A stretch of DNA of 64,000 nucleotides from Filifactoraceae bacterium (GTDB lineage: Bacteria > Bacillota > Clostridia > Peptostreptococcales > Filifactoraceae): NCBI GenBank assembly GCA_051655155.1, contig JBOFZL010000051.1, forward strand, positions 18,637 through 82,636, written 5' to 3'. The translations under genes and the position numbers were made by a program. Shown in pieces: positions 1-64,000 of the stretch. Every line of letters begins with the position of its first letter. The first letter of the stretch is position 1. Below the pieces are notes generated by a model. That model was not told the origin of the DNA. It did not search any database and saw nothing but the letters and a program-made list of their open reading frames with translations.

Positions 1-306
1 GATGGAATAACAGCAATATTTGAACTGGCAAAATATATAAATACAACAATAAATGATGATTCATCAAAAGAATATTTGGAAGCTTGTCTAGATGTATTTA
101 AGAAACTCACATCTGTTCTAAATATTATTCAAAAATCAGACAAAGTGGAAGATAATGAAGAAATTGAAGGTTTGATAGAAAAAAGAGCAAAAGCAAAGAA
201 AGATAAAGACTTTAAGTTGGCAGATGAAATAAGGAATACACTTCTTGACATGGGGATAGAACTATTAGATAGTAGACAAGGAACTACTTGGAAGAAGGTT
301 AAATAA
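1..306 (+). CDS. cysS: cysteine--tRNA ligase, C-terminal fragment (5' end lies outside the window)
   Basis: Frame 1 is open from base 1 to the TAA at 304-306. The tail ...EIEGLIEKRAKAKKDKDFKLADEIRNTLLDMGIELLDSRQGTTWKK is the typical CysS C-terminus. It is followed by mrnC, as in most Firmicutes. Confidence 0.8.
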   Translation, partial: DGITAIFELAKYINTTINDDSSKEYLEACLDVFKKLTSVLNIIQKSDKVEDNEEIEGLIEKRAKAKKDKDFKLADEIRNTLLDMGIELLDSRQGTTWKKVK

Positions 307-692
307 TGGAGATAATTCCTAATAAAGTGAATCCTTTATTATTGGCATTTATAGGAGATTCAGTTTTAGAACTTTTATTTAGAGTTCACATAGTTGATAA
401 AAATCAAAATTCTAAAATTCTTGATGTGCATAAAAAAGCAGTTAGATTTGCTAAGGCATCAAGTCAAGCTAAGATAGTTTTATCTATGAAAGAAGAAGGA
501 TTTTTAACAGAAGAAGAATTGGATTGGGTGAGAAAAGGAAGGAACCAAAATTCTCACCCTCCTAAGAATGCTTCAATAACTGAGTATAAATATGCAACAG
601 GGTTTGAAACTATGGTAGGTTTTTTACATGTAACTGGGCAAGATAAACGTATAGATGAAATAGTAGAAAAAGCTATCAATATAATTAGTTAA
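306..692 (+). CDS. mrnC: Mini-ribonuclease 3 (Mini-RNase III)
   Basis: 128 aa with LAFIGDSVLELLFR (RNase III-like catalytic signature). ATG overlaps the cysS stop (TAATG). Confidence 0.85.
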   Translation: MEIIPNKVNPLLLAFIGDSVLELLFRVHIVDKNQNSKILDVHKKAVRFAKASSQAKIVLSMKEEGFLTEEELDWVRKGRNQNSHPPKNASITEYKYATGFETMVGFLHVTGQDKRIDEIVEKAINIIS

Positions 693-695
693 TAT

Positions 696-1214
696 GTGGA
701 GGGTTATGATTTGGACGATGAAAATATAGATGCAAATATTGAGGACGAAAAGGTAATCAAAAAAACTACAAGGTATAAAAAAAGCAGAGTTTTAATTGTT
801 ATATCTGGGGTTTTAATAGCTTTGGCTATGGTTTTATTTGCAGGAGAAATGTTGATTAAAACAATGTTTTCTTCAGAAAGTCAGGATAATATAGCTGAAA
901 GGTATAAAACAGAAATAGCCTTGGCTAAAACAAGTTTAGGCGAAAATATTATATATGTACCATCACTTTTTAAAGATGTTGATGGCAAAAAATATAAGGG
1001 AGTTGCCTTTTTGAGCGAAACTGATTTGATGTTTATTGGAGAAGACGGTTTTGAAAAAACTATGAATATAGACTTTTTTCAAGATGTAGCCATAAATGCT
1101 GATGGTAATAAGTACGAAGTGGCTATAACTTATGAAGATGGTAATATATATAAAATATCAAAAATAAAGAAAACGGCAGATGCAGAAGGATTTATTGCAA
1201 TATTAAGTAGATAA
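696..1214 (+). CDS. hypothetical single-pass membrane protein (acidic N-terminus, one TM, small beta-rich C-terminal domain)
   Basis: 172-aa ORF with a GTG start. TM segment is VLIVISGVLIALAMVLFAG. I recognise no family. Confidence 0.55.
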   Translation: MEGYDLDDENIDANIEDEKVIKKTTRYKKSRVLIVISGVLIALAMVLFAGEMLIKTMFSSESQDNIAERYKTEIALAKTSLGENIIYVPSLFKDVDGKKYKGVAFLSETDLMFIGEDGFEKTMNIDFFQDVAINADGNKYEVAITYEDGNIYKISKIKKTADAEGFIAILSR

Positions 1215-1271
1215 AAGTTCAAAAGAGCTATTAAGGCTAATAGTTCTTTTTAGATTATATGAGGAGGATTT

Positions 1272-1940
1272 ATGAAAGAGATTAGTGTATTTGATGTAAT
1301 TGGACCTAATATGATTGGACCATCCAGTTCACATACTGCAGGAGCGTTAAGGATAGCGCTTTTAGCAAGAAAAATTGCAGGAGCTGATATAGCAAAGGTG
1401 GAGTTTGTATTATTTGGCTCTTTTGCATACACCTATAAGGGTCATGGAACGGATAAAGCCTTGTTAGCAGGAATAATGGGGTTTGACACAGAAGATTTAC
1501 GAATAAGAGAAAGTTTTAAGATCGCAGATGAAAAGGGGCTTATTTATAAGTTTACTCCAGATACAGAAACAGAAGTAACTCATTCAAACACTGTAGAGAT
1601 TAAAATTGAAAGCTCAGAAGGTGATAAAATTAGTATAACAGGTAAATCTATAGGTGGAGGTAATGTAGTTGTAACTGCTATAGACGATGTGGAGATAGAT
1701 TTCACAGGAGAATATCAAACAATCATGGTTAAGCAGTTAGATAAACCTGGAGTAGTAGCACATATAACTAATTCGCTCTCTACGTTCAATATAAACATAG
1801 CTTTCATGAAGCTTTTTAGGAATGAAAAAGGATTAGAAGCATATACCATAATAGAGGTGGATGATACAATAAACAAAGATATAGTAAACATCATAAATAA
1901 TCATGAAAATATAATAGATACTAGAATTATAGAAATATAG
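1272..1940 (+). CDS. sdaAB: L-serine dehydratase, iron-sulfur-dependent, beta subunit
   Basis: N-terminal SVFDVIGPNMIGPSSSHTAGA motif plus a C-terminal ACT-like domain. RBS GAGGAGG lies upstream. Confidence 0.9.
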   Translation: MKEISVFDVIGPNMIGPSSSHTAGALRIALLARKIAGADIAKVEFVLFGSFAYTYKGHGTDKALLAGIMGFDTEDLRIRESFKIADEKGLIYKFTPDTETEVTHSNTVEIKIESSEGDKISITGKSIGGGNVVVTAIDDVEIDFTGEYQTIMVKQLDKPGVVAHITNSLSTFNINIAFMKLFRNEKGLEAYTIIEVDDTINKDIVNIINNHENIIDTRIIEI

Positions 1941-1948
1941 GAGGCTAT

Positions 1949-2827
1949 ATGAATTTTGGAACAGGAGAAAGACTATTAAAAGTCTGTGAGGAAAATAATT
2001 TATCAATATCAGAGGTAATGTTAAAAAGGGAACTTGAAATAAGTAAGATTTCAGAAAAAGAAATCTTAAGTAAAATGAAACACTCCTATGAAATAATGAA
2101 AAAGGCAACTAAGTGTGCAACAGAAGAAGAAACTAAGACTATGGGTGGCCTTATAGGTGGAGAAGCAAAAAAACTTAAAAAACAGTTTGATGAAAATAAA
2201 AATATAGCAGGAACATTGACATCTAAGGCTATAATGTATGCCATGGGAGTTTTGGAGGTTAATGCATCTATGGGACTTATTGTTGCAGCTCCAACAGCAG
2301 GTTCATCAGGAGTAATACCTGGAGTTTTTGTAGCATTACAAGAAGAAAGAGCATTTAGCGATGAAGCTATGGTAAAAGCTTTATTCAATGCAGGTGCAAT
2401 AGGCTATTTAATAACAAGAAATGCAACAGTAGCAGGAGCGGATGGAGGATGTCAAGCAGAAATAGGGGCAGCCTCGGCAATGGCAGCTTCAGCTATAACT
2501 GAATTAATGGGAGGAAGCCCAAGACAATGCCTAAATGCAGCTTCAACGGCAATAGCAAATATATTAGGACTTGTATGTGATCCAATAGCAGGCTTAGTTG
2601 AATCTCCTTGTCAAAAACGTAATGGAATGGGAGCGTCTAATGCAATTATAAGTGCAGAAATAACTTTGGCAGGAATAGGCGAGTTAATTCCGTTTGATCA
2701 AGTGGTAGAAGCTATGTATAAAGTAGGAAAATCATTACCATTTGAGTTAAGGGAGTCAGCACTAGGAGGAATGGCAGGAACTTTAACAGGCTGTAGCTTA
2801 TGCCAGAAAATATTTCCGAATAACTAA
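1949..2827 (+). CDS. sdaAA: L-serine dehydratase, iron-sulfur-dependent, alpha subunit
   Basis: 292 aa with GGCQAEIGAASAMAA and LGLVCDPIAGLVESPCQKRN motifs. Lies directly after sdaAB. Confidence 0.9.
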   Translation: MNFGTGERLLKVCEENNLSISEVMLKRELEISKISEKEILSKMKHSYEIMKKATKCATEEETKTMGGLIGGEAKKLKKQFDENKNIAGTLTSKAIMYAMGVLEVNASMGLIVAAPTAGSSGVIPGVFVALQEERAFSDEAMVKALFNAGAIGYLITRNATVAGADGGCQAEIGAASAMAASAITELMGGSPRQCLNAASTAIANILGLVCDPIAGLVESPCQKRNGMGASNAIISAEITLAGIGELIPFDQVVEAMYKVGKSLPFELRESALGGMAGTLTGCSLCQKIFPNN

Positions 2828-3018
2828 CTAGAAAATTTATGAAATAATAACCCCTTTTGTTGTACTAGACAAAAATTATTAAAAATTGTCGTTAAGGTAT
2901 AATCATTAAGGGTTTTTATTTTGGAGAATTTTAGCTAATAATATATCAAAAAAATTGCAACAAGAAGTATCTATTTATGCTAAAATAAAAATAAAGTTTC
3001 AAATAAAGAGGTAAATTT

Positions 3019-6000
3019 ATGGATGTATTAAGAAAAACACTGGATCAACTAGAACTAAAGGTGAATAAAATAGATTATATACCAGCAGAAGAAACTATTT
3101 TTATAATAGTTGAAAAAGATGAGATTTTTGACTGTAAATGTTTTAAAGAAATAGAAGGTGGATTTAAGGGAAGGACAGGAAAGAGTCTTATGATATTCCC
3201 TAAATTTAAGGTTGATAAAAGTTTTGAAGAAGTCTTTAAAGATTATAAAAATCGAATAGAGTCAATTATTTTTGAAAATAGTGTACTTGCAGAAAAGATG
3301 GAAGTGAAACCTGAAATAACCTTAGAAAATAGGGAGATTTCTATAAAAATAAACAATAAAGTACTTTGTAAAAGTTTAAAAAAAAATAATGTGGATAAAA
3401 TGATAAGAGACAGGATAGTCTTTGAGTTAGGGGAGAATATAAAGGTAAATTTAATAGAAGATAAAAAAGATGAAAGCTTAATTCAATTTAGAGAAAATAA
3501 CATATCAAAAATATCAGAGCTTGCAGAAAATATCAGTCAGCAGCATAGTATCACACAAAAAAACAAAGTGATAAAAGAAACAAGTAAAAAACCAATAAAA
3601 GATAAAAATGCAATATATGGAAAGCATTTTAATGATGAAGCATTAGATATTGGATTAGTAACAGATATAGGTGCAAATATTGTTATTGCAGGAGAAGTTT
3701 TCTTGTCAGATAAAAGGGAAATAACTTTAAAACCAAAGCCAGAATATAAAAATCAAGCGGAACGTAAAAAAACCTTGCATACATTTACAATAACAGATTA
3801 TACAGGTTCAATGTCTTGTAAAATATTTGCAGACCAAAATGAAGATATAGTAAAAAAAGGTGACTATATAGTGGTTAAAGGTGATGTGGCAATGGATAAC
3901 TATGCTAAAGAGTTAACCCTTTCTGTAAGAAGCATATGTCAAGGTGAGAAACCTGTAAGAGAAGATAGCGCTGTAGAAAAACGTATTGAACTTCACTTGC
4001 ACACAAATATGTCTGAAATGGATGGAATCAACAATGTTAAGGACATAGTTAAAATGGCAAAACAGATGGGGCATAAAGCAGTTGCAATAACAGATCATGG
4101 AGTAGTGCAGGCTTTTCCTGATGCTATGGAAGCAGGGAAGAAATATGGTGTTAAAATATTGTATGGAGTAGAAGGATATTTGATAGATGACGGAAAAACA
4201 ATAATACCGAGAGAGTGTGAAGGGGATTTTGACCAAAGTTTCGTAGTTTTTGATATTGAAACCACAGGTTTAAGTTCTAAATTTGACAAAATAACAGAAA
4301 TAGGAGCAGTTAGGGTTAGGGGAGGAGAGATAGTCAATATATACTCTCAGCTTATAAATCCGGAAAGAACAATTCCATACAATATTACAGAACTTACAGG
4401 AATAGATGATTTTATGGTGAAAGATAAACCTACAATAAAAGATGTGCTTCCTGAATTTTTTGAGTTTGCAAAAGACTCTATATTAGTGGCACATAACTCA
4501 GAATTTGATACAGGATTTATTAAATGCGAAGCAGAAAAACTTGGAATGGAATATACTTTTAAATCTATCGATACTGTAAGTTTAGCCAGAAAATTATATC
4601 CAGATATTAAAAACCATAAGTTGGCAACCTTGGTAAAAAAGTTTTCTATAAAATTAGAAAATCATCATAGGGCAACTGATGACGCTACAGCAACTGCACA
4701 TATTTTTTTAAAGTTCATTGAGGATATAAAGAATATGGGGGTAACTGATTTATCTGAGATTAACGAAAAATTAGGGACAATTAATTTTAAAAATATAAGA
4801 TCTAATCATATAAGTATTCTAGCAAAAAACCAGGAAGGGATTAAAGATTTATACAAACTAATATCAAAAGCTCATATAGAATATTACTATAAAAAACCAC
4901 TTATTCCTAAAAGTTTGTTAGTAAAAATGAAAAAAAATCTACTTTTAGGAACTGCCTGTGAAGGTGGAGAGCTTTTTTCCTCTGTCTACAAAGGACAATC
5001 AGAAGAAGAGTTATTAAAAATAGCTAAGTTTTATGACTATATAGAGATAATGCCAATTGAACATAATAGCTTTATGATTGAAAAATCCATGGTACAGAGT
5101 AAAGAAGAACTTAAAAATATAAACAAAAAACTTTTTAGTATAGGGAAAAAACTCAATATTCCTGTAGTTGCAACTGGTGATGTGCATTATTTATTGCCAC
5201 ATGAAGGAAAGTACAGAGCGATATTACAGTACGGAATGAAATATAAGGATGTATCGGAGGAAAGTTATTTTTATTATAGAACAACAGGTGAGATGTTAAA
5301 AGAGTTTAGTTACTTGGGAGAAGAAGAGGCATATAATGTGGTAGTAAAAAACACAAACCTAATTGCAGATATGATAGATGAAGTAGAGCCTGTACCAAGT
5401 GGAACATTCCCTCCTATAATAGAAGGTTCTGATGTTGAATTAAGGGAAATGTGTGAAAAAAAGGCTATATCAATCTATGGAGAACCATTGCCTGAAATAG
5501 TAAAATCCAGATTAGATAGAGAGCTAAATTCAATTATAGGAAATGGGTATGCTGTAATGTATATTATTGCCCAAAGGCTTGTAAAAGACTCTTTAGACCA
5601 TGGTTTTTTAGTAGGTTCACGAGGATCGGTAGGATCATCTTTTGCAGCGACTATGAGTGATATAACAGAGGTAAATCCTCTCTGCCCACACTATATCTGT
5701 GAAACTTGTAAATACAATAAATTTTTTGAAGAAGGAGAATATGGATCTGGACCAGATATGCCTGATGCAAACTGTCCAAATTGTGGTTCAGCCCTAAAAA
5801 AAGAAGGGTTTGAAATACCTTTTGAAGTGTTTTTAGGATTTGAAGGAGATAAAGAACCAGATATAGACTTAAACTTTGCCGGAGATTATCAAACCAATGC
5901 CCACAAGTACACAGGAGTATTGCTTGGAGAAAAAAATACCTTTAAAGCAGGAACAATAGGAACGGTAGCAGAAAAAACTGCTTTTGGATTTGTTATGAAG

Positions 6001-7275
6001 TATCTGGAAGAAACACAACAACATCCAAGTAAGGCAGAGATAGAGAGACTTCGAGATGGTTGCACAGGAATCAAACGTTCAACAGGGCAACATCCAGGGG
6101 GGGTAATGGTTGTTCCTGATTATAAAGAGGTATATGACTTTACTCCAATTCAGTATCCAGCCAATGATTCTAGTTCAGGGGTTATAACTACTCATTTTGA
6201 TTATCATTCAATAAGTGGAAGGATATTAAAGCTTGATATATTAGGACACGATGTACCTTCAATGATAAGGATGTTAGAAGATTTTACAGGATTAGATGGG
6301 ACTAAAGTACCGCTTGATGATAAAAAGACAATGTCTTTATTTACAGGATTCGAAGCCTTAGAATGTGATTTATCTCCGATAGATTGTACCACCGGCTCTT
6401 TGGGGATACCGGAATTTGGGACAAGGTTTGTAAGGCAGATGCTTATGGATACAATGCCAACTACCTTCGCTGAACTTGTGAGAATTTCAGGGTTATCTCA
6501 TGGAACAGATGTATGGATTAATAATGCACAAGACTTTGTAAAAGATGGTGTTACGACGTTAAAGGATGTTATATCAACTCGTGATGATATAATGGTATAT
6601 CTAATGCATAAAGGATTAGCTCCCAAAACAGCATTTAAAATAATGGAAAATGTGCGTAAAGGAAAGGGATTAACAGAAGAACATATTGCAGAAATGGATA
6701 AATATAATGTACCGAAGTGGTATATAGACTCTTGCCAAAAAATAAAATATATGTTCCCTAAGGCGCACGCAGTAGCATATGTAACCATGAGTTATAGAAT
6801 AGCATACTTTAAGCTTTATTATAAAGAAGCCTATTATGCAACTTATTTCACCACTAAGGCAGATGACTTTGATATTGGATTAATCTCCAAGGGTATAGAA
6901 GCAGTTTCTAATAAGATAAAAGAAATAGAAAAACTTGGAAATGAAGCAAGTGGAAAAGAAAAAAGTCAATTGACAGTATTGGAATCAGCATATGAAATGT
7001 ATGCAAGAGGGGTAGAACTTTTAGGTGTAGACGTATATAAATCTCATCCAACAAAGTTCTTAATTGAGGATAATAAGCTTTTACCACCACTTATTTCAGT
7101 TCAGGGACTTGGTGAAACAGTAGCTTTAAAGATTCATGAAGAAGCAAGCCAAGAGTTCATAAGTTTAGAAGACTTTAAGTCAAGGACGAAGGCCAGTAAA
7201 ACTGTTATAGAAACATTGTTATCAGCAAATTGCCTGAGGAACTTACCTGAAACAAACCAATTATCATTCTTTTAG
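3019..7275 (+). CDS. polC: DNA polymerase III PolC-type (alpha subunit with intrinsic 3'-5' exonuclease)
   Basis: 1418 aa. PHP domain (ELHLHTNMSEMDG), DnaQ-like exonuclease (FVVFDIETTGL ... HNSEFD ... HRATDDA) and Zn-finger CPHYICETCKY...CPNCG. Confidence 0.97.
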   Translation: MDVLRKTLDQLELKVNKIDYIPAEETIFIIVEKDEIFDCKCFKEIEGGFKGRTGKSLMIFPKFKVDKSFEEVFKDYKNRIESIIFENSVLAEKMEVKPEITLENREISIKINNKVLCKSLKKNNVDKMIRDRIVFELGENIKVNLIEDKKDESLIQFRENNISKISELAENISQQHSITQKNKVIKETSKKPIKDKNAIYGKHFNDEALDIGLVTDIGANIVIAGEVFLSDKREITLKPKPEYKNQAERKKTLHTFTITDYTGSMSCKIFADQNEDIVKKGDYIVVKGDVAMDNYAKELTLSVRSICQGEKPVREDSAVEKRIELHLHTNMSEMDGINNVKDIVKMAKQMGHKAVAITDHGVVQAFPDAMEAGKKYGVKILYGVEGYLIDDGKTIIPRECEGDFDQSFVVFDIETTGLSSKFDKITEIGAVRVRGGEIVNIYSQLINPERTIPYNITELTGIDDFMVKDKPTIKDVLPEFFEFAKDSILVAHNSEFDTGFIKCEAEKLGMEYTFKSIDTVSLARKLYPDIKNHKLATLVKKFSIKLENHHRATDDATATAHIFLKFIEDIKNMGVTDLSEINEKLGTINFKNIRSNHISILAKNQEGIKDLYKLISKAHIEYYYKKPLIPKSLLVKMKKNLLLGTACEGGELFSSVYKGQSEEELLKIAKFYDYIEIMPIEHNSFMIEKSMVQSKEELKNINKKLFSIGKKLNIPVVATGDVHYLLPHEGKYRAILQYGMKYKDVSEESYFYYRTTGEMLKEFSYLGEEEAYNVVVKNTNLIADMIDEVEPVPSGTFPPIIEGSDVELREMCEKKAISIYGEPLPEIVKSRLDRELNSIIGNGYAVMYIIAQRLVKDSLDHGFLVGSRGSVGSSFAATMSDITEVNPLCPHYICETCKYNKFFEEGEYGSGPDMPDANCPNCGSALKKEGFEIPFEVFLGFEGDKEPDIDLNFAGDYQTNAHKYTGVLLGEKNTFKAGTIGTVAEKTAFGFVMKYLEETQQHPSKAEIERLRDGCTGIKRSTGQHPGGVMVVPDYKEVYDFTPIQYPANDSSSGVITTHFDYHSISGRILKLDILGHDVPSMIRMLEDFTGLDGTKVPLDDKKTMSLFTGFEALECDLSPIDCTTGSLGIPEFGTRFVRQMLMDTMPTTFAELVRISGLSHGTDVWINNAQDFVKDGVTTLKDVISTRDDIMVYLMHKGLAPKTAFKIMENVRKGKGLTEEHIAEMDKYNVPKWYIDSCQKIKYMFPKAHAVAYVTMSYRIAYFKLYYKEAYYATYFTTKADDFDIGLISKGIEAVSNKIKEIEKLGNEASGKEKSQLTVLESAYEMYARGVELLGVDVYKSHPTKFLIEDNKLLPPLISVQGLGETVALKIHEEASQEFISLEDFKSRTKASKTVIETLLSANCLRNLPETNQLSFF

Positions 7276-7496
7276 AGAGAATATATTTGATAAATAACTA
7301 TAAAAATCAAGAATTGAAGATAGAAGTAATAAAATATTATAGAATGAAAAATTATAATTACAGGCGAAAGAAAACAGTAGGTGGACTTGTAAGTATTGAT
7401 GAAGGCTAGTATAACGTTAAAAAATATTGAGAGAAGAGTTGGGGTTTGTAAGTTTCAATTCATAATAATGAGAGATAAAATTTAGGTGGTAAAATA

Positions 7497-8036
7497 ATGG
7501 GATGTAAATCAATAATGAATATAAGAAAAGCAACGAAATCAGATTTAGATCAAGTAGAAAACCTATACAATGAGCTGTGTGATTATTTAGATGAACATGA
7601 GAATTATCCAGGTTGGAAGAAAGGTGTTTACCCTATTCGGGATGATGCTGAAAAAGGATTAAGAGAAAATACTTTGTTTGTTGTTCAGAAGGATGAAAAT
7701 ATTGTTGGTACTTTTGTCTTAAAACATGAGCCTGAGGAAGGGTATAAGGATGTAGAATGGCTTACTATAAATGATTATTCGCATATCTATGTAATAAATA
7801 CGTTGGCTGTCCATCCGAAGCATTTGAAATATGGAATTGGAGGAGAAATATTAAAGTTCATAGAGAATGTTGCTAAAGAGGAAAAATGTATTAGCTTGAG
7901 ATTAGATGTAGTCAAAGGAAACCTGCCTGCAGAATTACTTTATCAAAAAAATGGGTATCATTTTATTGGAACTGTAAGCCTAGGTTACGAAGAATATGGA
8001 CTTCCTTGGTATAACTTATATGAAAAAGTATTATAG
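7497..8036 (+). CDS. GNAT family N-acetyltransferase
   Basis: 179 aa. Acetyl-CoA binding region LAVHPKHLKYGIGGEILKFIE (Q/RxxGxG/A-like). RBS AGGTGG lies upstream. Confidence 0.8.
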   Translation: MGCKSIMNIRKATKSDLDQVENLYNELCDYLDEHENYPGWKKGVYPIRDDAEKGLRENTLFVVQKDENIVGTFVLKHEPEEGYKDVEWLTINDYSHIYVINTLAVHPKHLKYGIGGEILKFIENVAKEEKCISLRLDVVKGNLPAELLYQKNGYHFIGTVSLGYEEYGLPWYNLYEKVL

Positions 8037-8103
8037 AATAAAAAATAAATCTAAAATTGTTTAACTTAAACAAGAAAATATGCTCTTCAATGTGGAAAAA
8101 TTT

Positions 8104-8139
8104 AATAAGCAGTAAATCAAAAAAGATTTACTGCTTATT
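8104..8139. terminator. bidirectional intrinsic terminator between convergent GNAT and ECF-S genes
   Basis: Perfect 15-bp stem AATAAGCAGTAAATC / GATTTACTGCTTATT with an AAAAAA loop, flanked by A/T runs. Confidence 0.7.
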
Positions 8140-8224
8140 AAATTGTGATAAAATCAAATTAAGCTAAAATGAAAAATTTATTATAGATTATAGAAAATAA
8201 ATTTTTAGAATAAAATATTTAATA

Positions 8225-8704
8225 TTATAAATTTATAATTTTTTTAAGGCGAGGAGCTAGCAATCTACATATTATAATACCTACGGTATACTGAAGCACA
8301 TTGAAAGGTATAGAGGCTAAAGGTGTGTAAAAGTTATTATGAAGCAATGAATCAAATAAATAATAACCACTTATCATAACAATTCCAGCTAAAACATAGT
8401 ATATATAGGCAGAGCGTCCTTTTTTTGTAGAAGCTATTCCAGCTAATAGACCCATGCTTCCTTTAAGGATAAATGTAGGGACAGCATACTGGACATATCC
8501 AAGATGAATATCTGCCATAGATGCTCCTATAGCCCCTGCTAACATTCCGTAATATGGCCCCAATAGATATCCAGCAGTTAATATTATCCCATCTCCAAGA
8601 TTTATGTAACCCAAGGCCATAGGGATTGCCATAAGCGTAGCTACTAGGGTTAGAGCTATAAATAACGCACATAAACTTAATTTTTTTACTTTGTTGTTAT
8701 TCAT
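8225..8704 (-). CDS. ECF-transporter S (substrate-capture) component-like small membrane protein
   Basis: 159 aa with 5-6 TM helices and a Gly-rich pattern (GDGIILTAGYLLGPYYGMLAGAIGAS...KGSMGLLAGI) typical of ECF S components. Divergent from a MocR regulator. Confidence 0.65.
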   Translation of the reverse strand: MNNNKVKKLSLCALFIALTLVATLMAIPMALGYINLGDGIILTAGYLLGPYYGMLAGAIGASMADIHLGYVQYAVPTFILKGSMGLLAGIASTKKGRSAYIYYVLAGIVMISGYYLFDSLLHNNFYTPLASIPFNVLQYTVGIIICRLLAPRLKKIINL

Positions 8705-8808
8705 AAATTACCTCCAATTAAATGTATTGTTTTTTTATATTTATTATGTTACCATCAAATTGTACGGTTTAAAATATACAGTTTTTAATAAAACAGAAAG
8801 GACAGTTT

Positions 8809-10188
8809 ATGAGAGGTCAAATAAATTTATCTATGTGCATAGATAAGAACAGAAGAGTACCTATATATAAGCAGTTAGAAGAGTATATTAAAGAGTCAAT
8901 CACTTGTGGCAAGTTTAAGGCAGAGGATAAATTACCGTCAATAAGAGAGGCAGCACAACATTTAGGTATAAGTAAAACTTCTATTGAAAATGCGTATAGT
9001 CAGCTGGTTGTTGAGGGGTATATTGAAAATAGGCCACAAAGAGGTTATTATGTGGCATCGATAACTGATTATAAATTTGAAAGTTCAACGGCAACTAAAC
9101 TTGATATAAATTATGAAGTTACAAATTATTTTAATAATGGGGTTGATCCAGAAACCTTAGATCCACAACTTATTAAAAAACTGTATTCTAAGGTTATTCT
9201 TGAAGAAAAATTAAATGAAGGTGGGGATATTCAGGGCGAGTACAAATTAAGAAAGGAAATTAGTGAGTTTGTAAATCAGATGAGAGGTGGAAACACCAGT
9301 TGGGAGCAGGTTATAGTTGGGGCTGGAACTCAATATTTATTAGGGATTTTAATAGGTATTACTTCAAGTAAAAAAGTTTTTATTGAAGATCCTGGGTTTA
9401 GAAAGGCAGAGTATATATTTCAGGATTATAATATGGAAATTGAGAAAGTGAGAGTTGGAGATGAAGGGCTTAAGATGGAAGAGCTAGCTAATTGTAAAGA
9501 TTCATTGATTTATGTAAGTCCTTCTCATCAATATCCTTTGGGTAGTGTAATGACTATTGGTCAAAGATTAAAACTTCTCAATTGGGCACAGGAAAATAAT
9601 TCTTTGATAATAGAGGATGATTATGATGGTATTGTAAGATATGATGGTAATCCTATACCATGTTTGCAGGGATTAGATAAGAAATACTCTGTAATTTATC
9701 TAGGATCTTTTTCAAAGACATTTAGCCCAAGTCTAAGAGTTAGCTATATGATAGTACCTAAAAATTTGTTAGAGAGATATAATAGCATAAAGCATAGATA
9801 TACCCAGTCTACATCGAGAGTAGACCAGTTGGTTATGGCGAGGTTTATTGACGAGGGACATATGTCAAAGCATTTAAGAAAGATAAGGAGAATTTATAAA
9901 AAGAAAAATCAAATTATAGTAAGCTTAATTCAAAAAAAATATAATGAGTTTATACGAATAATAAATGCAGATTCTGGATTTCATCTGTGTTGTTTAAGTT
10001 ATACAAAGGTCAATGGTCAAAGTTTTAAAAGTCTTTGCGAAAGCATGGGATTAGAAGTGGAAATAGTTGAGGAAAGGCGAAAATATGATGGTTATGAACT
10101 ACTTTATTCATTTACTTATTCTGGTATTGAAAACAATATGATAGAACAGGTGGTTAAAATAGTTGTAGATATATGTAATTTTAAATAG
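8809..10188 (+). CDS. MocR/PdxR-type regulator (GntR wHTH fused to a PLP-dependent aminotransferase-fold domain)
   Basis: N-terminal wHTH is PIYKQLEEYIKESI...LPSIREAAQHLGISKTSIENAYSQLVVEGYI. The C-terminal fold-type I domain carries the PLP-lysine motif GSFSKTFSP. Confidence 0.85.
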   Translation: MRGQINLSMCIDKNRRVPIYKQLEEYIKESITCGKFKAEDKLPSIREAAQHLGISKTSIENAYSQLVVEGYIENRPQRGYYVASITDYKFESSTATKLDINYEVTNYFNNGVDPETLDPQLIKKLYSKVILEEKLNEGGDIQGEYKLRKEISEFVNQMRGGNTSWEQVIVGAGTQYLLGILIGITSSKKVFIEDPGFRKAEYIFQDYNMEIEKVRVGDEGLKMEELANCKDSLIYVSPSHQYPLGSVMTIGQRLKLLNWAQENNSLIIEDDYDGIVRYDGNPIPCLQGLDKKYSVIYLGSFSKTFSPSLRVSYMIVPKNLLERYNSIKHRYTQSTSRVDQLVMARFIDEGHMSKHLRKIRRIYKKKNQIIVSLIQKKYNEFIRIINADSGFHLCCLSYTKVNGQSFKSLCESMGLEVEIVEERRKYDGYELLYSFTYSGIENNMIEQVVKIVVDICNFK

Positions 10189-10193
10189 AAGAT

Positions 10194-10218
10194 AAAAAGA
10201 GCCCTACGGCTCTTTTTT
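10194..10218. terminator. bidirectional intrinsic terminator (MocR gene / ferredoxin gene)
   Basis: AAAAAGAGCC-ctac-GGCTCTTTTT, a perfect 10-bp stem including the A/T tracts. Confidence 0.7.
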
Positions 10219-10229
10219 GATAGTTTTAA

Positions 10230-10478
<249 letters not shown>

Positions 10479-10616
10479 TTAAAATATAAAATATGATATA
10501 AAATATTTATTTATGGTGTTGATTTTATTAAGTCATTGGTCTATAATTTATTTAAAGGGAAACCTTTTCTTTTCGTGTATTTTAAAAATATTTTATAATA
10601 AGGAGAGTTATGTATC

Positions 10617-11873
10617 ATGGACAACGCAAATGTTAAAGAGTCTTTGAATCCGTTTCACATTGCCCAAAGACAAGTGAAAAATGCTTGTGACAAATTAGGG
10701 GCAGAACCAGCAGTTTATGAAATTCTTAAGAACCCAATGAGAGTTATCGAAGTGTCATTTCCAGTTAAGATGGATGATGGAACAATAAGAACTTTCACTG
10801 GTTACAGATCTCAGCATAATAATGCTTGTGGACCTTACAAGGGTGGATTAAGATTTCACCCAGCTGTAAACATTGACGAGGTTAAGGCACTTTCTACTTG
10901 GATGACATTCAAGTGCTCTGTTACAGGAGTTCCATATGGTGGAGGAAAAGGTGGAATAGCTATCGATCCTAAAGATTTTTCTCAGGGAGAATTAGAGAGA
11001 ATTTCTAGAGGGTTTGCAGGTGCAATAGCTCCATTTATTGGTGAAAAAATAGATATTCCAGCTCCAGACGTAAATACTAACGGACAGATTATGTCTTGGA
11101 TGGTAGATGAGTATGCTAAGGTAACTGGAGAATATGCTCCAGGAGTATTCACAGGAAAGCCTATTGAATTTGGTGGTTCACTAGCTAGAACTGAAGCTAC
11201 TGGATACGGAGTTGCATTAATGGGTAAAGCTGCGCTTGAAAAATGCGGAGTTGATTTTAAAGGAGCTACTATAGCTGTTCAAGGATTTGGAAATGTTGGT
11301 AGTTATGCTGCTCTTTATGCTCATAGATTAGGAGCTAAGGTTGTTGCTGTATCTGATATTAATGTAACTATTTACAATGAAGATGGTCTTGATATCGAAA
11401 AAATGTTCGTAGATCCAGTTAAGCCATTGGCTAACAATGGATACGGAAAGACTATTACAAAAGAGGAATTCTTTGGTTTAGCAGTAGATGGTTTATTCCC
11501 ATGTGCATTGGAGAACCAAATCACTTCTGCAAACGCTGGAGTTATAAAGGCTAAGGTTGTTTGTGAGGGTGCTAATGGTCCTACTACTCCTGAAGCTGAT
11601 GAAATTTTAGTTAAAAATGGAGTTCTTGTAGTTCCGGATATTCTTGCAAACAGCGGTGGAGTTACAGTTTCTTACTTTGAGTGGGTTCAAAATCTTCAAA
11701 GATTTAGCTGGACTTTCGAAGATGTTCAAGCGAAGCAAGAAGGCTTAATGTACAAGGCGTTTGATGATATTTGGACTCTAATGGGAGAACATAAGGTAGA
11801 TATGAGAACTGCTGCATATATGATGTCAATCAAGAGAATTCAAGTAGCTATGAAATTCAGAGGCTGGTACTAA
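10617..11873 (+). CDS. gdh: Glu/Leu/Phe/Val-family glutamate dehydrogenase
   Basis: 418 aa with the catalytic-Lys region GPYKGGLRFHP...GVPYGGGKGG and the Rossmann motif VQGFGNVG. Confidence 0.95.
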   Translation: MDNANVKESLNPFHIAQRQVKNACDKLGAEPAVYEILKNPMRVIEVSFPVKMDDGTIRTFTGYRSQHNNACGPYKGGLRFHPAVNIDEVKALSTWMTFKCSVTGVPYGGGKGGIAIDPKDFSQGELERISRGFAGAIAPFIGEKIDIPAPDVNTNGQIMSWMVDEYAKVTGEYAPGVFTGKPIEFGGSLARTEATGYGVALMGKAALEKCGVDFKGATIAVQGFGNVGSYAALYAHRLGAKVVAVSDINVTIYNEDGLDIEKMFVDPVKPLANNGYGKTITKEEFFGLAVDGLFPCALENQITSANAGVIKAKVVCEGANGPTTPEADEILVKNGVLVVPDILANSGGVTVSYFEWVQNLQRFSWTFEDVQAKQEGLMYKAFDDIWTLMGEHKVDMRTAAYMMSIKRIQVAMKFRGWY

Positions 11874-11899
11874 GATTTACTAAACAATTAGAATTTTAG

Positions 11900-11940
11900 G
11901 ACAGTGTGTTAGGTATATATCTTGACACACTGTCTTTTTT
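11900..11940 (+). terminator. intrinsic terminator of gdh
   Basis: GACAGTGTGT...ACACACTGTC perfect 10-bp stem followed by TTTTTT. Confidence 0.75.
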
Positions 11941-12037
11941 ATTATTTAAATTATTAATTTTAAAAATGTTTGATTTTCCCTTTCTTTAAGTTATCAAGTA
12001 TGCTATAATCAGTGAAAATCACAATTTGGAGGTTAAA

Positions 12038-13438
12038 ATGGAATTATTTAATGAATTATTGGGGCAAGTGAATGATTTTCTATATGGTAAAATTTTGATT
12101 GCATTACTAATAGGAACAGGGCTTTATTTTACGTTTAGGACAGGTTTTGTTCAGTTTAGATTATTTATTGAATCTATAAGGGTTATTAGTGAGAAGAAAC
12201 ATGATGAAGATAGTGTTTCAAGCTTTGAGGCTCTTATGATTTCAACTGCTTCAAGAGTAGGAGTAGGAAATATTGCTGGGGTTGCATCAGCTATTGCTGC
12301 CGGTGGACCGGGAGCTGTCTTTTGGATGTGGATAATAGCTATTGTAGGTTCTGCATCTGCTTTTATTGAAAGTACTTTAGCTCAGATTTATAAAACTAAA
12401 AGTGGAGATGAGTTTAGGGGAGGACCCGCTTATTACATTGAAAAGGCATTAAATAGTAGAGGCCTAGGAATACTTTTCTCGATTTTACTGATACTTTGTT
12501 TTGCTTATGGATTTAATGGATTACAGTCACATACAATAACTTCAGCTTTTGAAATTTATATAGGAGATGGATTTAGAGAATCTCTATGGCCATTGGTTAT
12601 AGGAGCAATTATTGCTTTAGCTACTGCGTATGTTATTTTTGGTGGTATGCATAGAATAGGGTTTATCTCATCTTATATTGTGCCTATTATGGCCTTTGTA
12701 TATTTAGCTATGGGTATCTATATAACTATTAGAAATTTTGGAGTAATTCCAGAGGTTTTCAACATAATATTGAAAGAGGCTTTTGATATACAGGCTATAT
12801 CAGGAGGCTTTGCAGGCTCTTGTGTAGTTATAGGTATAAAGAGGGGATTATTTTCAAACGAAGCAGGTATGGGTTCTGCACCAAATGCAGCAGCAACAGC
12901 TGATGTAAGTCACCCTGTCAAACAAGGTTTAGTTCAGGTTTTTTCAGTGTTCATTGATACTATGCTAATTTGTACTACTACAGCTTTTATGATATTACTA
13001 ACAGGTGCGTATAAGGTGGAAGGATTATCGGCATTACCGCTGGTTCAAGAGGCTGTAAGTTCTCAAGTAGGAAATTGGGGAATTCATTTTATAACATTTT
13101 CAATTTGTACTTTTGCATATAGCTCAATCATAGGAAACTATGCTTACGCAGAATCAAATATAAAGTTTATAAGTGATAACAAGCAAGTGTTGACTATATT
13201 TAGACTTAGCTGTATTGCTATGGTATTAGCAGGTTCTTTAGCTAGTTTTGATTTAGTTTGGAATATGGCAGATGTATTTATGGGCTTTATGGCTATTGAA
13301 AATATACTTGTTATTTTAATTTTAGGAAACATAGCGATAAAAGCTTTAAAAGATTATACAGATCAGAAAAAATTAGGGAAAGAGCCAATATTTTTGGCTA
13401 AAAATATTGGTTTAGACAATACAGATGTTTGGAAATAA
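12038..13438 (+). CDS. alanine/glycine:cation symporter (AGCS family)
   Basis: About 466 aa, polytopic. Motifs SSFEALMISTASRVGVGNIAGVA and GLFSNEAGMGSAPNAAA are AGCS hallmarks. Start moved to the ATG at 12038 (GGAGG 7 nt upstream). An extended -10 TGCTATAAT sits at 12001-12009. Confidence 0.9.
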   Translation: MELFNELLGQVNDFLYGKILIALLIGTGLYFTFRTGFVQFRLFIESIRVISEKKHDEDSVSSFEALMISTASRVGVGNIAGVASAIAAGGPGAVFWMWIIAIVGSASAFIESTLAQIYKTKSGDEFRGGPAYYIEKALNSRGLGILFSILLILCFAYGFNGLQSHTITSAFEIYIGDGFRESLWPLVIGAIIALATAYVIFGGMHRIGFISSYIVPIMAFVYLAMGIYITIRNFGVIPEVFNIILKEAFDIQAISGGFAGSCVVIGIKRGLFSNEAGMGSAPNAAATADVSHPVKQGLVQVFSVFIDTMLICTTTAFMILLTGAYKVEGLSALPLVQEAVSSQVGNWGIHFITFSICTFAYSSIIGNYAYAESNIKFISDNKQVLTIFRLSCIAMVLAGSLASFDLVWNMADVFMGFMAIENILVILILGNIAIKALKDYTDQKKLGKEPIFLAKNIGLDNTDVWK

Positions 13439-13448
13439 TAAAATTAAT

Positions 13449-13488
13449 AAAATGGACTTTGATTAATATCAAGGTCCATTTTATTTTA
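13449..13488 (+). terminator. intrinsic terminator of the AGCS symporter gene
   Basis: AAAATGGACTTTGAT-taat-ATCAAGGTCCATTTT (15-bp stem with one G.U pair), then a T-rich tail. Confidence 0.7.
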
Positions 13489-13613
13489 TAGATATTTGAT
13501 TAAATATGAAAAGGTATAGAAAAAACTTTATGGATATATTATAATAACAAAAAAGAAGATGCATACAAGAATACTATTAATTATGGCATTGTCTAAAATT
13601 TAGGAGGGTTTTT

Positions 13614-13874
13614 ATGGATAAGTATATTGTGTTTGGTAATAAGTTTTGAAAAGGTTGTGAACCGGTAAAAGAGTTTCTTTTACAAAAAAATATAAATTAC
13701 ATTTACTTAGATATTAGTGAAAACATATTTAATTTGAAACAATTTTTAAAGTATAGGGATCACAAAAATGAATTTGATGATGCAAAAAAAATGGGATTGA
13801 TAGGTATACCTGTATTAGTTGTTAATAACGGTGAATATATAACTTTTGATATAGAAGGATATTTTAATAAATAG
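13614..13874 (+). CDS. glutaredoxin/thioredoxin-fold protein with an in-frame UGA at the first redox position (UxxC); candidate selenoprotein
   Basis: RBS AGGAGGG lies 7 nt before the ATG at 13614. My own translation is MDKYIVFGNKF-[TGA 13647-13649]-KGCEPVKEFLLQKNINYIYLDISENIFNLKQFLKYRDHKNEFDDAKKMGLIGIPVLVVNNGEYITFDIEGYFNK-TAG. The frame stays open for 74 codons after the TGA. The order is beta1 strand, then U-K-G-C, then helix, with a cis-Pro GIP motif. A 7-bp hairpin lies 16 nt after the UGA. The gene is absent from the ORF track because of the TGA. Confidence 0.7.
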
Positions 13875-13883
13875 GAGGAGCCA

Positions 13884-15143
13884 ATGAGTTATACGGATAT
13901 CTTAAGAAGGGAAGTAGTACCAGCTCTAGGATGTACAGAGCCTATAGCAATAGCTTTAGCAACAGCAACAGCTAAAGTGCATTCAACAGGAGAACTTAAA
14001 AGCATTAAACTTATTGCTAGCAAGAATATAATTAAAAACGCAATGGGGGTAGGTATACCTAAAACTAATTTAGTAGGAATAGATCTAGCTATGGCTTTAG
14101 GTTATATAAATGGAGATGCTTCAAAAGGTCTTGAAGTTTTGGAAAATATAAGCGAAGATGATATAAAGTTAGCTAAGAAGATTGTAGAATCAGGAGTTAT
14201 AAGTACAGATTTGTCAAAAACTACCTTGAAATTATATATAGAAGTGATTCTTGTAACTACTGAAACTGTAGTAAAGGTTATATTAAAAGACTCCCATAGT
14301 AATATTGTTTATATAAGTAAGGATGAAAAGGTTATTTTTGAAAAGAATATATCAAAAGAAGTTGTTAAGGTAACTGAAGAAAAGCTTTCTTTAGAAGAAA
14401 TATATAAGTATGTAACTAATGTGGATATTGAAGAAATAAAATTTATGTTAGATGGGCCTGATATGAACGTTAAAATATCTGAAGATGGATTGGATAATCA
14501 TTATGGGTTGGAAATAGGCAGGACAATAAAGGAAAATGTAAATAAAGGGTATTTGAGCGATGATATGATGAATTATGCTATAGCAATGACTGTAGCAGCT
14601 ACAGATGCTAGAATGGCAGGCTCTTCTTTGCCAGTAATGTCTACTTCTGGAAGTGGTAATCAAGGAATAATTGCAACTCTTCCGATTTATGCAATAGGAA
14701 AGAGGTTGGACAGTGGAGAAGAAAAGCTATCTAGGGCTATAGCCTTAAGCCATTTAATGACCTTTTATATTAAGGGGTATTTAGGTAGGCTGTCAGCATT
14801 ATGTGGTTGTGGAGTGGCTGCTGGGATTGGTTCCAGTTGTGGGATTACCTATCTTTTAGGAGGGAGTGTTGATCAGGTGGGCTATGCAGTTAAGAATATG
14901 ATAGGTGACGTGGCAGGAATGGTATGTGATGGGGCAAAAACTGGTTGTAGCTTAAAAGCATCATCTTGCACTTATGCAGCTATAAGGTCAGCGTTAATGG
15001 CTATGGATGATAATTGTGTATCAGCTAAGGATGGGATAGTGGCTGAAAGCGTGGAGCAGAGTATCAAAAATCTTTCAAGGCTTGCCAATGAAGGTATGGA
15101 AAATGCTGATGCTATAATGTTAGATATAATGTTAAATAAGTAA
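13884..15143 (+). CDS. UPF0597 family protein (YhaM/CyuA-like L-cysteine desulfidase family, serine-dehydratase-alpha-like fold)
   Basis: 419 aa. N-terminal VVPALGCTEPIAIALATA plus later Cys-rich segments SALCGCGVAAG and MVCDGAKTGCSLK are characteristic of UPF0597. It starts 9 nt after the stop of the UxxC gene. Confidence 0.8.
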   Translation: MSYTDILRREVVPALGCTEPIAIALATATAKVHSTGELKSIKLIASKNIIKNAMGVGIPKTNLVGIDLAMALGYINGDASKGLEVLENISEDDIKLAKKIVESGVISTDLSKTTLKLYIEVILVTTETVVKVILKDSHSNIVYISKDEKVIFEKNISKEVVKVTEEKLSLEEIYKYVTNVDIEEIKFMLDGPDMNVKISEDGLDNHYGLEIGRTIKENVNKGYLSDDMMNYAIAMTVAATDARMAGSSLPVMSTSGSGNQGIIATLPIYAIGKRLDSGEEKLSRAIALSHLMTFYIKGYLGRLSALCGCGVAAGIGSSCGITYLLGGSVDQVGYAVKNMIGDVAGMVCDGAKTGCSLKASSCTYAAIRSALMAMDDNCVSAKDGIVAESVEQSIKNLSRLANEGMENADAIMLDIMLNK

Positions 15144-15175
15144 AAAATGTGGCTGATTATATCAGCCACATTTTT
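15143..15175. terminator. bidirectional intrinsic terminator (UPF0597 gene / 3D-domain gene)
   Basis: AAAAATGTGGCTGAT-tat-ATCAGCCACATTTTT, a perfect 15-bp stem. Confidence 0.8.
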
Positions 15176-15178
15176 ATA

Positions 15179-16780
15179 TTAAGATATTTTCCAAATTTTT
15201 ACTGAACGTCTTCCCCAATTTAAGGCATTTTTGTGAGTATCTACTACCATGTCTATTTTTTTACCTTTTATCGCCCCACCAGTATCTGTAGCAGTAACAT
15301 AGTAAATTTTCCCAGAAGAGTCTTGTATTTTTAGTTTTGTACCAAGTTTTATAACTCTAGGGTCTACAGCTATGGTTTTATAAGGTATGGGAGCTGTTCC
15401 AGAGGCAGTTCTTGATGGAGTTCCATTATTACATATATGGTGATAGTTTTCTGTACAATAGGCTGTACTGGAAAATGTTCCTAATAATATTTCGCCTTTT
15501 GATGAAACATTGGTTGTTTTTTCAGGATTAGCCTTTACTTCAGGTGTTTGCTTTACCTGTGGTGGAATATAAGCTGGAAGTTCAACTGTATTTGTTATTG
15601 TACCGTGAGAATCCACTATAGAGTCTGTTCTTTTGGTTAAAGTAGTTATAATTCCACCTTCCAGAACTGATATGTTTGTTTTGTTGGCTTTTTCTCCTGC
15701 ATATACAGATTCTGCCATACCAGATATTTCGACCTTTGAATTAGTTCCAATTAGATTCACAATATTAACCTTAGAGTTTTTATCAATTGAAACTTTAACA
15801 TCTTCAGATATTTCAATTCTATCTACTTTACCACTTGCTAAATTAAAATTTTCTCCGGAATTCCATAGATTTACATTAGGAATATTACCTTGTATAGTTA
15901 ATTCTCCGTTAGATTTCACAACTTTAAGAGCTGAAGCCTTAGTTTTTTCATTTAGGGTGATAAGAGAAGTATTATCTCTATTTTCAACTAAGATAGTGTC
16001 AAGAGAGCTATCTACTATATTTATAGTTTTACCACCTCTTATTATAGTTTGTCCTTTAACATTAATATTTTCAAGGTTTATTGTTCCTGAGGAAGCACCT
16101 TCAGCAATAATTAGATTTTTATTTATAGTTACATTTTTAAGATTAACATTTGAATCGTTAATAATAAGGCTACCATCTATTGCTTCAGAGTAAACTTTAC
16201 CTTCTTTATATATGTCAGATATACTAAGGTTAGCCATTGTAAGAAATTCTTCTTTGGTGATAGCTTGGTTAGGATTAAACTCACTACCAAAAGGCAGATT
16301 GCCCATATCCTTCATAGCTCTTATATAAGGAATAGCAGAACTTATGATTTTTGAATTATCAGTGTAACCTGAATCCATTTGTCCAAAATCAACCTTCATA
16401 CCGATGGCTTTAGCAAAGACAACAACAGCATCTTCTCTTGTCATTGGGTTTAATGGATTCATTTTGTTGTCTACAGCTACTAAAAGATTTGCTTTTTCGA
16501 CTTTTAACATAGAGTCTAAGTGTTCACTGGATAAATCGCTATAATTACTGCTTGTCTTACATTGAAGTTTCATTAGATTGTTTATAAAATTAGCAAATTC
16601 TATTCTTTTAACAGGTTTATCATATTCTAATATCCAGTTTTCTTTAGAGATTATTGATCTTTCCTCCCACGCTATAGCCATTTTATTTAAGCTTGACATA
16701 GTTGGTTCAGCGTTAACAGTTCCTAGTGATGAGGTTGCAATTAACGTTGTTAACAACATAAAACTTATTATTTTTTTCAT
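15179..16780 (-). CDS. secreted cell-wall protein: signal peptide, SLH-like repeats, repetitive beta-rich middle, C-terminal 3D (MltA/RlpA-like double-psi beta-barrel) domain
   Basis: Signal peptide MKKIISFMLLTTLIATSSLGTVNA. SLH-like segments (NPMTREDAVVVFAKAIG; FNPNQAITKEEFLTMAN). C-terminus STAYCTEN...GTAPIPYKTIAVDPRVIKLGTKLKI...YVTATDTGGAIKGKKIDMVV matches the 3D domain. Confidence 0.8.
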   Translation of the reverse strand: MKKIISFMLLTTLIATSSLGTVNAEPTMSSLNKMAIAWEERSIISKENWILEYDKPVKRIEFANFINNLMKLQCKTSSNYSDLSSEHLDSMLKVEKANLLVAVDNKMNPLNPMTREDAVVVFAKAIGMKVDFGQMDSGYTDNSKIISSAIPYIRAMKDMGNLPFGSEFNPNQAITKEEFLTMANLSISDIYKEGKVYSEAIDGSLIINDSNVNLKNVTINKNLIIAEGASSGTINLENINVKGQTIIRGGKTINIVDSSLDTILVENRDNTSLITLNEKTKASALKVVKSNGELTIQGNIPNVNLWNSGENFNLASGKVDRIEISEDVKVSIDKNSKVNIVNLIGTNSKVEISGMAESVYAGEKANKTNISVLEGGIITTLTKRTDSIVDSHGTITNTVELPAYIPPQVKQTPEVKANPEKTTNVSSKGEILLGTFSSTAYCTENYHHICNNGTPSRTASGTAPIPYKTIAVDPRVIKLGTKLKIQDSSGKIYYVTATDTGGAIKGKKIDMVVDTHKNALNWGRRSVKIWKIS

Positions 16781-16976
16781 ATTTTATTCTCCTTAATTAT
16801 GTTAATGTAAATTTTTTGTAATTATTTTGGCACGAGATAGATTATATCAGTTTTTTATTAATATGTCAAAAAAGTTACAAAAACTCATTTGAATCAATGG
16901 AAATGATAGGCTTTAGACTTTCTATTGTGGATAATACTTTTATGTGTTAGAATATATGGAGCAAAAGGGATAAAAG

Positions 16977-17125
16977 AAAGCGCCTGAGCCATTTTATGGT
17001 TGACGAGGGTAAGAGTTATCGAAATTTTCGGCGGATGCTCTTAGGGTTCCACAATCCAAGAAATATACAAAGTTAGAGAGTAATCTTTGATACAAAGGTA
17101 TTTCCTGTGGCTCTTTTGCATAATT
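16977..17125 (+). ncRNA. glmS ribozyme: glmS ribozyme (GlcN6P-activated self-cleaving leader)
   Basis: Core signature read directly: A-GCGCCTGAGCC...TTGACGAGGGTAAGAGTTATCGAAATTTTCGGCGGATGCTC. This corresponds to the AGCGCC cleavage-site region, GACGAGG, AUCGAA and UCGGCGGAUGC boxes. It lies immediately upstream of glmS. The 3' boundary is approximate. A possible extended -10 TGTTAGAAT sits at 16944-16952. Confidence 0.9.
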
Positions 17126-17149
17126 TTAAATGTTGAAGGAGAGAATTTT

Positions 17150-18976
17150 ATGTGTGGAATAGTAGGATATACTGGGAGTGACAGAGCCTCTCAAATAATC
17201 TTAAGTGGATTAGAAAAATTAGAGTATAGGGGATATGATTCATCAGGAATAAGTTTATGTGTCAATAATATGATTGAAACAGTAAAGTTTACAGGTAGAC
17301 TTAGGAATCTTACGGAACATCTGGAAGTCAGACCTGTAAGAGCAAATGTTGGTATTGGACATACTAGATGGGCTACTCATGGAGAACCATCTGAAAGGAA
17401 CTCCCATCCTCATATGAATGCTGATGGGACAATATCTGTTGTTCATAACGGAATAATTGAGAATTATCAAGAATTAAAAGAAGATTTGATTAATAAGGGT
17501 TACTTTTTTGTTTCAGAAACTGATACGGAGGTTGTAGTTCATCTCATAGATTATTGTTACAGAGGGGATATTTTAAAGGCTGTATTTGAGGCTGTTAATA
17601 AGCTTAAAGGAGCATTTGCTCTAGGTATAATATCTTCGAATGAGCCAGAAAAGCTTATTGGAGTTAGAAAAGAGTCACCATTAATATTAGGCATAGGTAA
17701 GGGGGAAAATTATATTGCCTCTGATATTCCAGCTATATTGGAATATACTAGGGATGTGATTTTTTTAGAAAACGGTGAAATTGCAGAATTGACTAAAGAT
17801 GGAGTTAATTTGTTTGACTTTGAAGGAAATACTGTAAACCGAGAGTGTTTTCATGTGGATTGGGATATTGAGGCTGCATCTAAAGGTGGATATGAACACT
17901 TTATGCTTAAGGAAATATTTGAACAACCTATTGCCATCAAAGATACAATACAAAGAAGACTTGATGATGAAGGTTATATAAAGTTAGATGATATAAAGTT
18001 AGATAAGAAGGCTTTGGAAAATATAACTAAGATATATATTGTGGCTTGTGGAACTGCTTATCATGCAGGAAAAGTTGGAAAATTTGCTATAGAGAAGCTA
18101 GCGAAGATTCCTGTAGAAACAGATATAGCTTCTGAGTTTAGATATTCAGATCCTTTTGTTGATGAAAATACTTTGCTTATTTTAGTTAGTCAATCGGGAG
18201 AAACAGCAGATACTCTAGCAGCCTTAAGAGAGGCGAAGAGAAAAGGTGCTCGTATAATGTCCATCACAAATGTAGTAGGATCATCAATTGCAAGAGAGTC
18301 AAATGATGTACTATATACTTGGGCAGGACCAGAGGTAGCAGTTGCCTCTACCAAGGCATATACTACTCAATTAGTAGCTTTCTATATGATTGCATTAGAT
18401 ATGGCATTAAAGAAAGAAACTATAAGCGTTGAAGAGTATCATAACTATATTAATGAAATTATGAAACTTCCTGAAAAAGTATCGGAAATCATAGAAAATC
18501 TTGATGCAGAGAAGTATGTAGCTGAAAGTATATGTGATATAAATGCACTTTTCTATTTAGGAAGGGGCGTAGATTATCAAACTGCATTAGAAGGCGCTTT
18601 AAAGCTAAAGGAGATTTCATATATATATACAGAAGCTTTTGCGGCAGGGGAGTTAAAACATGGAACTATAGCGTTGATTGAGGAGGGAACTCCTGTAATT
18701 GCAGTAGCAACACAAGAAAATCTTATAGAGAAAATGGTATCAAATATAAGAGAGGTTAAGGCTAGAGGTGCAAAGGTATACTCTATAACTACTAAGACTC
18801 ATAAAGATATTCAAGAGGTTTCGGATTATACTATATTTATTCCGGAAACTATTGATATATTACAACCTATTTTAAGTGTAGTGCCTTGTCAGGCTATTGC
18901 CTACTATACATCTGTATATAAGGGGAATGATGTGGATAAACCAAGAAATCTTGCAAAATCTGTTACTGTTGAATAA
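17150..18976 (+). CDS. glmS: glutamine--fructose-6-phosphate aminotransferase (isomerizing)
   Basis: Begins MCGIVGY (obligate N-terminal Cys after Met removal) with RBS GAAGGAGAG 6 nt upstream. Two SIS domains, C-terminal DKPRNLAKSVTVE. The ORF-track start at 17087 lies inside the ribozyme and is rejected. Confidence 0.97.
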   Translation: MCGIVGYTGSDRASQIILSGLEKLEYRGYDSSGISLCVNNMIETVKFTGRLRNLTEHLEVRPVRANVGIGHTRWATHGEPSERNSHPHMNADGTISVVHNGIIENYQELKEDLINKGYFFVSETDTEVVVHLIDYCYRGDILKAVFEAVNKLKGAFALGIISSNEPEKLIGVRKESPLILGIGKGENYIASDIPAILEYTRDVIFLENGEIAELTKDGVNLFDFEGNTVNRECFHVDWDIEAASKGGYEHFMLKEIFEQPIAIKDTIQRRLDDEGYIKLDDIKLDKKALENITKIYIVACGTAYHAGKVGKFAIEKLAKIPVETDIASEFRYSDPFVDENTLLILVSQSGETADTLAALREAKRKGARIMSITNVVGSSIARESNDVLYTWAGPEVAVASTKAYTTQLVAFYMIALDMALKKETISVEEYHNYINEIMKLPEKVSEIIENLDAEKYVAESICDINALFYLGRGVDYQTALEGALKLKEISYIYTEAFAAGELKHGTIALIEEGTPVIAVATQENLIEKMVSNIREVKARGAKVYSITTKTHKDIQEVSDYTIFIPETIDILQPILSVVPCQAIAYYTSVYKGNDVDKPRNLAKSVTVE

Positions 18977-18993
18977 ATCATTAAATATAATGA

Positions 18994-19032
18994 AAAAAGC
19001 TACAGCTTTAAGGAAAAAGCTGTAGCTTTTTT
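18994..19032. terminator. bidirectional intrinsic terminator (glmS / pdp)
   Basis: AAAAAGCTACAGCTTT-aaggaa-AAAGCTGTAGCTTTTT, a perfect 16-bp stem. Confidence 0.8.
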
Positions 19033-19083
19033 ATCATTTTAATAATATTTACTTATATAAATTAATATATAATTTATTAACTT

Positions 19084-20406
19084 CTAGTATTTAATGGCAT
19101 TTTCACTAGTTACCAAGGCTTGAATAAGTTTTTCTAGCTTAGGTTTTTCTGGTGAAATAATTAAAGCTTCAAGATATTTTGTTGAGGCTTCTATAAGTTT
19201 AGATTCTTTTTCTGTATATAAAGTAGCTAGTATTTGACCTTTTGAAACTTTATCCCCTGTTTTAGAATGTAAAATTATACCAGCAGAAAAATCTATGACA
19301 CTTTCTTTAGTTTCTCGACCTGCACCTAATATAGCTCCTGTAATACCTATAGATTCTGTATTCATAGATTGTATATATCCGTCTTTATCACTTACAACAT
19401 CCAAACTAAACTTTGCTTTTGGGAAAAGTTTAGGATTATAGATATACTCTTTGTTACCACCTTGAGCCTCTATCATAAGTGCAAATTTTTCTAGTGCAGA
19501 GCCGTTGGATATGGAGTTTATAACCATTTCCTTACACTTATGGTTATCTCCTTTATTTGAAAGGACGAGCATATAGGTTGCCAGTTCTATGCATATATTT
19601 CTTAAGTCTTCAGGACCTTGACCTTTTAGAATCTGGATAGCTTCTATAACTTCAAGGGTGTTACCTATATTGTATCCCAAAGGAATATCCATATTGGTAA
19701 CAAGTGCCATAATATTTTTTTGGGCATGGCTCCCTATAGCTACCATTTTCTCAGCAAGTTCAATTGAATCGTCAAGGGTTTTCATAAAAGCGCCACTACC
19801 AGTTTTTACATCGAGAAGTATGGCATCGGAACCTGAAGCAAGTTTTTTACTCATAATGGAAGCTGCTATTAAAGGAATGCTGTCTACAGTGGAAGTTACG
19901 TCTCTTAGCGCATAGAGTTTTTTATCAGCAGGAGCAAGGTTACCAGTTTGCCCTATTACACAAAGTCCGATTTCGTTGACAATTCTAAAGAACTCTTCTT
20001 CTTTTAAGTTTATATTTGTGTTAGGCACTGATTCTAACTTATCTACCGTTCCGCCTGTATGGCCTAAACCTCTTCCAGAGAGTTTAGCAACTTTTCCGCC
20101 ACAAGCTGCAACTATAGGAGCTATTATAAGTGTAGTCTTATCGCCAACGCCACCTGTACTGTGTTTATCAACTTTTATTCCGTTTATTGAGGATAGGTCA
20201 ATAATATCACCACTATTAGCTACAGCCATTGTTAGATTACTGGTTTCTTCATCGTTCATTCCCTGGAAATATATAGCCATAAGTAGTGCAGATGCCTGAT
20301 AGTCAGGAATATCACCTGATACATACCCTTTTATAAAAAAATCTATTTCGTCTTTTGATAATATTTTGCCATCACGTTTACTTTTTATAATATCCACAAT
20401 TCTCAT
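19084..20406 (-). CDS. pdp: pyrimidine-nucleoside phosphorylase
   Basis: 440 aa with IIKSKRDGK...DKHSTGGVGDKTTL and SGRGLGHTGGTVDKLES motifs of the thymidine/pyrimidine-nucleoside phosphorylase family. Confidence 0.93.
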   Translation of the reverse strand: MRIVDIIKSKRDGKILSKDEIDFFIKGYVSGDIPDYQASALLMAIYFQGMNDEETSNLTMAVANSGDIIDLSSINGIKVDKHSTGGVGDKTTLIIAPIVAACGGKVAKLSGRGLGHTGGTVDKLESVPNTNINLKEEEFFRIVNEIGLCVIGQTGNLAPADKKLYALRDVTSTVDSIPLIAASIMSKKLASGSDAILLDVKTGSGAFMKTLDDSIELAEKMVAIGSHAQKNIMALVTNMDIPLGYNIGNTLEVIEAIQILKGQGPEDLRNICIELATYMLVLSNKGDNHKCKEMVINSISNGSALEKFALMIEAQGGNKEYIYNPKLFPKAKFSLDVVSDKDGYIQSMNTESIGITGAILGAGRETKESVIDFSAGIILHSKTGDKVSKGQILATLYTEKESKLIEASTKYLEALIISPEKPKLEKLIQALVTSENAIKY

Positions 20407-20698
20407 TTAAATTTGTCCTTTCTCAACTTTTTCCAAAATAATGTATTTATTAACCGGTAAATAAATCTAATAATTTTAGAAAATTAAATATGTTTATTGT
20501 TTTAGTATATCAATTTAACCGGCATATTACAACGAAAATATAATTTGACTATAACCTACAAAATTGTTAAGGCTGCATTTTAAGATTAACAATTTACCTA
20601 TAAACTTTACTATGTGCCTTTCTAATATTTTGTGCTACAATATATAGGATTGAAATTAAATAATTTTAAAAATAATACAAATAAATTAAGGGGTTAAA

Positions 20699-22294
20699 AT
20701 GAACAGACAAGAATTAATTCAAGAGATTGATAGAAGAAGGATATTTGCTATTATATCCCATCCTGATGCCGGAAAAACAACACTTACAGAGAAGTTGTTG
20801 CTTCATGGTGGAGTAATTAGAGAGGCAGGGACAGTATCCGCTCAAAAAAATACAAAATATGCTAAGTCTGACTGGATGGAATTAGAGAAGAAAAGAGGAA
20901 TTTCCATTACATCTTCTGTAATGCAGTTTGAATATGATAAAAAGAAAATATCAATTATGGATACACCAGGACACAATGACTTTGGGGAGGATACCTATAG
21001 GGTGCTAACTTCAGTTGATAATGCAGTTATGGTAATTGATGGAGCAAAAGGTATAGAGCGTCAGACAAAGAAACTTTTTCAAGTATGCAAGATGAGAGGC
21101 ATACCTATCTTTACTTTTATTAATAAAATGGATAGGCAGACGAAGGAGCCTTTAGAATTATTACAAGAGTTAGAGGACGTTCTAGGGATACATTCAGTGC
21201 CTATTACATGGCCTATTGGAAGCGGAATGAGTTTTCAGGGAATATATGATCGTTTAGAAAATAAAATTATAGTTTATAGAAAAAATCAGGTTATTGACTT
21301 AGGGGAGGAAGGTTTAAACAACCCTATTTTAGATGAACTGTTTGAAAAGGATAATATTCTAGCTTTAAGGGATGAAATGGAGCTGATAGAAGGCGCAGGA
21401 AATGAATTTGAACTTAAAAAAATTCATGATGGCCAGTTAACGCCAGTATTTTTTGGAACAGCTTTGGTTGATTTTGGAGTGACCACATTTTTAAATCACT
21501 TCTTAGATATGAGCATAGGACCTGGAGAAAGAAAAACCATAAACGGAAGTGTAAGTCCGTATGACTCTGGATTTTCAGGCTTCATATTTAAAATTCAGGC
21601 CAATATGAATTCAGCTCATAGAGATAGGATAGCATTTTTGAGAATCTGTTCAGGGATATTTGAGAGGGGAATGAATGTTACTGTGGCAAGAACAGGGAAC
21701 CAATCAAAAATCAGTCAATCAACTCAATTAATGGCTAATGATAGAGAAATTATTGATGTGGCATATGCTGGAGATGTAATAGGGATATATGATTCAGGAA
21801 ATTATAGAGTGGGAGATACCTTAGTAGGGGGTAAGGAAAAAATTGTTTTTCAGCCATTACCAACATTTCCGCCGGAGTTGTTTATGAGGGTAAGCCCAAA
21901 GAACGTAATGAAGGCAAAACACTTTCAAAAAGGTGTGGAGCAATTGGCACAAGAAGGTGCAATTCAGGTATATCGTTCAACTTATAATGATATAATTTTA
22001 GGGGCTGTAGGAGCGTTGCAGTTTGAAGTTTTTGAATATAGGCTAAAGAATGAGTATAATTCAGAGATTTATATGGAAAACTTAGATTATACAATGGCAA
22101 AGTGGTTGATAACAGAAGAAGAATTGGATATTAAAAAGTTGCAAAATTCAAGATCTATGTTTGTTAAGGATCATTATGATAGACCATTATTGTTATTTGC
22201 AAATCAATTTACCTGTGATCGTTTTCAAGATGACCACAAGGACATTAGATTAATAGATGCTTTGGAAATAAACAGCTTATCAGAAGTTGAATAA
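20699..22294 (+). CDS. prfC: peptide chain release factor 3 (translational GTPase)
   Basis: 531 aa with G1 AIISHPDAGKTTLTEKLL, G3 DTPGHNDF and G4 NKMDR motifs. An extended -10 TGCTACAAT sits at 20633-20641. Confidence 0.95.
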   Translation: MNRQELIQEIDRRRIFAIISHPDAGKTTLTEKLLLHGGVIREAGTVSAQKNTKYAKSDWMELEKKRGISITSSVMQFEYDKKKISIMDTPGHNDFGEDTYRVLTSVDNAVMVIDGAKGIERQTKKLFQVCKMRGIPIFTFINKMDRQTKEPLELLQELEDVLGIHSVPITWPIGSGMSFQGIYDRLENKIIVYRKNQVIDLGEEGLNNPILDELFEKDNILALRDEMELIEGAGNEFELKKIHDGQLTPVFFGTALVDFGVTTFLNHFLDMSIGPGERKTINGSVSPYDSGFSGFIFKIQANMNSAHRDRIAFLRICSGIFERGMNVTVARTGNQSKISQSTQLMANDREIIDVAYAGDVIGIYDSGNYRVGDTLVGGKEKIVFQPLPTFPPELFMRVSPKNVMKAKHFQKGVEQLAQEGAIQVYRSTYNDIILGAVGALQFEVFEYRLKNEYNSEIYMENLDYTMAKWLITEEELDIKKLQNSRSMFVKDHYDRPLLLFANQFTCDRFQDDHKDIRLIDALEINSLSEVE

Positions 22295-22323
22295 TCAATA
22301 TATTTATGAAAGGAACGAACCAT

Positions 22324-24501
22324 ATGAAAACTCTTGTGATTGCTGAAAAACCAAGTTTAGCCAAAGAAATTGCTAAAACTTTAGGTATAAAAACAACAAA
22401 CAAAGGATATTTTGAAGATGATAACTATATAATAACCTTTGTATTTGGGCATCTTATGGTTCTTAAGGATATAGATGATTATAAAAATAGGGGTAAAACA
22501 TCATGGAAGTTAAATGAGCTGCCTTTTGTTCCATCTAAATTTGAGTTTAAAATTAGAGATGATAAAGGTGTAAAAAATCAGTATGAAATAATAAAAAAAC
22601 TGATACTTAGAAATGATGTAACCTTGCTTATAAATGCAGGGGATGCTGATAGAGAAGGGGAAGTTATCGTTAACAATGTAATATATTCGGTTCTAAGGGG
22701 AAACGGGTTAGAGAAAAATGTAAAAAGATTATGGCTTCACACTCAAAATGAAGATGGAATTACTAAGGCTTTTGAAAGTATGAAAGACATATTAGAAACT
22801 AGAAATCTCTATTCAGAGGGCTTGGCTAGAACCTATATAGATTGGCTTTATGGAATTAACCTAACAAGATATATAACTTTAAAAAGTGGAGATTTGCTGC
22901 CTGTGGGAAGGGTTCTTATTCCAATAGTTAAAAAAGTTTACGATAGATATGAAGAGATTAAAAATTTTGTTCCAGAAAAATATTACGAGGTAGACGCAGT
23001 AATAAAAAAAGATGGGGCTGAACTAAAGAGTAGTTTAAAGGATGCGAAATTTAGTTTAGAGGATAAGGAAAAAGCTGAAAAGCTTTTAGAAAGTTTACAA
23101 GATCGGCAGTTTCCTGTAACTAAGATAACTAAAAAACTTGTTGAAAAATCACCAAAAAAACTATTTTCACTGACTAGTTTACAAAACCATATGGCAAAGA
23201 GGTACAAGATAGGTCTTGATGAAACGTTGAAAATTGCTCAAGGTTTGTATGAAAAAGGGCTGATTACTTATCCAAGAACGAATACAGAGTACCTTACTAA
23301 TGAAGAGAAGAATGATGTAAAAAAGCTAATAGAAAAGTATAAAACTTTAGGATACAACTTAGAATTTAAGGATAAGAAAACCATCTTTGATAATAGTAAG
23401 GTGGAGAGCCATAGTGCGCTTATGATAACTTCTGTCATACCTAATATAGAAAGGTTACAACCTAGGGAAAGGCTTCTTTATGAAACTATATTGTTCAGAT
23501 TTGTTTCAAATTTTTTAGCGGAAAAAACTACTGTGGAAGAAACTAAGATAAGTATAAAAGTTGATGGAAGAGTTATAGAGCTAAGGGGTAACGTAATTGT
23601 AAATGAAGGTTTCTATAAATATGAAAAGCCCGACCAAAACGAAAAGATACTACCTCACTTTGAAAAGGGTGAATTAGTAGATGTAGAATTTAGTTTATCA
23701 GAGAAGGAAACTTCTAAACCTAAAAATCTTACATTAGATGAGTTGAATACTTATTTACAGAATCCTTTTAAGAAAGAGATTCAAGAGGCAAAGATAAAAG
23801 AAAAATCAGAAAAAAATTCAGAATATAAAGATGTAAAGTCTTCTGAGGATGCTGATGAAGAAGATGGTGATGATGATGATAACCTTCACTATAAACAGTT
23901 GTTAGAAGGTTTAGAGATAGGAACGGTAGCTACAAGAGACTCAATAATAAAAAATGCAGAACGATACAATTATATTACAATAAAAAAAACAGTCTTAGAT
24001 ATAACTGACAAGGGAATATACTTAATAGAAACGTTAGGGAAACTTTCGATAGATCTTTCTAAAGAAAAAACGGTGGAATCATCTAAGATACTAAAGGCAA
24101 TATATAGAAATGAAATGAGAGTATCTGATGCTGTACTAAAAATCCAAGGAGATTTAAGAACTATAATAGGTGCTAATATTCAGATAGAAAAGATAAAAAG
24201 TTCCAAGCTGAAATTTTCCACAAAAGCTGATAAAGTTGCAATAGGAATATGCCCACGATGTGGAAAGAGAGTATTTGAAAATTCAGTTTCTTTTTATTGT
24301 GAAGGTTTCAGAGAGGAAGTACCTTGTAAATTTTCATTATGGAAAGATAATAAAACATTAAAGGATGAAGGTTTGGTTCTTGATGAGGATATAGTTATAA
24401 GATTATTAAAAGACAAAGATCATATTGTAGAATTAGAAAAAATGACGGTGGAATTGTTAGATAAAAGTAATTATATAGACTATAAAATTACCAGATATTA
24501 A
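22324..24501 (+). CDS. topB: type IA DNA topoisomerase (topoisomerase III-like) with C-terminal zinc ribbon
   Basis: TOPRIM domain MKTLVIAEKPS...AGDADREGE. Active-site region LITYPRTNTEYL. C-terminal CPRCGK...YCEGF...PCKF. Start set to the ATG at 22324 (AAAGGAA RBS); the ORF-track ATG at 22306 is possible. Confidence 0.9.
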   Translation: MKTLVIAEKPSLAKEIAKTLGIKTTNKGYFEDDNYIITFVFGHLMVLKDIDDYKNRGKTSWKLNELPFVPSKFEFKIRDDKGVKNQYEIIKKLILRNDVTLLINAGDADREGEVIVNNVIYSVLRGNGLEKNVKRLWLHTQNEDGITKAFESMKDILETRNLYSEGLARTYIDWLYGINLTRYITLKSGDLLPVGRVLIPIVKKVYDRYEEIKNFVPEKYYEVDAVIKKDGAELKSSLKDAKFSLEDKEKAEKLLESLQDRQFPVTKITKKLVEKSPKKLFSLTSLQNHMAKRYKIGLDETLKIAQGLYEKGLITYPRTNTEYLTNEEKNDVKKLIEKYKTLGYNLEFKDKKTIFDNSKVESHSALMITSVIPNIERLQPRERLLYETILFRFVSNFLAEKTTVEETKISIKVDGRVIELRGNVIVNEGFYKYEKPDQNEKILPHFEKGELVDVEFSLSEKETSKPKNLTLDELNTYLQNPFKKEIQEAKIKEKSEKNSEYKDVKSSEDADEEDGDDDDNLHYKQLLEGLEIGTVATRDSIIKNAERYNYITIKKTVLDITDKGIYLIETLGKLSIDLSKEKTVESSKILKAIYRNEMRVSDAVLKIQGDLRTIIGANIQIEKIKSSKLKFSTKADKVAIGICPRCGKRVFENSVSFYCEGFREEVPCKFSLWKDNKTLKDEGLVLDEDIVIRLLKDKDHIVELEKMTVELLDKSNYIDYKITRY

Positions 24502-24562
24502 TGGTTAGAAAGTATACAGGGAAAATCTTAAATTTTAATTAGAATATCAATGGTTTTATTGG

Positions 24563-24591
24563 TTGACAAAATAAGAAATAAATAATACAAT
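24563..24591 (+). promoter_or_regulatory. sigma-A type promoter of the pot operon
   Basis: TTGACA (24563-24568), a 17-nt spacer, then TACAAT (24586-24591), about 75 nt upstream of potA. Confidence 0.6.
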
Positions 24592-24666
24592 ATTTAATTG
24601 AACGGAAAATAAATTTAATAAAAAAATTTGGACTTCCGACATAACTCTGATAAAGGAGGTTTTGTG

Positions 24667-25719
24667 ATGGCTAAGGTCTTAATTGAGCTTGTTGATGTAA
24701 ACAAAATATTTGAGGATGATGGTAAAAAGGTACTTTCTGATATTAATCTTTCCATAGAGGAAAAGGAATTTGTAACCTTATTAGGTCCATCAGGTTGTGG
24801 TAAGACCACCACGCTTAGAATAATTGGAGGGTTTGCTGATTTTACATCAGGCAAGCTTCTTTTTGATGGGGAGGATATTGAAAGCATACCTTCACATAAA
24901 AGACAGATAAACACTGTTTTTCAAAAGTATGCTTTATTTCCTCACTTAAATATCTATGATAATATAGCTTTTGGGCTTAAAATTAAAAAACTAGATAAAA
25001 AAATTATTGATGAAAAAGTAAAGAAAATGCTTAAGCTGGTAAATCTAGAGGGTTTTGAAAAGAGAGAAGTAAAGTCTTTATCTGGAGGACAACAGCAAAG
25101 AATTGCCATTGCAAGAGCTTTAGTTAATGAACCTAAAGTACTTCTTTTAGACGAACCTCTTGGGGCATTAGATCTCAAACTTAGAAAAGATATGCAATAT
25201 GAACTTAAGACTATGCAACAGGAATTGGGAATAACTTTCATCTATGTAACTCATGATCAAGAAGAAGCTCTGACTATGTCGGATAGGATTGTAGTTATGA
25301 AGGATGGGTATATTCAACAAATCGGAACTCCGGAAGATATATATAACGAGCCTATTAATAGGTTCGTGGCAGATTTTATTGGAGAGAGTAACATTGTATC
25401 AGGTATCATGAAAGAGGATTTTCTCTGTAATTTTTCAGGTAAGGACTTTGTATGTGTTGACAAAGGGTTTGAACTAAATGAAGAGGTGGAGATAGTAGTA
25501 AGGCCTGAAGATATTGAAATTCTTGAAAATACCAAGGGCAAAATAAACGGAGAAGTAACAGATGTAGTTTTTAAGGGTGTTCACTATGAAATAATAGTTG
25601 TAGAGGATAAAACCAACACAGAATGGATGATTCATACAATACATCACAGCAAGGTAGGTGCCAACGTTGGCCTTGAATTTGTCCCTGAGGCAATTCATAT
25701 AATGCGAAAGGGGGGTTAA
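24667..25719 (+). CDS. potA: spermidine/putrescine ABC transporter ATP-binding protein
   Basis: Walker [10 protein letters not shown], signature LSGGQQQR, Walker B LLLDEP, plus a C-terminal TOBE-like domain. Start moved to the ATG at 24667 (AAAGGAGG RBS). Confidence 0.9.
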
Positions 25720-25721
25720 TA

Positions 25722-26564
25722 GTGAGGAAAAAAAATCTATTAATCACACCATATTTTATTTGGGCAATATTGTTCACAGTAGTGCCTCTAATAATTATAT
25801 TGGTATATTCCTTTTCAAAACGTGATGGCTATGGTGGATTTGAAATAGGCTTTACCCTAGATAACTATAAGGAATTTTTTAAGCCAATATATTTAAATGT
25901 AATGTGGAGATCTCTAAAGTTATCTATATATTCAACCATTGTATGTTTAGTTATAGGCTATCCTATGGGTTATATAATGTCTAAGGCAAGAAGCAATGTA
26001 AAGAGTATAATGGTTATGCTTTTTGTATTGCCATTATGGACAAACTTTTTACTTAGGACTTATGCATGGATGGGCCTTCTTAGAGATCAAGGAATAATTA
26101 ATGAATTGTTAATGAGTCTGGGGATAATTGATAAGCCACTTAAACTTTTATTCACTAACGGGGCAGTGGTTATGGGAATGGTTTATAACTTTTTACCTTT
26201 TATGGTACTTCCTATATTTTCTGTACTTTCAAAGATGGATAATTCTTTGGTAGAAGCAGCAAAAGACTTAGGAGCAAGTCCTTTTAAAGTATTTACAAAA
26301 GTTACGTTGCCTTTAAGTTTCCCTGGAGTTTCTACAGGTATAATAATGGTATTTATGCCAGCTGTTTCCACCTTTGTAATATCAGACTTGTTAGGTGGAG
26401 GACAGACCATACTATTAGGAAACCTTATACAAAATCAATTTATGATGGCGAGAAATTGGCAGTTTGGATCAGCAATATCTGCCATTATGATGCTTATAAT
26501 AATAATTACCATGGGATATTTCATTAAAAATGGTTCTAAAGACGGAGGTGGAAGGCTATGGTAA
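25722..26564 (+). CDS. potB: spermidine/putrescine ABC transporter permease
   Basis: 280 aa, 6 TM, EAA loop EAAKDLGASPFKVFTKVTLP. GTG start. Confidence 0.88.
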   Translation: MRKKNLLITPYFIWAILFTVVPLIIILVYSFSKRDGYGGFEIGFTLDNYKEFFKPIYLNVMWRSLKLSIYSTIVCLVIGYPMGYIMSKARSNVKSIMVMLFVLPLWTNFLLRTYAWMGLLRDQGIINELLMSLGIIDKPLKLLFTNGAVVMGMVYNFLPFMVLPIFSVLSKMDNSLVEAAKDLGASPFKVFTKVTLPLSFPGVSTGIIMVFMPAVSTFVISDLLGGGQTILLGNLIQNQFMMARNWQFGSAISAIMMLIIIITMGYFIKNGSKDGGGRLW

Positions 26565-27418
26565 AAAAGAAGCGAAGGCTAGGAAAGTTTTTTGGAATAG
26601 TTTATTCATTTTTGATTTATGCATTTTTGTATTTACCAATATTTGTGCTTATAATTTTTTCTTTTAATGATTCTAAGTATAGAGGAAATTGGGAAGGCTT
26701 TACGCTAAGGTGGTACACAGAATTATTTAGAGATCCAAGTATATTAAACTCAATATACACAACTTTGTTTGTGGCAAGTGTTGCTTCAATAATATCTGTT
26801 ATTCTTGGAACGATAACAGCCATAGCAATTCATAAACTAAGCCCAAGAAAAAAAGTAATAATGACTAATTTGAGTTATATTCCTATGGTAAATCCGGATA
26901 TAGTAATAGGTATATCTTTATTGACACTATTTGTGATGTTAAAAATGAAATTAGGTTTTATAACTTTGATTTTGGCACACATAACCTTTAATGTTCCATA
27001 TGTAATTTTTGCTGTTCTTCCAAAGCTTCAACAGTTAGATCCTAATTTAGAAGAGGCTGCTTTAGATTTAGGAGCTACACCTTTCCTAGCGTTTTGGAAG
27101 GTTATTCTTCCTGAAATAATGCCAGGGATAGTTACAGGCTTTGCCCTAGCTTTCACAATGAGCCTAGATGACTTTATTGTAAGTTTTTTTACTACAGGTT
27201 CAGGAGTATCAACCTTATCGATTAAAGTATACTCTATGACTAAAAGAGGAATAACTCCAACTATAAATGCCCTAAGTTCACTTATGTTTTTGGCAGTTAT
27301 AGCTATAATGACAGTAAGTCAAATTAAGAATATTAAACAAGAAAAGCAGGCAAAACAGGAATTACGTCTAAGGAAAGAACAAGATAAGAAAGAACTTGAA
27401 AAGTTAAATGTAATATAA
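26558..27418 (+). CDS. potC: spermidine/putrescine ABC transporter permease
   Basis: 286 aa, EAA loop EAALDLGATPFLAFWKVILP. Overlaps the potB stop. Confidence 0.88.
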   Translation: MVKKKRRLGKFFGIVYSFLIYAFLYLPIFVLIIFSFNDSKYRGNWEGFTLRWYTELFRDPSILNSIYTTLFVASVASIISVILGTITAIAIHKLSPRKKVIMTNLSYIPMVNPDIVIGISLLTLFVMLKMKLGFITLILAHITFNVPYVIFAVLPKLQQLDPNLEEAALDLGATPFLAFWKVILPEIMPGIVTGFALAFTMSLDDFIVSFFTTGSGVSTLSIKVYSMTKRGITPTINALSSLMFLAVIAIMTVSQIKNIKQEKQAKQELRLRKEQDKKELEKLNVI

Positions 27419-27451
27419 AAAATTAATTAATTAGAAGGAGGAGTTAGAAAA

Positions 27452-28504
27452 TTGAAAAAAAAGGTTTTTGCAATGGCTATTATGGTAATCATGGTTATAT
27501 CTATTGTGGCTTGTGGGAATAAGAGTGAAGTAGACTCTGATAAAGTAACTCTTAATGTATATAACTGGGGAGATTATATTGCTCCTGAGGTAATAGGTAA
27601 TTTTGAAAAAGAAACAGGGATAAAAGTAAATTATGAAGAGTTTGCTACTAATGAAGAAATGCTTGCTAAGATTCAAGCAGGAGGAACAGCTTATGATGTA
27701 ATTTGTCCCTCTGACTATATGATAGAATATATGATTAACAGGAATCTTTTATTGGAGTTAGATTATAATAATCTTCCTAATTATTCCAATATTGATGAAA
27801 GATTTAAAACATTAGATTATGATAAGGAGGGAAAATTCTCAGTACCTTATTTGTGGGGAACTATGGGCATAGTGTACAATAAGACTATGGTAAATAAGCC
27901 TGTAGACAGCTGGAATATATTATGGGATAAGGATTATGAAGGAAATATAATAATGTTAGATTCTCCAAGAGATACAATAGGGATAACTCTTGCTAAGTTA
28001 GGATATTCTTTAAATTCTGTGAAACCAGAAGAATTAGAAAAGGCAAAGGCTGAATTAATTGCTCAAAAACCTTTAGTAAGATCTTATGAAATAGACACAT
28101 ATAAAGACCAAATGATAGCAGGAGAAGCTGCCATGTCTTTATGTTGGTCAGGAGATGCGATGCTTCTGATGGCTGAAAATGAAGATTTAGCTTATTCAAT
28201 TCCAAAAGAAGGAACAAATTTATGGTTTGATGCTTTTGCAATTCCAAAAACATCAGTTCACAAAAAGGAAGCGGAAAAATTTATAGACTATATGATGAAG
28301 CCAGAGGTGGCAGCTGCAAACTCAAACTACATTAAATTTTCTTCTCCAAATAAAGAAGCTTTAAAATTGCTTCCACAAGAAGAAGTTAATAATGAGTTTT
28401 TGTATCCACAAGGAGATCTTAAAACTATTGGTGAAGTTTTCCTAGATTTAGGAGAAGCTACAACAGAATATGATAAGATTTGGACGGAGATAAAAAGCTC
28501 ATAA
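27452..28504 (+). CDS. potD: spermidine/putrescine-binding lipoprotein (ABC substrate-binding protein)
   Basis: Lipobox VACGN. LNVYNWGDYI and PYLWGTMGIVYN are typical PotD/PotF motifs. TTG start after GAAGGAGGAG. Confidence 0.88.
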   Translation: MKKKVFAMAIMVIMVISIVACGNKSEVDSDKVTLNVYNWGDYIAPEVIGNFEKETGIKVNYEEFATNEEMLAKIQAGGTAYDVICPSDYMIEYMINRNLLLELDYNNLPNYSNIDERFKTLDYDKEGKFSVPYLWGTMGIVYNKTMVNKPVDSWNILWDKDYEGNIIMLDSPRDTIGITLAKLGYSLNSVKPEELEKAKAELIAQKPLVRSYEIDTYKDQMIAGEAAMSLCWSGDAMLLMAENEDLAYSIPKEGTNLWFDAFAIPKTSVHKKEAEKFIDYMMKPEVAAANSNYIKFSSPNKEALKLLPQEEVNNEFLYPQGDLKTIGEVFLDLGEATTEYDKIWTEIKSS

Positions 28505-28532
28505 AAGAAGAAGTTAAATAATAGAAATTAAT

Positions 28533-28570
28533 AAAAAGTCGGTATAGCAAAAGAGCTAAACCGACTTTTT
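28533..28570 (+). terminator. intrinsic terminator of the pot operon
   Basis: AAAAAGTCGG...CCGACTTTTT with an internal TAGC/GCTA extension, followed by a T run. Confidence 0.7.
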
Positions 28571-28688
28571 ATATTGAGAAAATATATATTGCATTTTAAA
28601 TTATAAGAGTGGTCGAATAAATAAAAGATCTTAATATAGATGTTTTATCTTTTTTGATAAATAAATCTATCAAAAAAGAAATAAAAAA

Positions 28689-29123
28689 TTAAGCGAAGTC
28701 AGAATCTTGTTCATTTTTGATATCGCTTTTATTTTTTTCACTTATATTTACATATGCCGGGTAGTGTGACATCCTACTATCTTTATTTATGGTTCGTTCA
28801 TACTTTGATTTGACAATTTCAAATACATCTTCTTTATCTCTATTATCAAGCTGTCTAAACATATTAAGTAAGTTATACTCAAGTTCATTTTTATGTAGTT
28901 CTAAGATGGTATCTGAAGTTTTAAATTGTGTACCCGTTAGCAAGTATTCTGGATTTACATCAAGAAAGTTGCAAATAGGCATTATAAGCTCAGATGGGGG
29001 GTTAGTAGATCTCGTTTTCCAGTTGCTAATTACACTTTTATGTATTCCTAAAGATCCAGCTAAATCAACTGCCTTCATATTTTGTTCTTTCAATTTTAAA
29101 AATACTCGATCAATTATCTTCAT
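28689..29123 (-). CDS. XRE-family helix-turn-helix transcriptional regulator (repressor-like)
   Basis: The HTH MKAVDLAGSLGIHKSVISNWKTRSTNPPSELIMPICNFLDVNPEYLLTG is a classic Cro/C1-type HTH. The C-terminal helical tail is NLLNMFRQLDNRDKEDVFEIVKSKYER. Start set to the ATG at 29123 (GGAG 6 nt upstream) rather than 29135. Confidence 0.85.
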   Translation of the reverse strand: MKIIDRVFLKLKEQNMKAVDLAGSLGIHKSVISNWKTRSTNPPSELIMPICNFLDVNPEYLLTGTQFKTSDTILELHKNELEYNLLNMFRQLDNRDKEDVFEIVKSKYERTINKDSRMSHYPAYVNISEKNKSDIKNEQDSDFA

Positions 29124-29171
29124 AAATATCTCCATTTAGTTTATTAAAGTTTCCAAATTAAAACATTATCA

Positions 29172-29200
29172 TTGAAAAGTTTTCAAACGTGTGCTAAAAT
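29172..29200 (+). promoter_or_regulatory. candidate sigma-A promoter (TTGAAA-17-TAAAAT with extended TG) facing the small HTH gene
   Basis: TTGAAA at 29172-29177, a 17-nt spacer ending in TGC, then TAAAAT at 29195-29200. The -10 overlaps the left arm of the 17-bp palindrome. Confidence 0.5.
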
Positions 29201-29233
29201 GTGAGTGATAAATAACTTTATCACTCACATTTT
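29196..29233. promoter_or_regulatory. perfect 17-bp inverted repeat with 4-nt spacer; candidate operator of the XRE/Cro-like pair
   Basis: AAAATGTGAGTGATAAA (29196-29212), TAAC, then TTTATCACTCACATTTT (29217-29233). It lies in the divergent intergenic region, and no gene ends here. Confidence 0.6.
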
Positions 29234-29429
29234 ACCATAATAATATAAAAAATTAAAGTGGTAATTTTAAAAGTCTATATATTACAAAAAAAGTTAAAAA
29301 GAAGGAGGAAGGTTTAAAGTCATATATTTAAAGACTTTTAAATTATTAGAAAGTTTTTAAAAGAGATATCTAGACTTTGATTTGTATTAATATAGGTGAA
29401 GTTAATATTGAGTAAGGAGGTGTCACTTT

Positions 29430-29630
29430 ATGAAAACCAGAAAACTCACTCCTCGCGGAATAGAAATAAAAAAAGCTTTAATAGACAAAGGTATGACGCA
29501 AGTTCAACTTGCAGAAGCATTAGGAACAGATCCTAAATATTTAAACCTTATAATCCATGGAGAAAGATCGGGGAAGCAATATCTGGAAAGAATAAATACT
29601 CTATTAGGCTTGGAACAGGAAAGATTGTAA
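29430..29630 (+). CDS. small Cro-like HTH DNA-binding protein (66 aa)
   Basis: AAGGAGG RBS 8 nt upstream. KGMTQVQLAEALGTDPKYLNLIIHGER is an HTH. Divergent from the XRE gene. Confidence 0.75.
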   Translation: MKTRKLTPRGIEIKKALIDKGMTQVQLAEALGTDPKYLNLIIHGERSGKQYLERINTLLGLEQERL

Positions 29631-29912
29631 AGAGATCTATATTAGATTAAAGGGGAAAATGAACAGTTATCATTTTTGATTTTTAGCATATATCAGTACA
29701 ATGACATTTATAAAAGGTTGTATGTTCTTGAGGAACTGAGTATGGTTTACGAACTAAGTAGAAATTATTTATAGGCGTATATATTAGAGTTAACTCATTA
29801 TAAAAATTTTATTCAGCTAGTATAAATACTAGAGGTAATTTAGTAATGTCGATATATAAAACTAAAAAAGAGTAGCTGGTATCTATTAGTAATTAAAGCA
29901 AAGACTAAGTAT

Positions 29913-29943
29913 GTGTATAAAATAGAATATAGATTTTATACAC
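29913..29943. promoter_or_regulatory. 11-bp perfect inverted repeat in the adhesin 5' leader
   Basis: GTGTATAAAAT (29913-29923), a 9-nt spacer, then ATTTTATACAC (29933-29943). It ends 41 nt before the adhesin ATG. Confidence 0.45.
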
Positions 29944-29984
29944 AAGTTTATTTAAGAGAGTTGCAAATTGAGAAAGGACAAAAA

Positions 29985-32900
29985 ATGAAAGAACATAATT
30001 ATAGTGAAAAAAGAAAAAACTTATTAAGATCTAAATTTAGTACACGAATACTGGCAGGAGTACTGTCAGTAGCTATGTTTTTAGGAGTATTACCAATAAA
30101 CATTTTTTCTATGGATGAAGTAAAAGAGGTAGTTACTGGAGTATCAGTAGATAAAACTGAATATAATGTAAAAGTAGGAACTGGTGTTAATGAAATAGGA
30201 TTGCCTAAAGAATTGTCAGTAACTATAAGTTTAGAAGGAAAAGAAGAGGGAAATGAACCTGTAAAAATAGAGAAAAACTTAGAGGTGTTATGGGAAGGAA
30301 CGTATGATGGAAATGTGGCAGGAGTATATTCTCTTACATCTAAGTTTACCAATGATATAATACTAGCAGATTCTGTAACAATGCCGGTAGTAAACGTAAA
30401 GGTAGTAACAGAAGAGTTAAATGGAAGTGTTGGCAATGAAGCAGGAGAGACACCACAAGCTGAAGAAAAACCACTTACACAAGAGGCACAAGACTTTATT
30501 AATGGGGTAAATAAGTTAAATAAGGAAAAGGTGTTAGCAGATGTAAGTAGCTTCTTAGCAGATAAGAGCAATGAAGTATTAAAAGCTAGTATATTAGAAG
30601 TTATGACACAAGTTAAGGCAGCGGATGAAAAGTATAAAAGCTTATTAAAAGAAGAGCAACTTTCTACAAAGGTAGTAGAAGCATATACCAGTTTATCAGA
30701 ACTATATCAGGCTATATTACCTATAGTAAATGAAGCCACAGTAGTTATAAAAGATGAAGAATATGACTTTGAAATTAGTGGAAGTAATTCACTTTTTAGG
30801 GCAAATGATGTAGTTAACTTTTTAGAAGGAATAGGATTAAACATAAAGAAAAAAGATGGAACACAGGCAACGGAAGCGGAACTTAAAAATTATGAGCTAA
30901 GAATTAAATCAGTTACAAGTTCAGATGGAAGTTATATATGGAAAGAGGGAGAAACTAGTACTATTGGAGGAGCTTCTCTTAATCTAGAGTATGTTACAAA
31001 TTTTGGGGTATGGAACGTTAAGGAAAATAATTGGGTAGCAAATGTAGAAAAGTCATATAAGAAGTTAAGGCTTAGCCTAAGAAGTTTAATCTTAGATATG
31101 TTAGATAAAGATGACCAATATATAAATGCAGCTACAGTTAAAGAGTATGTAACAGGAACAGCACCTTTTGATGCTGATGATATTCCAGGAAATGACTCAG
31201 GATCAACAAATGATACAGTCAGAACCTTTGATACAATTGGATATACCTTGAATATTGGGAGTCAAGGTTATACAAATAATTCATTTTATAAAAATGGTTA
31301 TGTAGGATTTAAGATGGTGTTACCATTATCGAAAAGTGAAGCAGAATTTGATATAGGTACTATGGGATGGTTAGTAAGGGGTACTAAAACAGACTATGAC
31401 TACAAGCTAACATACGAAACTATAGATGGAAAAGAATGTCAGATTCTTACAGGATATAGGTATTTAGATGCTGAAAAAATGGGAGTTGCAAATACCTTTC
31501 CTATATCAAGTTTAGAAGTGAATGTGGCTATAAAAGTTAAGGCAATGAAGAATGGAGATGAAGTTAAGCCGGATATATACACATGGTGTGACAAGAATGA
31601 TGTAAAGTTTTATGAAACTGATTATATTTGTCAAAATCAAGCTGAGCATGGGAAGGCGCCTAATGGTGGAAAAGAATTAGTAAAGATAGATATAAAACCA
31701 ATTAAAGTTACAGCAGCACCTAGGTACAATGTGTTTCTTCAACAATGTTCAACTGATTATGTAGATGGAGTAGATAACTTTGATTTTAGTACAGGCAACG
31801 ATTTAGCGCTAAATAAGGATAAGGGGAGTGTATATGGAAGAATATCAGCTTATGGACTTACCTTACAATTGCACAATAATGCTACAAACAAAGGTTTAAG
31901 AGGGATAGAAGTTCCTGATGGAAGCCCGATTACCTTTGATTTAACCTTTGGTGAGCAGTTTAAGCCAGATTCAGCTAGTGCAATACCAATGGATTTAAAG
32001 GGTACAGATAGTAAGTATACTCCTTTGGTATGGAGTTATGAAGGGCATAGCAATGCTGATAAGCAAGCAGATGAAAGGGATGTAGTAAAGTATGGATACA
32101 ACTATTTACCAGGATTATCTGTCTTTAATAATGGAGGTGGAAATATTACTACTAAGTTAGATCCAACACAAGGTAGTAATAAGGTTGCTGATGGAGGAAA
32201 GTGGACAGTTAACCAAAATGGAGATAAGTTGTCATTCACAGTAAGTGACTATAAAATTAACACAGACTACTTTCCAAATTCAACACCTGGAAGAGTTCCA
32301 AATAGGACCGATGTTTATTTTAAGTTACAGGATGGAATAGAAAGTACCTATATAGGGTGTTTTTCAGGAGCTGAGGTTTATGTTGTAGTACCTTTTGGGG
32401 GAGATGGGGATGTAAACCACCCAGATTATTTAGCGACAAAATATGGAAAAGGAACAATACAGTTGACTGTAAAAGATACTAATCTTAAGGCTACTTCTAT
32501 TTCAGGGCAAGCTTTAAATACTGTGGTAGATAATGGAAATCAAGTTGTTAAAGATGATGACTCTAAAACAAGTATATATTATTTATCTAAACCTGGAAGC
32601 TATGAAAATAGGGTACAGTATAGTAGCTCAACTGGAACGGATCTATCAGATATTCATAACAAGTTGGAAAATTATGAAAATGGGAAAGATACTGTAAGTA
32701 TAGGTCAAGGTATTACTATTAAATGGGGAGGTTTCCTTCGTACTAATGGAGAGTTAAGAAATGGTTTAAAAGGTATGAACAGTCTTATGAAGTTTGACGA
32801 TAAGGCGGTAGAAATATCAGGAAATCCAAATCTAATGGGATATAATAAACCAGATCCAAATGGAAAGGCAACCTTTATATATGGAGCTAAAAAAGATGGA

Positions 32901-35900
32901 ACTGGATGGGCAAGTTTTAAAGAGATGCATGATGCAAAAGAGGAAGATCTTATTTATTTTGAGAGTTTAGAAGCTTTAAAAGCTCAAGGATCTATCTGTG
33001 TAGGAGTATTAATGGAATATCGTAGTGATACAGGTCAGATAACTAACACATACGCATTAGGAAGACTCCCAATAACTATTAAAAATGACTATAGCCTAGC
33101 TGGATATGTGGCTCCTGTAATGGAGAGAACTACCCTTTGGACAGGTATAGGGTTTGCTGAAGATGGAAATAGAATTCCTAAAAGATTAGATGTGCAAGCT
33201 GGAAATGCATCTATGCCAGGAAAACCTATGGTTAAGGACTTTACAAGTGGCGAATATATTAAAGCAACCTATGATAATGATGGGAACTATACAGGGGGAC
33301 ATACAGGAACTTCTAATCTTGGAGATAGCGTATATATAGTGCCATACAAGGCAGGTATAAGTAAGTTTGTGTTGCAAAAAAATAACGATGGGACGACAAA
33401 AAATATTTTTAATTTGGATGATGCACAAGAACAAGTAGATTTCAAGTTGGATATGACACTAAAGCAACCAATAGAAACAACTGAAAAAAAGACTACCACA
33501 GTTACAATTGTAGATATCTTACCTTCAGGAACGACATATAACAATGATGCAGTTTTAGGAGGAGAGTTTAAATTAGATAATCCTAAAGGAAAAGGTTATA
33601 AGGGCAGTGTAATAGGAGGAACAGCAGTAGGAGGAAAAGACGATCAGGGGATAGAGTTTGAAGCTGCAACTTCAGGGATTGATGACAAAGGAAATAGTAT
33701 AGTAACCTTTGTGTTTAACAATGTACCAATAGGAACAAAAAGTTTACCAAGTATCTATTACTCAGTAAAAATAAACGGAGCAGCAGCAAAAAATGGACAG
33801 CAGTATAAGAATAGTGCAACAATAAGAACAACAGAAGATAATAGAATTAAAAACCTTACAAATGGGAACTATACTGAAGTTGGTTTTAGTGTAGCAAAAA
33901 ATTCAAGTACGTCTATAAATAAAGTAGCAAAAAACTTGTATGTAGACTATGGGGAAAATATGGAATTTACGCTAACGTGGTTGAATTCAGGTCAAAACGA
34001 TGTTTCTGGAAGCCCAATGATGGATACTATGCCTGCAAATGGAGATGAAAACGGAAGCAAGTTCTCAGGAGGATACACACTTGAAAGCATAAAACTTATT
34101 AATAATAATGGCGCAACGTCAGATTTTTCAGGACTTGAAGTTTGGTATACAACAGACATAAACAACATAGGAAAATATGCTAAAGACTTTAATGATTCTA
34201 GTATTAGAGGAAAATGGAATAAGACGACTGTAGACTCCAATGGAAATGTAATTGGAGTACCGAAAAATGGAGTGATTTCTTGGTGTATATTAGGTACAAT
34301 AAAATCAACCAAAATGATACAGGCTTCTTGTGTGATAAGACCACAAGGAGGAAGTTCGGGAGATAGCTATGTTAATTCAATATCATTAAACGATTCAAAG
34401 GGTATAGCTGTATCTCATATTGTAAGCAGGAAATTATCAGGATTAACATGGTTAGATTCCAATAAAGATGGTCAAAGACAAGATGATGAAAAAAGAATAT
34501 CAGGAATAACAGCAAAACTAGTAACAAAAGTTGATTATGAGGCAAATGGAGGAAAGGCAAAAGGAATAACAAATCTTTCGGGAAGCCTATGTGAAATGCA
34601 AACCAATGCGTTAGGGAACTATGAATTTGTAGATCTACCGGCAGGAGAATTTGTGGTAGTTTTCTTAGATGGAAGTACAGTTCTAGGTGAATACACAATG
34701 ACAAAAACAAAAGCGTCGGGAGTAAGCAACAAAGTGGATAGTGATGCTGTAGAAGTATTAGAAGAAGGACTACTAAAAAGCGGATATATTAAAGACATAA
34801 AGATGCCAGAGGCAAAGGATATAAAATCAAGTCCTTATGTAATTGGAAATCTAGATGCAGGATTATATCAAGTAGGAACAAAGTTTGAAATAACTAAAAC
34901 AGACAACGAGGGTAAAGTACTTCCAGAAGCAGAGTTTAAATTATATAATATAACTTGTAGCGAGACCCATGAGCATACAGATAATTGTTACACTGCAATA
35001 AAAGAAGGTGTAGAAGATAAAGTATGGATAAGTGATGTAGCTGGATATGTAAACTTTGGAGAATTATATAATGGGGTATATAAACTTGTGGAAATAAAAG
35101 CACCAAAAGGATACGAGACACCACAAGGATATTGGAAGATAATAGTAGATAACAAGAAAAAGGATAAGGCAATCGAAATAGCATCAGAAGGAAAAGTACC
35201 ATCATTTACTAAAAATGGAGGAAAATATTCTTTAGCAAATAATAAGGAAGAATTGATAACAGTAGAAGGTAAAAAAATATGGGAAGACAAAAATAACCAA
35301 GATGGAAAAAGACCATTATCTATTATAGTAAACTTATTATTAAATGGAAAAGTAATAGATACAAAGACAGTAACTGAAGCTGATGGTTGGAATTGGAAAT
35401 TTACAGATCTTAAAAAGTATGAATATGGAATAGAAAATATTTATACAGTAAAAGAAGAAAAAGTAGAGGGATATCAAACTAAAGTAAATGGATATGACAT
35501 AACCAATAGCTACACACCAGGGAAGACAAGTGTAAATGTAGTGAAATCTTGGGAAGATGAAAATGACAAAGAAAAAATAAGACCAACTGAAGTAACAATA
35601 AAACTATTATCAGATGGAGTGGATACAGGAAAGCAGATAGTTTTAAGCAAAACAAACAATTGGACAGATTCATTTGTAGATTTAGATGAATACAAAAATG
35701 GAGTAAAAATAGAATATACAATAACAGAAGTAGAAGTATCAGGTTATAAAGCAGAAATAACAGGTGATAAAGTGAATGGATTTACAGTAGTAAACACTCA
35801 TAAACCAACTGGTGGTGGAGGTGGAGTAGATCCTACGAAAGAGCCTGCAAAAATCACTTTAAAAGCAGAAAAGACTTTGGATAATGTGGTAGCAAAAGGA

Positions 35901-36737
35901 AGTGAGTATAACTTTGTACTAAAAGATAATAGTGGTAATGTAATACAAACAAAGAAAAACGTTGATGGAAATATTGCATTTGACAAGCTTACATTCGATA
36001 AAGAAGGAAGCTATGTATATACTATAAACGAGGTAGTAGGAAGCGATAAAGAAATAGAATATGATACAACAACATACAAGGCAATTATTCAGGTGAAGCT
36101 GTCAGGAAATACCTATGTGGGAGAAGTATCATATGAAAAAGATGGAAAAGCTTACGAAGGAGTACCCGTATTTAAGAATACAAAGAAGTCAGAAGCAAGT
36201 GATAAAATATCAGTAACTGTAAACAAAGTATGGGATGACAACAATAGCAATAGTCGACCAAAAGAAGTAAAAGTACAGCTTTACAAGAATGGAGAAAAAT
36301 ATGGAAATGTGGTAATACTAGATTTAGAACATGGATGGAAACATACATGGAAGAATCTAGAAAAGGAAGCTAGATGGATGGTAAAAGAGGTTGAGGTAGT
36401 AGAGAAATATGTAGCAAGTGTTACAGAAAGTGGTAATGTATGGACTATTGTTAACAAGCTTAATAGTGAGCCAACAAACCCAACTAATCCAACAAACCCA
36501 ACAAATCCAACTGACCCAATGGTTCCAACAAATCCAGATCAGCCTAAGGATTCTAGTAATCTGGACAACAGCAATGTTAAGTTGGATATAAATAATGCAG
36601 GTAATGGAGAGTTAGATAATAATATTCCAAGAACAGGAGACGACTCACATCTTGCGTTGTGGACAATTATTATGATGGGTTCACTTTTAGGTATGCTAGC
36701 ATTAGTTGCTTTAAGAAAAAAATTAAAGGTTAAATAA
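29985..36737 (+). CDS. giant (2250 aa) cell-wall-anchored surface adhesin with SdrD-B-like, SpaA/prealbumin-fold, CnaB and pilin-isopeptide domains and an IPRTG sorting signal
   Basis: Start at MKEHNYSEKRKNLLRSKFSTRILAGVLSVAMFLGVLP (signal peptide, RBS GAGAAAGGA). DUF11-like VTIVDILPSGTTYNNDA at about 33500. SdrD-B-like LSGLTWLDSNKDGQRQDDE at about 34430-34860. SpaA-fold FEITKTDNEGKVLPEAEFKLY...YKLVEIKAPKGY at about 34880-35150. CnaB repeats (KIWEDKNNQDGKRP; KSWEDENDKEKIRP; KVWDDNNSNSRPKEV) at about 35250-35800 and 36200-36460. Pilin isopeptide-type domain at about 35850-36190. PTNPTN linker. IPRTG (36624-36638) plus a hydrophobic helix and the RKKLKVK tail. Confidence 0.9.
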   Translation: MKEHNYSEKRKNLLRSKFSTRILAGVLSVAMFLGVLPINIFSMDEVKEVVTGVSVDKTEYNVKVGTGVNEIGLPKELSVTISLEGKEEGNEPVKIEKNLEVLWEGTYDGNVAGVYSLTSKFTNDIILADSVTMPVVNVKVVTEELNGSVGNEAGETPQAEEKPLTQEAQDFINGVNKLNKEKVLADVSSFLADKSNEVLKASILEVMTQVKAADEKYKSLLKEEQLSTKVVEAYTSLSELYQAILPIVNEATVVIKDEEYDFEISGSNSLFRANDVVNFLEGIGLNIKKKDGTQATEAELKNYELRIKSVTSSDGSYIWKEGETSTIGGASLNLEYVTNFGVWNVKENNWVANVEKSYKKLRLSLRSLILDMLDKDDQYINAATVKEYVTGTAPFDADDIPGNDSGSTNDTVRTFDTIGYTLNIGSQGYTNNSFYKNGYVGFKMVLPLSKSEAEFDIGTMGWLVRGTKTDYDYKLTYETIDGKECQILTGYRYLDAEKMGVANTFPISSLEVNVAIKVKAMKNGDEVKPDIYTWCDKNDVKFYETDYICQNQAEHGKAPNGGKELVKIDIKPIKVTAAPRYNVFLQQCSTDYVDGVDNFDFSTGNDLALNKDKGSVYGRISAYGLTLQLHNNATNKGLRGIEVPDGSPITFDLTFGEQFKPDSASAIPMDLKGTDSKYTPLVWSYEGHSNADKQADERDVVKYGYNYLPGLSVFNNGGGNITTKLDPTQGSNKVADGGKWTVNQNGDKLSFTVSDYKINTDYFPNSTPGRVPNRTDVYFKLQDGIESTYIGCFSGAEVYVVVPFGGDGDVNHPDYLATKYGKGTIQLTVKDTNLKATSISGQALNTVVDNGNQVVKDDDSKTSIYYLSKPGSYENRVQYSSSTGTDLSDIHNKLENYENGKDTVSIGQGITIKWGGFLRTNGELRNGLKGMNSLMKFDDKAVEISGNPNLMGYNKPDPNGKATFIYGAKKDGTGWASFKEMHDAKEEDLIYFESLEALKAQGSICVGVLMEYRSDTGQITNTYALGRLPITIKNDYSLAGYVAPVMERTTLWTGIGFAEDGNRIPKRLDVQAGNASMPGKPMVKDFTSGEYIKATYDNDGNYTGGHTGTSNLGDSVYIVPYKAGISKFVLQKNNDGTTKNIFNLDDAQEQVDFKLDMTLKQPIETTEKKTTTVTIVDILPSGTTYNNDAVLGGEFKLDNPKGKGYKGSVIGGTAVGGKDDQGIEFEAATSGIDDKGNSIVTFVFNNVPIGTKSLPSIYYSVKINGAAAKNGQQYKNSATIRTTEDNRIKNLTNGNYTEVGFSVAKNSSTSINKVAKNLYVDYGENMEFTLTWLNSGQNDVSGSPMMDTMPANGDENGSKFSGGYTLESIKLINNNGATSDFSGLEVWYTTDINNIGKYAKDFNDSSIRGKWNKTTVDSNGNVIGVPKNGVISWCILGTIKSTKMIQASCVIRPQGGSSGDSYVNSISLNDSKGIAVSHIVSRKLSGLTWLDSNKDGQRQDDEKRISGITAKLVTKVDYEANGGKAKGITNLSGSLCEMQTNALGNYEFVDLPAGEFVVVFLDGSTVLGEYTMTKTKASGVSNKVDSDAVEVLEEGLLKSGYIKDIKMPEAKDIKSSPYVIGNLDAGLYQVGTKFEITKTDNEGKVLPEAEFKLYNITCSETHEHTDNCYTAIKEGVEDKVWISDVAGYVNFGELYNGVYKLVEIKAPKGYETPQGYWKIIVDNKKKDKAIEIASEGKVPSFTKNGGKYSLANNKEELITVEGKKIWEDKNNQDGKRPLSIIVNLLLNGKVIDTKTVTEADGWNWKFTDLKKYEYGIENIYTVKEEKVEGYQTKVNGYDITNSYTPGKTSVNVVKSWEDENDKEKIRPTEVTIKLLSDGVDTGKQIVLSKTNNWTDSFVDLDEYKNGVKIEYTITEVEVSGYKAEITGDKVNGFTVVNTHKPTGGGGGVDPTKEPAKITLKAEKTLDNVVAKGSEYNFVLKDNSGNVIQTKKNVDGNIAFDKLTFDKEGSYVYTINEVVGSDKEIEYDTTTYKAIIQVKLSGNTYVGEVSYEKDGKAYEGVPVFKNTKKSEASDKISVTVNKVWDDNNSNSRPKEVKVQLYKNGEKYGNVVILDLEHGWKHTWKNLEKEARWMVKEVEVVEKYVASVTESGNVWTIVNKLNSEPTNPTNPTNPTNPTDPMVPTNPDQPKDSSNLDNSNVKLDINNAGNGELDNNIPRTGDDSHLALWTIIMMGSLLGMLALVALRKKLKVK
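36471..36533 (+). repeat. imperfect 9-bp tandem repeat (CCAACWAAY)n encoding the (PTN)n wall-spanning linker
   Basis: ccaacaaac ccaactaat ccaacaaac ccaacaaat ccaactgac ccaatggtt ccaacaaat, read directly. Confidence 0.85.
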
Positions 36738-36761
36738 TATAGTTCTACTATATTAGACAAT

Positions 36762-36790
36762 AAAAAAATCAGCCTATGGCTGATTTTTTT
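36762..36790. terminator. bidirectional intrinsic terminator (adhesin / MATE)
   Basis: AAAAAAATCAGCC-tat-GGCTGATTTTTTT, a perfect 13-bp stem. Confidence 0.8.
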
Positions 36791-36844
36791 ATTAAACACA
36801 AAGTTTAATGAAGATGTATACTGGTTTTTTGTAGTATAGTTAAG

Positions 36845-38185
36845 TTATAGATAATCTTTCAATTTGTCAATTTCTTTTTTTGTAAAAAATAATGCTATTA
36901 TGCAAGAAACAGCATCTGATATGGCATTACTAATATATATTCCTGTTATTCCTAAATTAAATATTGTTGGTAGGGCATATAGACAAGGAATAAGAATAAT
37001 TCCATATCTTAAAAGGGATAGTATTGTTGATAGAGTAGGTTTGCCTATAGTTTGAAAATATTGGGAACTTACTATATGAAGTCCTGCAAAGGGCAACATT
37101 AGCAGATATAGTTTAATAGCTGAGCGGGTTTCTTTTATAAGATTTTGATCTTCAGTAAACAAGGATATAAGCTGATTAGGGAAAACAAAAATAATTATAT
37201 AAAATATCATTGATATACCGAAGGTTGTAATAAGGGATAATTTTAGAGATTCTCTGACACGACCGAAATTTTTAGCCCCGTAGTTATAACCACAAATTGG
37301 CTGATTTCCTTGAGTGATACCTGCTATTATCATGTGGTAAAAGCTAAATATGGAATTCATTATAGTTATTGAGGCAAGCGATGCGTCTGAACCTATAGAA
37401 AGTATAGCCTTATTTGTAAAAATGCCTACAAAAGTAGCAAATATTTGTAAGTAAAATGATGGAGAACCATTTTTCAGTATCATTAAAAGATATTCTTTAT
37501 CCCTTTTTTGCTTTGTTATTTTCAGTTTGATTGGTAGGTTTTTACCTTTTATAAATAAGTGAATTACTGTTATAGTTACATAAAGTTGAGAAATTACCGT
37601 TGCTATAGCAGCTCCTTTTATTCCAAGTTCGAAAGTGAATATAAATAGGGGATCTAATATTAAGTTTAGTATGGAGCTTAAAAGAATTATTTTCATTGAT
37701 ATACCAGATTGCCCAACAGACCTTAGGGAGCTATTAAGACAGTAGCCTGGCAAGCTGAAGACTGATCCTAATAAAAGGATTTGAATATAGTCTTTTGCAT
37801 AGGGGAATGTCTCTTTTGATACAGATAAAACATTAAATATTGGTTCTATAAATATTATGGTTATCAGGCTGAATAGTGCAAGTATCAATATAATATATTT
37901 TAGGGATATATATAATATTTTTTCTGCATCATCTTTTTTGCCTTCTCCTAATTTTATTGATATGAGAGTAGAACTGCCTATACCTATTAGAAGCATAAAT
38001 GCCATTTGTAATACTTGAATAGGCATGGTTATTCCTACTGCACTTAGGGCAAGAGTGTTTATTCTTCCCACAAACATTCTATCGACAATATTATATATGG
38101 CACTGCTTAACATTCCTATAATTGCAGGTAATGATAGTTCTAATAACAGAGAGGATACTTTTTTATTTTCTAATTTATTTTCCAT
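36845..38185 (-). CDS. MATE family efflux transporter
   Basis: 446 aa, 12 TM. The N-terminus LLELSLPAIIGMLSSAIYNIVDRMFVGR is typical of MATE/NorM-like proteins. Confidence 0.88.
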   Translation of the reverse strand: MENKLENKKVSSLLLELSLPAIIGMLSSAIYNIVDRMFVGRINTLALSAVGITMPIQVLQMAFMLLIGIGSSTLISIKLGEGKKDDAEKILYISLKYIILILALFSLITIIFIEPIFNVLSVSKETFPYAKDYIQILLLGSVFSLPGYCLNSSLRSVGQSGISMKIILLSSILNLILDPLFIFTFELGIKGAAIATVISQLYVTITVIHLFIKGKNLPIKLKITKQKRDKEYLLMILKNGSPSFYLQIFATFVGIFTNKAILSIGSDASLASITIMNSIFSFYHMIIAGITQGNQPICGYNYGAKNFGRVRESLKLSLITTFGISMIFYIIIFVFPNQLISLFTEDQNLIKETRSAIKLYLLMLPFAGLHIVSSQYFQTIGKPTLSTILSLLRYGIILIPCLYALPTIFNLGITGIYISNAISDAVSCIIALFFTKKEIDKLKDYL

Positions 38186-38288
38186 AATTCTCCTTAATTT
38201 TAAAATGAAAGTTGAATAATTTTATCTATTTATATATAATATAACATACGGTAGTTTAAGACAAGCGAATATTAGTGAGGTTTAGGTT

Positions 38289-39038
38289 ATGAATAGTTAT
38301 TCGGTTTTATCTAAGATATATGATGAGTTAATGGAAAAGGTAGACTATAAAGATTGGGCAATGTTTATTCATGAAAGGTTAGAGCTTTCAGAGGCTAAGC
38401 CTATGCACCATATATTAGAATTAGGTTGTGGTACAGGAAATGTTACTAAGGAACTACTTAAGCTTGGATATGAGGTGGTGGGGGTAGATATTTCTCAAGA
38501 AATGCTAGAAGTAGCAGAAGAAAAGTTGGAGAAATATGGTGATAAAATAATTCTTATAAATCAGGATATATGTGAACTGGAATTTGATGTCTACGAAATC
38601 GATTCAGTAGTCTGTTGTAATGATACATTCAACTATATACTTGACGAAGTAAAGATAAAAGGACTATTAGAATATTTATATCCACGGATGAAAAATGGTG
38701 GAGTTCTAATCTTTGATATAAGTTCAGAGTATAAATTGGAGAAAATATTGGGAAATAACACCTTTGGAGAAAGTTTTGATGATATGGTGTATCTTTGGGG
38801 AAATTTTTATAATGAAGAAGAAAAAACGGTTTCTATGGATATTGACTTTTTTCTTAAAGATAAACAAAGCTACGAGAGATTTTCAGAATTTCATATTCAA
38901 AAAGCTCATTCAGATAAGACTTTAACAAATATCATTAAAGAGGCAGGGTTTAAAAATATCAGACTCTACGGAGATTTTTCCAGAGAGGAAGGTATAGAAG
39001 ATAAAACAGAGAGAATATTTTTTGTATGTGAGAAGTAG
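38289..39038 (+). CDS. class I SAM-dependent methyltransferase
   Basis: Motif I ILELGCGTGNVT and motif II VVGVDISQEML. Confidence 0.8.
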   Translation: MNSYSVLSKIYDELMEKVDYKDWAMFIHERLELSEAKPMHHILELGCGTGNVTKELLKLGYEVVGVDISQEMLEVAEEKLEKYGDKIILINQDICELEFDVYEIDSVVCCNDTFNYILDEVKIKGLLEYLYPRMKNGGVLIFDISSEYKLEKILGNNTFGESFDDMVYLWGNFYNEEEKTVSMDIDFFLKDKQSYERFSEFHIQKAHSDKTLTNIIKEAGFKNIRLYGDFSREEGIEDKTERIFFVCEK

Positions 39039-39047
39039 GAAGGTATA

Positions 39048-39599
39048 ATGAGAATAATAGCAGGAAAGTTAAGAGGGAAAGTTTTAAAATCTCCAAAAGA
39101 TGAAAAAGTAAGACCTACCCTAGATAGGGTTAAAGAGGCTGTTTTTAGTATGATTATGCCTTATTTGAGAGATGCTGAAATTTTAGATTTATTCGCAGGA
39201 AGTGGAGCTTTAGGGTTAGAGTCTTTATCTAGAGGTGCAAGGTTTACAACATTTGTAGACGTTAATAAGGATTCTATAATGCTAGTAAAAGATAATGTGA
39301 AGGTTTGCAATATGGAAGAAAGGTCTAGGGTTTTATTACTTGAAGCGAAAGATGCTTTAAGGGAAGCGGTAAGTAAGAATTGGAAGTTTGATATAATCTT
39401 CATGGATCCACCTTATGAGGGGGGGATTGCAAAAAAAGTTTTGCAAGAATTTGATTTTAATATTATAATGAATGAGAAAGGTATTGTCATTGTGGAAACA
39501 GACATCAAGGAATTGACAGATTCTGAAATTGGCAATTTAATGAAAACTAGAGAAAAGACCTATGGTCAAACGCGAATAAGCATATATGAAAGGAAGTAA
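39048..39599 (+). CDS. rsmD: 16S rRNA (guanine966-N2)-methyltransferase
   Basis: MRIIAGKLRGKVLKSP...RPTLDRVKEAVFSM...DLFAGSGALGLESLSRGA...DPPY. Sits next to coaD in the classic pairing. Confidence 0.9.
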   Translation: MRIIAGKLRGKVLKSPKDEKVRPTLDRVKEAVFSMIMPYLRDAEILDLFAGSGALGLESLSRGARFTTFVDVNKDSIMLVKDNVKVCNMEERSRVLLLEAKDALREAVSKNWKFDIIFMDPPYEGGIAKKVLQEFDFNIIMNEKGIVIVETDIKELTDSEIGNLMKTREKTYGQTRISIYERK

Positions 39600-39600
39600 G

Positions 39601-40101
39601 ATGAGAAAAGCGGTATATCCAGGAAGTTTTGATCCGTTGACATTGGGGCATTTAGATATTATAAAGCGTGCTTCTAAGCTTTTTGATGAAGTTACAGTTG
39701 CAGTATTAATAAATGAGAGAAAACAATCACTTTTTACAATTGAGGAAAGATTAGATATGATAAAAGAGGCTACAGAGCATTTACATAATGTTAAGGTTGA
39801 TAGTTTCTCAGGTCTTTTAGCAGAGTATTGTAAAGAGGATGGTATTATTTCTATTGTTAGGGGACTTAGAGCAGTAAGTGATTACGAGTATGAATTACAA
39901 ATGGCGCATATGAATCATAGCCTTAATAGTTCTGTAGATACTATTTTTTTGGCTACAGAGCCAAAATATTCATTTATAAGTTCATCTTTAGTTAAGGAGG
40001 TAATGAGGTTTGGGGGAGATACACTCCAATTTTTGCCTGTTTGTGTAAGTGAAAAATTAAAAAATAAATTTGCAAAGGAGAATGGTGATGGAAGTACTTA
40101 G
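39601..40101 (+). CDS. coaD: phosphopantetheine adenylyltransferase
   Basis: MRKAVYPGSFDPLTLGHLDII (T/HxGH motif) and ISSSLVKEV. Start moved to the ATG at 39601. Confidence 0.95.
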   Translation: MRKAVYPGSFDPLTLGHLDIIKRASKLFDEVTVAVLINERKQSLFTIEERLDMIKEATEHLHNVKVDSFSGLLAEYCKEDGIISIVRGLRAVSDYEYELQMAHMNHSLNSSVDTIFLATEPKYSFISSSLVKEVMRFGGDTLQFLPVCVSEKLKNKFAKENGDGST

Positions 40102-40585
40102 TATTTTAGACAAATTAGAGGAACTGATTGAAGGTTCATCAAAGCCGATGTTTGGGGGAAATGGAAAGATTATGATGGATAAGGAAGAGGCTTTGGAAAT
40201 CATCAGAGATATTAGGATAGGGCTTCCTGATGATTTTAAGCAGGCAGAATGGATAACTCAAGAAAGACAAAAGATTATTGATGATGCTAAAACTGAGGCA
40301 GAAACCATTGTTAAGAGTGCTAAATCTTATGCTAATGATCTTATTCAAGAGCACGCTATAACTCAAAGGGCAGAAGCTAGGGCAAAGGAAATTAATGAGC
40401 AGGCTGTGAAAGATGGTATAGAATTGAGAAATGGAGCTATAGAATATTCACAAGGAATAATTTCAAAGCTTTGCATGGATATAAAAGAGGTAGTAGATAA
40501 GATTGAAAAAAATCATAATGAGTTAAATGCATTGAAGGTTCCAACCAATGAAGAAGAAGGGTTTGAGGGTGAATTGGAGGTATAA
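40088..40585 (+). CDS. hypothetical coiled-coil protein (ATP-synthase-b/DivIVA-like heptad-rich)
   Basis: Start MEVLSILDKLEEL lies 7 nt after AAGGAG and overlaps the coaD 3' end by 14 nt. A Lys/Glu/Ala-rich helix spans the whole protein. No catalytic motif recognised. Confidence 0.6.
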   Translation: MEVLSILDKLEELIEGSSKPMFGGNGKIMMDKEEALEIIRDIRIGLPDDFKQAEWITQERQKIIDDAKTEAETIVKSAKSYANDLIQEHAITQRAEARAKEINEQAVKDGIELRNGAIEYSQGIISKLCMDIKEVVDKIEKNHNELNALKVPTNEEEGFEGELEV

Positions 40586-40586
40586 T

Positions 40587-40973
40587 ATGCAAAAATATTC
40601 TAGAAGAAAAGCATTTACTTTGATTGAGGTTGTTATAACCTTAATGATTATAGTTTTAATTGCATCTTTTGGAATATCTAAGTACTCAAAGGTACAAGAG
40701 GAGTCCAAGGTGAATATAGATGTTGCAGCAGCAAGGCAAATAGGAGATGCTGCTGAACTTGCTTTGATTAGTAATCCTAAATTGGATAGTAATACTATAG
40801 AAGATGAGGTAAAAACTAGAATTAAGATGTTGAAACCTGTTAGTAAAACTTATATGGATGACAAGTTTAATATTACAGTAGTAGACGGATCACCTAAAGT
40901 AACAGCCAATAAGTTGGAACTTTATCCTGAAGTTGAAAAGATAAAAGGCAAGGAAGAGGTAGCTAAAGATTAG
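40587..40973 (+). CDS. prepilin-type N-terminal cleavage/methylation domain protein (orphan pseudopilin-like)
   Basis: MQKYSRRKA-FTLIEVVITLMIIVLIASFG is a class III signal peptide with Glu+5. Position -1 is Ala instead of the usual Gly. GGAGG RBS; start moved to 40587. Confidence 0.7.
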   Translation: MQKYSRRKAFTLIEVVITLMIIVLIASFGISKYSKVQEESKVNIDVAAARQIGDAAELALISNPKLDSNTIEDEVKTRIKMLKPVSKTYMDDKFNITVVDGSPKVTANKLELYPEVEKIKGKEEVAKD

Positions 40974-41383
40974 AGTTTAATAAATAGTTGTGTAGTGAAT
41001 AAAATCTTCGCTCCACAACTATTTTTATGCCATTAATTTTAATAATATACTCAAATATAAATATAAAATAAAAGCAACCATAGCTTGGGTTTATGTTAAG
41101 AAGTAGAATTAGGGTTAGTCAAAATAATGAAAAATTAAATTTTTTGATAATAAATTATAGTACATATAATAAATATTGACAATTGAATAATTGGAAGGTT
41201 ATTAGAGGTTAATATTTATTTTATTTAAAATCATAAAATAATTTTATACATAAAAATTTCCATAAAACCTCTTTATTAAATTTAAGAATGATGTTATAAT
41301 AATATCAATAAATGGTTAAAAAAATAACTACATATATTATTTTATCTACCATTTAATTACTTATATTATAGGAGGAGTTATTT

Positions 41384-42667
41384 ATGCAAATTGAACACAT
41401 TCAAGTTATACTGTTACTAGCACTAGTTTTAGCGATTTTTATTGGATTTAAGTTCAATATTAACACAGGATTAGTTTCTATTGCTTTTGCTTTCGTGCTA
41501 GGTTTTTTTGTTTTTGAACCACTGGAAAAAAATCCAGAAACTTTAGTATCGTTGTCATCAGCAGCGGCTAAGTCGGTTACGCTCATAAAGGGTTGGCCGA
41601 ATAATTTGTTTTTTATTTTGTTGGGGATGACACTTCTTTTTAGTGTGGCGAAGGTTAATAATACTTTGGAACTTTTAGCAAGAAAGGTGGCTTACCTTAG
41701 TAAAGGGTGTAAAAAACTTCTTCCTGTTATCTTCTTTTTATTATCTATGATTTTAGCGGCTATTGGACCTGGAAATATTGCAGTTTGTGCATTATTGTTG
41801 CCTATAGCAATGGCTTTATCCAAGGAAGAAAAAATCAATCCATTATTAATGGCAGGGGTTACGATTGCAGGAGCAAACGCAGGAGGATTATCACCTATTT
41901 CTCCAACAGGTATAATTGCAATAAAATTAGCTAAAGATATTGGGTATGAAATTGGAAATCATGTTTTTATTCAAACTATTATAGCTCAAATAGTCTTGGC
42001 TGTTGTTTTGTACTTAGTATTAGGAGGATTGAAACTTAAAAATGATAGCTCTTTTTCTATGGAAAAGCCTGTAGGTTTTGATCGTAATCAAAAAATAACA
42101 CTTGGAGTTATTTTTGCTGTTGTTATTGGTATAGTGTTTATTAAGTGGAATGTAGGATTTGCTGGTTTTGTAGGGGCTTTTGTTTTATTGTTCCTTAAAG
42201 TTGCAGACGAAAAGAAAACGATTGCAGGTGTTCCATGGGCTACACTTATACTTGTTTGTGGAGTGGGTGTTCTAGTAAATGTTGTTAAGATTGGTGGAGG
42301 AATTGATCTTTTAACAGAGACTTTGGCAAAGTTCATGAATGAAAGAACTTCAGGAGCAATAATAACCTTAATGGGAGGTTTAATGTCATCTGTATCATCG
42401 GCTTCAGGAGTTGTTATGCCAACTCTTATACCTACAGTACCTGGACTTGTAAATGAATTGGGTGTTGATGGTAAAATGTTGATTACAGGAATAGTTTTGG
42501 GAGCTCACTTTGTAACAAATTCACCTTTATCTACTCTTGGAGCTCTTGCTATGGCATCTGCTGGAGAGAATATTGATAAGGCTAAATTCTTTAATCAATT
42601 GCTGATTTTAGGTTTTGGAGGAGTTTTATTTGGCGCTATTCTTGTTTTTGTAGGTATTGTAGGCTAG
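41384..42667 (+). CDS. ion-transporter-superfamily anion permease (ArsB/NhaD/CitMHS-like)
   Basis: 427 aa with about 11-12 TM. Two-fold internal repeat architecture with hairpin-like GPGNIAVCALLLP and SSASGVVMPTLIP segments. The family assignment is tentative. Confidence 0.6.
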   Translation: MQIEHIQVILLLALVLAIFIGFKFNINTGLVSIAFAFVLGFFVFEPLEKNPETLVSLSSAAAKSVTLIKGWPNNLFFILLGMTLLFSVAKVNNTLELLARKVAYLSKGCKKLLPVIFFLLSMILAAIGPGNIAVCALLLPIAMALSKEEKINPLLMAGVTIAGANAGGLSPISPTGIIAIKLAKDIGYEIGNHVFIQTIIAQIVLAVVLYLVLGGLKLKNDSSFSMEKPVGFDRNQKITLGVIFAVVIGIVFIKWNVGFAGFVGAFVLLFLKVADEKKTIAGVPWATLILVCGVGVLVNVVKIGGGIDLLTETLAKFMNERTSGAIITLMGGLMSSVSSASGVVMPTLIPTVPGLVNELGVDGKMLITGIVLGAHFVTNSPLSTLGALAMASAGENIDKAKFFNQLLILGFGGVLFGAILVFVGIVG

Positions 42668-42714
42668 ATAATAATAAATGTATTTGATTATATGTGCTTG
42701 AGAGGAGAGTCAAG

Positions 42715-44208
42715 ATGAATTCACAGAGATTAAGATGCAAGGCATTAGAATCTAAGGTTATGGAAGCATCAGAGGCAGCTAAGTTTATTAATGGAAAAGT
42801 TGTTATTGGTACTTCTGGGTTTACTCCTGCTGGTTATCCAAAGGCATTACCATTGGCACTAGCTGAGAGAAAAAAAGCAGGTGAAGATTTAGAGTTAACC
42901 ATAATTACAGGTGCGTCAGTGGGCCCTGAGATAGATAAGGAGTTGGTAGAGTCAGGAGCTATGAAACGTAGATACCCTTATCAAACTACTAATGCCAGCA
43001 GAAATGCTATAAACGATGGAAGTTTGGCTTATGCTGATATGCATTTAAGTCATGTGCCACAATGGGTTCAATATGGTTATTTTGGAAAGATGGACTTTGC
43101 TATTGTTGAGGCTATAGGAATAACAGAGGAAGGATATATAATTCCTTCAACATCTATTGGAAATTCAGCTACCTTTTTGCAATGTGCAGAAAGAATAATA
43201 GTTGAAATAAATACATCACAACCTATGGAGTTAGAAGGCGTACATGACGTATATCTTGTTGAAAGTCCACCAAATAGAAAAGCTATTCCTTTGGAGAAAG
43301 CTTCAGAGAGAATTGGAACTCCATATATCAAGTGTGATAAGGATAAGATTGTAGCTATAGTATTTACAGATATTGTTGATAAGACAAGGGATGTTGCACC
43401 TATTGATGAGGTTTCAAGAAAAATTTCAGAAAATCTAATTAGCTTTTTGGAGAAGGAGGTAAGCCTAGGAAGGTTGCCTAAGAATTTATTACCTCTTCAA
43501 TCTGGAGTAGGAAGTGTAGCTAATGCAGTTTTAGGAGGTCTTTGTAAGTCTAAATTTACTGATTTAGAGGTATATTCTGAAGTTTTACAAGATTCTGTAT
43601 TAGATTTGATAGATGAGGGGAAAGTTACCTTTGCCTCAGGAACCTCTATAACATTATCACCTAAGGCTTTGCCTGATTTTTATAAAAATATTGCCAGATA
43701 TAAGGATAAGATTGTGTTAAGGCCACAAGAAATCAGCAATAGTCCTGAGGTTGCTAAAAGGTTAGGAGTAATTTCTATTAATACTGCCATTGAGGTGGAT
43801 ATATATGGTAATGTAAATTCTACAAATATAATGGGAAGTAGAATGATGAATGGTATCGGGGGATCAGGAGATTTTACGAGAAATGCTTATTTATCAATTT
43901 TTACTACAGAGTCTATTGCAAAAGATGGAGATATTTCTTCGATAGTACCTATGGTTTCTCATCATGATCATACAGAGCATGATGTAATGGTTATAGTTAC
44001 AGAGCAAGGAGTTGCAGATCTTAGAGGTCTGTCTCCAAAAGAAAGAGCTTCATGCATAATAGAAAACTGTGCACATCCAGAGTATAAAGAGAAGTTGAAG
44101 GACTATTTTGAAAGAGCTTTAAATGGGAAGATGAAACATACACCTCACATAATTGATGAGGCTTTATCTTGGCATAAGAAGTTTTTAGAAACTGGAAGTA
44201 TGAGATAA
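42715..44208 (+). CDS. acetyl-CoA hydrolase/transferase family protein (succinyl-CoA:acetate CoA-transferase-like)
   Basis: About 497 aa with SGFTPAGYPKALP, LQSGVGSVANAVL and NGIGGSGDF motifs of the Ach1/Cat1/AarC family. Start moved to the ATG at 42715 (GAGAGGAGAG RBS). Confidence 0.85.
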   Translation: MNSQRLRCKALESKVMEASEAAKFINGKVVIGTSGFTPAGYPKALPLALAERKKAGEDLELTIITGASVGPEIDKELVESGAMKRRYPYQTTNASRNAINDGSLAYADMHLSHVPQWVQYGYFGKMDFAIVEAIGITEEGYIIPSTSIGNSATFLQCAERIIVEINTSQPMELEGVHDVYLVESPPNRKAIPLEKASERIGTPYIKCDKDKIVAIVFTDIVDKTRDVAPIDEVSRKISENLISFLEKEVSLGRLPKNLLPLQSGVGSVANAVLGGLCKSKFTDLEVYSEVLQDSVLDLIDEGKVTFASGTSITLSPKALPDFYKNIARYKDKIVLRPQEISNSPEVAKRLGVISINTAIEVDIYGNVNSTNIMGSRMMNGIGGSGDFTRNAYLSIFTTESIAKDGDISSIVPMVSHHDHTEHDVMVIVTEQGVADLRGLSPKERASCIIENCAHPEYKEKLKDYFERALNGKMKHTPHIIDEALSWHKKFLETGSMR

Positions 44209-44226
44209 TTCATATAGCATATAAAT

Positions 44227-44272
44227 AAAAATGATGCGCAGGTGGCTTAAAGCTTTCTGGCATCATTTTTTT
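44227..44272. terminator. bidirectional terminator (CoA-transferase / YihY)
   Basis: AAAAATGATGC...GCATCATTTTT outer stem with T and A runs on both sides. Confidence 0.6.
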
Positions 44273-45257
44273 AATTCTTTTTAGTTTCGTTATTTTTACT
44301 GTTTTTGCTGTATATACTGTAGTGATGAGGGCGTCCACTTATACCCTGGGTAAGACGTTGCCCTAGTTTAAGTTTTAGTTTATTGTTATTTTCTAGAATA
44401 TCATATTGGTAGATGCCAAGGTTATGTGTTTCTATAATATGATTAAGTTCAGCACCTAGAACTATTACTATTCCACTAGAGTAAAGCCAAATCATAAATA
44501 TTATAATTCCTCCAAGAGAACCATAAATAGAACTGTAATTTCCAAAGTTATTAACGTAGATGGAAAATATCATTGTCATTCCTAAGAAAGTTACTACGGA
44601 GAATATTGTTCCCGGAATCACTAATCTAAATTTACTTTTTTTACAAGGGAGGATATAATATATTACGCTCAATGTGGCTGATAAAATCAATATTACAAAA
44701 AGCCATCTGAGAGTATTCCAAGTACGGACGTAGTTTAAAGGAAGTTTTATGAAACCAAGAGTTTTTATTATAAACTCTTCTCCAAAGGTTAGAAAGACTA
44801 ATGAGATAATTATAGTTAATCCAAGTGTTAAGGTTATAATTATCGCTATTATTATTTTTTGCCAAAAAGGTGGGTGTATGTTGGTTTTATATGCTTTATT
44901 AATAGCATCTATTAATGCTAGTGAGGCTATTGATGATAGATATATTGTAGATATAAGACCAAAGGGCAAAATACCGCTTCCTGTATTATGTCTAATATAA
45001 GTTAAATAGTTACTCACTATTTCTATTATTTCTGGAGGCAAAAGTTCTTTTGCTTCCAAAAAGTTATTTGTAATAGGTATATTAAGTCGTGCTATTACAG
45101 CATTAACAACTATTAGAAATGGAAATACTGAAAGTATTGAAAAGTACGCAAATTGACCACCTATTTGACTGATTCTATCAGTTTCGTAACGTTGAATGAG
45201 AGCCTTTATTACATATATTGCTATAGTATCATTTTTTTTTGGTTTTATATTAAACAT
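44271..45257 (-). CDS. YihY/BrkB (formerly 'ribonuclease BN-like') family membrane protein
   Basis: 328 aa, 6 TM. GGQFAYFSILSVFPFLIV and GSLGGIIIFMIWLYSSGIVIVLGAELN are family hallmarks. Confidence 0.85.
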   Translation of the reverse strand: MFNIKPKKNDTIAIYVIKALIQRYETDRISQIGGQFAYFSILSVFPFLIVVNAVIARLNIPITNNFLEAKELLPPEIIEIVSNYLTYIRHNTGSGILPFGLISTIYLSSIASLALIDAINKAYKTNIHPPFWQKIIIAIIITLTLGLTIIISLVFLTFGEEFIIKTLGFIKLPLNYVRTWNTLRWLFVILILSATLSVIYYILPCKKSKFRLVIPGTIFSVVTFLGMTMIFSIYVNNFGNYSSIYGSLGGIIIFMIWLYSSGIVIVLGAELNHIIETHNLGIYQYDILENNNKLKLKLGQRLTQGISGRPHHYSIYSKNSKNNETKKN

Positions 45258-45280
45258 AATTGATTAACTCCATTTATATT

Positions 45281-47059
45281 TTAATCTTTTTTACACATAA
45301 GGCTTTGCACCAAGTTTTCATCAGGTTTTGCATATGTTGTATAATTAGTTTCGTATATGACAAAACCAGGTTTTGCTTTGTTTGGTTTTTTGATATTTTT
45401 TTTGCTTGTATAGTCTACAGGAACTTTATCGGAGTATCTTCCTTTGCTGTAATAAGCAGCAATTATCGCAGCTTCTCGAACGGTTTGATCAGGAATTTCT
45501 TCGAAAGAGCCTTTTATAATTACGTGTGAACCAGGCAGGTCTTTTGTATGCAACCATACATCTGTAGGTTCTGCTATCTGAAAGGTCAAGATATCATTTT
45601 GAGTATTGTTTTTTCCAACAAGTATGTGAACGCCGTCAGTTGATATAAACTCTAGAGGGCTTGATGGTTCAGAATGTTTTTTGGATTTTTTACCATCTAC
45701 GTTATGGTTGGAAAAGCCTTCTTTATAAAGTTCTCTTTTTATTTCATCAATCTCTTGAAGACTGTCAGAATTTGCAATAGAAAGAACAATGTTTTCTAAG
45801 TAATCAAGGTCTTCTTTTGTTGTTTTAATTTGGGCTGATAGCTCCTTTATTCTTTTTTTAGATTTAGTATATTTTTTAAAATAGACTTGTATATTTCCTG
45901 ATGGTGTAAGATGTTTTTCTAATTTTATTGTAATTTTAGATTGATCTTCACTAAAAAAATCTACTACGCTTACACTTTCCATTCCTTGTTTTACCATGTA
46001 AATATGTGAAGTTAGCAGGTCACCAATTTTTTTGAAGTTATCTAACTCAGATGCTTCTAACATTTCTTCTTGTTGCTTTTGATATTTGTTTTTTAGTCTA
46101 TCGAGTTTTATTTGAATTGATTTTCTTAAACCCTGTGTTTTTTGTTGGATTCTTTCTTTTGTATCTTTGGTTACATAATATTGTTCTGCCAGCTTGTTTA
46201 TATCTTCATTTTCCTGTATGTGAAATTCTTCCATATGACTTAGATAAATACTGCTAAATTCAATTACTTTTCCGCTTATTATATCTGTCACTATACATGG
46301 GCTAAAGGTATTTTTAAGTATATTTTCCTTAAGTCTTATTAACTGGCTATATATTTTTTCTATTTTTATAGTATCAAGGGTACTGGTGTTTTGGTCGTAA
46401 GGTATTCCTGAACGATAGGACAGTTCTTTTGCGACAATAGGGCTTATGCCTATGAAATTTTTGTATATACTTTTATAAAGTTGCTGTGGAGGGTGCTTTA
46501 GGATTTCGTTTAGGTTCTCCAGCTTAAAGTTTTCGAGAATACTTTTTTTGTTTTGGCTTGGAGGTAAATTGTAAGATTTATTAGGAAGCACTTCTCTCAC
46601 AGAACTTATTGTAAGAGGTATTCTTTTGATGGAGTCAATTATAATATTTGATGTTGTATCTACCAAAATTATATTTGAGTGCTTTCCCATTATTTCTATT
46701 ATAAGTTTTTTTTCTTTTAGAACTCTCATTTCATCATAGGAACATATGTTAATTTCTAGTATTCTCTCTAGGTCAATTTGATTTATGGATAATATTTTTC
46801 CACCACCAATATGTTTTCTTAGTATCATTAGGAATAAAGGTGCTTGTGAAGGGTTCTCTTTTTTATATTCTTCGTTAAGATATATTCTGGGATTTGAACT
46901 ATTAGCACTAAGTAATAGTTTATAATTTTGATGATTATTTCTTATGGTTAGAAGTATTTCATCTTTTTCTGCCTGGGATATTTTATCTATTTTTCCATCT
47001 TTAAGTTTGGTACTCAATTGGTTTTTTATTGCTTGAAGGGTTATTCCATCAAAGGCCAT
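45281..47059 (-). CDS. rqcH: ribosome quality-control protein RqcH (NFACT/FbpA family, Rqc2 homolog)
   Basis: 592 aa. N-terminal MAFDGITLQAIKNQL...KIDKISQAEKDEILLTIR, a middle coiled coil, and C-terminal NFACT-R WLHTKDLPGSHVII. Confidence 0.9.
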   Translation of the reverse strand: MAFDGITLQAIKNQLSTKLKDGKIDKISQAEKDEILLTIRNNHQNYKLLLSANSSNPRIYLNEEYKKENPSQAPLFLMILRKHIGGGKILSINQIDLERILEINICSYDEMRVLKEKKLIIEIMGKHSNIILVDTTSNIIIDSIKRIPLTISSVREVLPNKSYNLPPSQNKKSILENFKLENLNEILKHPPQQLYKSIYKNFIGISPIVAKELSYRSGIPYDQNTSTLDTIKIEKIYSQLIRLKENILKNTFSPCIVTDIISGKVIEFSSIYLSHMEEFHIQENEDINKLAEQYYVTKDTKERIQQKTQGLRKSIQIKLDRLKNKYQKQQEEMLEASELDNFKKIGDLLTSHIYMVKQGMESVSVVDFFSEDQSKITIKLEKHLTPSGNIQVYFKKYTKSKKRIKELSAQIKTTKEDLDYLENIVLSIANSDSLQEIDEIKRELYKEGFSNHNVDGKKSKKHSEPSSPLEFISTDGVHILVGKNNTQNDILTFQIAEPTDVWLHTKDLPGSHVIIKGSFEEIPDQTVREAAIIAAYYSKGRYSDKVPVDYTSKKNIKKPNKAKPGFVIYETNYTTYAKPDENLVQSLMCKKD

Positions 47060-47248
47060 ATTATTCTCCTTATTTATTTTTTGTTTTAATTGTAATGGTT
47101 AATGTTTTTAGTGTATAATTAATATAATAAACGAAAGAGTTAATTTGATTATTATTATAAAATTTTGAGTTTCGTTTAAACATAGTAATATAATACCATT
47201 AGTTTAGTAAAATTAATAGAGAAAGCTTGGAAGGAGGGGAGTTATTTT

Positions 47249-48136
47249 ATGACGATGAGTATGACTGGTTATGGTAGAGGAGAGTCTTTCGGAAGTAAAT
47301 ATAATTTTGTTGTGGAAGCAAAATCAGTAAATAACCGTTATTTAGAGATTTTTGTTAAACTTCCTAAGAATATTAACTATTTAGAGGAATATATAAGACA
47401 AACTTTAAAAACCTATGTTTCTAGGGGAAAGGTTGAGATTTTTGTTAAATTGAATATGTTAGGTTCCAGCGAATCGAAGGTAATGATCGATTCGAATCTT
47501 GTCATGAATTACAAGACTCTTCTTAGTCAGTTAGATGAAAGTCTTGAGTTTAGTAGTTCAGTAAGATCCATAGATATTTTAAGATTACCAGATGTATTAA
47601 AACTTACTGAGGCAGAGTTGGATGAGGGTGAGATTTTAAGCAGTCTTAACCAAGCTATGGAGCTTTGTTTTGAGTCACTAAAGAAGATGAGAGTTTTAGA
47701 GGGGGAGCAGTTAAAATCTGACATAACTTTGCGATGTGTTAATTTAAGTAAGTATATTGACCTTATTGAAGAAAAGGCGGAGCTTATAGAGCAGGAGCAA
47801 AGAGATAGGCTTGTGGTAAAGATGACTGATTTGCTAGGTAGATTTAGTGTTAGTGTTGATGAGCAGAGAATAGTTCAAGAAGCAGCTATTTTGGCAGATA
47901 AGTCTAATGTTACAGAAGAGTTGGTAAGGTTTAAAAGTCATATAGATCAGCTCATTGGAACTGTAAAGCTTGATAGTGAGCCGATAGGTAGAAAACTAGA
48001 TTTTATAATTCAAGAGATGAATAGGGAAGTTAATACTATTGGGTCAAAGTCTATTAATATGGAAATTACAGATTATGTGATAGAGCTTAAGAGTGAACTT
48101 GAGAAGATAAGAGAGCAAATTCAGAATTTAGAATAA
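47249..48136 (+). CDS. yicC: YicC/YloC family stress-induced endoribonuclease-like protein
   Basis: SMTGYGRG N-terminus and C-terminal GRKLDFIIQEMNREVNTIGSKS motif. Confidence 0.9.
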   Translation: MTMSMTGYGRGESFGSKYNFVVEAKSVNNRYLEIFVKLPKNINYLEEYIRQTLKTYVSRGKVEIFVKLNMLGSSESKVMIDSNLVMNYKTLLSQLDESLEFSSSVRSIDILRLPDVLKLTEAELDEGEILSSLNQAMELCFESLKKMRVLEGEQLKSDITLRCVNLSKYIDLIEEKAELIEQEQRDRLVVKMTDLLGRFSVSVDEQRIVQEAAILADKSNVTEELVRFKSHIDQLIGTVKLDSEPIGRKLDFIIQEMNREVNTIGSKSINMEITDYVIELKSELEKIREQIQNLE

Positions 48137-48151
48137 TTTGGAGGGTTTTGT

Positions 48152-48763
48152 ATGAAGAGACAGGGTTTACTGGTAGTTGTGTCTGGACCTTCTGGAGCAG
48201 GTAAAGGTACAATATGTAAAAAGTTTCTAAATAAGCATCCTGAAGTTAAGATTTCTGTTTCTGCAACTACAAGAAATCCACGGGCAGGGGAAATTGATGG
48301 AGAAAGTTATCATTTTATTTCTAAGGAAGAGTTTGGAGCTTTAATTTCTGAGGATGGATTACTGGAGTATGTACATGTTTTTGGTAATTATTATGGGACT
48401 CCAAAGGATTTTGTCTTTAAAAATATGGAACATGGTAGTAATGTTATTTTAGAGATTGAAATTGAAGGGGCAAAAAGTGTAAAAGAGAAGTATCCAGATG
48501 CAATTTTGGTATTTATATTGCCTCCAACTCTTAGGGAACTTCATACCAGAATAACTAAAAGAGGGACAGAGGATGAAGGACAGATTAGTCTAAGGCTTGC
48601 AAGGGCTTTGGAAGAAATAAGAACTATGGAAGAGTATAGTTATTTTATAATAAATGAAGATATTGATTCTGCTGTTAAAGAACTAGAAGGTATAATGATA
48701 GCAGAGAAAAACAGCGTAAAAAGATATTTTAGGGAACTCTTGGAAAAGTACGAGGAGGAATAG
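48152..48763 (+). CDS. gmk: guanylate kinase
   Basis: P-loop VVSGPSGAGKGT, ATTRNPRAGEIDGESYHF. Confidence 0.95.
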   Translation: MKRQGLLVVVSGPSGAGKGTICKKFLNKHPEVKISVSATTRNPRAGEIDGESYHFISKEEFGALISEDGLLEYVHVFGNYYGTPKDFVFKNMEHGSNVILEIEIEGAKSVKEKYPDAILVFILPPTLRELHTRITKRGTEDEGQISLRLARALEEIRTMEEYSYFIINEDIDSAVKELEGIMIAEKNSVKRYFRELLEKYEEE

Positions 48764-48767
48764 TAAT

Positions 48768-49028
48768 ATGTTAAAACCGTCGATTAATGAATTGTTAAAA
48801 AAGTCAGAGAATAGGTATGTACTTGTGAATCTGGTAGCTATAAGAGCTAGAGCTATAGTTAATAATGGGGAAGAAGGACACATTTTTGTTGATATAAACG
48901 AGAGAAAACCGGTTTCTATTGCAACACAAGAGGTATTTGAGGATCAAATAACTTATAAGAGTAATTATACAGAAGCTATGGAAAAGAAGGATTATGAGAA
49001 TAGGGATTATAATATAAGTGAGGGTTAG
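48768..49028 (+). CDS. rpoZ: DNA-directed RNA polymerase subunit omega
   Basis: MLKPSINELLKKSENRYVLVNLVAIRARAI is the canonical RpoZ N-terminus. Follows gmk. Confidence 0.9.
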   Translation: MLKPSINELLKKSENRYVLVNLVAIRARAIVNNGEEGHIFVDINERKPVSIATQEVFEDQITYKSNYTEAMEKKDYENRDYNISEG

Positions 49029-49029
49029 T

Positions 49030-50220
49030 ATGAAGACTGTTCTTGTAGGAGTTACTGGTGGGGTGGCAGCGTTTAAGGCATGTAATATTGTTTCGCTTCT
49101 AGTCAAAGCAGGTTATAATGTAGAGGTTATTATGACAGAGAATTCTATGGAGTTTGTATCTCCTCTAACTTTTCAAAGTTTGTCGAAAAACCTTGTTCAT
49201 ACCCATATGTTTGAGAAAACAAGGTCTTGGGATGTGGAGCATATTGAGCTGGCAAAAAAGGCAGATGTTATTTTGATAGCACCAGCTACAGCGAATATTA
49301 TTGGCAAAGTTGCGAATGGAATTGCCGATGATATGTTATCTACAGTTATTATGGCTACTAGGGCAAAGGTGATTTTTGCTCCTGCTATGAATACTAATAT
49401 GTACGAGAATATAATTGTAAAGGAAAATATAGAGTATCTTAAAAGTAAGGGATATTATTTTATAGAGCCAGATATTGGGCTTTTGGCTTGTAATGATACA
49501 GGTAAGGGAAAACTTCCAGACCCTGAGGTTATTGTGGAAAAGGCTATTGATGTTTTGGAAGAAACAAGTGAGCTTAGGGGAAGAAAGATATTGGTTACAG
49601 CTGGACCTACTTGCCAAGCTATAGATCCTGTAAGGTTTATAACAAATCATTCGACTGGAAGTATGGGGTATGCCATAGCGAAAGAGGCTGTAAGAAGAGG
49701 TGGAGAAGTTACCTTAATATCAGGAAAAACAAGTTTACAAAAGCCAACAGGGTTAAAGGAATTTGTAGATATCTTTAGCGCTGAGGATATGTATAAGGCT
49801 GTTGTGGATAGAGTTGCAAATATGGATATTGTTATTAAATCTGCTGCAGTTGCTGATTATACTCCGTCTGATTATTCGGAACTTAAACTTAAGAAATCTG
49901 ATTCTGATATGACAATACCTTTAAAAAGAACTAAGGATATAGCTTTTGAAATTGGGAAAAATAAGAGGGATGACCAATTTTTTGTAGGTTTTGCTGCAGA
50001 AACGGATAATGTTTTGGAAAATGCCAAGGGTAAGGTTCAGCGCAAGAATTTTGATCTTATTGTGGCTAATGACATTACTTTAGCGGGAGCTGGGTTTGGA
50101 AAGGGAACAAATGAAGTTAGCATAATAGACAGAGCTGGAGAAATCACTTCTTATAAAAAAATGAGCAAGAAGGATGTTGCTAAGGTGATTATGGATGAAA
50201 TTATAAGAAAGTTTAAATAA
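49030..50220 (+). CDS. coaBC: bifunctional phosphopantothenoylcysteine decarboxylase / phosphopantothenate--cysteine ligase
   Basis: MKTVLVGVTGGVAAFK flavoprotein N-domain, PAMNTNMY, and C-domain ITNHSTGSMG...AAVADY. Start moved to 49030. Confidence 0.93.
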   Translation: MKTVLVGVTGGVAAFKACNIVSLLVKAGYNVEVIMTENSMEFVSPLTFQSLSKNLVHTHMFEKTRSWDVEHIELAKKADVILIAPATANIIGKVANGIADDMLSTVIMATRAKVIFAPAMNTNMYENIIVKENIEYLKSKGYYFIEPDIGLLACNDTGKGKLPDPEVIVEKAIDVLEETSELRGRKILVTAGPTCQAIDPVRFITNHSTGSMGYAIAKEAVRRGGEVTLISGKTSLQKPTGLKEFVDIFSAEDMYKAVVDRVANMDIVIKSAAVADYTPSDYSELKLKKSDSDMTIPLKRTKDIAFEIGKNKRDDQFFVGFAAETDNVLENAKGKVQRKNFDLIVANDITLAGAGFGKGTNEVSIIDRAGEITSYKKMSKKDVAKVIMDEIIRKFK

Positions 50221-50281
50221 GTGAGAGGTTAATATAGAATATGTTTAGGCATATTCTATATTTTTTAAAAGAGGTGCTATT

Positions 50282-52522
50282 GTGAGAAGTTTAGTAGAAG
50301 TCCTTCTTATAGGTAGATCAAGACAGGTAGAAAGACCTTTTACCTATGTTTGTGATGAGGAGATAATTATCGGACAGAGGGTAGAGGTTTCCTTTGGAAG
50401 AGGAAAATCCATTGCCAAGGGGTTGGTGGTAGGTGTTGAGCAGTACAATGATGAAAATTTAATAGCTAGAGATATAGATGAGAAACTTCTTAAAAATATT
50501 ATTTCCATAACCCATAGAGAACCGTTATTCACAGATAAGAGCATGAGTTTGGCTAAATGGATAGCAAAGGAAACTTTATCTAGCGAAATTTCTGCGATGG
50601 AACTTTTTTTTCCTAAGGGTGAAGGTATTAGTTTAAAAAGGAAGAAGTTTATAAAGCTTATTTCTTTAGATGAAATTTTAAGGTATAAAGATGCTTTAAG
50701 AAAAAATGCAAAGATAGCCTTAACTGTCGTAGAAACTATTATTGAAAAAGATAGTCTTTATTTAGAAGAATTAATAAATAAAGTTGGTGCTGGGGCAAGG
50801 GAATCTGTGAAAAAGTTAGAGAACTTAGGTATCATAAAGGTTATTGATGAAGAGTTTATACCTAGAGTTAATGATAATTATAGCTTGGAACATAAAGATA
50901 TATTTTTAAATGATGAGCAAGAGGCTGTTAAGGAGTCTATATTATTATCAAAAAAGCCATGTCTTTTATATGGAGTAACAGGTTCAGGTAAGACTGAGGT
51001 ATATATTAAGCTTATAAGGGATGTCTTGACACAAGGGAAAGAGGCCATAGTATTAGTACCTGAAATTTCTCTTACTCCACAAACTATAAGTAGGTTTAGA
51101 AATGTTTTTGGAGATATGGTTGGAATTATGCACAGTCGCTTATCAGAAAGAGAGAAGTTAGGACAGTGGCAGCTGGTAAAATCAGGGAAGGTTAAGGTTG
51201 TTATTGGAGCAAGGTCTGCACTTTTTGTACCTTTCAGAAATTTAGGAATTATAATAGTTGATGAGTGTCATGAGGATAGTTACAAATCTGAGAATAGTCC
51301 CAAGTTTGATGGGGTGGACTTAGCTGTGAAAATGGGTGAAGTCTATAAGGCTATAGTAGTTTTAGGTACGGCTACACCAACTATAAATCAACTTTATAAT
51401 GGGAAAATTGGTAAGTTTACTTTATTGTATCTAAGAAATAGGGGAAATAAAAGCTCAAAGCCTATTGTTGAAATTATAAATATGAATAAGGAAAGAAAAC
51501 TAAAAAATTCTGTTTTAAGTAGTAGGTTGGTTGAAGAAATAGGAAGGGGCTTACTTGATGGAAATCAAAGTATAGTTTTTTTAAATAGGAGAGGCTTTGC
51601 AAATTTTTTGCGATGTGATGAGTGTGGTTATGTTCATGTTTGTAAAAACTGTGATATAAGTTTAAATTACCATAAGTCTACAAATTCGTTTGTTTGCCAC
51701 TATTGTGGGTATAAAGAGCCATATGAAGAGAAGTGTCCTAGTTGTGCTGAAGGAAATATGGTTTATTCTGGAGTGGGAACACAGCAGGTGGAAGAGGCCC
51801 TAAGAGAAAAGTTTCCAACTGCAAGGATAGTAAGAATGGATAGGGATACAACTAAGCTTAAGGGACAGCATGAAAGTATATTAAGGGACTTTAAAGAGGA
51901 AAATATAGATATTTTGTTGGGGACTCAGATGATAGGAAAAGGATTGGATTTTCCTAAGGTTACTGTTGTTGGAGTGATAAATGGAGATTTAGGTTTAAAG
52001 TTTCCTGATTATAGAAGTCGTGAAAAAACTTTTGCTATACTTAATCAAGTTGTTGGTAGAGCTGGAAGGGGTAATGTTGAAGGGAAGGCTTTAATTCAAA
52101 CTTATGAGCCTGATAACCCAATATATAGATATATAGCCGATGATGATTTTGAAAGTTTATATTCTCAAGAGGTGGCTATGAGAAAACAGTTTTTTTATCC
52201 GCCATTTGCAAATATAATAAGGGTATTAGCCTCAAGTATAAATCCAAAATCTGCAGCTACTACGGCTCAAAGGCTAAAAGATGGTATCTGCCATTTTTTA
52301 GATAAGAAAAATATAGATCAAAAGATACTAGGACCAACACCATGCCTCATTAATAAGGTGGAAGGGAAATATAGGTGGCAGATAATAATTAAGGTGATAA
52401 ATAATGATGAATATGATATAATAAAAGAGATAATAAACTATCTTATTTCTATTAAACGTAATGTGGTAATAAGTAGTGATGCTTTTGTTAGTATAGACAT
52501 AAATCCTAAGAATATGATATAA
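50282..52522 (+). CDS. priA: primosomal replication-restart helicase PriA
   Basis: Walker A GVTGSGKTEVY, DECH box IIVDECHE, and Cys-rich Zn region CDECGYVHVCKNCDISLNYH...CHYCGY...CPSC. GTG start. Confidence 0.93.
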   Translation: MRSLVEVLLIGRSRQVERPFTYVCDEEIIIGQRVEVSFGRGKSIAKGLVVGVEQYNDENLIARDIDEKLLKNIISITHREPLFTDKSMSLAKWIAKETLSSEISAMELFFPKGEGISLKRKKFIKLISLDEILRYKDALRKNAKIALTVVETIIEKDSLYLEELINKVGAGARESVKKLENLGIIKVIDEEFIPRVNDNYSLEHKDIFLNDEQEAVKESILLSKKPCLLYGVTGSGKTEVYIKLIRDVLTQGKEAIVLVPEISLTPQTISRFRNVFGDMVGIMHSRLSEREKLGQWQLVKSGKVKVVIGARSALFVPFRNLGIIIVDECHEDSYKSENSPKFDGVDLAVKMGEVYKAIVVLGTATPTINQLYNGKIGKFTLLYLRNRGNKSSKPIVEIINMNKERKLKNSVLSSRLVEEIGRGLLDGNQSIVFLNRRGFANFLRCDECGYVHVCKNCDISLNYHKSTNSFVCHYCGYKEPYEEKCPSCAEGNMVYSGVGTQQVEEALREKFPTARIVRMDRDTTKLKGQHESILRDFKEENIDILLGTQMIGKGLDFPKVTVVGVINGDLGLKFPDYRSREKTFAILNQVVGRAGRGNVEGKALIQTYEPDNPIYRYIADDDFESLYSQEVAMRKQFFYPPFANIIRVLASSINPKSAATTAQRLKDGICHFLDKKNIDQKILGPTPCLINKVEGKYRWQIIIKVINNDEYDIIKEIINYLISIKRNVVISSDAFVSIDINPKNMI

Positions 52523-52544
52523 GTTTAAGGAGGAGTAATAAACT

Positions 52545-53003
52545 ATGGGGATAAGAGAAATAAGGACAGATGATGATGAAATTTTAAGAAAGATTTCAAG
52601 ACCTGTAGATAAGATGGATAAAAGGTTAGAACTTATAATTCAAGATATGAAAGATACAATGTATGCTGCTGATGGAGTTGGCTTAGCTGCACCACAGATA
52701 GGTGTGCTAAGGAGAGTTTTTGTGATTGATATAGGTGATGGACCGATTGTATTTATAAACCCTACCATTATAGAAAAGGAGGGAGAACAAGTTGGAATTG
52801 AAGGGTGTTTAAGTTTTCCAGGATATCATGGAGAAGTGAAACGTCCAAACTATGTTAAAGTAAGAGCTATGAATATGGATATGGAAGAATTTATTATAGA
52901 AGGTAAAGATCTTTTTGCAAGAGCTATATGTCACGAGAATGATCACCTTGATGGAATCTTATATCCAGATTTGGTTGATGGCAATATTTTGCCAAATGAT
53001 TAA
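52545..53003 (+). CDS. def: peptide deformylase
   Basis: GVGLAAPQIG, EGCLSFPG and HENDHLDG motifs. Confidence 0.95.
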   Translation: MGIREIRTDDDEILRKISRPVDKMDKRLELIIQDMKDTMYAADGVGLAAPQIGVLRRVFVIDIGDGPIVFINPTIIEKEGEQVGIEGCLSFPGYHGEVKRPNYVKVRAMNMDMEEFIIEGKDLFARAICHENDHLDGILYPDLVDGNILPND

Positions 53004-53020
53004 GCTTAAGGGGTGGGAGA

Positions 53021-53947
53021 TTGAAGATAATTTTTATGGGAACTCCAAATTTTGCTGTAAAATCTTTAGAGGCTATACATGAGTGTGGTCATGAAATTTT
53101 GCTTGTGGTATCTCAGGAGGATAAGGTAAAGGGAAGAGGAAAGAAGTTAGTATCTACACCTGTTAAGGAAAAAGCTTTAGAGTTAGGACTTAAAGTTTTT
53201 CAGCCAAGGCGAATAAAGGATAAAGAGTCTGTTGATAGACTAAGGGAACTTAAGCCGGACTTAATTGTGGTTACAGCTTATGGGCAGATATTGTCAAAGG
53301 AGATATTAGATATACCTAAATATGGATGTGTTAATGTACATGCTTCACTTCTTCCAAAGTATAGAGGGGCAGCACCTATAAATTTTGCGATTATTAATGG
53401 GGAGAAGGTTACTGGAATCACAACAATGCTAATGGATGAAGGTTTAGATACGGGAGATATGCTTTTACACGATGAAATATCTATAGAACCAATAGATACT
53501 GCAGAAACTTTATTTTTAAAGCTTAGTATTTTAGGTAAGGAAACACTTAAAAGGACGTTAGACCTGATTGAAAAAGAAGAAATGATATCACAAAAACAAG
53601 ATGATACTCAGGCTACTTATGCAATGATTATGAATAAAGAATTAGGCCATATAAATTGGAATGATTCAGCTGAGCGTATAGTTAACCTTTGTAGGGGTAC
53701 ACAACCTTGGCCAGGGGTATTTAGTTTTTATAAAGATGAGGTTGTGAAATTTTTTGATATAAAAGTAGGAGATAAAACCTTGGGGAAGTCAGGAGAGATT
53801 ATTAGGATTGAAAAAGATTATATAGAGGTTATGGCTGGAGATAGATCAGTGTGTATATATTCTGTTCAGTTTCCTAATAAAAGAAGGATGCTAGTTTCAG
53901 AGTATTTAAAAGGGAATAATGTGGAAATTTCTAGTATTCTAAGTTAG
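53021..53947 (+). CDS. fmt: methionyl-tRNA formyltransferase
   Basis: MKIIFMGTPNFAV...VVTAYGQIL...NVHASLLPKYRGAAPI. TTG start after GGGGTGGGAG. Confidence 0.93.
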   Translation: MKIIFMGTPNFAVKSLEAIHECGHEILLVVSQEDKVKGRGKKLVSTPVKEKALELGLKVFQPRRIKDKESVDRLRELKPDLIVVTAYGQILSKEILDIPKYGCVNVHASLLPKYRGAAPINFAIINGEKVTGITTMLMDEGLDTGDMLLHDEISIEPIDTAETLFLKLSILGKETLKRTLDLIEKEEMISQKQDDTQATYAMIMNKELGHINWNDSAERIVNLCRGTQPWPGVFSFYKDEVVKFFDIKVGDKTLGKSGEIIRIEKDYIEVMAGDRSVCIYSVQFPNKRRMLVSEYLKGNNVEISSILS

Positions 53948-54011
53948 AGTTATTGAAGTTAAAAATGGAATAGGATATAATCCAAAATATTAAGAGGGAG
54001 ATGATAATAAT

Positions 54012-54695
54012 ATGTTTTATTGGGATTCTAGTATGTTAATACTTATACCAGCTATGATATTAACTATGTATGCACAGTCGAAGGTTAAGTCGGCTTATAG
54101 TAAATATGCATCGGTGGGAACTAAAAGATGTTATAGTGGAGCAGAAACTGCAAGGGCAATATTGGATCAAAATAATTTAAGAGATGTTAATATAGAGTTG
54201 ATTCAGGGACAGTTAACTGACCATTATGATCCGCGCACACGAGTTTTAAGATTGTCAGGAGAGGTTTATCAGGGGCGTACAATAGCAGCTAATGCTATTG
54301 CTGCTCATGAATGTGGACATGCTATTCAACATGCGATAGGATATCAGCCGTTGATATTTAGGAATGCTATAGTGCCTGTCGTGAATATTGCTTCTAATAT
54401 GTCTTGGCCACTTATTATGCTAGGATTTTTAGTTCCTAGCTTCAGTATCTTTTTAACTGTAGGGATATTAATGTTTTCTGCAGCAGTATTTTTTCAACTT
54501 ATAACATTGCCGGTAGAATTTAATGCAAGTTCAAGGGCTTTGGTAGAATTAGGTAATGGTGGCATTTTAGAGAGTGATGAAATTAGTGATGGAAAAAGAG
54601 TATTGAATGCGGCGGCATTAACTTATGTGGCAGCAGCAGCTTCGGCAATATTACAGCTTGTAAGGTTATTAGTTATTAGAAATAGAAGAGATTAA
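54012..54695 (+). CDS. putative neutral zinc metallopeptidase (YugP-like membrane peptidase)
   Basis: HECGHAIQH zinc motif, N-terminal and C-terminal TM helices, 227 aa. Usual position between fmt and rsmB in Clostridia. Confidence 0.8.
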   Translation: MFYWDSSMLILIPAMILTMYAQSKVKSAYSKYASVGTKRCYSGAETARAILDQNNLRDVNIELIQGQLTDHYDPRTRVLRLSGEVYQGRTIAANAIAAHECGHAIQHAIGYQPLIFRNAIVPVVNIASNMSWPLIMLGFLVPSFSIFLTVGILMFSAAVFFQLITLPVEFNASSRALVELGNGGILESDEISDGKRVLNAAALTYVAAAASAILQLVRLLVIRNRRD

Positions 54696-54785
54696 TAAGA
54701 CAGGAGGGCAAATTTGCTCTCCTTTTTCTTTACTTACTGGTTTTTTTGAAGTAAAATATTATTATAAAAATTATATGAGGTGTAT

Positions 54786-56105
54786 ATGAAAACAGCAAGG
54801 AACTTAGCTTATGAAAGTGTATATAATGTAAAGTACAAAGGTGCTTATTCAAATATAGAGATTAATAAGGCTTTAAGAGAAAATAATTTAGATTTTGTGG
54901 ATAGAGGATTTTATACAGAGCTAGTATACGGAACATTAGAGAATATAATTTATTTGGATTATATTATACAAAAATTTTCTAAGCTTTCTTTAGGTAAGCT
55001 TTCAAAATCAGTAACTATAATTTTGGAGATGGGACTTTATCAAATAATAAATATGAATTCAGTTACAAATTTTGCTGCAGTGGATGAAAGTGTAAAACTT
55101 TGTAATAAGATAGATAAAAGGAGTTCGGGTTTTGTGAATGCAGTTTTAAGAAGTATTTTAAGATCTGATAAGGCTTTAGAAATTATTGACTTGGATGAAA
55201 AGGAATCTGTAAGGATAAAATATTCTGTTTCGGAGTATATTTTTAATAGACTTGTGGATATTTATGGGTTTAAAAATACTGAGTGTATTTTGGAATCGTT
55301 TAATAGTAAGCCAGAGTTGTATTTAAGGGTAAATCTAAATAAGGTCTCAAGAGAAGATCTTAAGGGCTATCTGGAAAACATGGGTGTCGAGGTATTTTTT
55401 CTTGAAAATTCTAAAACTGCATTAAGGGTTAAAAGACTAAAGGATATTGAGAATAACGAGTTTTACAATAAGGGATATTTTACTGTTCAAGATATAAGTT
55501 CTATGATAGCTGTGGAGGTTTTAGATCCACAGGAAGAAGATAGAGTTTTAGATATTTGTGCCTGTCCAGGGGGAAAGACTACTTATATAGGTGAACTTAT
55601 GAAGAATAAGGGTGTTATTCATGGGATGGATATATCGGAGAATAAGTTAAGACTAGCCGCAAAAAGTTGTAAAAGATTGGGTATTGAAAATGTTAGGTTT
55701 GCTGTAAATGATGGAACTAAACATAAAAATAGTTTGGTTGAAAAATATAACAAAGTTTTAGCTGATGTTCCATGTTCAGGATTTGGGATAATAAGAAGAA
55801 AACCGGAGATAAGATATAAAAAGGGAGAAGATGTAGAACAACTTCCTTCAATTCAAAGAAGTATATTATATAATGCAGCTTCTTATGTTGAAAAAGGTGG
55901 AATTGTACTTTATAGTACTTGTACTATGGATGTAAAAGAAAATCAAAATATTATTAGAGATTTTTTAGAGGAAAATACTAATTTTAAATTAGAAAAGGTT
56001 GAGCATCCGCTTATAAAGTCAGATAAGGGAGAGTATGGAACTCAATTATTACCTAATATAGATAATTGCGATGGTTTTTTTATTGCTAAAATAAGAAGAA
56101 TATAA
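54786..56105 (+). CDS. rsmB: 16S rRNA (cytosine967-C5)-methyltransferase
   Basis: NusB-like N-domain, then DICACPGGKT, DVPCSGFGIIRRKPE and YSTCT motifs. ATG at 54786 is preferred over GTG at 54780. Confidence 0.9.
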   Translation: MKTARNLAYESVYNVKYKGAYSNIEINKALRENNLDFVDRGFYTELVYGTLENIIYLDYIIQKFSKLSLGKLSKSVTIILEMGLYQIINMNSVTNFAAVDESVKLCNKIDKRSSGFVNAVLRSILRSDKALEIIDLDEKESVRIKYSVSEYIFNRLVDIYGFKNTECILESFNSKPELYLRVNLNKVSREDLKGYLENMGVEVFFLENSKTALRVKRLKDIENNEFYNKGYFTVQDISSMIAVEVLDPQEEDRVLDICACPGGKTTYIGELMKNKGVIHGMDISENKLRLAAKSCKRLGIENVRFAVNDGTKHKNSLVEKYNKVLADVPCSGFGIIRRKPEIRYKKGEDVEQLPSIQRSILYNAASYVEKGGIVLYSTCTMDVKENQNIIRDFLEENTNFKLEKVEHPLIKSDKGEYGTQLLPNIDNCDGFFIAKIRRI

Positions 56106-56115
56106 GGGGTATAAT

Positions 56116-57138
56116 ATGATAGATTTAAAGGGTCTGACCCTTGAAGAGGTTAGAGCTTTATCAGTAAGATTAGGTGAAAAAGCCTTTCGTGGCGAGCAAA
56201 TCTTCAATTTTTTATATAAGGGTATTGAGAATATTGATGATATTAAAACTTTTTCTAAAGAAACAAAAGAAGCTTTTAAGCAAGTTGCATATATATCAAG
56301 GGCTAAAGTTTTTGATAAATTAGAATCAAAGTTAGATGAAACTGTAAAGTATTTAATAGAGTTGGATGATGGAAACATAATAGAATCAGTATTGATGAAG
56401 TATAATCATGGGTATAGTATCTGCATATCTAGTCAGGTTGGATGTAGAATGGGCTGTAAGTTTTGTGCATCTACTTTAGATGGATTAGAGAGAAATCTTA
56501 CTTCCGGAGAACTACTGGGTCAAATTTTAACTGTTTCAATTGACAATAATATTAAGATAAATAACGTTGTGATAATGGGTTCTGGAGAACCCTTAGATAA
56601 TATGGATGAGATAAAAAAGTTTCTTTTGCTTGTGCATGAGGAGAAGGGGCTTAATATAGGGTATAGGCATATAACGCTTTCAACCTGTGGGATAGTACCT
56701 AAGATACATGAGTTGGCAGAATTAAACATACCTATTAATTTGGCTGTATCACTTCATCAATGGAGCCAAGAGAAAAGAATGGAAATTATGCCCATATCAA
56801 GGGTATATAATATAGACCAGCTTATTATGGCATCTAAGATGTATTATAAAAAAACAAAAAGAAGGGTTACCTATGAGTATGCACTTATATCAGGGGTAAA
56901 TGACAGCGAGGCTGATGCAAATGCGTTAGCAAAATTAATAGGTGGAATTGATTGTCATGTTAATTTGATTCCTGTTAATGAGGTTAAAGAGAATAGTTTA
57001 AAAAGACCGAGTAAGGAAAGTGTAAGAAAGTTTTGCAAAATTCTTGAAGATAATAAGATTAAGGGGACTGTAAGACGGGAACTTGGTCAGGATATAAGTG
57101 GAGCATGTGGGCAGCTTAGGCGAAGTGTAAATAAGTGA
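56116..57138 (+). CDS. rlmN: 23S rRNA/tRNA (adenine-C2)-methyltransferase, radical SAM
   Basis: CISSQVGCRMGCKFCAS radical-SAM cluster and C-terminal GACGQLR. Confidence 0.93.
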   Translation: MIDLKGLTLEEVRALSVRLGEKAFRGEQIFNFLYKGIENIDDIKTFSKETKEAFKQVAYISRAKVFDKLESKLDETVKYLIELDDGNIIESVLMKYNHGYSICISSQVGCRMGCKFCASTLDGLERNLTSGELLGQILTVSIDNNIKINNVVIMGSGEPLDNMDEIKKFLLLVHEEKGLNIGYRHITLSTCGIVPKIHELAELNIPINLAVSLHQWSQEKRMEIMPISRVYNIDQLIMASKMYYKKTKRRVTYEYALISGVNDSEADANALAKLIGGIDCHVNLIPVNEVKENSLKRPSKESVRKFCKILEDNKIKGTVRRELGQDISGACGQLRRSVNK

Positions 57139-57139
57139 G

Positions 57140-57904
57140 GTGATCGATTTGATTTTTTTTGGTGAAAGTGATATAGGAAAAGTAAGGGAAAATAATGAAG
57201 ACACATATTTAATAAAAGAGGTTAGAGAGAATGTTATTTTATTTGTAGTGGCAGATGGTGTTGGTGGTCATAATAAGGGAGAATTTGCAAGTAGGGCTAC
57301 TGTATTTGAAATAGCAGGATATATAGAACGACATATTAGAGATTTTTGGGCAGAAAATGAAGTAGATGGATTTAGGTCTTTAAGATCAATGTTAAGTAAG
57401 GCTATTGAAAGGGCGAATGAATATGTTTTTCACTACGCATCTATTCATGATGAGTACTTTGGTATGGGAACTACTGGAGTTTTGGGGCTACTAGTAGGAG
57501 AAAGATTGCTTGTTGCTAATGTAGGGGATAGTAGATTGTATTTAAAAAGAGATGATATCTTAAAGCAAATAACTGTGGATCATTCTTATACACAAGAGTT
57601 AGTTTCAAGTGGAATTATAACAAAGGAAGAGGCTAGAACTCACGATAAAAAAAATATAGTACTTAGGGCTATAGGGACAGAAGAATCGATACTTATTGAT
57701 ATTTATGATGTTGAGTTAAAATATGGTGATAGTTTACTTTTTTGTACAGATGGTCTTACAGATATGGTGGAAGATGAAAAGATTAGCAAGATAATGGGTG
57801 ATGGCAAAAATCCATCAGATATAGCAAGAAAATTGATTTTAGAGGCAAACAATGCAGGTGGTGTAGATAATATAACTGTGGTTGTAGCTAATTATTTTGA
57901 CTAG
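57140..57904 (+). CDS. stp: PP2C-family Ser/Thr protein phosphatase (Stp/PrpC)
   Basis: GKVRENNEDTY, VADGVGGH and DNITVVV motifs. GTG start overlapping the end of rlmN. Confidence 0.9.
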   Translation: MIDLIFFGESDIGKVRENNEDTYLIKEVRENVILFVVADGVGGHNKGEFASRATVFEIAGYIERHIRDFWAENEVDGFRSLRSMLSKAIERANEYVFHYASIHDEYFGMGTTGVLGLLVGERLLVANVGDSRLYLKRDDILKQITVDHSYTQELVSSGIITKEEARTHDKKNIVLRAIGTEESILIDIYDVELKYGDSLLFCTDGLTDMVEDEKISKIMGDGKNPSDIARKLILEANNAGGVDNITVVVANYFD

Positions 57905-57916
57905 GTTGGTGATAAT

Positions 57917-59830
57917 ATGATAGGAAAGTTATTAGGAAATAGATACGAGATATTAAATAAGGTTGGCGAAGGTGGTATGGCTGTAGTATATACAGGCAAG
58001 TGTACCCTTCTAAATAGGATTGTGGCTATAAAAGTTTTGAAAAGTGAATTTTCAAAAGATGAGGAGTTTTTAACTAAATTTAAGAATGAAGCTCAATCAG
58101 CAGCAAGGGTAAATCATCCTAATATTATAAATGTATATGATGTTGGGCAAGATGGTGATGAGTCTTATATAGTTATGGAATATGTAGAGGGTAAGAACCT
58201 AAAAGATATGATAAAAACCAATGGTCGTATGCCAGAGGCAGTTGCTTTAGATATTGCAGATCAAATTGCAAAGGCCTTGCAAGTAGCACATATGAAAGGC
58301 ATAGTTCATAGGGATATTAAGTCTCATAATATTATGATAACTAGCAACAATCTAGTTAAGGTAGGGGATTTTGGGATAGCAAAGGCTGTAAGTAGTGCAA
58401 CTATAACTGCTGCGGGCTCAATTATGGGCTCAGTTCATTATTTTTCTCCTGAACAAGCGAGAGGTGGCTATGTAGACGAGAGGTCTGACATATATTCTTT
58501 GGGAATAGTGCTTTTTGAAATGCTCACAGGAAGGCTTCCATTTGATGGGGATAGTCCAGTTAATATTGCACTTAAGCAGATACAAGATAATATTGAGTTT
58601 TTGCCTAGTGATAATATAAGACCAGAAGTAAAAAATCTTATTTTAAAACTTACGCAAAAAAGTCCTGATAAAAGACAAAGAACAGCAGGAGAGGTTATTA
58701 GTGAGGTAGCTGTTTTAAGGGGGCATAGACCTACTAAAATAATAGCTCCGGAAGATGTGATTAAAGAAGATTTTAAACTGGGGGTAGACTCATATAAGGC
58801 TAAAAATCAGCTTAAAGAAGAGTTTGAGGAAGAGTATGATGAGAAGGATGATGAAAAAAAGTCTTTTAAATTGGGAGCTATAGCGATTTTATTGGCTTTA
58901 TTAGTGTCGGTTGTGGGTGTAGGTGGTTTTGTACTTCTTGGTGGATTTGATAATATATCAAGTGTGTTTACTAGAAAAGAAAAGGTGTTACTGGAAGACT
59001 TTAGGGGATTGACTTTAGAGGAGGCAAAAGAGAAAGGCACAGCTCTAGGAGTTCAAGTTGTACAAGATGGAACAGAGATTAACAATTCTTATCCTGAGGG
59101 AACAGTAGCAAGTCAAGTTCCTTCAAGTGGGGTTAAGGTTGAAAAAAATTCTCTTGTGAGAGTTTCTATTTCAGCAACTTCAATTGAGGAAGTAGAGGTG
59201 CCAGATTTAAAGGGATATACTTTGGAAGAAGCTATAAAGCTTATAACTAATGTGGGTTTAAGTGAGGTGGTAAAGGCAGAAGCTAGTGATAAACCAAAAG
59301 ATGAGGTTATATCTCAAATGCCAGAAGCTGGCGCAAAGGTAAATAAAGGAGAGTTGGTTAAATTAGTTGTTAGTGAAGGAAAAGAAGAACCTAAGAAAGA
59401 TACTCAAGTTCCCAACGTTATAGAAAAATCTTCAGATGAGGCTAGACAAATTTTAAAAGGATTTACAATTTCTGAAAGTTACAGAGAAGATAGGACTAAG
59501 CCTGATGGAGTTATTCTTTCACAAGCCCCAACTGCCGGAGAGATGGTAGAGGCTGCAGCAACAGTCAATATTGTGATTAATAGAATTGAAAAACGACCTA
59601 CTGTTAATTATCCTCTTCTGATAATGTTGCCTACAGAAAATGAGACTATTAATGTTAAGGTTATAGAGAAAAATACGGGTTCAGAGATTTATAATTCAGA
59701 TATTGAGCCAAGTTCTTTAGAGGGAGGAATATTGAAGTTTAATACATCTGGAGAACAAGGGGAAACCAAGGTTTATTCTGTATATATAGATGGAAGAAGT
59801 TGGGGTGATCAGGAAGTTATATTTCAGTAG
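57917..59830 (+). CDS. prkC: Ser/Thr protein kinase with extracellular PASTA repeats (PrkC/PknB type)
   Basis: Kinase motifs GEGGMAVVY, AIKVL, HRDIKSHNI and DFGIA. One TM (AIAILLALLVSVVGVGGFVLLGG). Three PASTA-like repeats plus a C-terminal beta domain. Confidence 0.93.
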   Translation: MIGKLLGNRYEILNKVGEGGMAVVYTGKCTLLNRIVAIKVLKSEFSKDEEFLTKFKNEAQSAARVNHPNIINVYDVGQDGDESYIVMEYVEGKNLKDMIKTNGRMPEAVALDIADQIAKALQVAHMKGIVHRDIKSHNIMITSNNLVKVGDFGIAKAVSSATITAAGSIMGSVHYFSPEQARGGYVDERSDIYSLGIVLFEMLTGRLPFDGDSPVNIALKQIQDNIEFLPSDNIRPEVKNLILKLTQKSPDKRQRTAGEVISEVAVLRGHRPTKIIAPEDVIKEDFKLGVDSYKAKNQLKEEFEEEYDEKDDEKKSFKLGAIAILLALLVSVVGVGGFVLLGGFDNISSVFTRKEKVLLEDFRGLTLEEAKEKGTALGVQVVQDGTEINNSYPEGTVASQVPSSGVKVEKNSLVRVSISATSIEEVEVPDLKGYTLEEAIKLITNVGLSEVVKAEASDKPKDEVISQMPEAGAKVNKGELVKLVVSEGKEEPKKDTQVPNVIEKSSDEARQILKGFTISESYREDRTKPDGVILSQAPTAGEMVEAAATVNIVINRIEKRPTVNYPLLIMLPTENETINVKVIEKNTGSEIYNSDIEPSSLEGGILKFNTSGEQGETKVYSVYIDGRSWGDQEVIFQ

Positions 59831-59843
59831 AGTAGGAGAAAAA

Positions 59844-60728
59844 ATGAAAAAAGGATTAATAACGAAAGCAATATCCTCTTTCTTTTATGTTTATACTGAA
59901 GATGGAGTATACGAGTGTAAGGGAAGGGGAAGTTTAAAAGAAGAAGGAATAATACCTTTAGTTGGTGATATGGCAATAATAACTATTGTAGATGAACGTA
60001 CTAAAAAGGCTATGGTTGAGAAGATAGAAGATAGGAAAAATTTTTTGATCAGACCACCTATAGCAAATATAGGAAAGGTTCTTTTAACATTTGCGATAAA
60101 GGATCCAAATCCCAATTTATCCTTGATAGATAGGTTTGTAGTTTTGGCTCAGGAAGCTGGTTTGGATATTGTGCTTTGCTTTACAAAGTCTGACCTTGAT
60201 AAGGATGGTAAGTTGAAAAAACTATTAAGTATATATAAAGGGCTGGGATATCCTGTTATATGGTTGTCAGTAGAAGAAAATAAAAATATAGATTTGGTAA
60301 AAAGTGTTATAAAAGATAATATAACCGTTGTCGCTGGACCATCTGGAGCAGGAAAAAGTACCATGATAAATACTTTAGGGTTTGAGATAAAAACTGGAGA
60401 AGTTAGTCAAAAGCTTGGAAGAGGTCGTCATACTACACGACATGTAGAGTTGTTGAAAATTGATGAAAGAACGTGGATTGCAGATACACCAGGGTTTAGT
60501 TCGCTAAGTTTAGATCATATACCACCGGATGAATTGAAAGAGTATTTTATTGAGTTTCATGATTATGATACGGAGTGTAGATTTGGATCAAAGTGTATAC
60601 ATGATCAAGAGCCAGATTGTTGTGTGAAAAAAGCTGTAGATAATGGAAATATAGCTGTAGAAAGATATGAAAGTTATATTCAGCTTTTAGGAGAGGTAAG
60701 ACAAAACCAAAAGAGAAAGGGATATTAG
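59844..60728 (+). CDS. rsgA: ribosome small-subunit-dependent GTPase A
   Basis: Circularly permuted GTPase: FTKSDL (G4), GPSGAGKST (G1) and C-terminal Zn motif CRF...C.H..EP.C. Start moved to the ATG at 59844. Confidence 0.9.
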   Translation: MKKGLITKAISSFFYVYTEDGVYECKGRGSLKEEGIIPLVGDMAIITIVDERTKKAMVEKIEDRKNFLIRPPIANIGKVLLTFAIKDPNPNLSLIDRFVVLAQEAGLDIVLCFTKSDLDKDGKLKKLLSIYKGLGYPVIWLSVEENKNIDLVKSVIKDNITVVAGPSGAGKSTMINTLGFEIKTGEVSQKLGRGRHTTRHVELLKIDERTWIADTPGFSSLSLDHIPPDELKEYFIEFHDYDTECRFGSKCIHDQEPDCCVKKAVDNGNIAVERYESYIQLLGEVRQNQKRKGY

Positions 60729-60730
60729 AT

Positions 60731-61384
60731 ATGTTTAAATTAGCACCGTCAATGTTATCGGCAGATTTTGCTGTTTTAGGAGAGCAAATAAGAGTTTTGG
60801 AAGAGGCAGGTTGTGAGTATTTGCACATAGATGTTATGGATGGAGCTTTTGTTCCTAATATTACATTTGGAGCACCGGTCATAAAGAGTTTAAGAAATAA
60901 ATCAAAAATGATTTTTGATTGTCATCTTATGATAGAAAACCCAGATGCGAGAATAGATGATTTTGTAGCTGCAGGGGCTGATATAATAACAGTTCATGTA
61001 GAAGCGTGTAAGCATATTCATAGAACTATTCAGAGTATAAAGGAAAAAGGTGTAAAAGCGGGTGTTGCCATTAACCCTGGCACCCCATTGGAATCTATTG
61101 AATGGATATTAGATGATTTGGATATGATATTAATTATGAGTGTTAATCCAGGTTTTGGAGGTCAAAAGTATATTGAGGCTACTACAGAAAAAATAGAGTT
61201 ATTAAAAAGTTTAATTGAGGATAGAGGGTTGAAAATAGATATAGAAGTTGATGGTGGGATAACGGCAGACAATATTAAGGTTGTTGTAGATGCAGGGGCG
61301 GACGTAGTTGTGGCTGGCTCTGCGATATTTGGAAAAGAGAATATGGTTAATGCTGTAGAGGATCTTAGAAAAAATGGAAGATAA
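60731..61384 (+). CDS. rpe: ribulose-phosphate 3-epimerase
   Basis: APSMLSADF, HIDVMDGAFVPN, MSVNPGFGGQ and VDGG motifs. Confidence 0.95.
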   Translation: MFKLAPSMLSADFAVLGEQIRVLEEAGCEYLHIDVMDGAFVPNITFGAPVIKSLRNKSKMIFDCHLMIENPDARIDDFVAAGADIITVHVEACKHIHRTIQSIKEKGVKAGVAINPGTPLESIEWILDDLDMILIMSVNPGFGGQKYIEATTEKIELLKSLIEDRGLKIDIEVDGGITADNIKVVVDAGADVVVAGSAIFGKENMVNAVEDLRKNGR

Positions 61385-62024
61385 AAAGGCGGCTTTACTT
61401 TTAAATGGAGACTATAGGGATATAGATTTTTACAAGGATAAACTTAATGAATATAAGTTTATAGTAGGCGTTGATGGTGGAAGCAATATTTTAAGGAGAT
61501 TAAATATTAAGCCGGATATCTTAGTTGGAGATTTTGATTCTATAGATGAAGATGTATTAAAGTATTTTGAAAAGTTAAATATTCCTATGAAAAAATTTTC
61601 AAAAGAAAAAGATTATACGGATTCTCAATTAGGAATTTTACATCTGGAGGAACTGGGGTATAGAAATATAGATATATATGGAGGTTTCGGCAATAGGTTA
61701 GATCATAGTTTAGGGAATGTGGGACTAATATATTGGGCATATAATAATGGAATAAGTGTAAGGATGTTTGATGAAAATAATGAAATCCAAGGACTGGCTA
61801 TAGGAAAAACAAGGATAAATAGGGATAATGAAAAAATTTTTTCGATATTAGCGGTTTTTGAAAATTTAGAAGGATTGAGTATAAGTGATGCTAAGTATGA
61901 ATTAGATGGATACAAGTTAAAAAAAGGTAGCCCAAGGGGAATATCTAATGAGTTTTTAGACAAAGAAGTAACTATCAGTTTAGAAAATGGATTTGGGTTA
62001 TTAATTATATCCAATAAAATTTGA
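61374..62024 (+). CDS. thiN: thiamine pyrophosphokinase
   Basis: VGVDGG...GDFDS...KDYTDSQL...GGFGNRLDH motifs. Overlaps rpe by 11 nt. Confidence 0.88.
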   Translation: MEDKKAALLLNGDYRDIDFYKDKLNEYKFIVGVDGGSNILRRLNIKPDILVGDFDSIDEDVLKYFEKLNIPMKKFSKEKDYTDSQLGILHLEELGYRNIDIYGGFGNRLDHSLGNVGLIYWAYNNGISVRMFDENNEIQGLAIGKTRINRDNEKIFSILAVFENLEGLSISDAKYELDGYKLKKGSPRGISNEFLDKEVTISLENGFGLLIISNKI

Positions 62025-62084
62025 CAAAGTAAGGTTTAAGCATTAGAATATTATATAAAAACGTTAAGGATGTGATAAAATACT

Positions 62085-62627
62085 ATGGACATTGAGAGTA
62101 AGGTCTGGGAAGTGCTTTGTTCTGAAGAGGAAATTGACAGTCGGATTAAGGAATTAGGTAAAGAAATTACAAGCGATTATGATGGGAAAAAATTATATGT
62201 TATATCTCTTTTAAAGGGGAGTTTTATTTTTGCAGCTGATTTAATTCGAAAAATTGATGTTCCTATAAGGGTTGGATTTATGGTGACTTCAAGTTATGGG
62301 AATAGGGAAGAAAGCAGCGGAAATGTGGAGCTAAAGTTGGATATAACAGATGATATTGAGAACGCTCATGTGCTTATAGTAGATGATATAACAGATTCTG
62401 GAATAACCATGAATTATGTTGTGGAGCATATAAAATTGAAGAATCCAGCTTCAATAAAAACATGTGTATTGTTGGATAAACCTGATAGGCGACAGGTGGA
62501 CTTTGAGGCTGATTATATAGGGTTTTCTATAGAAGATAGGTTTGTTGTGGGATATGGCTTAAATTATGGAGATTATTATAGAGATATTCCTTATGTTTTT
62601 GCAGTCACAAATGAAGATAGGAAATAG
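62085..62627 (+). CDS. hpt: hypoxanthine(-guanine) phosphoribosyltransferase
   Basis: PRPP-binding motif VLIVDDITDSGITM. SLLKGSFIFAADL. 180 aa. Confidence 0.93.
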   Translation: MDIESKVWEVLCSEEEIDSRIKELGKEITSDYDGKKLYVISLLKGSFIFAADLIRKIDVPIRVGFMVTSSYGNREESSGNVELKLDITDDIENAHVLIVDDITDSGITMNYVVEHIKLKNPASIKTCVLLDKPDRRQVDFEADYIGFSIEDRFVVGYGLNYGDYYRDIPYVFAVTNEDRK

Positions 62628-62633
62628 GATTAA

Positions 62634-62683
62634 AAAACTAAAGGCAAATGAGATTGTGTTTATTCTCATTTGCCTTTAGTTTT
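62634..62683. terminator. bidirectional intrinsic terminator (hpt / cobO)
   Basis: AAAACTAAAGGCAAATGAGA-10 nt-TCTCATTTGCCTTTAGTTTT, a perfect 20-bp stem. Confidence 0.8.
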
Positions 62684-62706
62684 CATTTAAAACAATTGTA
62701 GGCGAC

Positions 62707-63240
62707 TTACCATTCTATACCCTTTCTAGCAGGAATTCCTTTTTCAAATGGATGTTTTAGATCTTTCATCTCTGTTACATAATCGGCTATTTCATATATT
62801 TTTTCAGGTACATTTCGTCCTGTTAGTATTACTTCCATAGTTTCGGGACGTCGACTAATTATATTAATAAGCCTATCTACATCAATTAGATTGTTGGATA
62901 TTGCTCCCATTATTTCATCAAGTATAAGTACATCACAGTAATTATTATCAATAGTACCTTCTATAAAATCCATTGCTTTATCAATATCTTCTTGTAGTTC
63001 TAGTTTTTGTTGGTCATTAAGGGTCCAAAAGAAACCTCTTGGTCGTTCAAACCTAAATAAAGTAAAATTAGGTATCTTTTCAATTATATTCATTTCACCA
63101 GTTGCGCCACCCTTAAGAAATTGAACCATTCTCACGTTAAGTTCATTTCCGGATGAACGTATTCCTTGACCTACAGCAGCTGTAGTTTTTCCTTTTCCGT
63201 TACCGGTATATACGGCTATTAATCCTTTTTCAAGTTTCAT
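62707..63240 (-). CDS. cobO: cob(I)yrinic acid a,c-diamide adenosyltransferase (CobO/BtuR type)
   Basis: P-loop-like TGNGKGKTTAAVG, VLILDE and IADYVTEMKDLKHPFEKGIPARKGIEW. Confidence 0.9.
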   Translation of the reverse strand: MKLEKGLIAVYTGNGKGKTTAAVGQGIRSSGNELNVRMVQFLKGGATGEMNIIEKIPNFTLFRFERPRGFFWTLNDQQKLELQEDIDKAMDFIEGTIDNNYCDVLILDEIMGAISNNLIDVDRLINIISRRPETMEVILTGRNVPEKIYEIADYVTEMKDLKHPFEKGIPARKGIEW

Positions 63241-63449
63241 TATAGTCCACTCCTTTTTTTATTAGGTCATTTTATATTAGTATATCATATTTTAGCAAAT
63301 GTATAGGTGGCTTTATTGTAAATTTATTTTTTTACTTTTAAAATTTTATTTTGCCATTTATTTTTACATTATTTTGTTACAATTCTAAAGGTTTGTGGTA
63401 TTATTAATGTATTGGATAGTTTCAAATTAAATTTGTAAAGGAATAAATT

Positions 63450-64000
63450 ATGAATAAGTTAGTTTCTGCTATTTTGATTGTAATGATGATGAGTTTTATA
63501 GGTGGGTGTTCTAGGATTTTGTCTCCAGAAGAGCTAATAAGCCCACCTGAGCTTAATGTAGAGAAAAAAGAAGTGAAGGATGCGATAACAAAGTTTTTAC
63601 CACAAAATTCTGAGTTGTTTCCATTTACCAATACTAAAGACAACAGAGAAAGTTCTTTTGGGTTAAAGGATCTTAATGATGATAAGAACAATGAGATTGT
63701 TGCTATATATAGAGATAAGACGACTTTTAAAATTGGTATATTAGTTTTAAAGAATGAGTTTGGTCTTTGGGTTAAGAAGGGGGATATTAGCTTAGATGGA
63801 ACTGACGTTTCAGATTACCTGATAGATGACTTGGATAAGGATGGACTTCTTGAAATAATTGTGGGCTATGAGTCAAGACAGGACTCAGCTCGAAAGTTAG
63901 ATGTTTTTACAAGCGTTGATGACGGTGTAATTCAAATTTTTGATACGGATTATTATTCGTTAAGTATAGATGACATTACAGGCGATGATGGTAAGGAACT
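63450..64000 (+). CDS. lipoprotein with Asp-rich FG-GAP/VCBS-like repeats, 5' partial (continues past the window end)
   Basis: Own translation from the ATG at 63450 (AAAGGAA RBS): MNKLVSAILIVMMMSFIGGCSR (lipobox IGGC)...DDLDKDGLLEIIVG...DDITGDDGKE. The frame is open to base 64000. Not in the ORF track because no stop is reached. Confidence 0.7.
   Translation, partial: MNKLVSAILIVMMMSFIGGCSRILSPEELISPPELNVEKKEVKDAITKFLPQNSELFPFTNTKDNRESSFGLKDLNDDKNNEIVAIYRDKTTFKIGILVLKNEFGLWVKKGDISLDGTDVSDYLIDDLDKDGLLEIIVGYESRQDSARKLDVFTSVDDGVIQIFDTDYYSLSIDDITGDDGKE

Follow-up and report, generated by a model that had tools for sequence, protein, structure and literature searches.

Positions 13614-13874 on the plus strand of the window, by which we mean the whole 64-kb stretch of DNA analysed, are best read as a functional gene whose product is a selenoprotein of 86 residues with a glutaredoxin fold, UGA being decoded as selenocysteine (Sec). 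We put the probability of this reading at about 0.92. The initial annotation of this DNA had proposed Sec recoding at the site, and every check run that could have told against the proposal favored Sec. The case is built on the integrity of the gene, the conservation of its TGA, the pairing of Cys with Sec among homologues, the conservation and covariation of a hairpin behind the UGA, and the fold. The coding sequence starts with ATG at 13614 and ends with TAG at 13872-13874 (86 codons before the stop). It contains a single in-frame TGA at 13647-13649 (+), with 11 sense codons before it and 74 after. The read-through product is MDKYIVFGNKF-U-KGCEPVKEFL...GLIGIPVLVVNNGEYITFDIEGYFNK. On comparative grounds, codon 12 is read as Sec and would supply the nucleophile of a U-K-G-C motif, and the TGT at 13656-13658 (+, codon 15) encodes the resolving Cys15, which is invariant in family alignments.

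The gene lies in a gap of 445 nt between the stop codon of agcS at 13438 and the ATG of the next gene at 13884. The agcS gene (12026-13438) encodes an amino-acid carrier (TIGR00835 match, 494.8 bits) and is followed by an intrinsic terminator at 13446-13485 (+), consisting of an 18-bp hairpin (-21.6 kcal/mol) and then a U-run, UUUUAUUUUAU. This terminator marks the 5' boundary of the selenoprotein transcription unit. A promoter-like site, TAGAAA-17-TATAAT at 13517-13545 (+), has 10 of 12 consensus matches, and it is a weak candidate because such sites occur in the region as often as expected from shuffled sequence. The ribosome-binding site (RBS), read from the sequence, is AGGAGGG at 13602-13608 (+). 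It had been described as strong and 7 nt from the start; the motif is present, but the spacing before the ATG is 5 nt. In most homologous loci the start codon is preceded, with the same spacing, by a GGAG-type RBS, and in every locus examined this start codon stands exactly 11 codons before the Sec column. Otherwise the sequence agrees with what had first been noted, including the coordinates of the ATG, TGA and TAG codons, the size of the gap and the terminator of the AGCS symporter gene. It had also been claimed that standard ORF calling misses the gene. Indeed, the standard ORF list has only a 46-aa fragment with a TTG start in this gap. The GenBank record apparently lacks the gene as well, because the accession numbers leave no room for it: MGL5439921 is GDH, MGL5439923 is the gene after the selenoprotein gene, and the single number between them presumably belongs to agcS.

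Could the TGA simply be a nonsense mutation? In that scenario a former Cys-glutaredoxin-like gene was struck and is now decaying as a pseudogene, which would be consistent with the lack of a GenBank annotation and of Sec machinery in the window. However, 19 other loci, from several families, retain this TGA and have no other disruption. Genomic relatives were collected by a scan in which only the region after the TGA was aligned, and this yielded 21 loci (individual loci of any origin are cited here by L numbers). The codon at the TGA column is TGA in 17/21 and TGC or TGT in the remaining 4/21 (L007, L011, L015, and L025). TGA is also found in 4/4 metagenomic contigs, which represent two distinct relatives. 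Together with the window this makes 20 TGA loci, and in none is the codon TAA or TAG. The genomic ones come from Tissierellia, Sedimentibacter, Proteocatella, Oscillospiraceae, Lachnospiraceae, and Merdimmobilis. Retention of this column in 19 further independent loci, with Cys codons as the only alternatives, places the TGA at 13647 far beyond chance. No further frame disruption was found in any orthologous locus examined. Thus, the homologues do place Cys or Sec at this column and their reading frames are otherwise intact, two points on which the initial annotation had asked for a check. Its remark that the stop codon sits at the nucleophilic Cys, two residues before the resolving Cys, also holds, since the Cys homologues align there.

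A second line of evidence comes from substitution patterns. The pN/pS ratio hardly differs between the codons before the TGA (0.37) and those after it (0.38), and within the trio formed by the window, L001 and L003 it is 0.04 upstream and 0.24 downstream. Identity in the 5'UTR is only 22-31%, as opposed to 85-94% in the N-terminal codons. The codons on both sides of the UGA are therefore under equal purifying selection and appear to be translated. This speaks against a pseudogene, and it is also relevant to the suggestion that the real product is a truncated ORF starting at a GTG (Val18) after the TGA, with the 11 upstream codons being a leader peptide or non-coding. This is in fact how RefSeq and GenBank call the relatives, as proteins of 66-75 aa; WP_212379460.1, WP_074026322.1, and WP_352419759.1 are RefSeq examples, all truncated "hypothetical proteins" from which the active site is missing. 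A protein of this kind would be without beta1 and both redox residues. Furthermore, the GTG has no RBS in front of it, in contrast to the ATG upstream, which has a strong one. The 11 codons before the TGA vary synonymously while the residues they encode are conserved, and they match beta1 of the Cys-form homologues. The truncated ORF was rejected on the grounds of its absent RBS, its incomplete fold and the conservation of the codons before it, and the chance that it is the real product is negligible.

Database homologues show one of three things at the Sec column: W (where TGA was called under code 4), C, or a protein cut short just after it. Among the top 120 database clusters, W stands there in 57/120 and Cys in 16/120, and about 100/120 carry TGA. 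In the top 150 representatives, Cys is found at the column in 119/150. The frequent W might suggest an alternative genetic code (4 or 25) in which UGA means Trp or Gly. What decides the matter is stop-codon usage. The 48 long ORFs of the window end in TAA (31), TAG (15), or TGA (2), both TGA codons are real ends, and no long ORF is interrupted when code 11 is applied, so the genetic code is standard. The TGA-form gene of L018 itself ends with TGA. Moreover, homologues carry Cys at the Sec column and never a genuine TGG Trp codon or a Gly codon. An alternative code is accordingly ruled out, with a probability close to nil, and the W calls are gene-calling artefacts on short contigs, given that the TGA stops are genuine and the homologues have Cys and never TGG or Gly. 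Conversely, a W at a Cys column in code-4 metagenome calls would be an easy handle for mining selenoproteins, and an NCBIfam model with a Sec-aware rule for this subfamily would mend what are apparently many records.

If UGA is decoded as Sec, a bacterial SECIS element (bSECIS) should follow it, and a search for one had been recommended at the outset. A hairpin of 8 bp, GUAAAAGA-GUU-UCUUUUAC, is present at 13665-13683 (+), with its apical loop GUU (13673-13675) 23 nt downstream of the UGA. Published bSECIS criteria are a loop of 3-9 nt, a stem of 4-16 bp, a G in the first two loop positions, a distance of 16-37 nt from the UGA and a minimum free energy (MFE) of -7.5 kcal/mol or lower (PMC13188914). 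In 20/20 TGA loci the stem is 5-8 bp, the loop is 3 or 5 nt with G[G/U] and the spacing is 22-23 nt, so that all of them lie within the three structural limits of PMC13188914. The energy limit is another matter. The window hairpin has -4.8 kcal/mol alone, and the regional MFE of -8.1 is barely past -7.5 kcal/mol; L005 and L024 (both -6.2), L006 (-4.5), and L012 (-5.4) fall short of it. Compared with shuffled sequences the window hairpin has a z-score of -0.43, and as a single sequence it is not thermodynamically exceptional. An Rfam search of the whole window at the gathering threshold, and of 13580-13900 at E up to 10, gave no SECIS-like match.

Because single-sequence folding is unconvincing (z = -0.43), the case for the hairpin rests on comparison. 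The hairpin core forms in 19/19 aligned TGA sequences. At pair 21-35, 14 of them have G-C and five have A-U, and the pair is broken in none, with the synonymous third position (GTG/GTA) covarying with a Ser/Leu second position. At pair 26-30, A-U occurs 11 times and C-G three times, and G27 is invariant. The covariation score was reached by 0/500 shuffles. The protein sequence tells a similar story. Among 131 Sec-type proteins there is almost no variation at the residues that the stem encodes, K19, E20, L22, and S23 (H = 0.07-0.5 bits), whereas the same columns vary among 136 Cys-type proteins (H = 1.2-2.85). Control motif columns stay conserved in Sec and Cys types alike. In the Cys-form loci L011, L015, and L025 only 1-3 bp can form at the hairpin position, with positive energy, and in these divergent Cys forms the hairpin is lost. 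The search recommended at the outset has therefore been rewarded, with a hairpin of bSECIS structure after the UGA, supported by covariation, in 20/20 TGA loci.

One of these changes happened in the window's own lineage. Pair 21-35 is A-U in the window and G-C in its nearest relatives, and the intact replacement of one pair by another points to continued selection on the hairpin. This compensatory change is a further argument against a decaying pseudogene. Taken with the conserved TGA and the equal selection on both sides of it, it effectively rules out that explanation, which we regard as extremely improbable.

A subtler possibility is that the gene is a stranded relic, an ancestral Sec gene whose host has lost the Sec machinery so that translation now terminates at codon 12. 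The window offers something in its favor, as no second TGA-interrupted or other selenoprotein gene was found in its 64 kb. Nor were selA, selB, selD, or tRNA-Sec found in the 64-kb window or in the fetched flanks of the homologous loci; the window has no tRNA gene of any kind, and none of 23 loci has tRNA-Sec. Nevertheless, the frame, the RBS and the SECIS are all intact, the A-U pair peculiar to the window implies continued hairpin selection, and pN/pS in the trio that includes the window is low. In addition, Sec use is known in the family. The source MAG belongs to the Filifactoraceae, as does Proteocatella, which has a TGA-form member (L014), and Acetoanaerobium sticklandii, also of the Filifactoraceae, has the full Sec machinery (PMC3091704). 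A relic is thus very unlikely, and a working selenoprotein gene remains the preferred reading.

What kind of protein does the gene encode? The fold was taken from an AlphaFold model of the ortholog P0001, which is 74-76% identical, has W at the Sec column and served as a proxy. The model has a pLDDT of 81.5 and the order beta-alpha-beta-alpha-beta-beta-alpha (b1 4-8, a1 15-24, b2 29-33, a2 38-59, b3 67-70, b4 75-77, a3 80-85). Position 12 is located just before helix 1, and the cis-Pro of G-I-P comes before beta3. The top Foldseek matches of the model are all glutaredoxins (probability 1.00), and the product of 13614-13874 is predicted to have the glutaredoxin fold. The layout deduced earlier from the sequence, with beta1, a redox motif before helix 1, the G-I-P cis-Pro and a terminal hairpin (beta3-beta4), is reproduced in the model. 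The P0001 model ends with a short C-terminal helix that was absent from that layout. The cis-proline of the thioredoxin fold is Pro66, encoded by CCT at 13809-13811 (+), and both G64 and P66 are invariant in family alignments. Helix alpha2 contains a subfamily signature, FLKYRD, at 13743-13760 (+). F44, R48, and D49 of this signature are invariant and L45, K46, and Y47 are conserved at 90% or more, and most of the top 150 representatives have the FLxxRD motif.

Placing the protein in a named family is less straightforward. With U replaced by C, it scores 21.5 bits against the Pfam family PF00462 (Glutaredoxin), the gathering threshold being 22.9. PF00462 does match 23/23 family members at E <= 0.01 (best 2.5e-10), and most database homologues have a precomputed match to it. 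The initial annotation had spoken of a small glutaredoxin/NrdH/YruB layout. The fold part of this is right, but membership of YruB or NrdH is not supported by the NCBI curated cutoffs. The window protein reaches 32.1 bits with TIGR02196 (YruB family), where the cutoff is 88.55, and 18.9 bits with TIGR02194 (NrdH), where it is 85.75. No member of its family comes near the TIGR02196 cutoff (best E 9.3e-12). YruB and NrdH resemble the window protein in size, CxxC motif and thioredoxin fold, and they are its best NCBIfam matches; apart from the scores far below cutoff, what sets them apart is that the gene described here has neither a rubredoxin nor an nrdEF context. No genes for ribonucleotide reductase turned up among the neighbors.

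The Uxx-star proteins are another group to consider. Like the window protein they are glutaredoxin-like selenoproteins of anaerobes, and there is weak N-terminal similarity. The models NF041212, NF041114, and NF041211 give 16-17 bits against cutoffs of 66-72 (for NF041212, 17.1 against 66). Uxx-star proteins have their Sec three residues before the C-terminus, as the NCBI family name suggests, whereas the Sec of the window protein is residue 12 of 86, in a canonical active site. In sum, none of the NCBIfam models reaches its cutoff with the window protein. The gene belongs to a Sec-rich "FLKYRD" glutaredoxin-like subfamily that has no NCBIfam model, although the kind of selenoprotein is already known. 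The window clade is atypical of the family: it has U-x-G-C instead of U-P-x-C, and Val after the cis-Pro where the rest of the family has a nearly invariant Cys.

Sec-glutaredoxins have been described from clostridia (PMC1794560; PMC7642778), as the initial annotation had said of the clostridial selenoproteome. The closest structure is cGrx1 of Clostridium (Alkaliphilus) oremlandii OhILAs (PDB 7C10/7C12), a native selenoprotein glutaredoxin-1 (PMC7642778). Both the sequence profile (E 2.9e-8) and the fold comparison (TM 0.64/0.72) put 7C10 first among PDB entries. Both proteins are small (cGrx1 has ~84 aa), clostridial and glutaredoxin-like in fold, with Sec first in a U-x-x-C motif before helix 1. 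However, sequence similarity is limited to about the N-terminal 46 residues, and cGrx1 has U-P-H-C in place of U-K-G-C and is without the FLKYRD helix signature. It is also tied to MsrA reduction and glutathione, and MsrA adjoins none of the loci examined here. Selenoproteome catalogues list a "Glutaredoxin (Grx)" family, defined as PF00462 with UxxC and represented by WP_010943784.1 (PMC1794560; PMC13188914). What it has in common with the window protein is the UxxC motif, Cys homologues alongside the Sec forms, anaerobic Firmicutes hosts such as Alkaliphilus and Moorella, and similarity to the Pfam domain, although the score of the window protein stops a little short of the PF00462 gathering threshold. 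The catalogue family is defined by that domain only, and its 2006 listing includes two "Grx" selenoproteins of A. metalliredigens. We found no paper that describes the FLKYRD subfamily as such, and motifs such as HUPDC and HUPGC likewise led to no related papers.

How might the protein be made and work? SelB binding, the redox chemistry, the reductant and the functional link to CyuA (below) are what we infer from these comparisons. The ribosome would meet UGA at codon 12, and the hairpin at 13665-13683 would serve as the SECIS that brings SelB with Sec-tRNA(Sec), so that Sec is inserted and translation continues to the TAG at 13872. In the product, Sec12 of U-K-G-C would attack a substrate disulfide (or perhaps a sulfenate or persulfide). 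Cys15 would then resolve the mixed Se-S intermediate, and the resulting intramolecular selenenylsulfide would be recycled by a reductant.

A clue to the physiological role may come from the next gene. At 13884-15143 (+) lies a gene for a CyuA-like [4Fe-4S] L-cysteine desulfidase (UPF0597/PF03313; PF03313, 209 bits). A spacer of 9 nt separates it from the TAG, and the RBS in front of it (GGAGGA, 13874-13879) reaches back into that codon. The protein matches the L-cysteine desulfidase of PDB 9FSL over its full length (residues 4-416, E 1.3e-36) and keeps LGCTE together with cysteines equivalent to Cys287, Cys329, and Cys336. In MmCyuA, three cysteines hold the [4Fe-4S] cluster and LGCTE provides the catalytic Cys/Glu (PMC12647591). 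A palindromic terminator-like hairpin at 15143-15175, with a 15-bp stem between A and T runs, separates the CyuA-like gene from a convergent gene at 15179-16780 (-), and this hairpin is likely to be the 3' end of a two-gene operon. The same pair of genes is found in L001-L004. From this arrangement, the selenoprotein and CyuA-like genes are probably co-transcribed in this Filifactoraceae lineage. The pattern is not universal. Neighbor clustering of 23 loci and a Pfam survey of 31 flanking ORFs revealed no family-wide partner gene. Partners differ between lineages: Proteocatella has metK and Oscillospiraceae an amidohydrolase, CyuA is confined to the window clade and L016, and elsewhere in the family the protein would be a stand-alone redoxin.

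CyuA enzymes turn L-selenocysteine into selenide about as well as they degrade L-cysteine (PMC12647591). Perhaps, then, the CyuA-like desulfidase and the Sec-redoxin work together in this Filifactoraceae clade as a module linked to selenium; as a separate matter, FLKYRD may be an undescribed Sec-rich family that RefSeq truncates. These ideas are tentative and, taken as a whole, unlikely to hold. In such a module the desulfidase would receive free Cys or Sec from the redoxin, through reduction of cystine, selenocystine or mixed (seleno)disulfides. Expression of the desulfidase might even be tied to selenium status by translational polarity, because its gene begins 9 nt after an ORF that needs Sec-tRNA(Sec). 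Another Sec-using thiol oxidoreductase is to be expected in amino-acid-fermenting Clostridia, and the sole hint of new biology is this clade-specific operon with a cysteine/selenocysteine desulfidase.

The agcS amino-acid carrier gene (12026-13438; TIGR00835) is separated from the next annotated gene (13884-15143) by a gap of 445 nt that opens with a strong terminator (13446-13485, -21.6 kcal/mol plus a U-run). The initial annotation placed a hidden read-through gene here, and its limits are confirmed. From the ATG at 13614 on the forward strand the frame runs for 11 codons, meets a single TGA at 13647-13649 and continues for 74 more sense codons to the TAG at 13872-13874, encoding MDKYIVFGNKF-U-KGCEPVKEFL...IGIPVLVVNNGEYITFDIEGYFNK. 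The ribosome-binding site AGGAGGG (13602-13608) is present as described, but its distance from the ATG is 5 nt, not 7 nt. It was also correctly foreseen that ORF callers would miss the gene, since the mechanical ORF list contains only a 46-aa fragment with a TTG start in this gap. The gene appears to be absent from the deposited annotation as well. Glutamate dehydrogenase is MGL5439921 and the gene 3' of the gap is MGL5439923, so the one accession between them, presumably agcS, leaves the small gene without a record.

A protein query in which C stood in for U gave only two matches, one with W at the Sec column and one beginning just past it. These led to four contigs, which represent two different sequences with 71-76% identity to the window protein, and all four have F-TGA-x-G-C in frame and the same 11 upstream codons. 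A scan of 185,579 species genomes with the post-TGA region as query then yielded 21 loci. Their hosts are Tissierellia, Sedimentibacter acidaminivorans, Proteocatella sphenisci, Merdimmobilis hominis and MAGs of Oscillospiraceae, Lachnospiraceae and other Clostridia. Seventeen of the loci have TGA at the first redox position and the other four TGC or TGT, with TAA or TAG in none of the 21; homologs thus put Cys or TGA at this column, as the selenoprotein proposal anticipated. A start codon lies exactly 11 codons 5' of the redox position in all loci, with GGAG ahead of it in most. What if the gene were simply a decaying pseudogene? Related loci might then carry additional frame disruptions, and none was seen in any of them. 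One TGA-form gene, L018, itself terminates in TGA, so this codon serves as both sense codon and stop inside one gene.

The protein also appears to be under selection both before and after the TGA. With all pairs of 19 TGA loci taken together, pN/pS is 0.37 upstream (ten codons) and 0.38 downstream (codons 13-60), and in the closest trio (the window gene, L001 and L003) the values are 0.04 and 0.24. Identity is at the random level in the 5'UTR (0.22-0.31) versus 0.85-0.94 in the N-terminal codons. By these measures, translation evidently proceeds on both sides of the TGA. Reassignment of TGA throughout the organism is not the explanation, as the standard genetic code is in use. The stops of 48 long window ORFs are TAA in 31, TAG in 15 and TGA in two, both of the latter being genuine ends, and uninterrupted ORFs extend to 1418 and 2274 codons.

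The SECIS element expected past the UGA was found as a hairpin at 13665-13683, GUAAAAGA-GUU-UCUUUUAC, with an 8-bp stem and a loop 23 nt past the UGA. The bacterial consensus is an apical loop of 3-9 nt with G within its first two positions, an upper stem of 4-16 bp, a UGA-to-loop distance of 16-37 nt and an MFE of -7.5 kcal/mol or lower (PMC13188914). The window region has an MFE of -8.1 kcal/mol, and a few AT-rich TGA loci miss the energy criterion. By itself the window hairpin is unremarkable (z = -0.43), and an Rfam search gave no match to it. It is the comparative evidence that carries the case for a SECIS element. All 20 TGA loci form a stem of 5-8 bp in the same register, with a loop of 3 or 5 nt that has G[G/U] and a spacing of 22-23 nt. 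Across 19 aligned sequences G27 never varies; pair 21-35 occurs as G-C in 14 and as A-U in five and is never broken, and pair 26-30 occurs as A-U in 11 and as C-G in three. Column 21 is a synonymous third codon position, whereas a change in column 35 swaps Ser and Leu. The covariation score exceeds those of all 500 shuffles, and pairing is 85% in the true register versus 43-59% in slid registers. Since pair 21-35 is A-U in the window and G-C in its nearest relatives, compensation occurred within the window's own lineage, a pattern that points to continued selection on the hairpin there. The divergent Cys forms L011, L015 and L025 lack the hairpin. Another Cys form, L007 (TGC), retains it in full and has a gene similar to the TGA forms L005 and L006, apparently the outcome of a recent Sec/Cys switch. 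The stem-encoded residues K19, E20, L22 and S23 have entropies of 0.07-0.5 bits in 131 Sec-type proteins versus 1.2-2.85 bits in 136 Cys-type proteins, a contrast that is supportive rather than decisive, given the greater overall divergence of the Cys-type proteins. In either type the control motif columns are conserved.

The conserved TGA, the Cys counterparts, the covarying hairpin and selection on both sides indicate that the initial annotation was right to call this a glutaredoxin-type selenoprotein with UGA read as Sec. No selA, selB, selD or tRNA-Sec gene was found within the 64-kb window or the fetched flanks of the loci. Support for Sec decoding in the window's own organism is therefore indirect. 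Within its family, the Filifactoraceae, Acetoanaerobium sticklandii has complete Sec machinery and eight selenoproteins (PMC3091704), and Proteocatella carries a TGA-form member of the glutaredoxin-like family; the selection still acting on the hairpin in the window's lineage adds to this. UxxC Sec-glutaredoxins were catalogued in 2006 in Alkaliphilus, Moorella and Geobacter (PMC1794560), so the kind of gene is already known, and a 2026 review counts them among those with experimental verification (PMC13188914). The 2006 catalogue and the work on a clostridial cGrx1 (PMC7642778) agree with the suggestion that such proteins belong to the clostridial repertoire.

Pfam Glutaredoxin matches all 23 family members examined (best E 2.5e-10), and the window protein scores 21.5 bits where the gathering score is 22.9. 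An AlphaFold model of the ortholog P0001 (pLDDT 81.5, pTM 0.70) has the order beta1-alpha1-beta2-alpha2-beta3-beta4-alpha3, with residue 12 immediately ahead of helix 1 and Pro66 ahead of beta3. In this predicted structure the proposed beta1 strand, redox motif at helix 1, cis-Pro and beta3-beta4 hairpin are all recovered, with an additional alpha3. By NCBI's curated cutoffs the protein belongs to neither the YruB nor the NrdH family, and all NCBIfam models score far short of their thresholds (YruB 32 vs 88.55, NrdH 19 vs 85.75, Uxx-star 17 vs 66). The best PDB match is 7C10, the dithiol cGrx1 of Clostridium oremlandii (profile E 2.9e-8, Foldseek TM 0.64/0.72), a selenoprotein in its native form, its site being U(C)PXC (PMC7642778). 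The resemblance is confined to the first ~46 residues. Hallmarks of the subfamily are FLKYRD in helix 2 and, for the majority of members, G-x-P-C. The window clade differs in having U-x-G-C instead of U-P-x-C and Val after the cis-Pro. Residue 67 (codon 13812-13814) is this Val, while 112 of about 130 Sec-type proteins have Cys here. The third active-site-proximal Cys of most members, missing from the window clade, may point to another resolving or metal-binding chemistry.

The next gene has its ATG 9 nt downstream of the TAG of the selenoprotein gene, and its GGAGGA ribosome-binding site shares bases with that TAG. This downstream gene (13884-15143; PF03313), followed by a palindromic terminator-like hairpin (15143-15175), encodes a CyuA-type [4Fe-4S] L-cysteine desulfidase. 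The product is a full-length homolog of the solved CyuA 9FSL (E 1.3e-36) and keeps all catalytic and cluster residues, including the LGCTE motif and the three cluster cysteines. The pair is kept in the four closest contigs, L001-L004 (CyuA copies at L001 2022-3281 and L003 2508-3767). A Lachnospiraceae MAG, L016, has a more distant CyuA homolog at about 11155-12165, ~0.9 kb from the gene. There, a 662-codon ORF (11125-13113) joins an SDH_alpha/CyuA-like N-terminal part, which stops at profile position 184 of 260, to an SBP_bac_5 solute-binding domain. This might reflect a genuine fusion, a frameshift or a misassembly. Across the other loci no partner gene recurs, the neighbours being metK, amidohydrolases, transporters and regulators. 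For CyuA enzymes L-selenocysteine is about as good a substrate as L-cysteine, and its breakdown yields selenide (PMC12647591), which makes the pairing with a Sec-redoxin suggestive. The two might form a selenium-linked module, although we give this a low probability.

Elsewhere in the window, a glmS ribozyme/riboswitch (16968-17115; RF00234, 81.7 bits) precedes glmS. The start of the mechanical ORF 17087-18976 falls inside it, and the true GlmS start is ~21 codons later because the profile match begins at residue 22-23. The 2274-residue ORF at 29913-36737, probably a large cell-surface adhesin, has a C-terminal third with Cna_B, SpaA, FctA (isopeptide) and SdrD_B domains and no Pfam match at 1e-5 in its first ~1500 residues. 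Overlapping ORFs at 40070-40585 (171 aa) and 40548-40973 (141 aa), after rsmD-like (39048-39599) and coaD-like (39586-40101) genes, have no Pfam match. Genes for amino-acid catabolism are abundant in the window: those at 1272-2827, 10617-11873, 12026-13438 and 42694-44208 encode L-serine dehydratase beta and alpha subunits, glutamate dehydrogenase, the agcS carrier and succinyl-CoA:acetate CoA-transferase, a set that fits the amino-acid-fermenting lifestyle of Filifactoraceae.

Searching 5.8 billion proteins with a profile yielded 242 matches. Among the best 120 of these clusters, 57 have W at the Sec column, 45 start at a GTG past the TGA (P-V-K-E) and 16 are Cys forms. The W arises because short metagenomic contigs were gene-called under the TGA=Trp code (code 4). 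RefSeq holds shortened "hypothetical protein" entries of 66-75 aa with a GTG start just past the Sec codon, lacking beta1 and the whole redox motif. Examples are WP_212379460.1 (Alkaliphilus sp. B6464), WP_074026322.1 (Merdimmobilis hominis) and WP_352419759.1 (Proteiniborus sp.). A Cys form from Tissierella praeacuta, WP_353093337.1, is entered as "glutaredoxin domain-containing protein". When 1.84 billion 50%-identity representatives were searched exhaustively, 361 reached an E of 1e-10 or better. The best 150 of them comprise 119 Cys forms and 31 W or truncated forms, most with an FLxxRD-type motif and G-[ILV]-P. These sequences suggest that the glutaredoxin-like family as a whole mostly contains Cys, and that a subclade rich in Sec surrounds the window protein. 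Looking for W in the column of a conserved catalytic Cys could offer an inexpensive and general way to find selenoproteins that annotation has overlooked. The subfamily to which the window gene belongs is one without a curated model, whose members databases shorten or omit.
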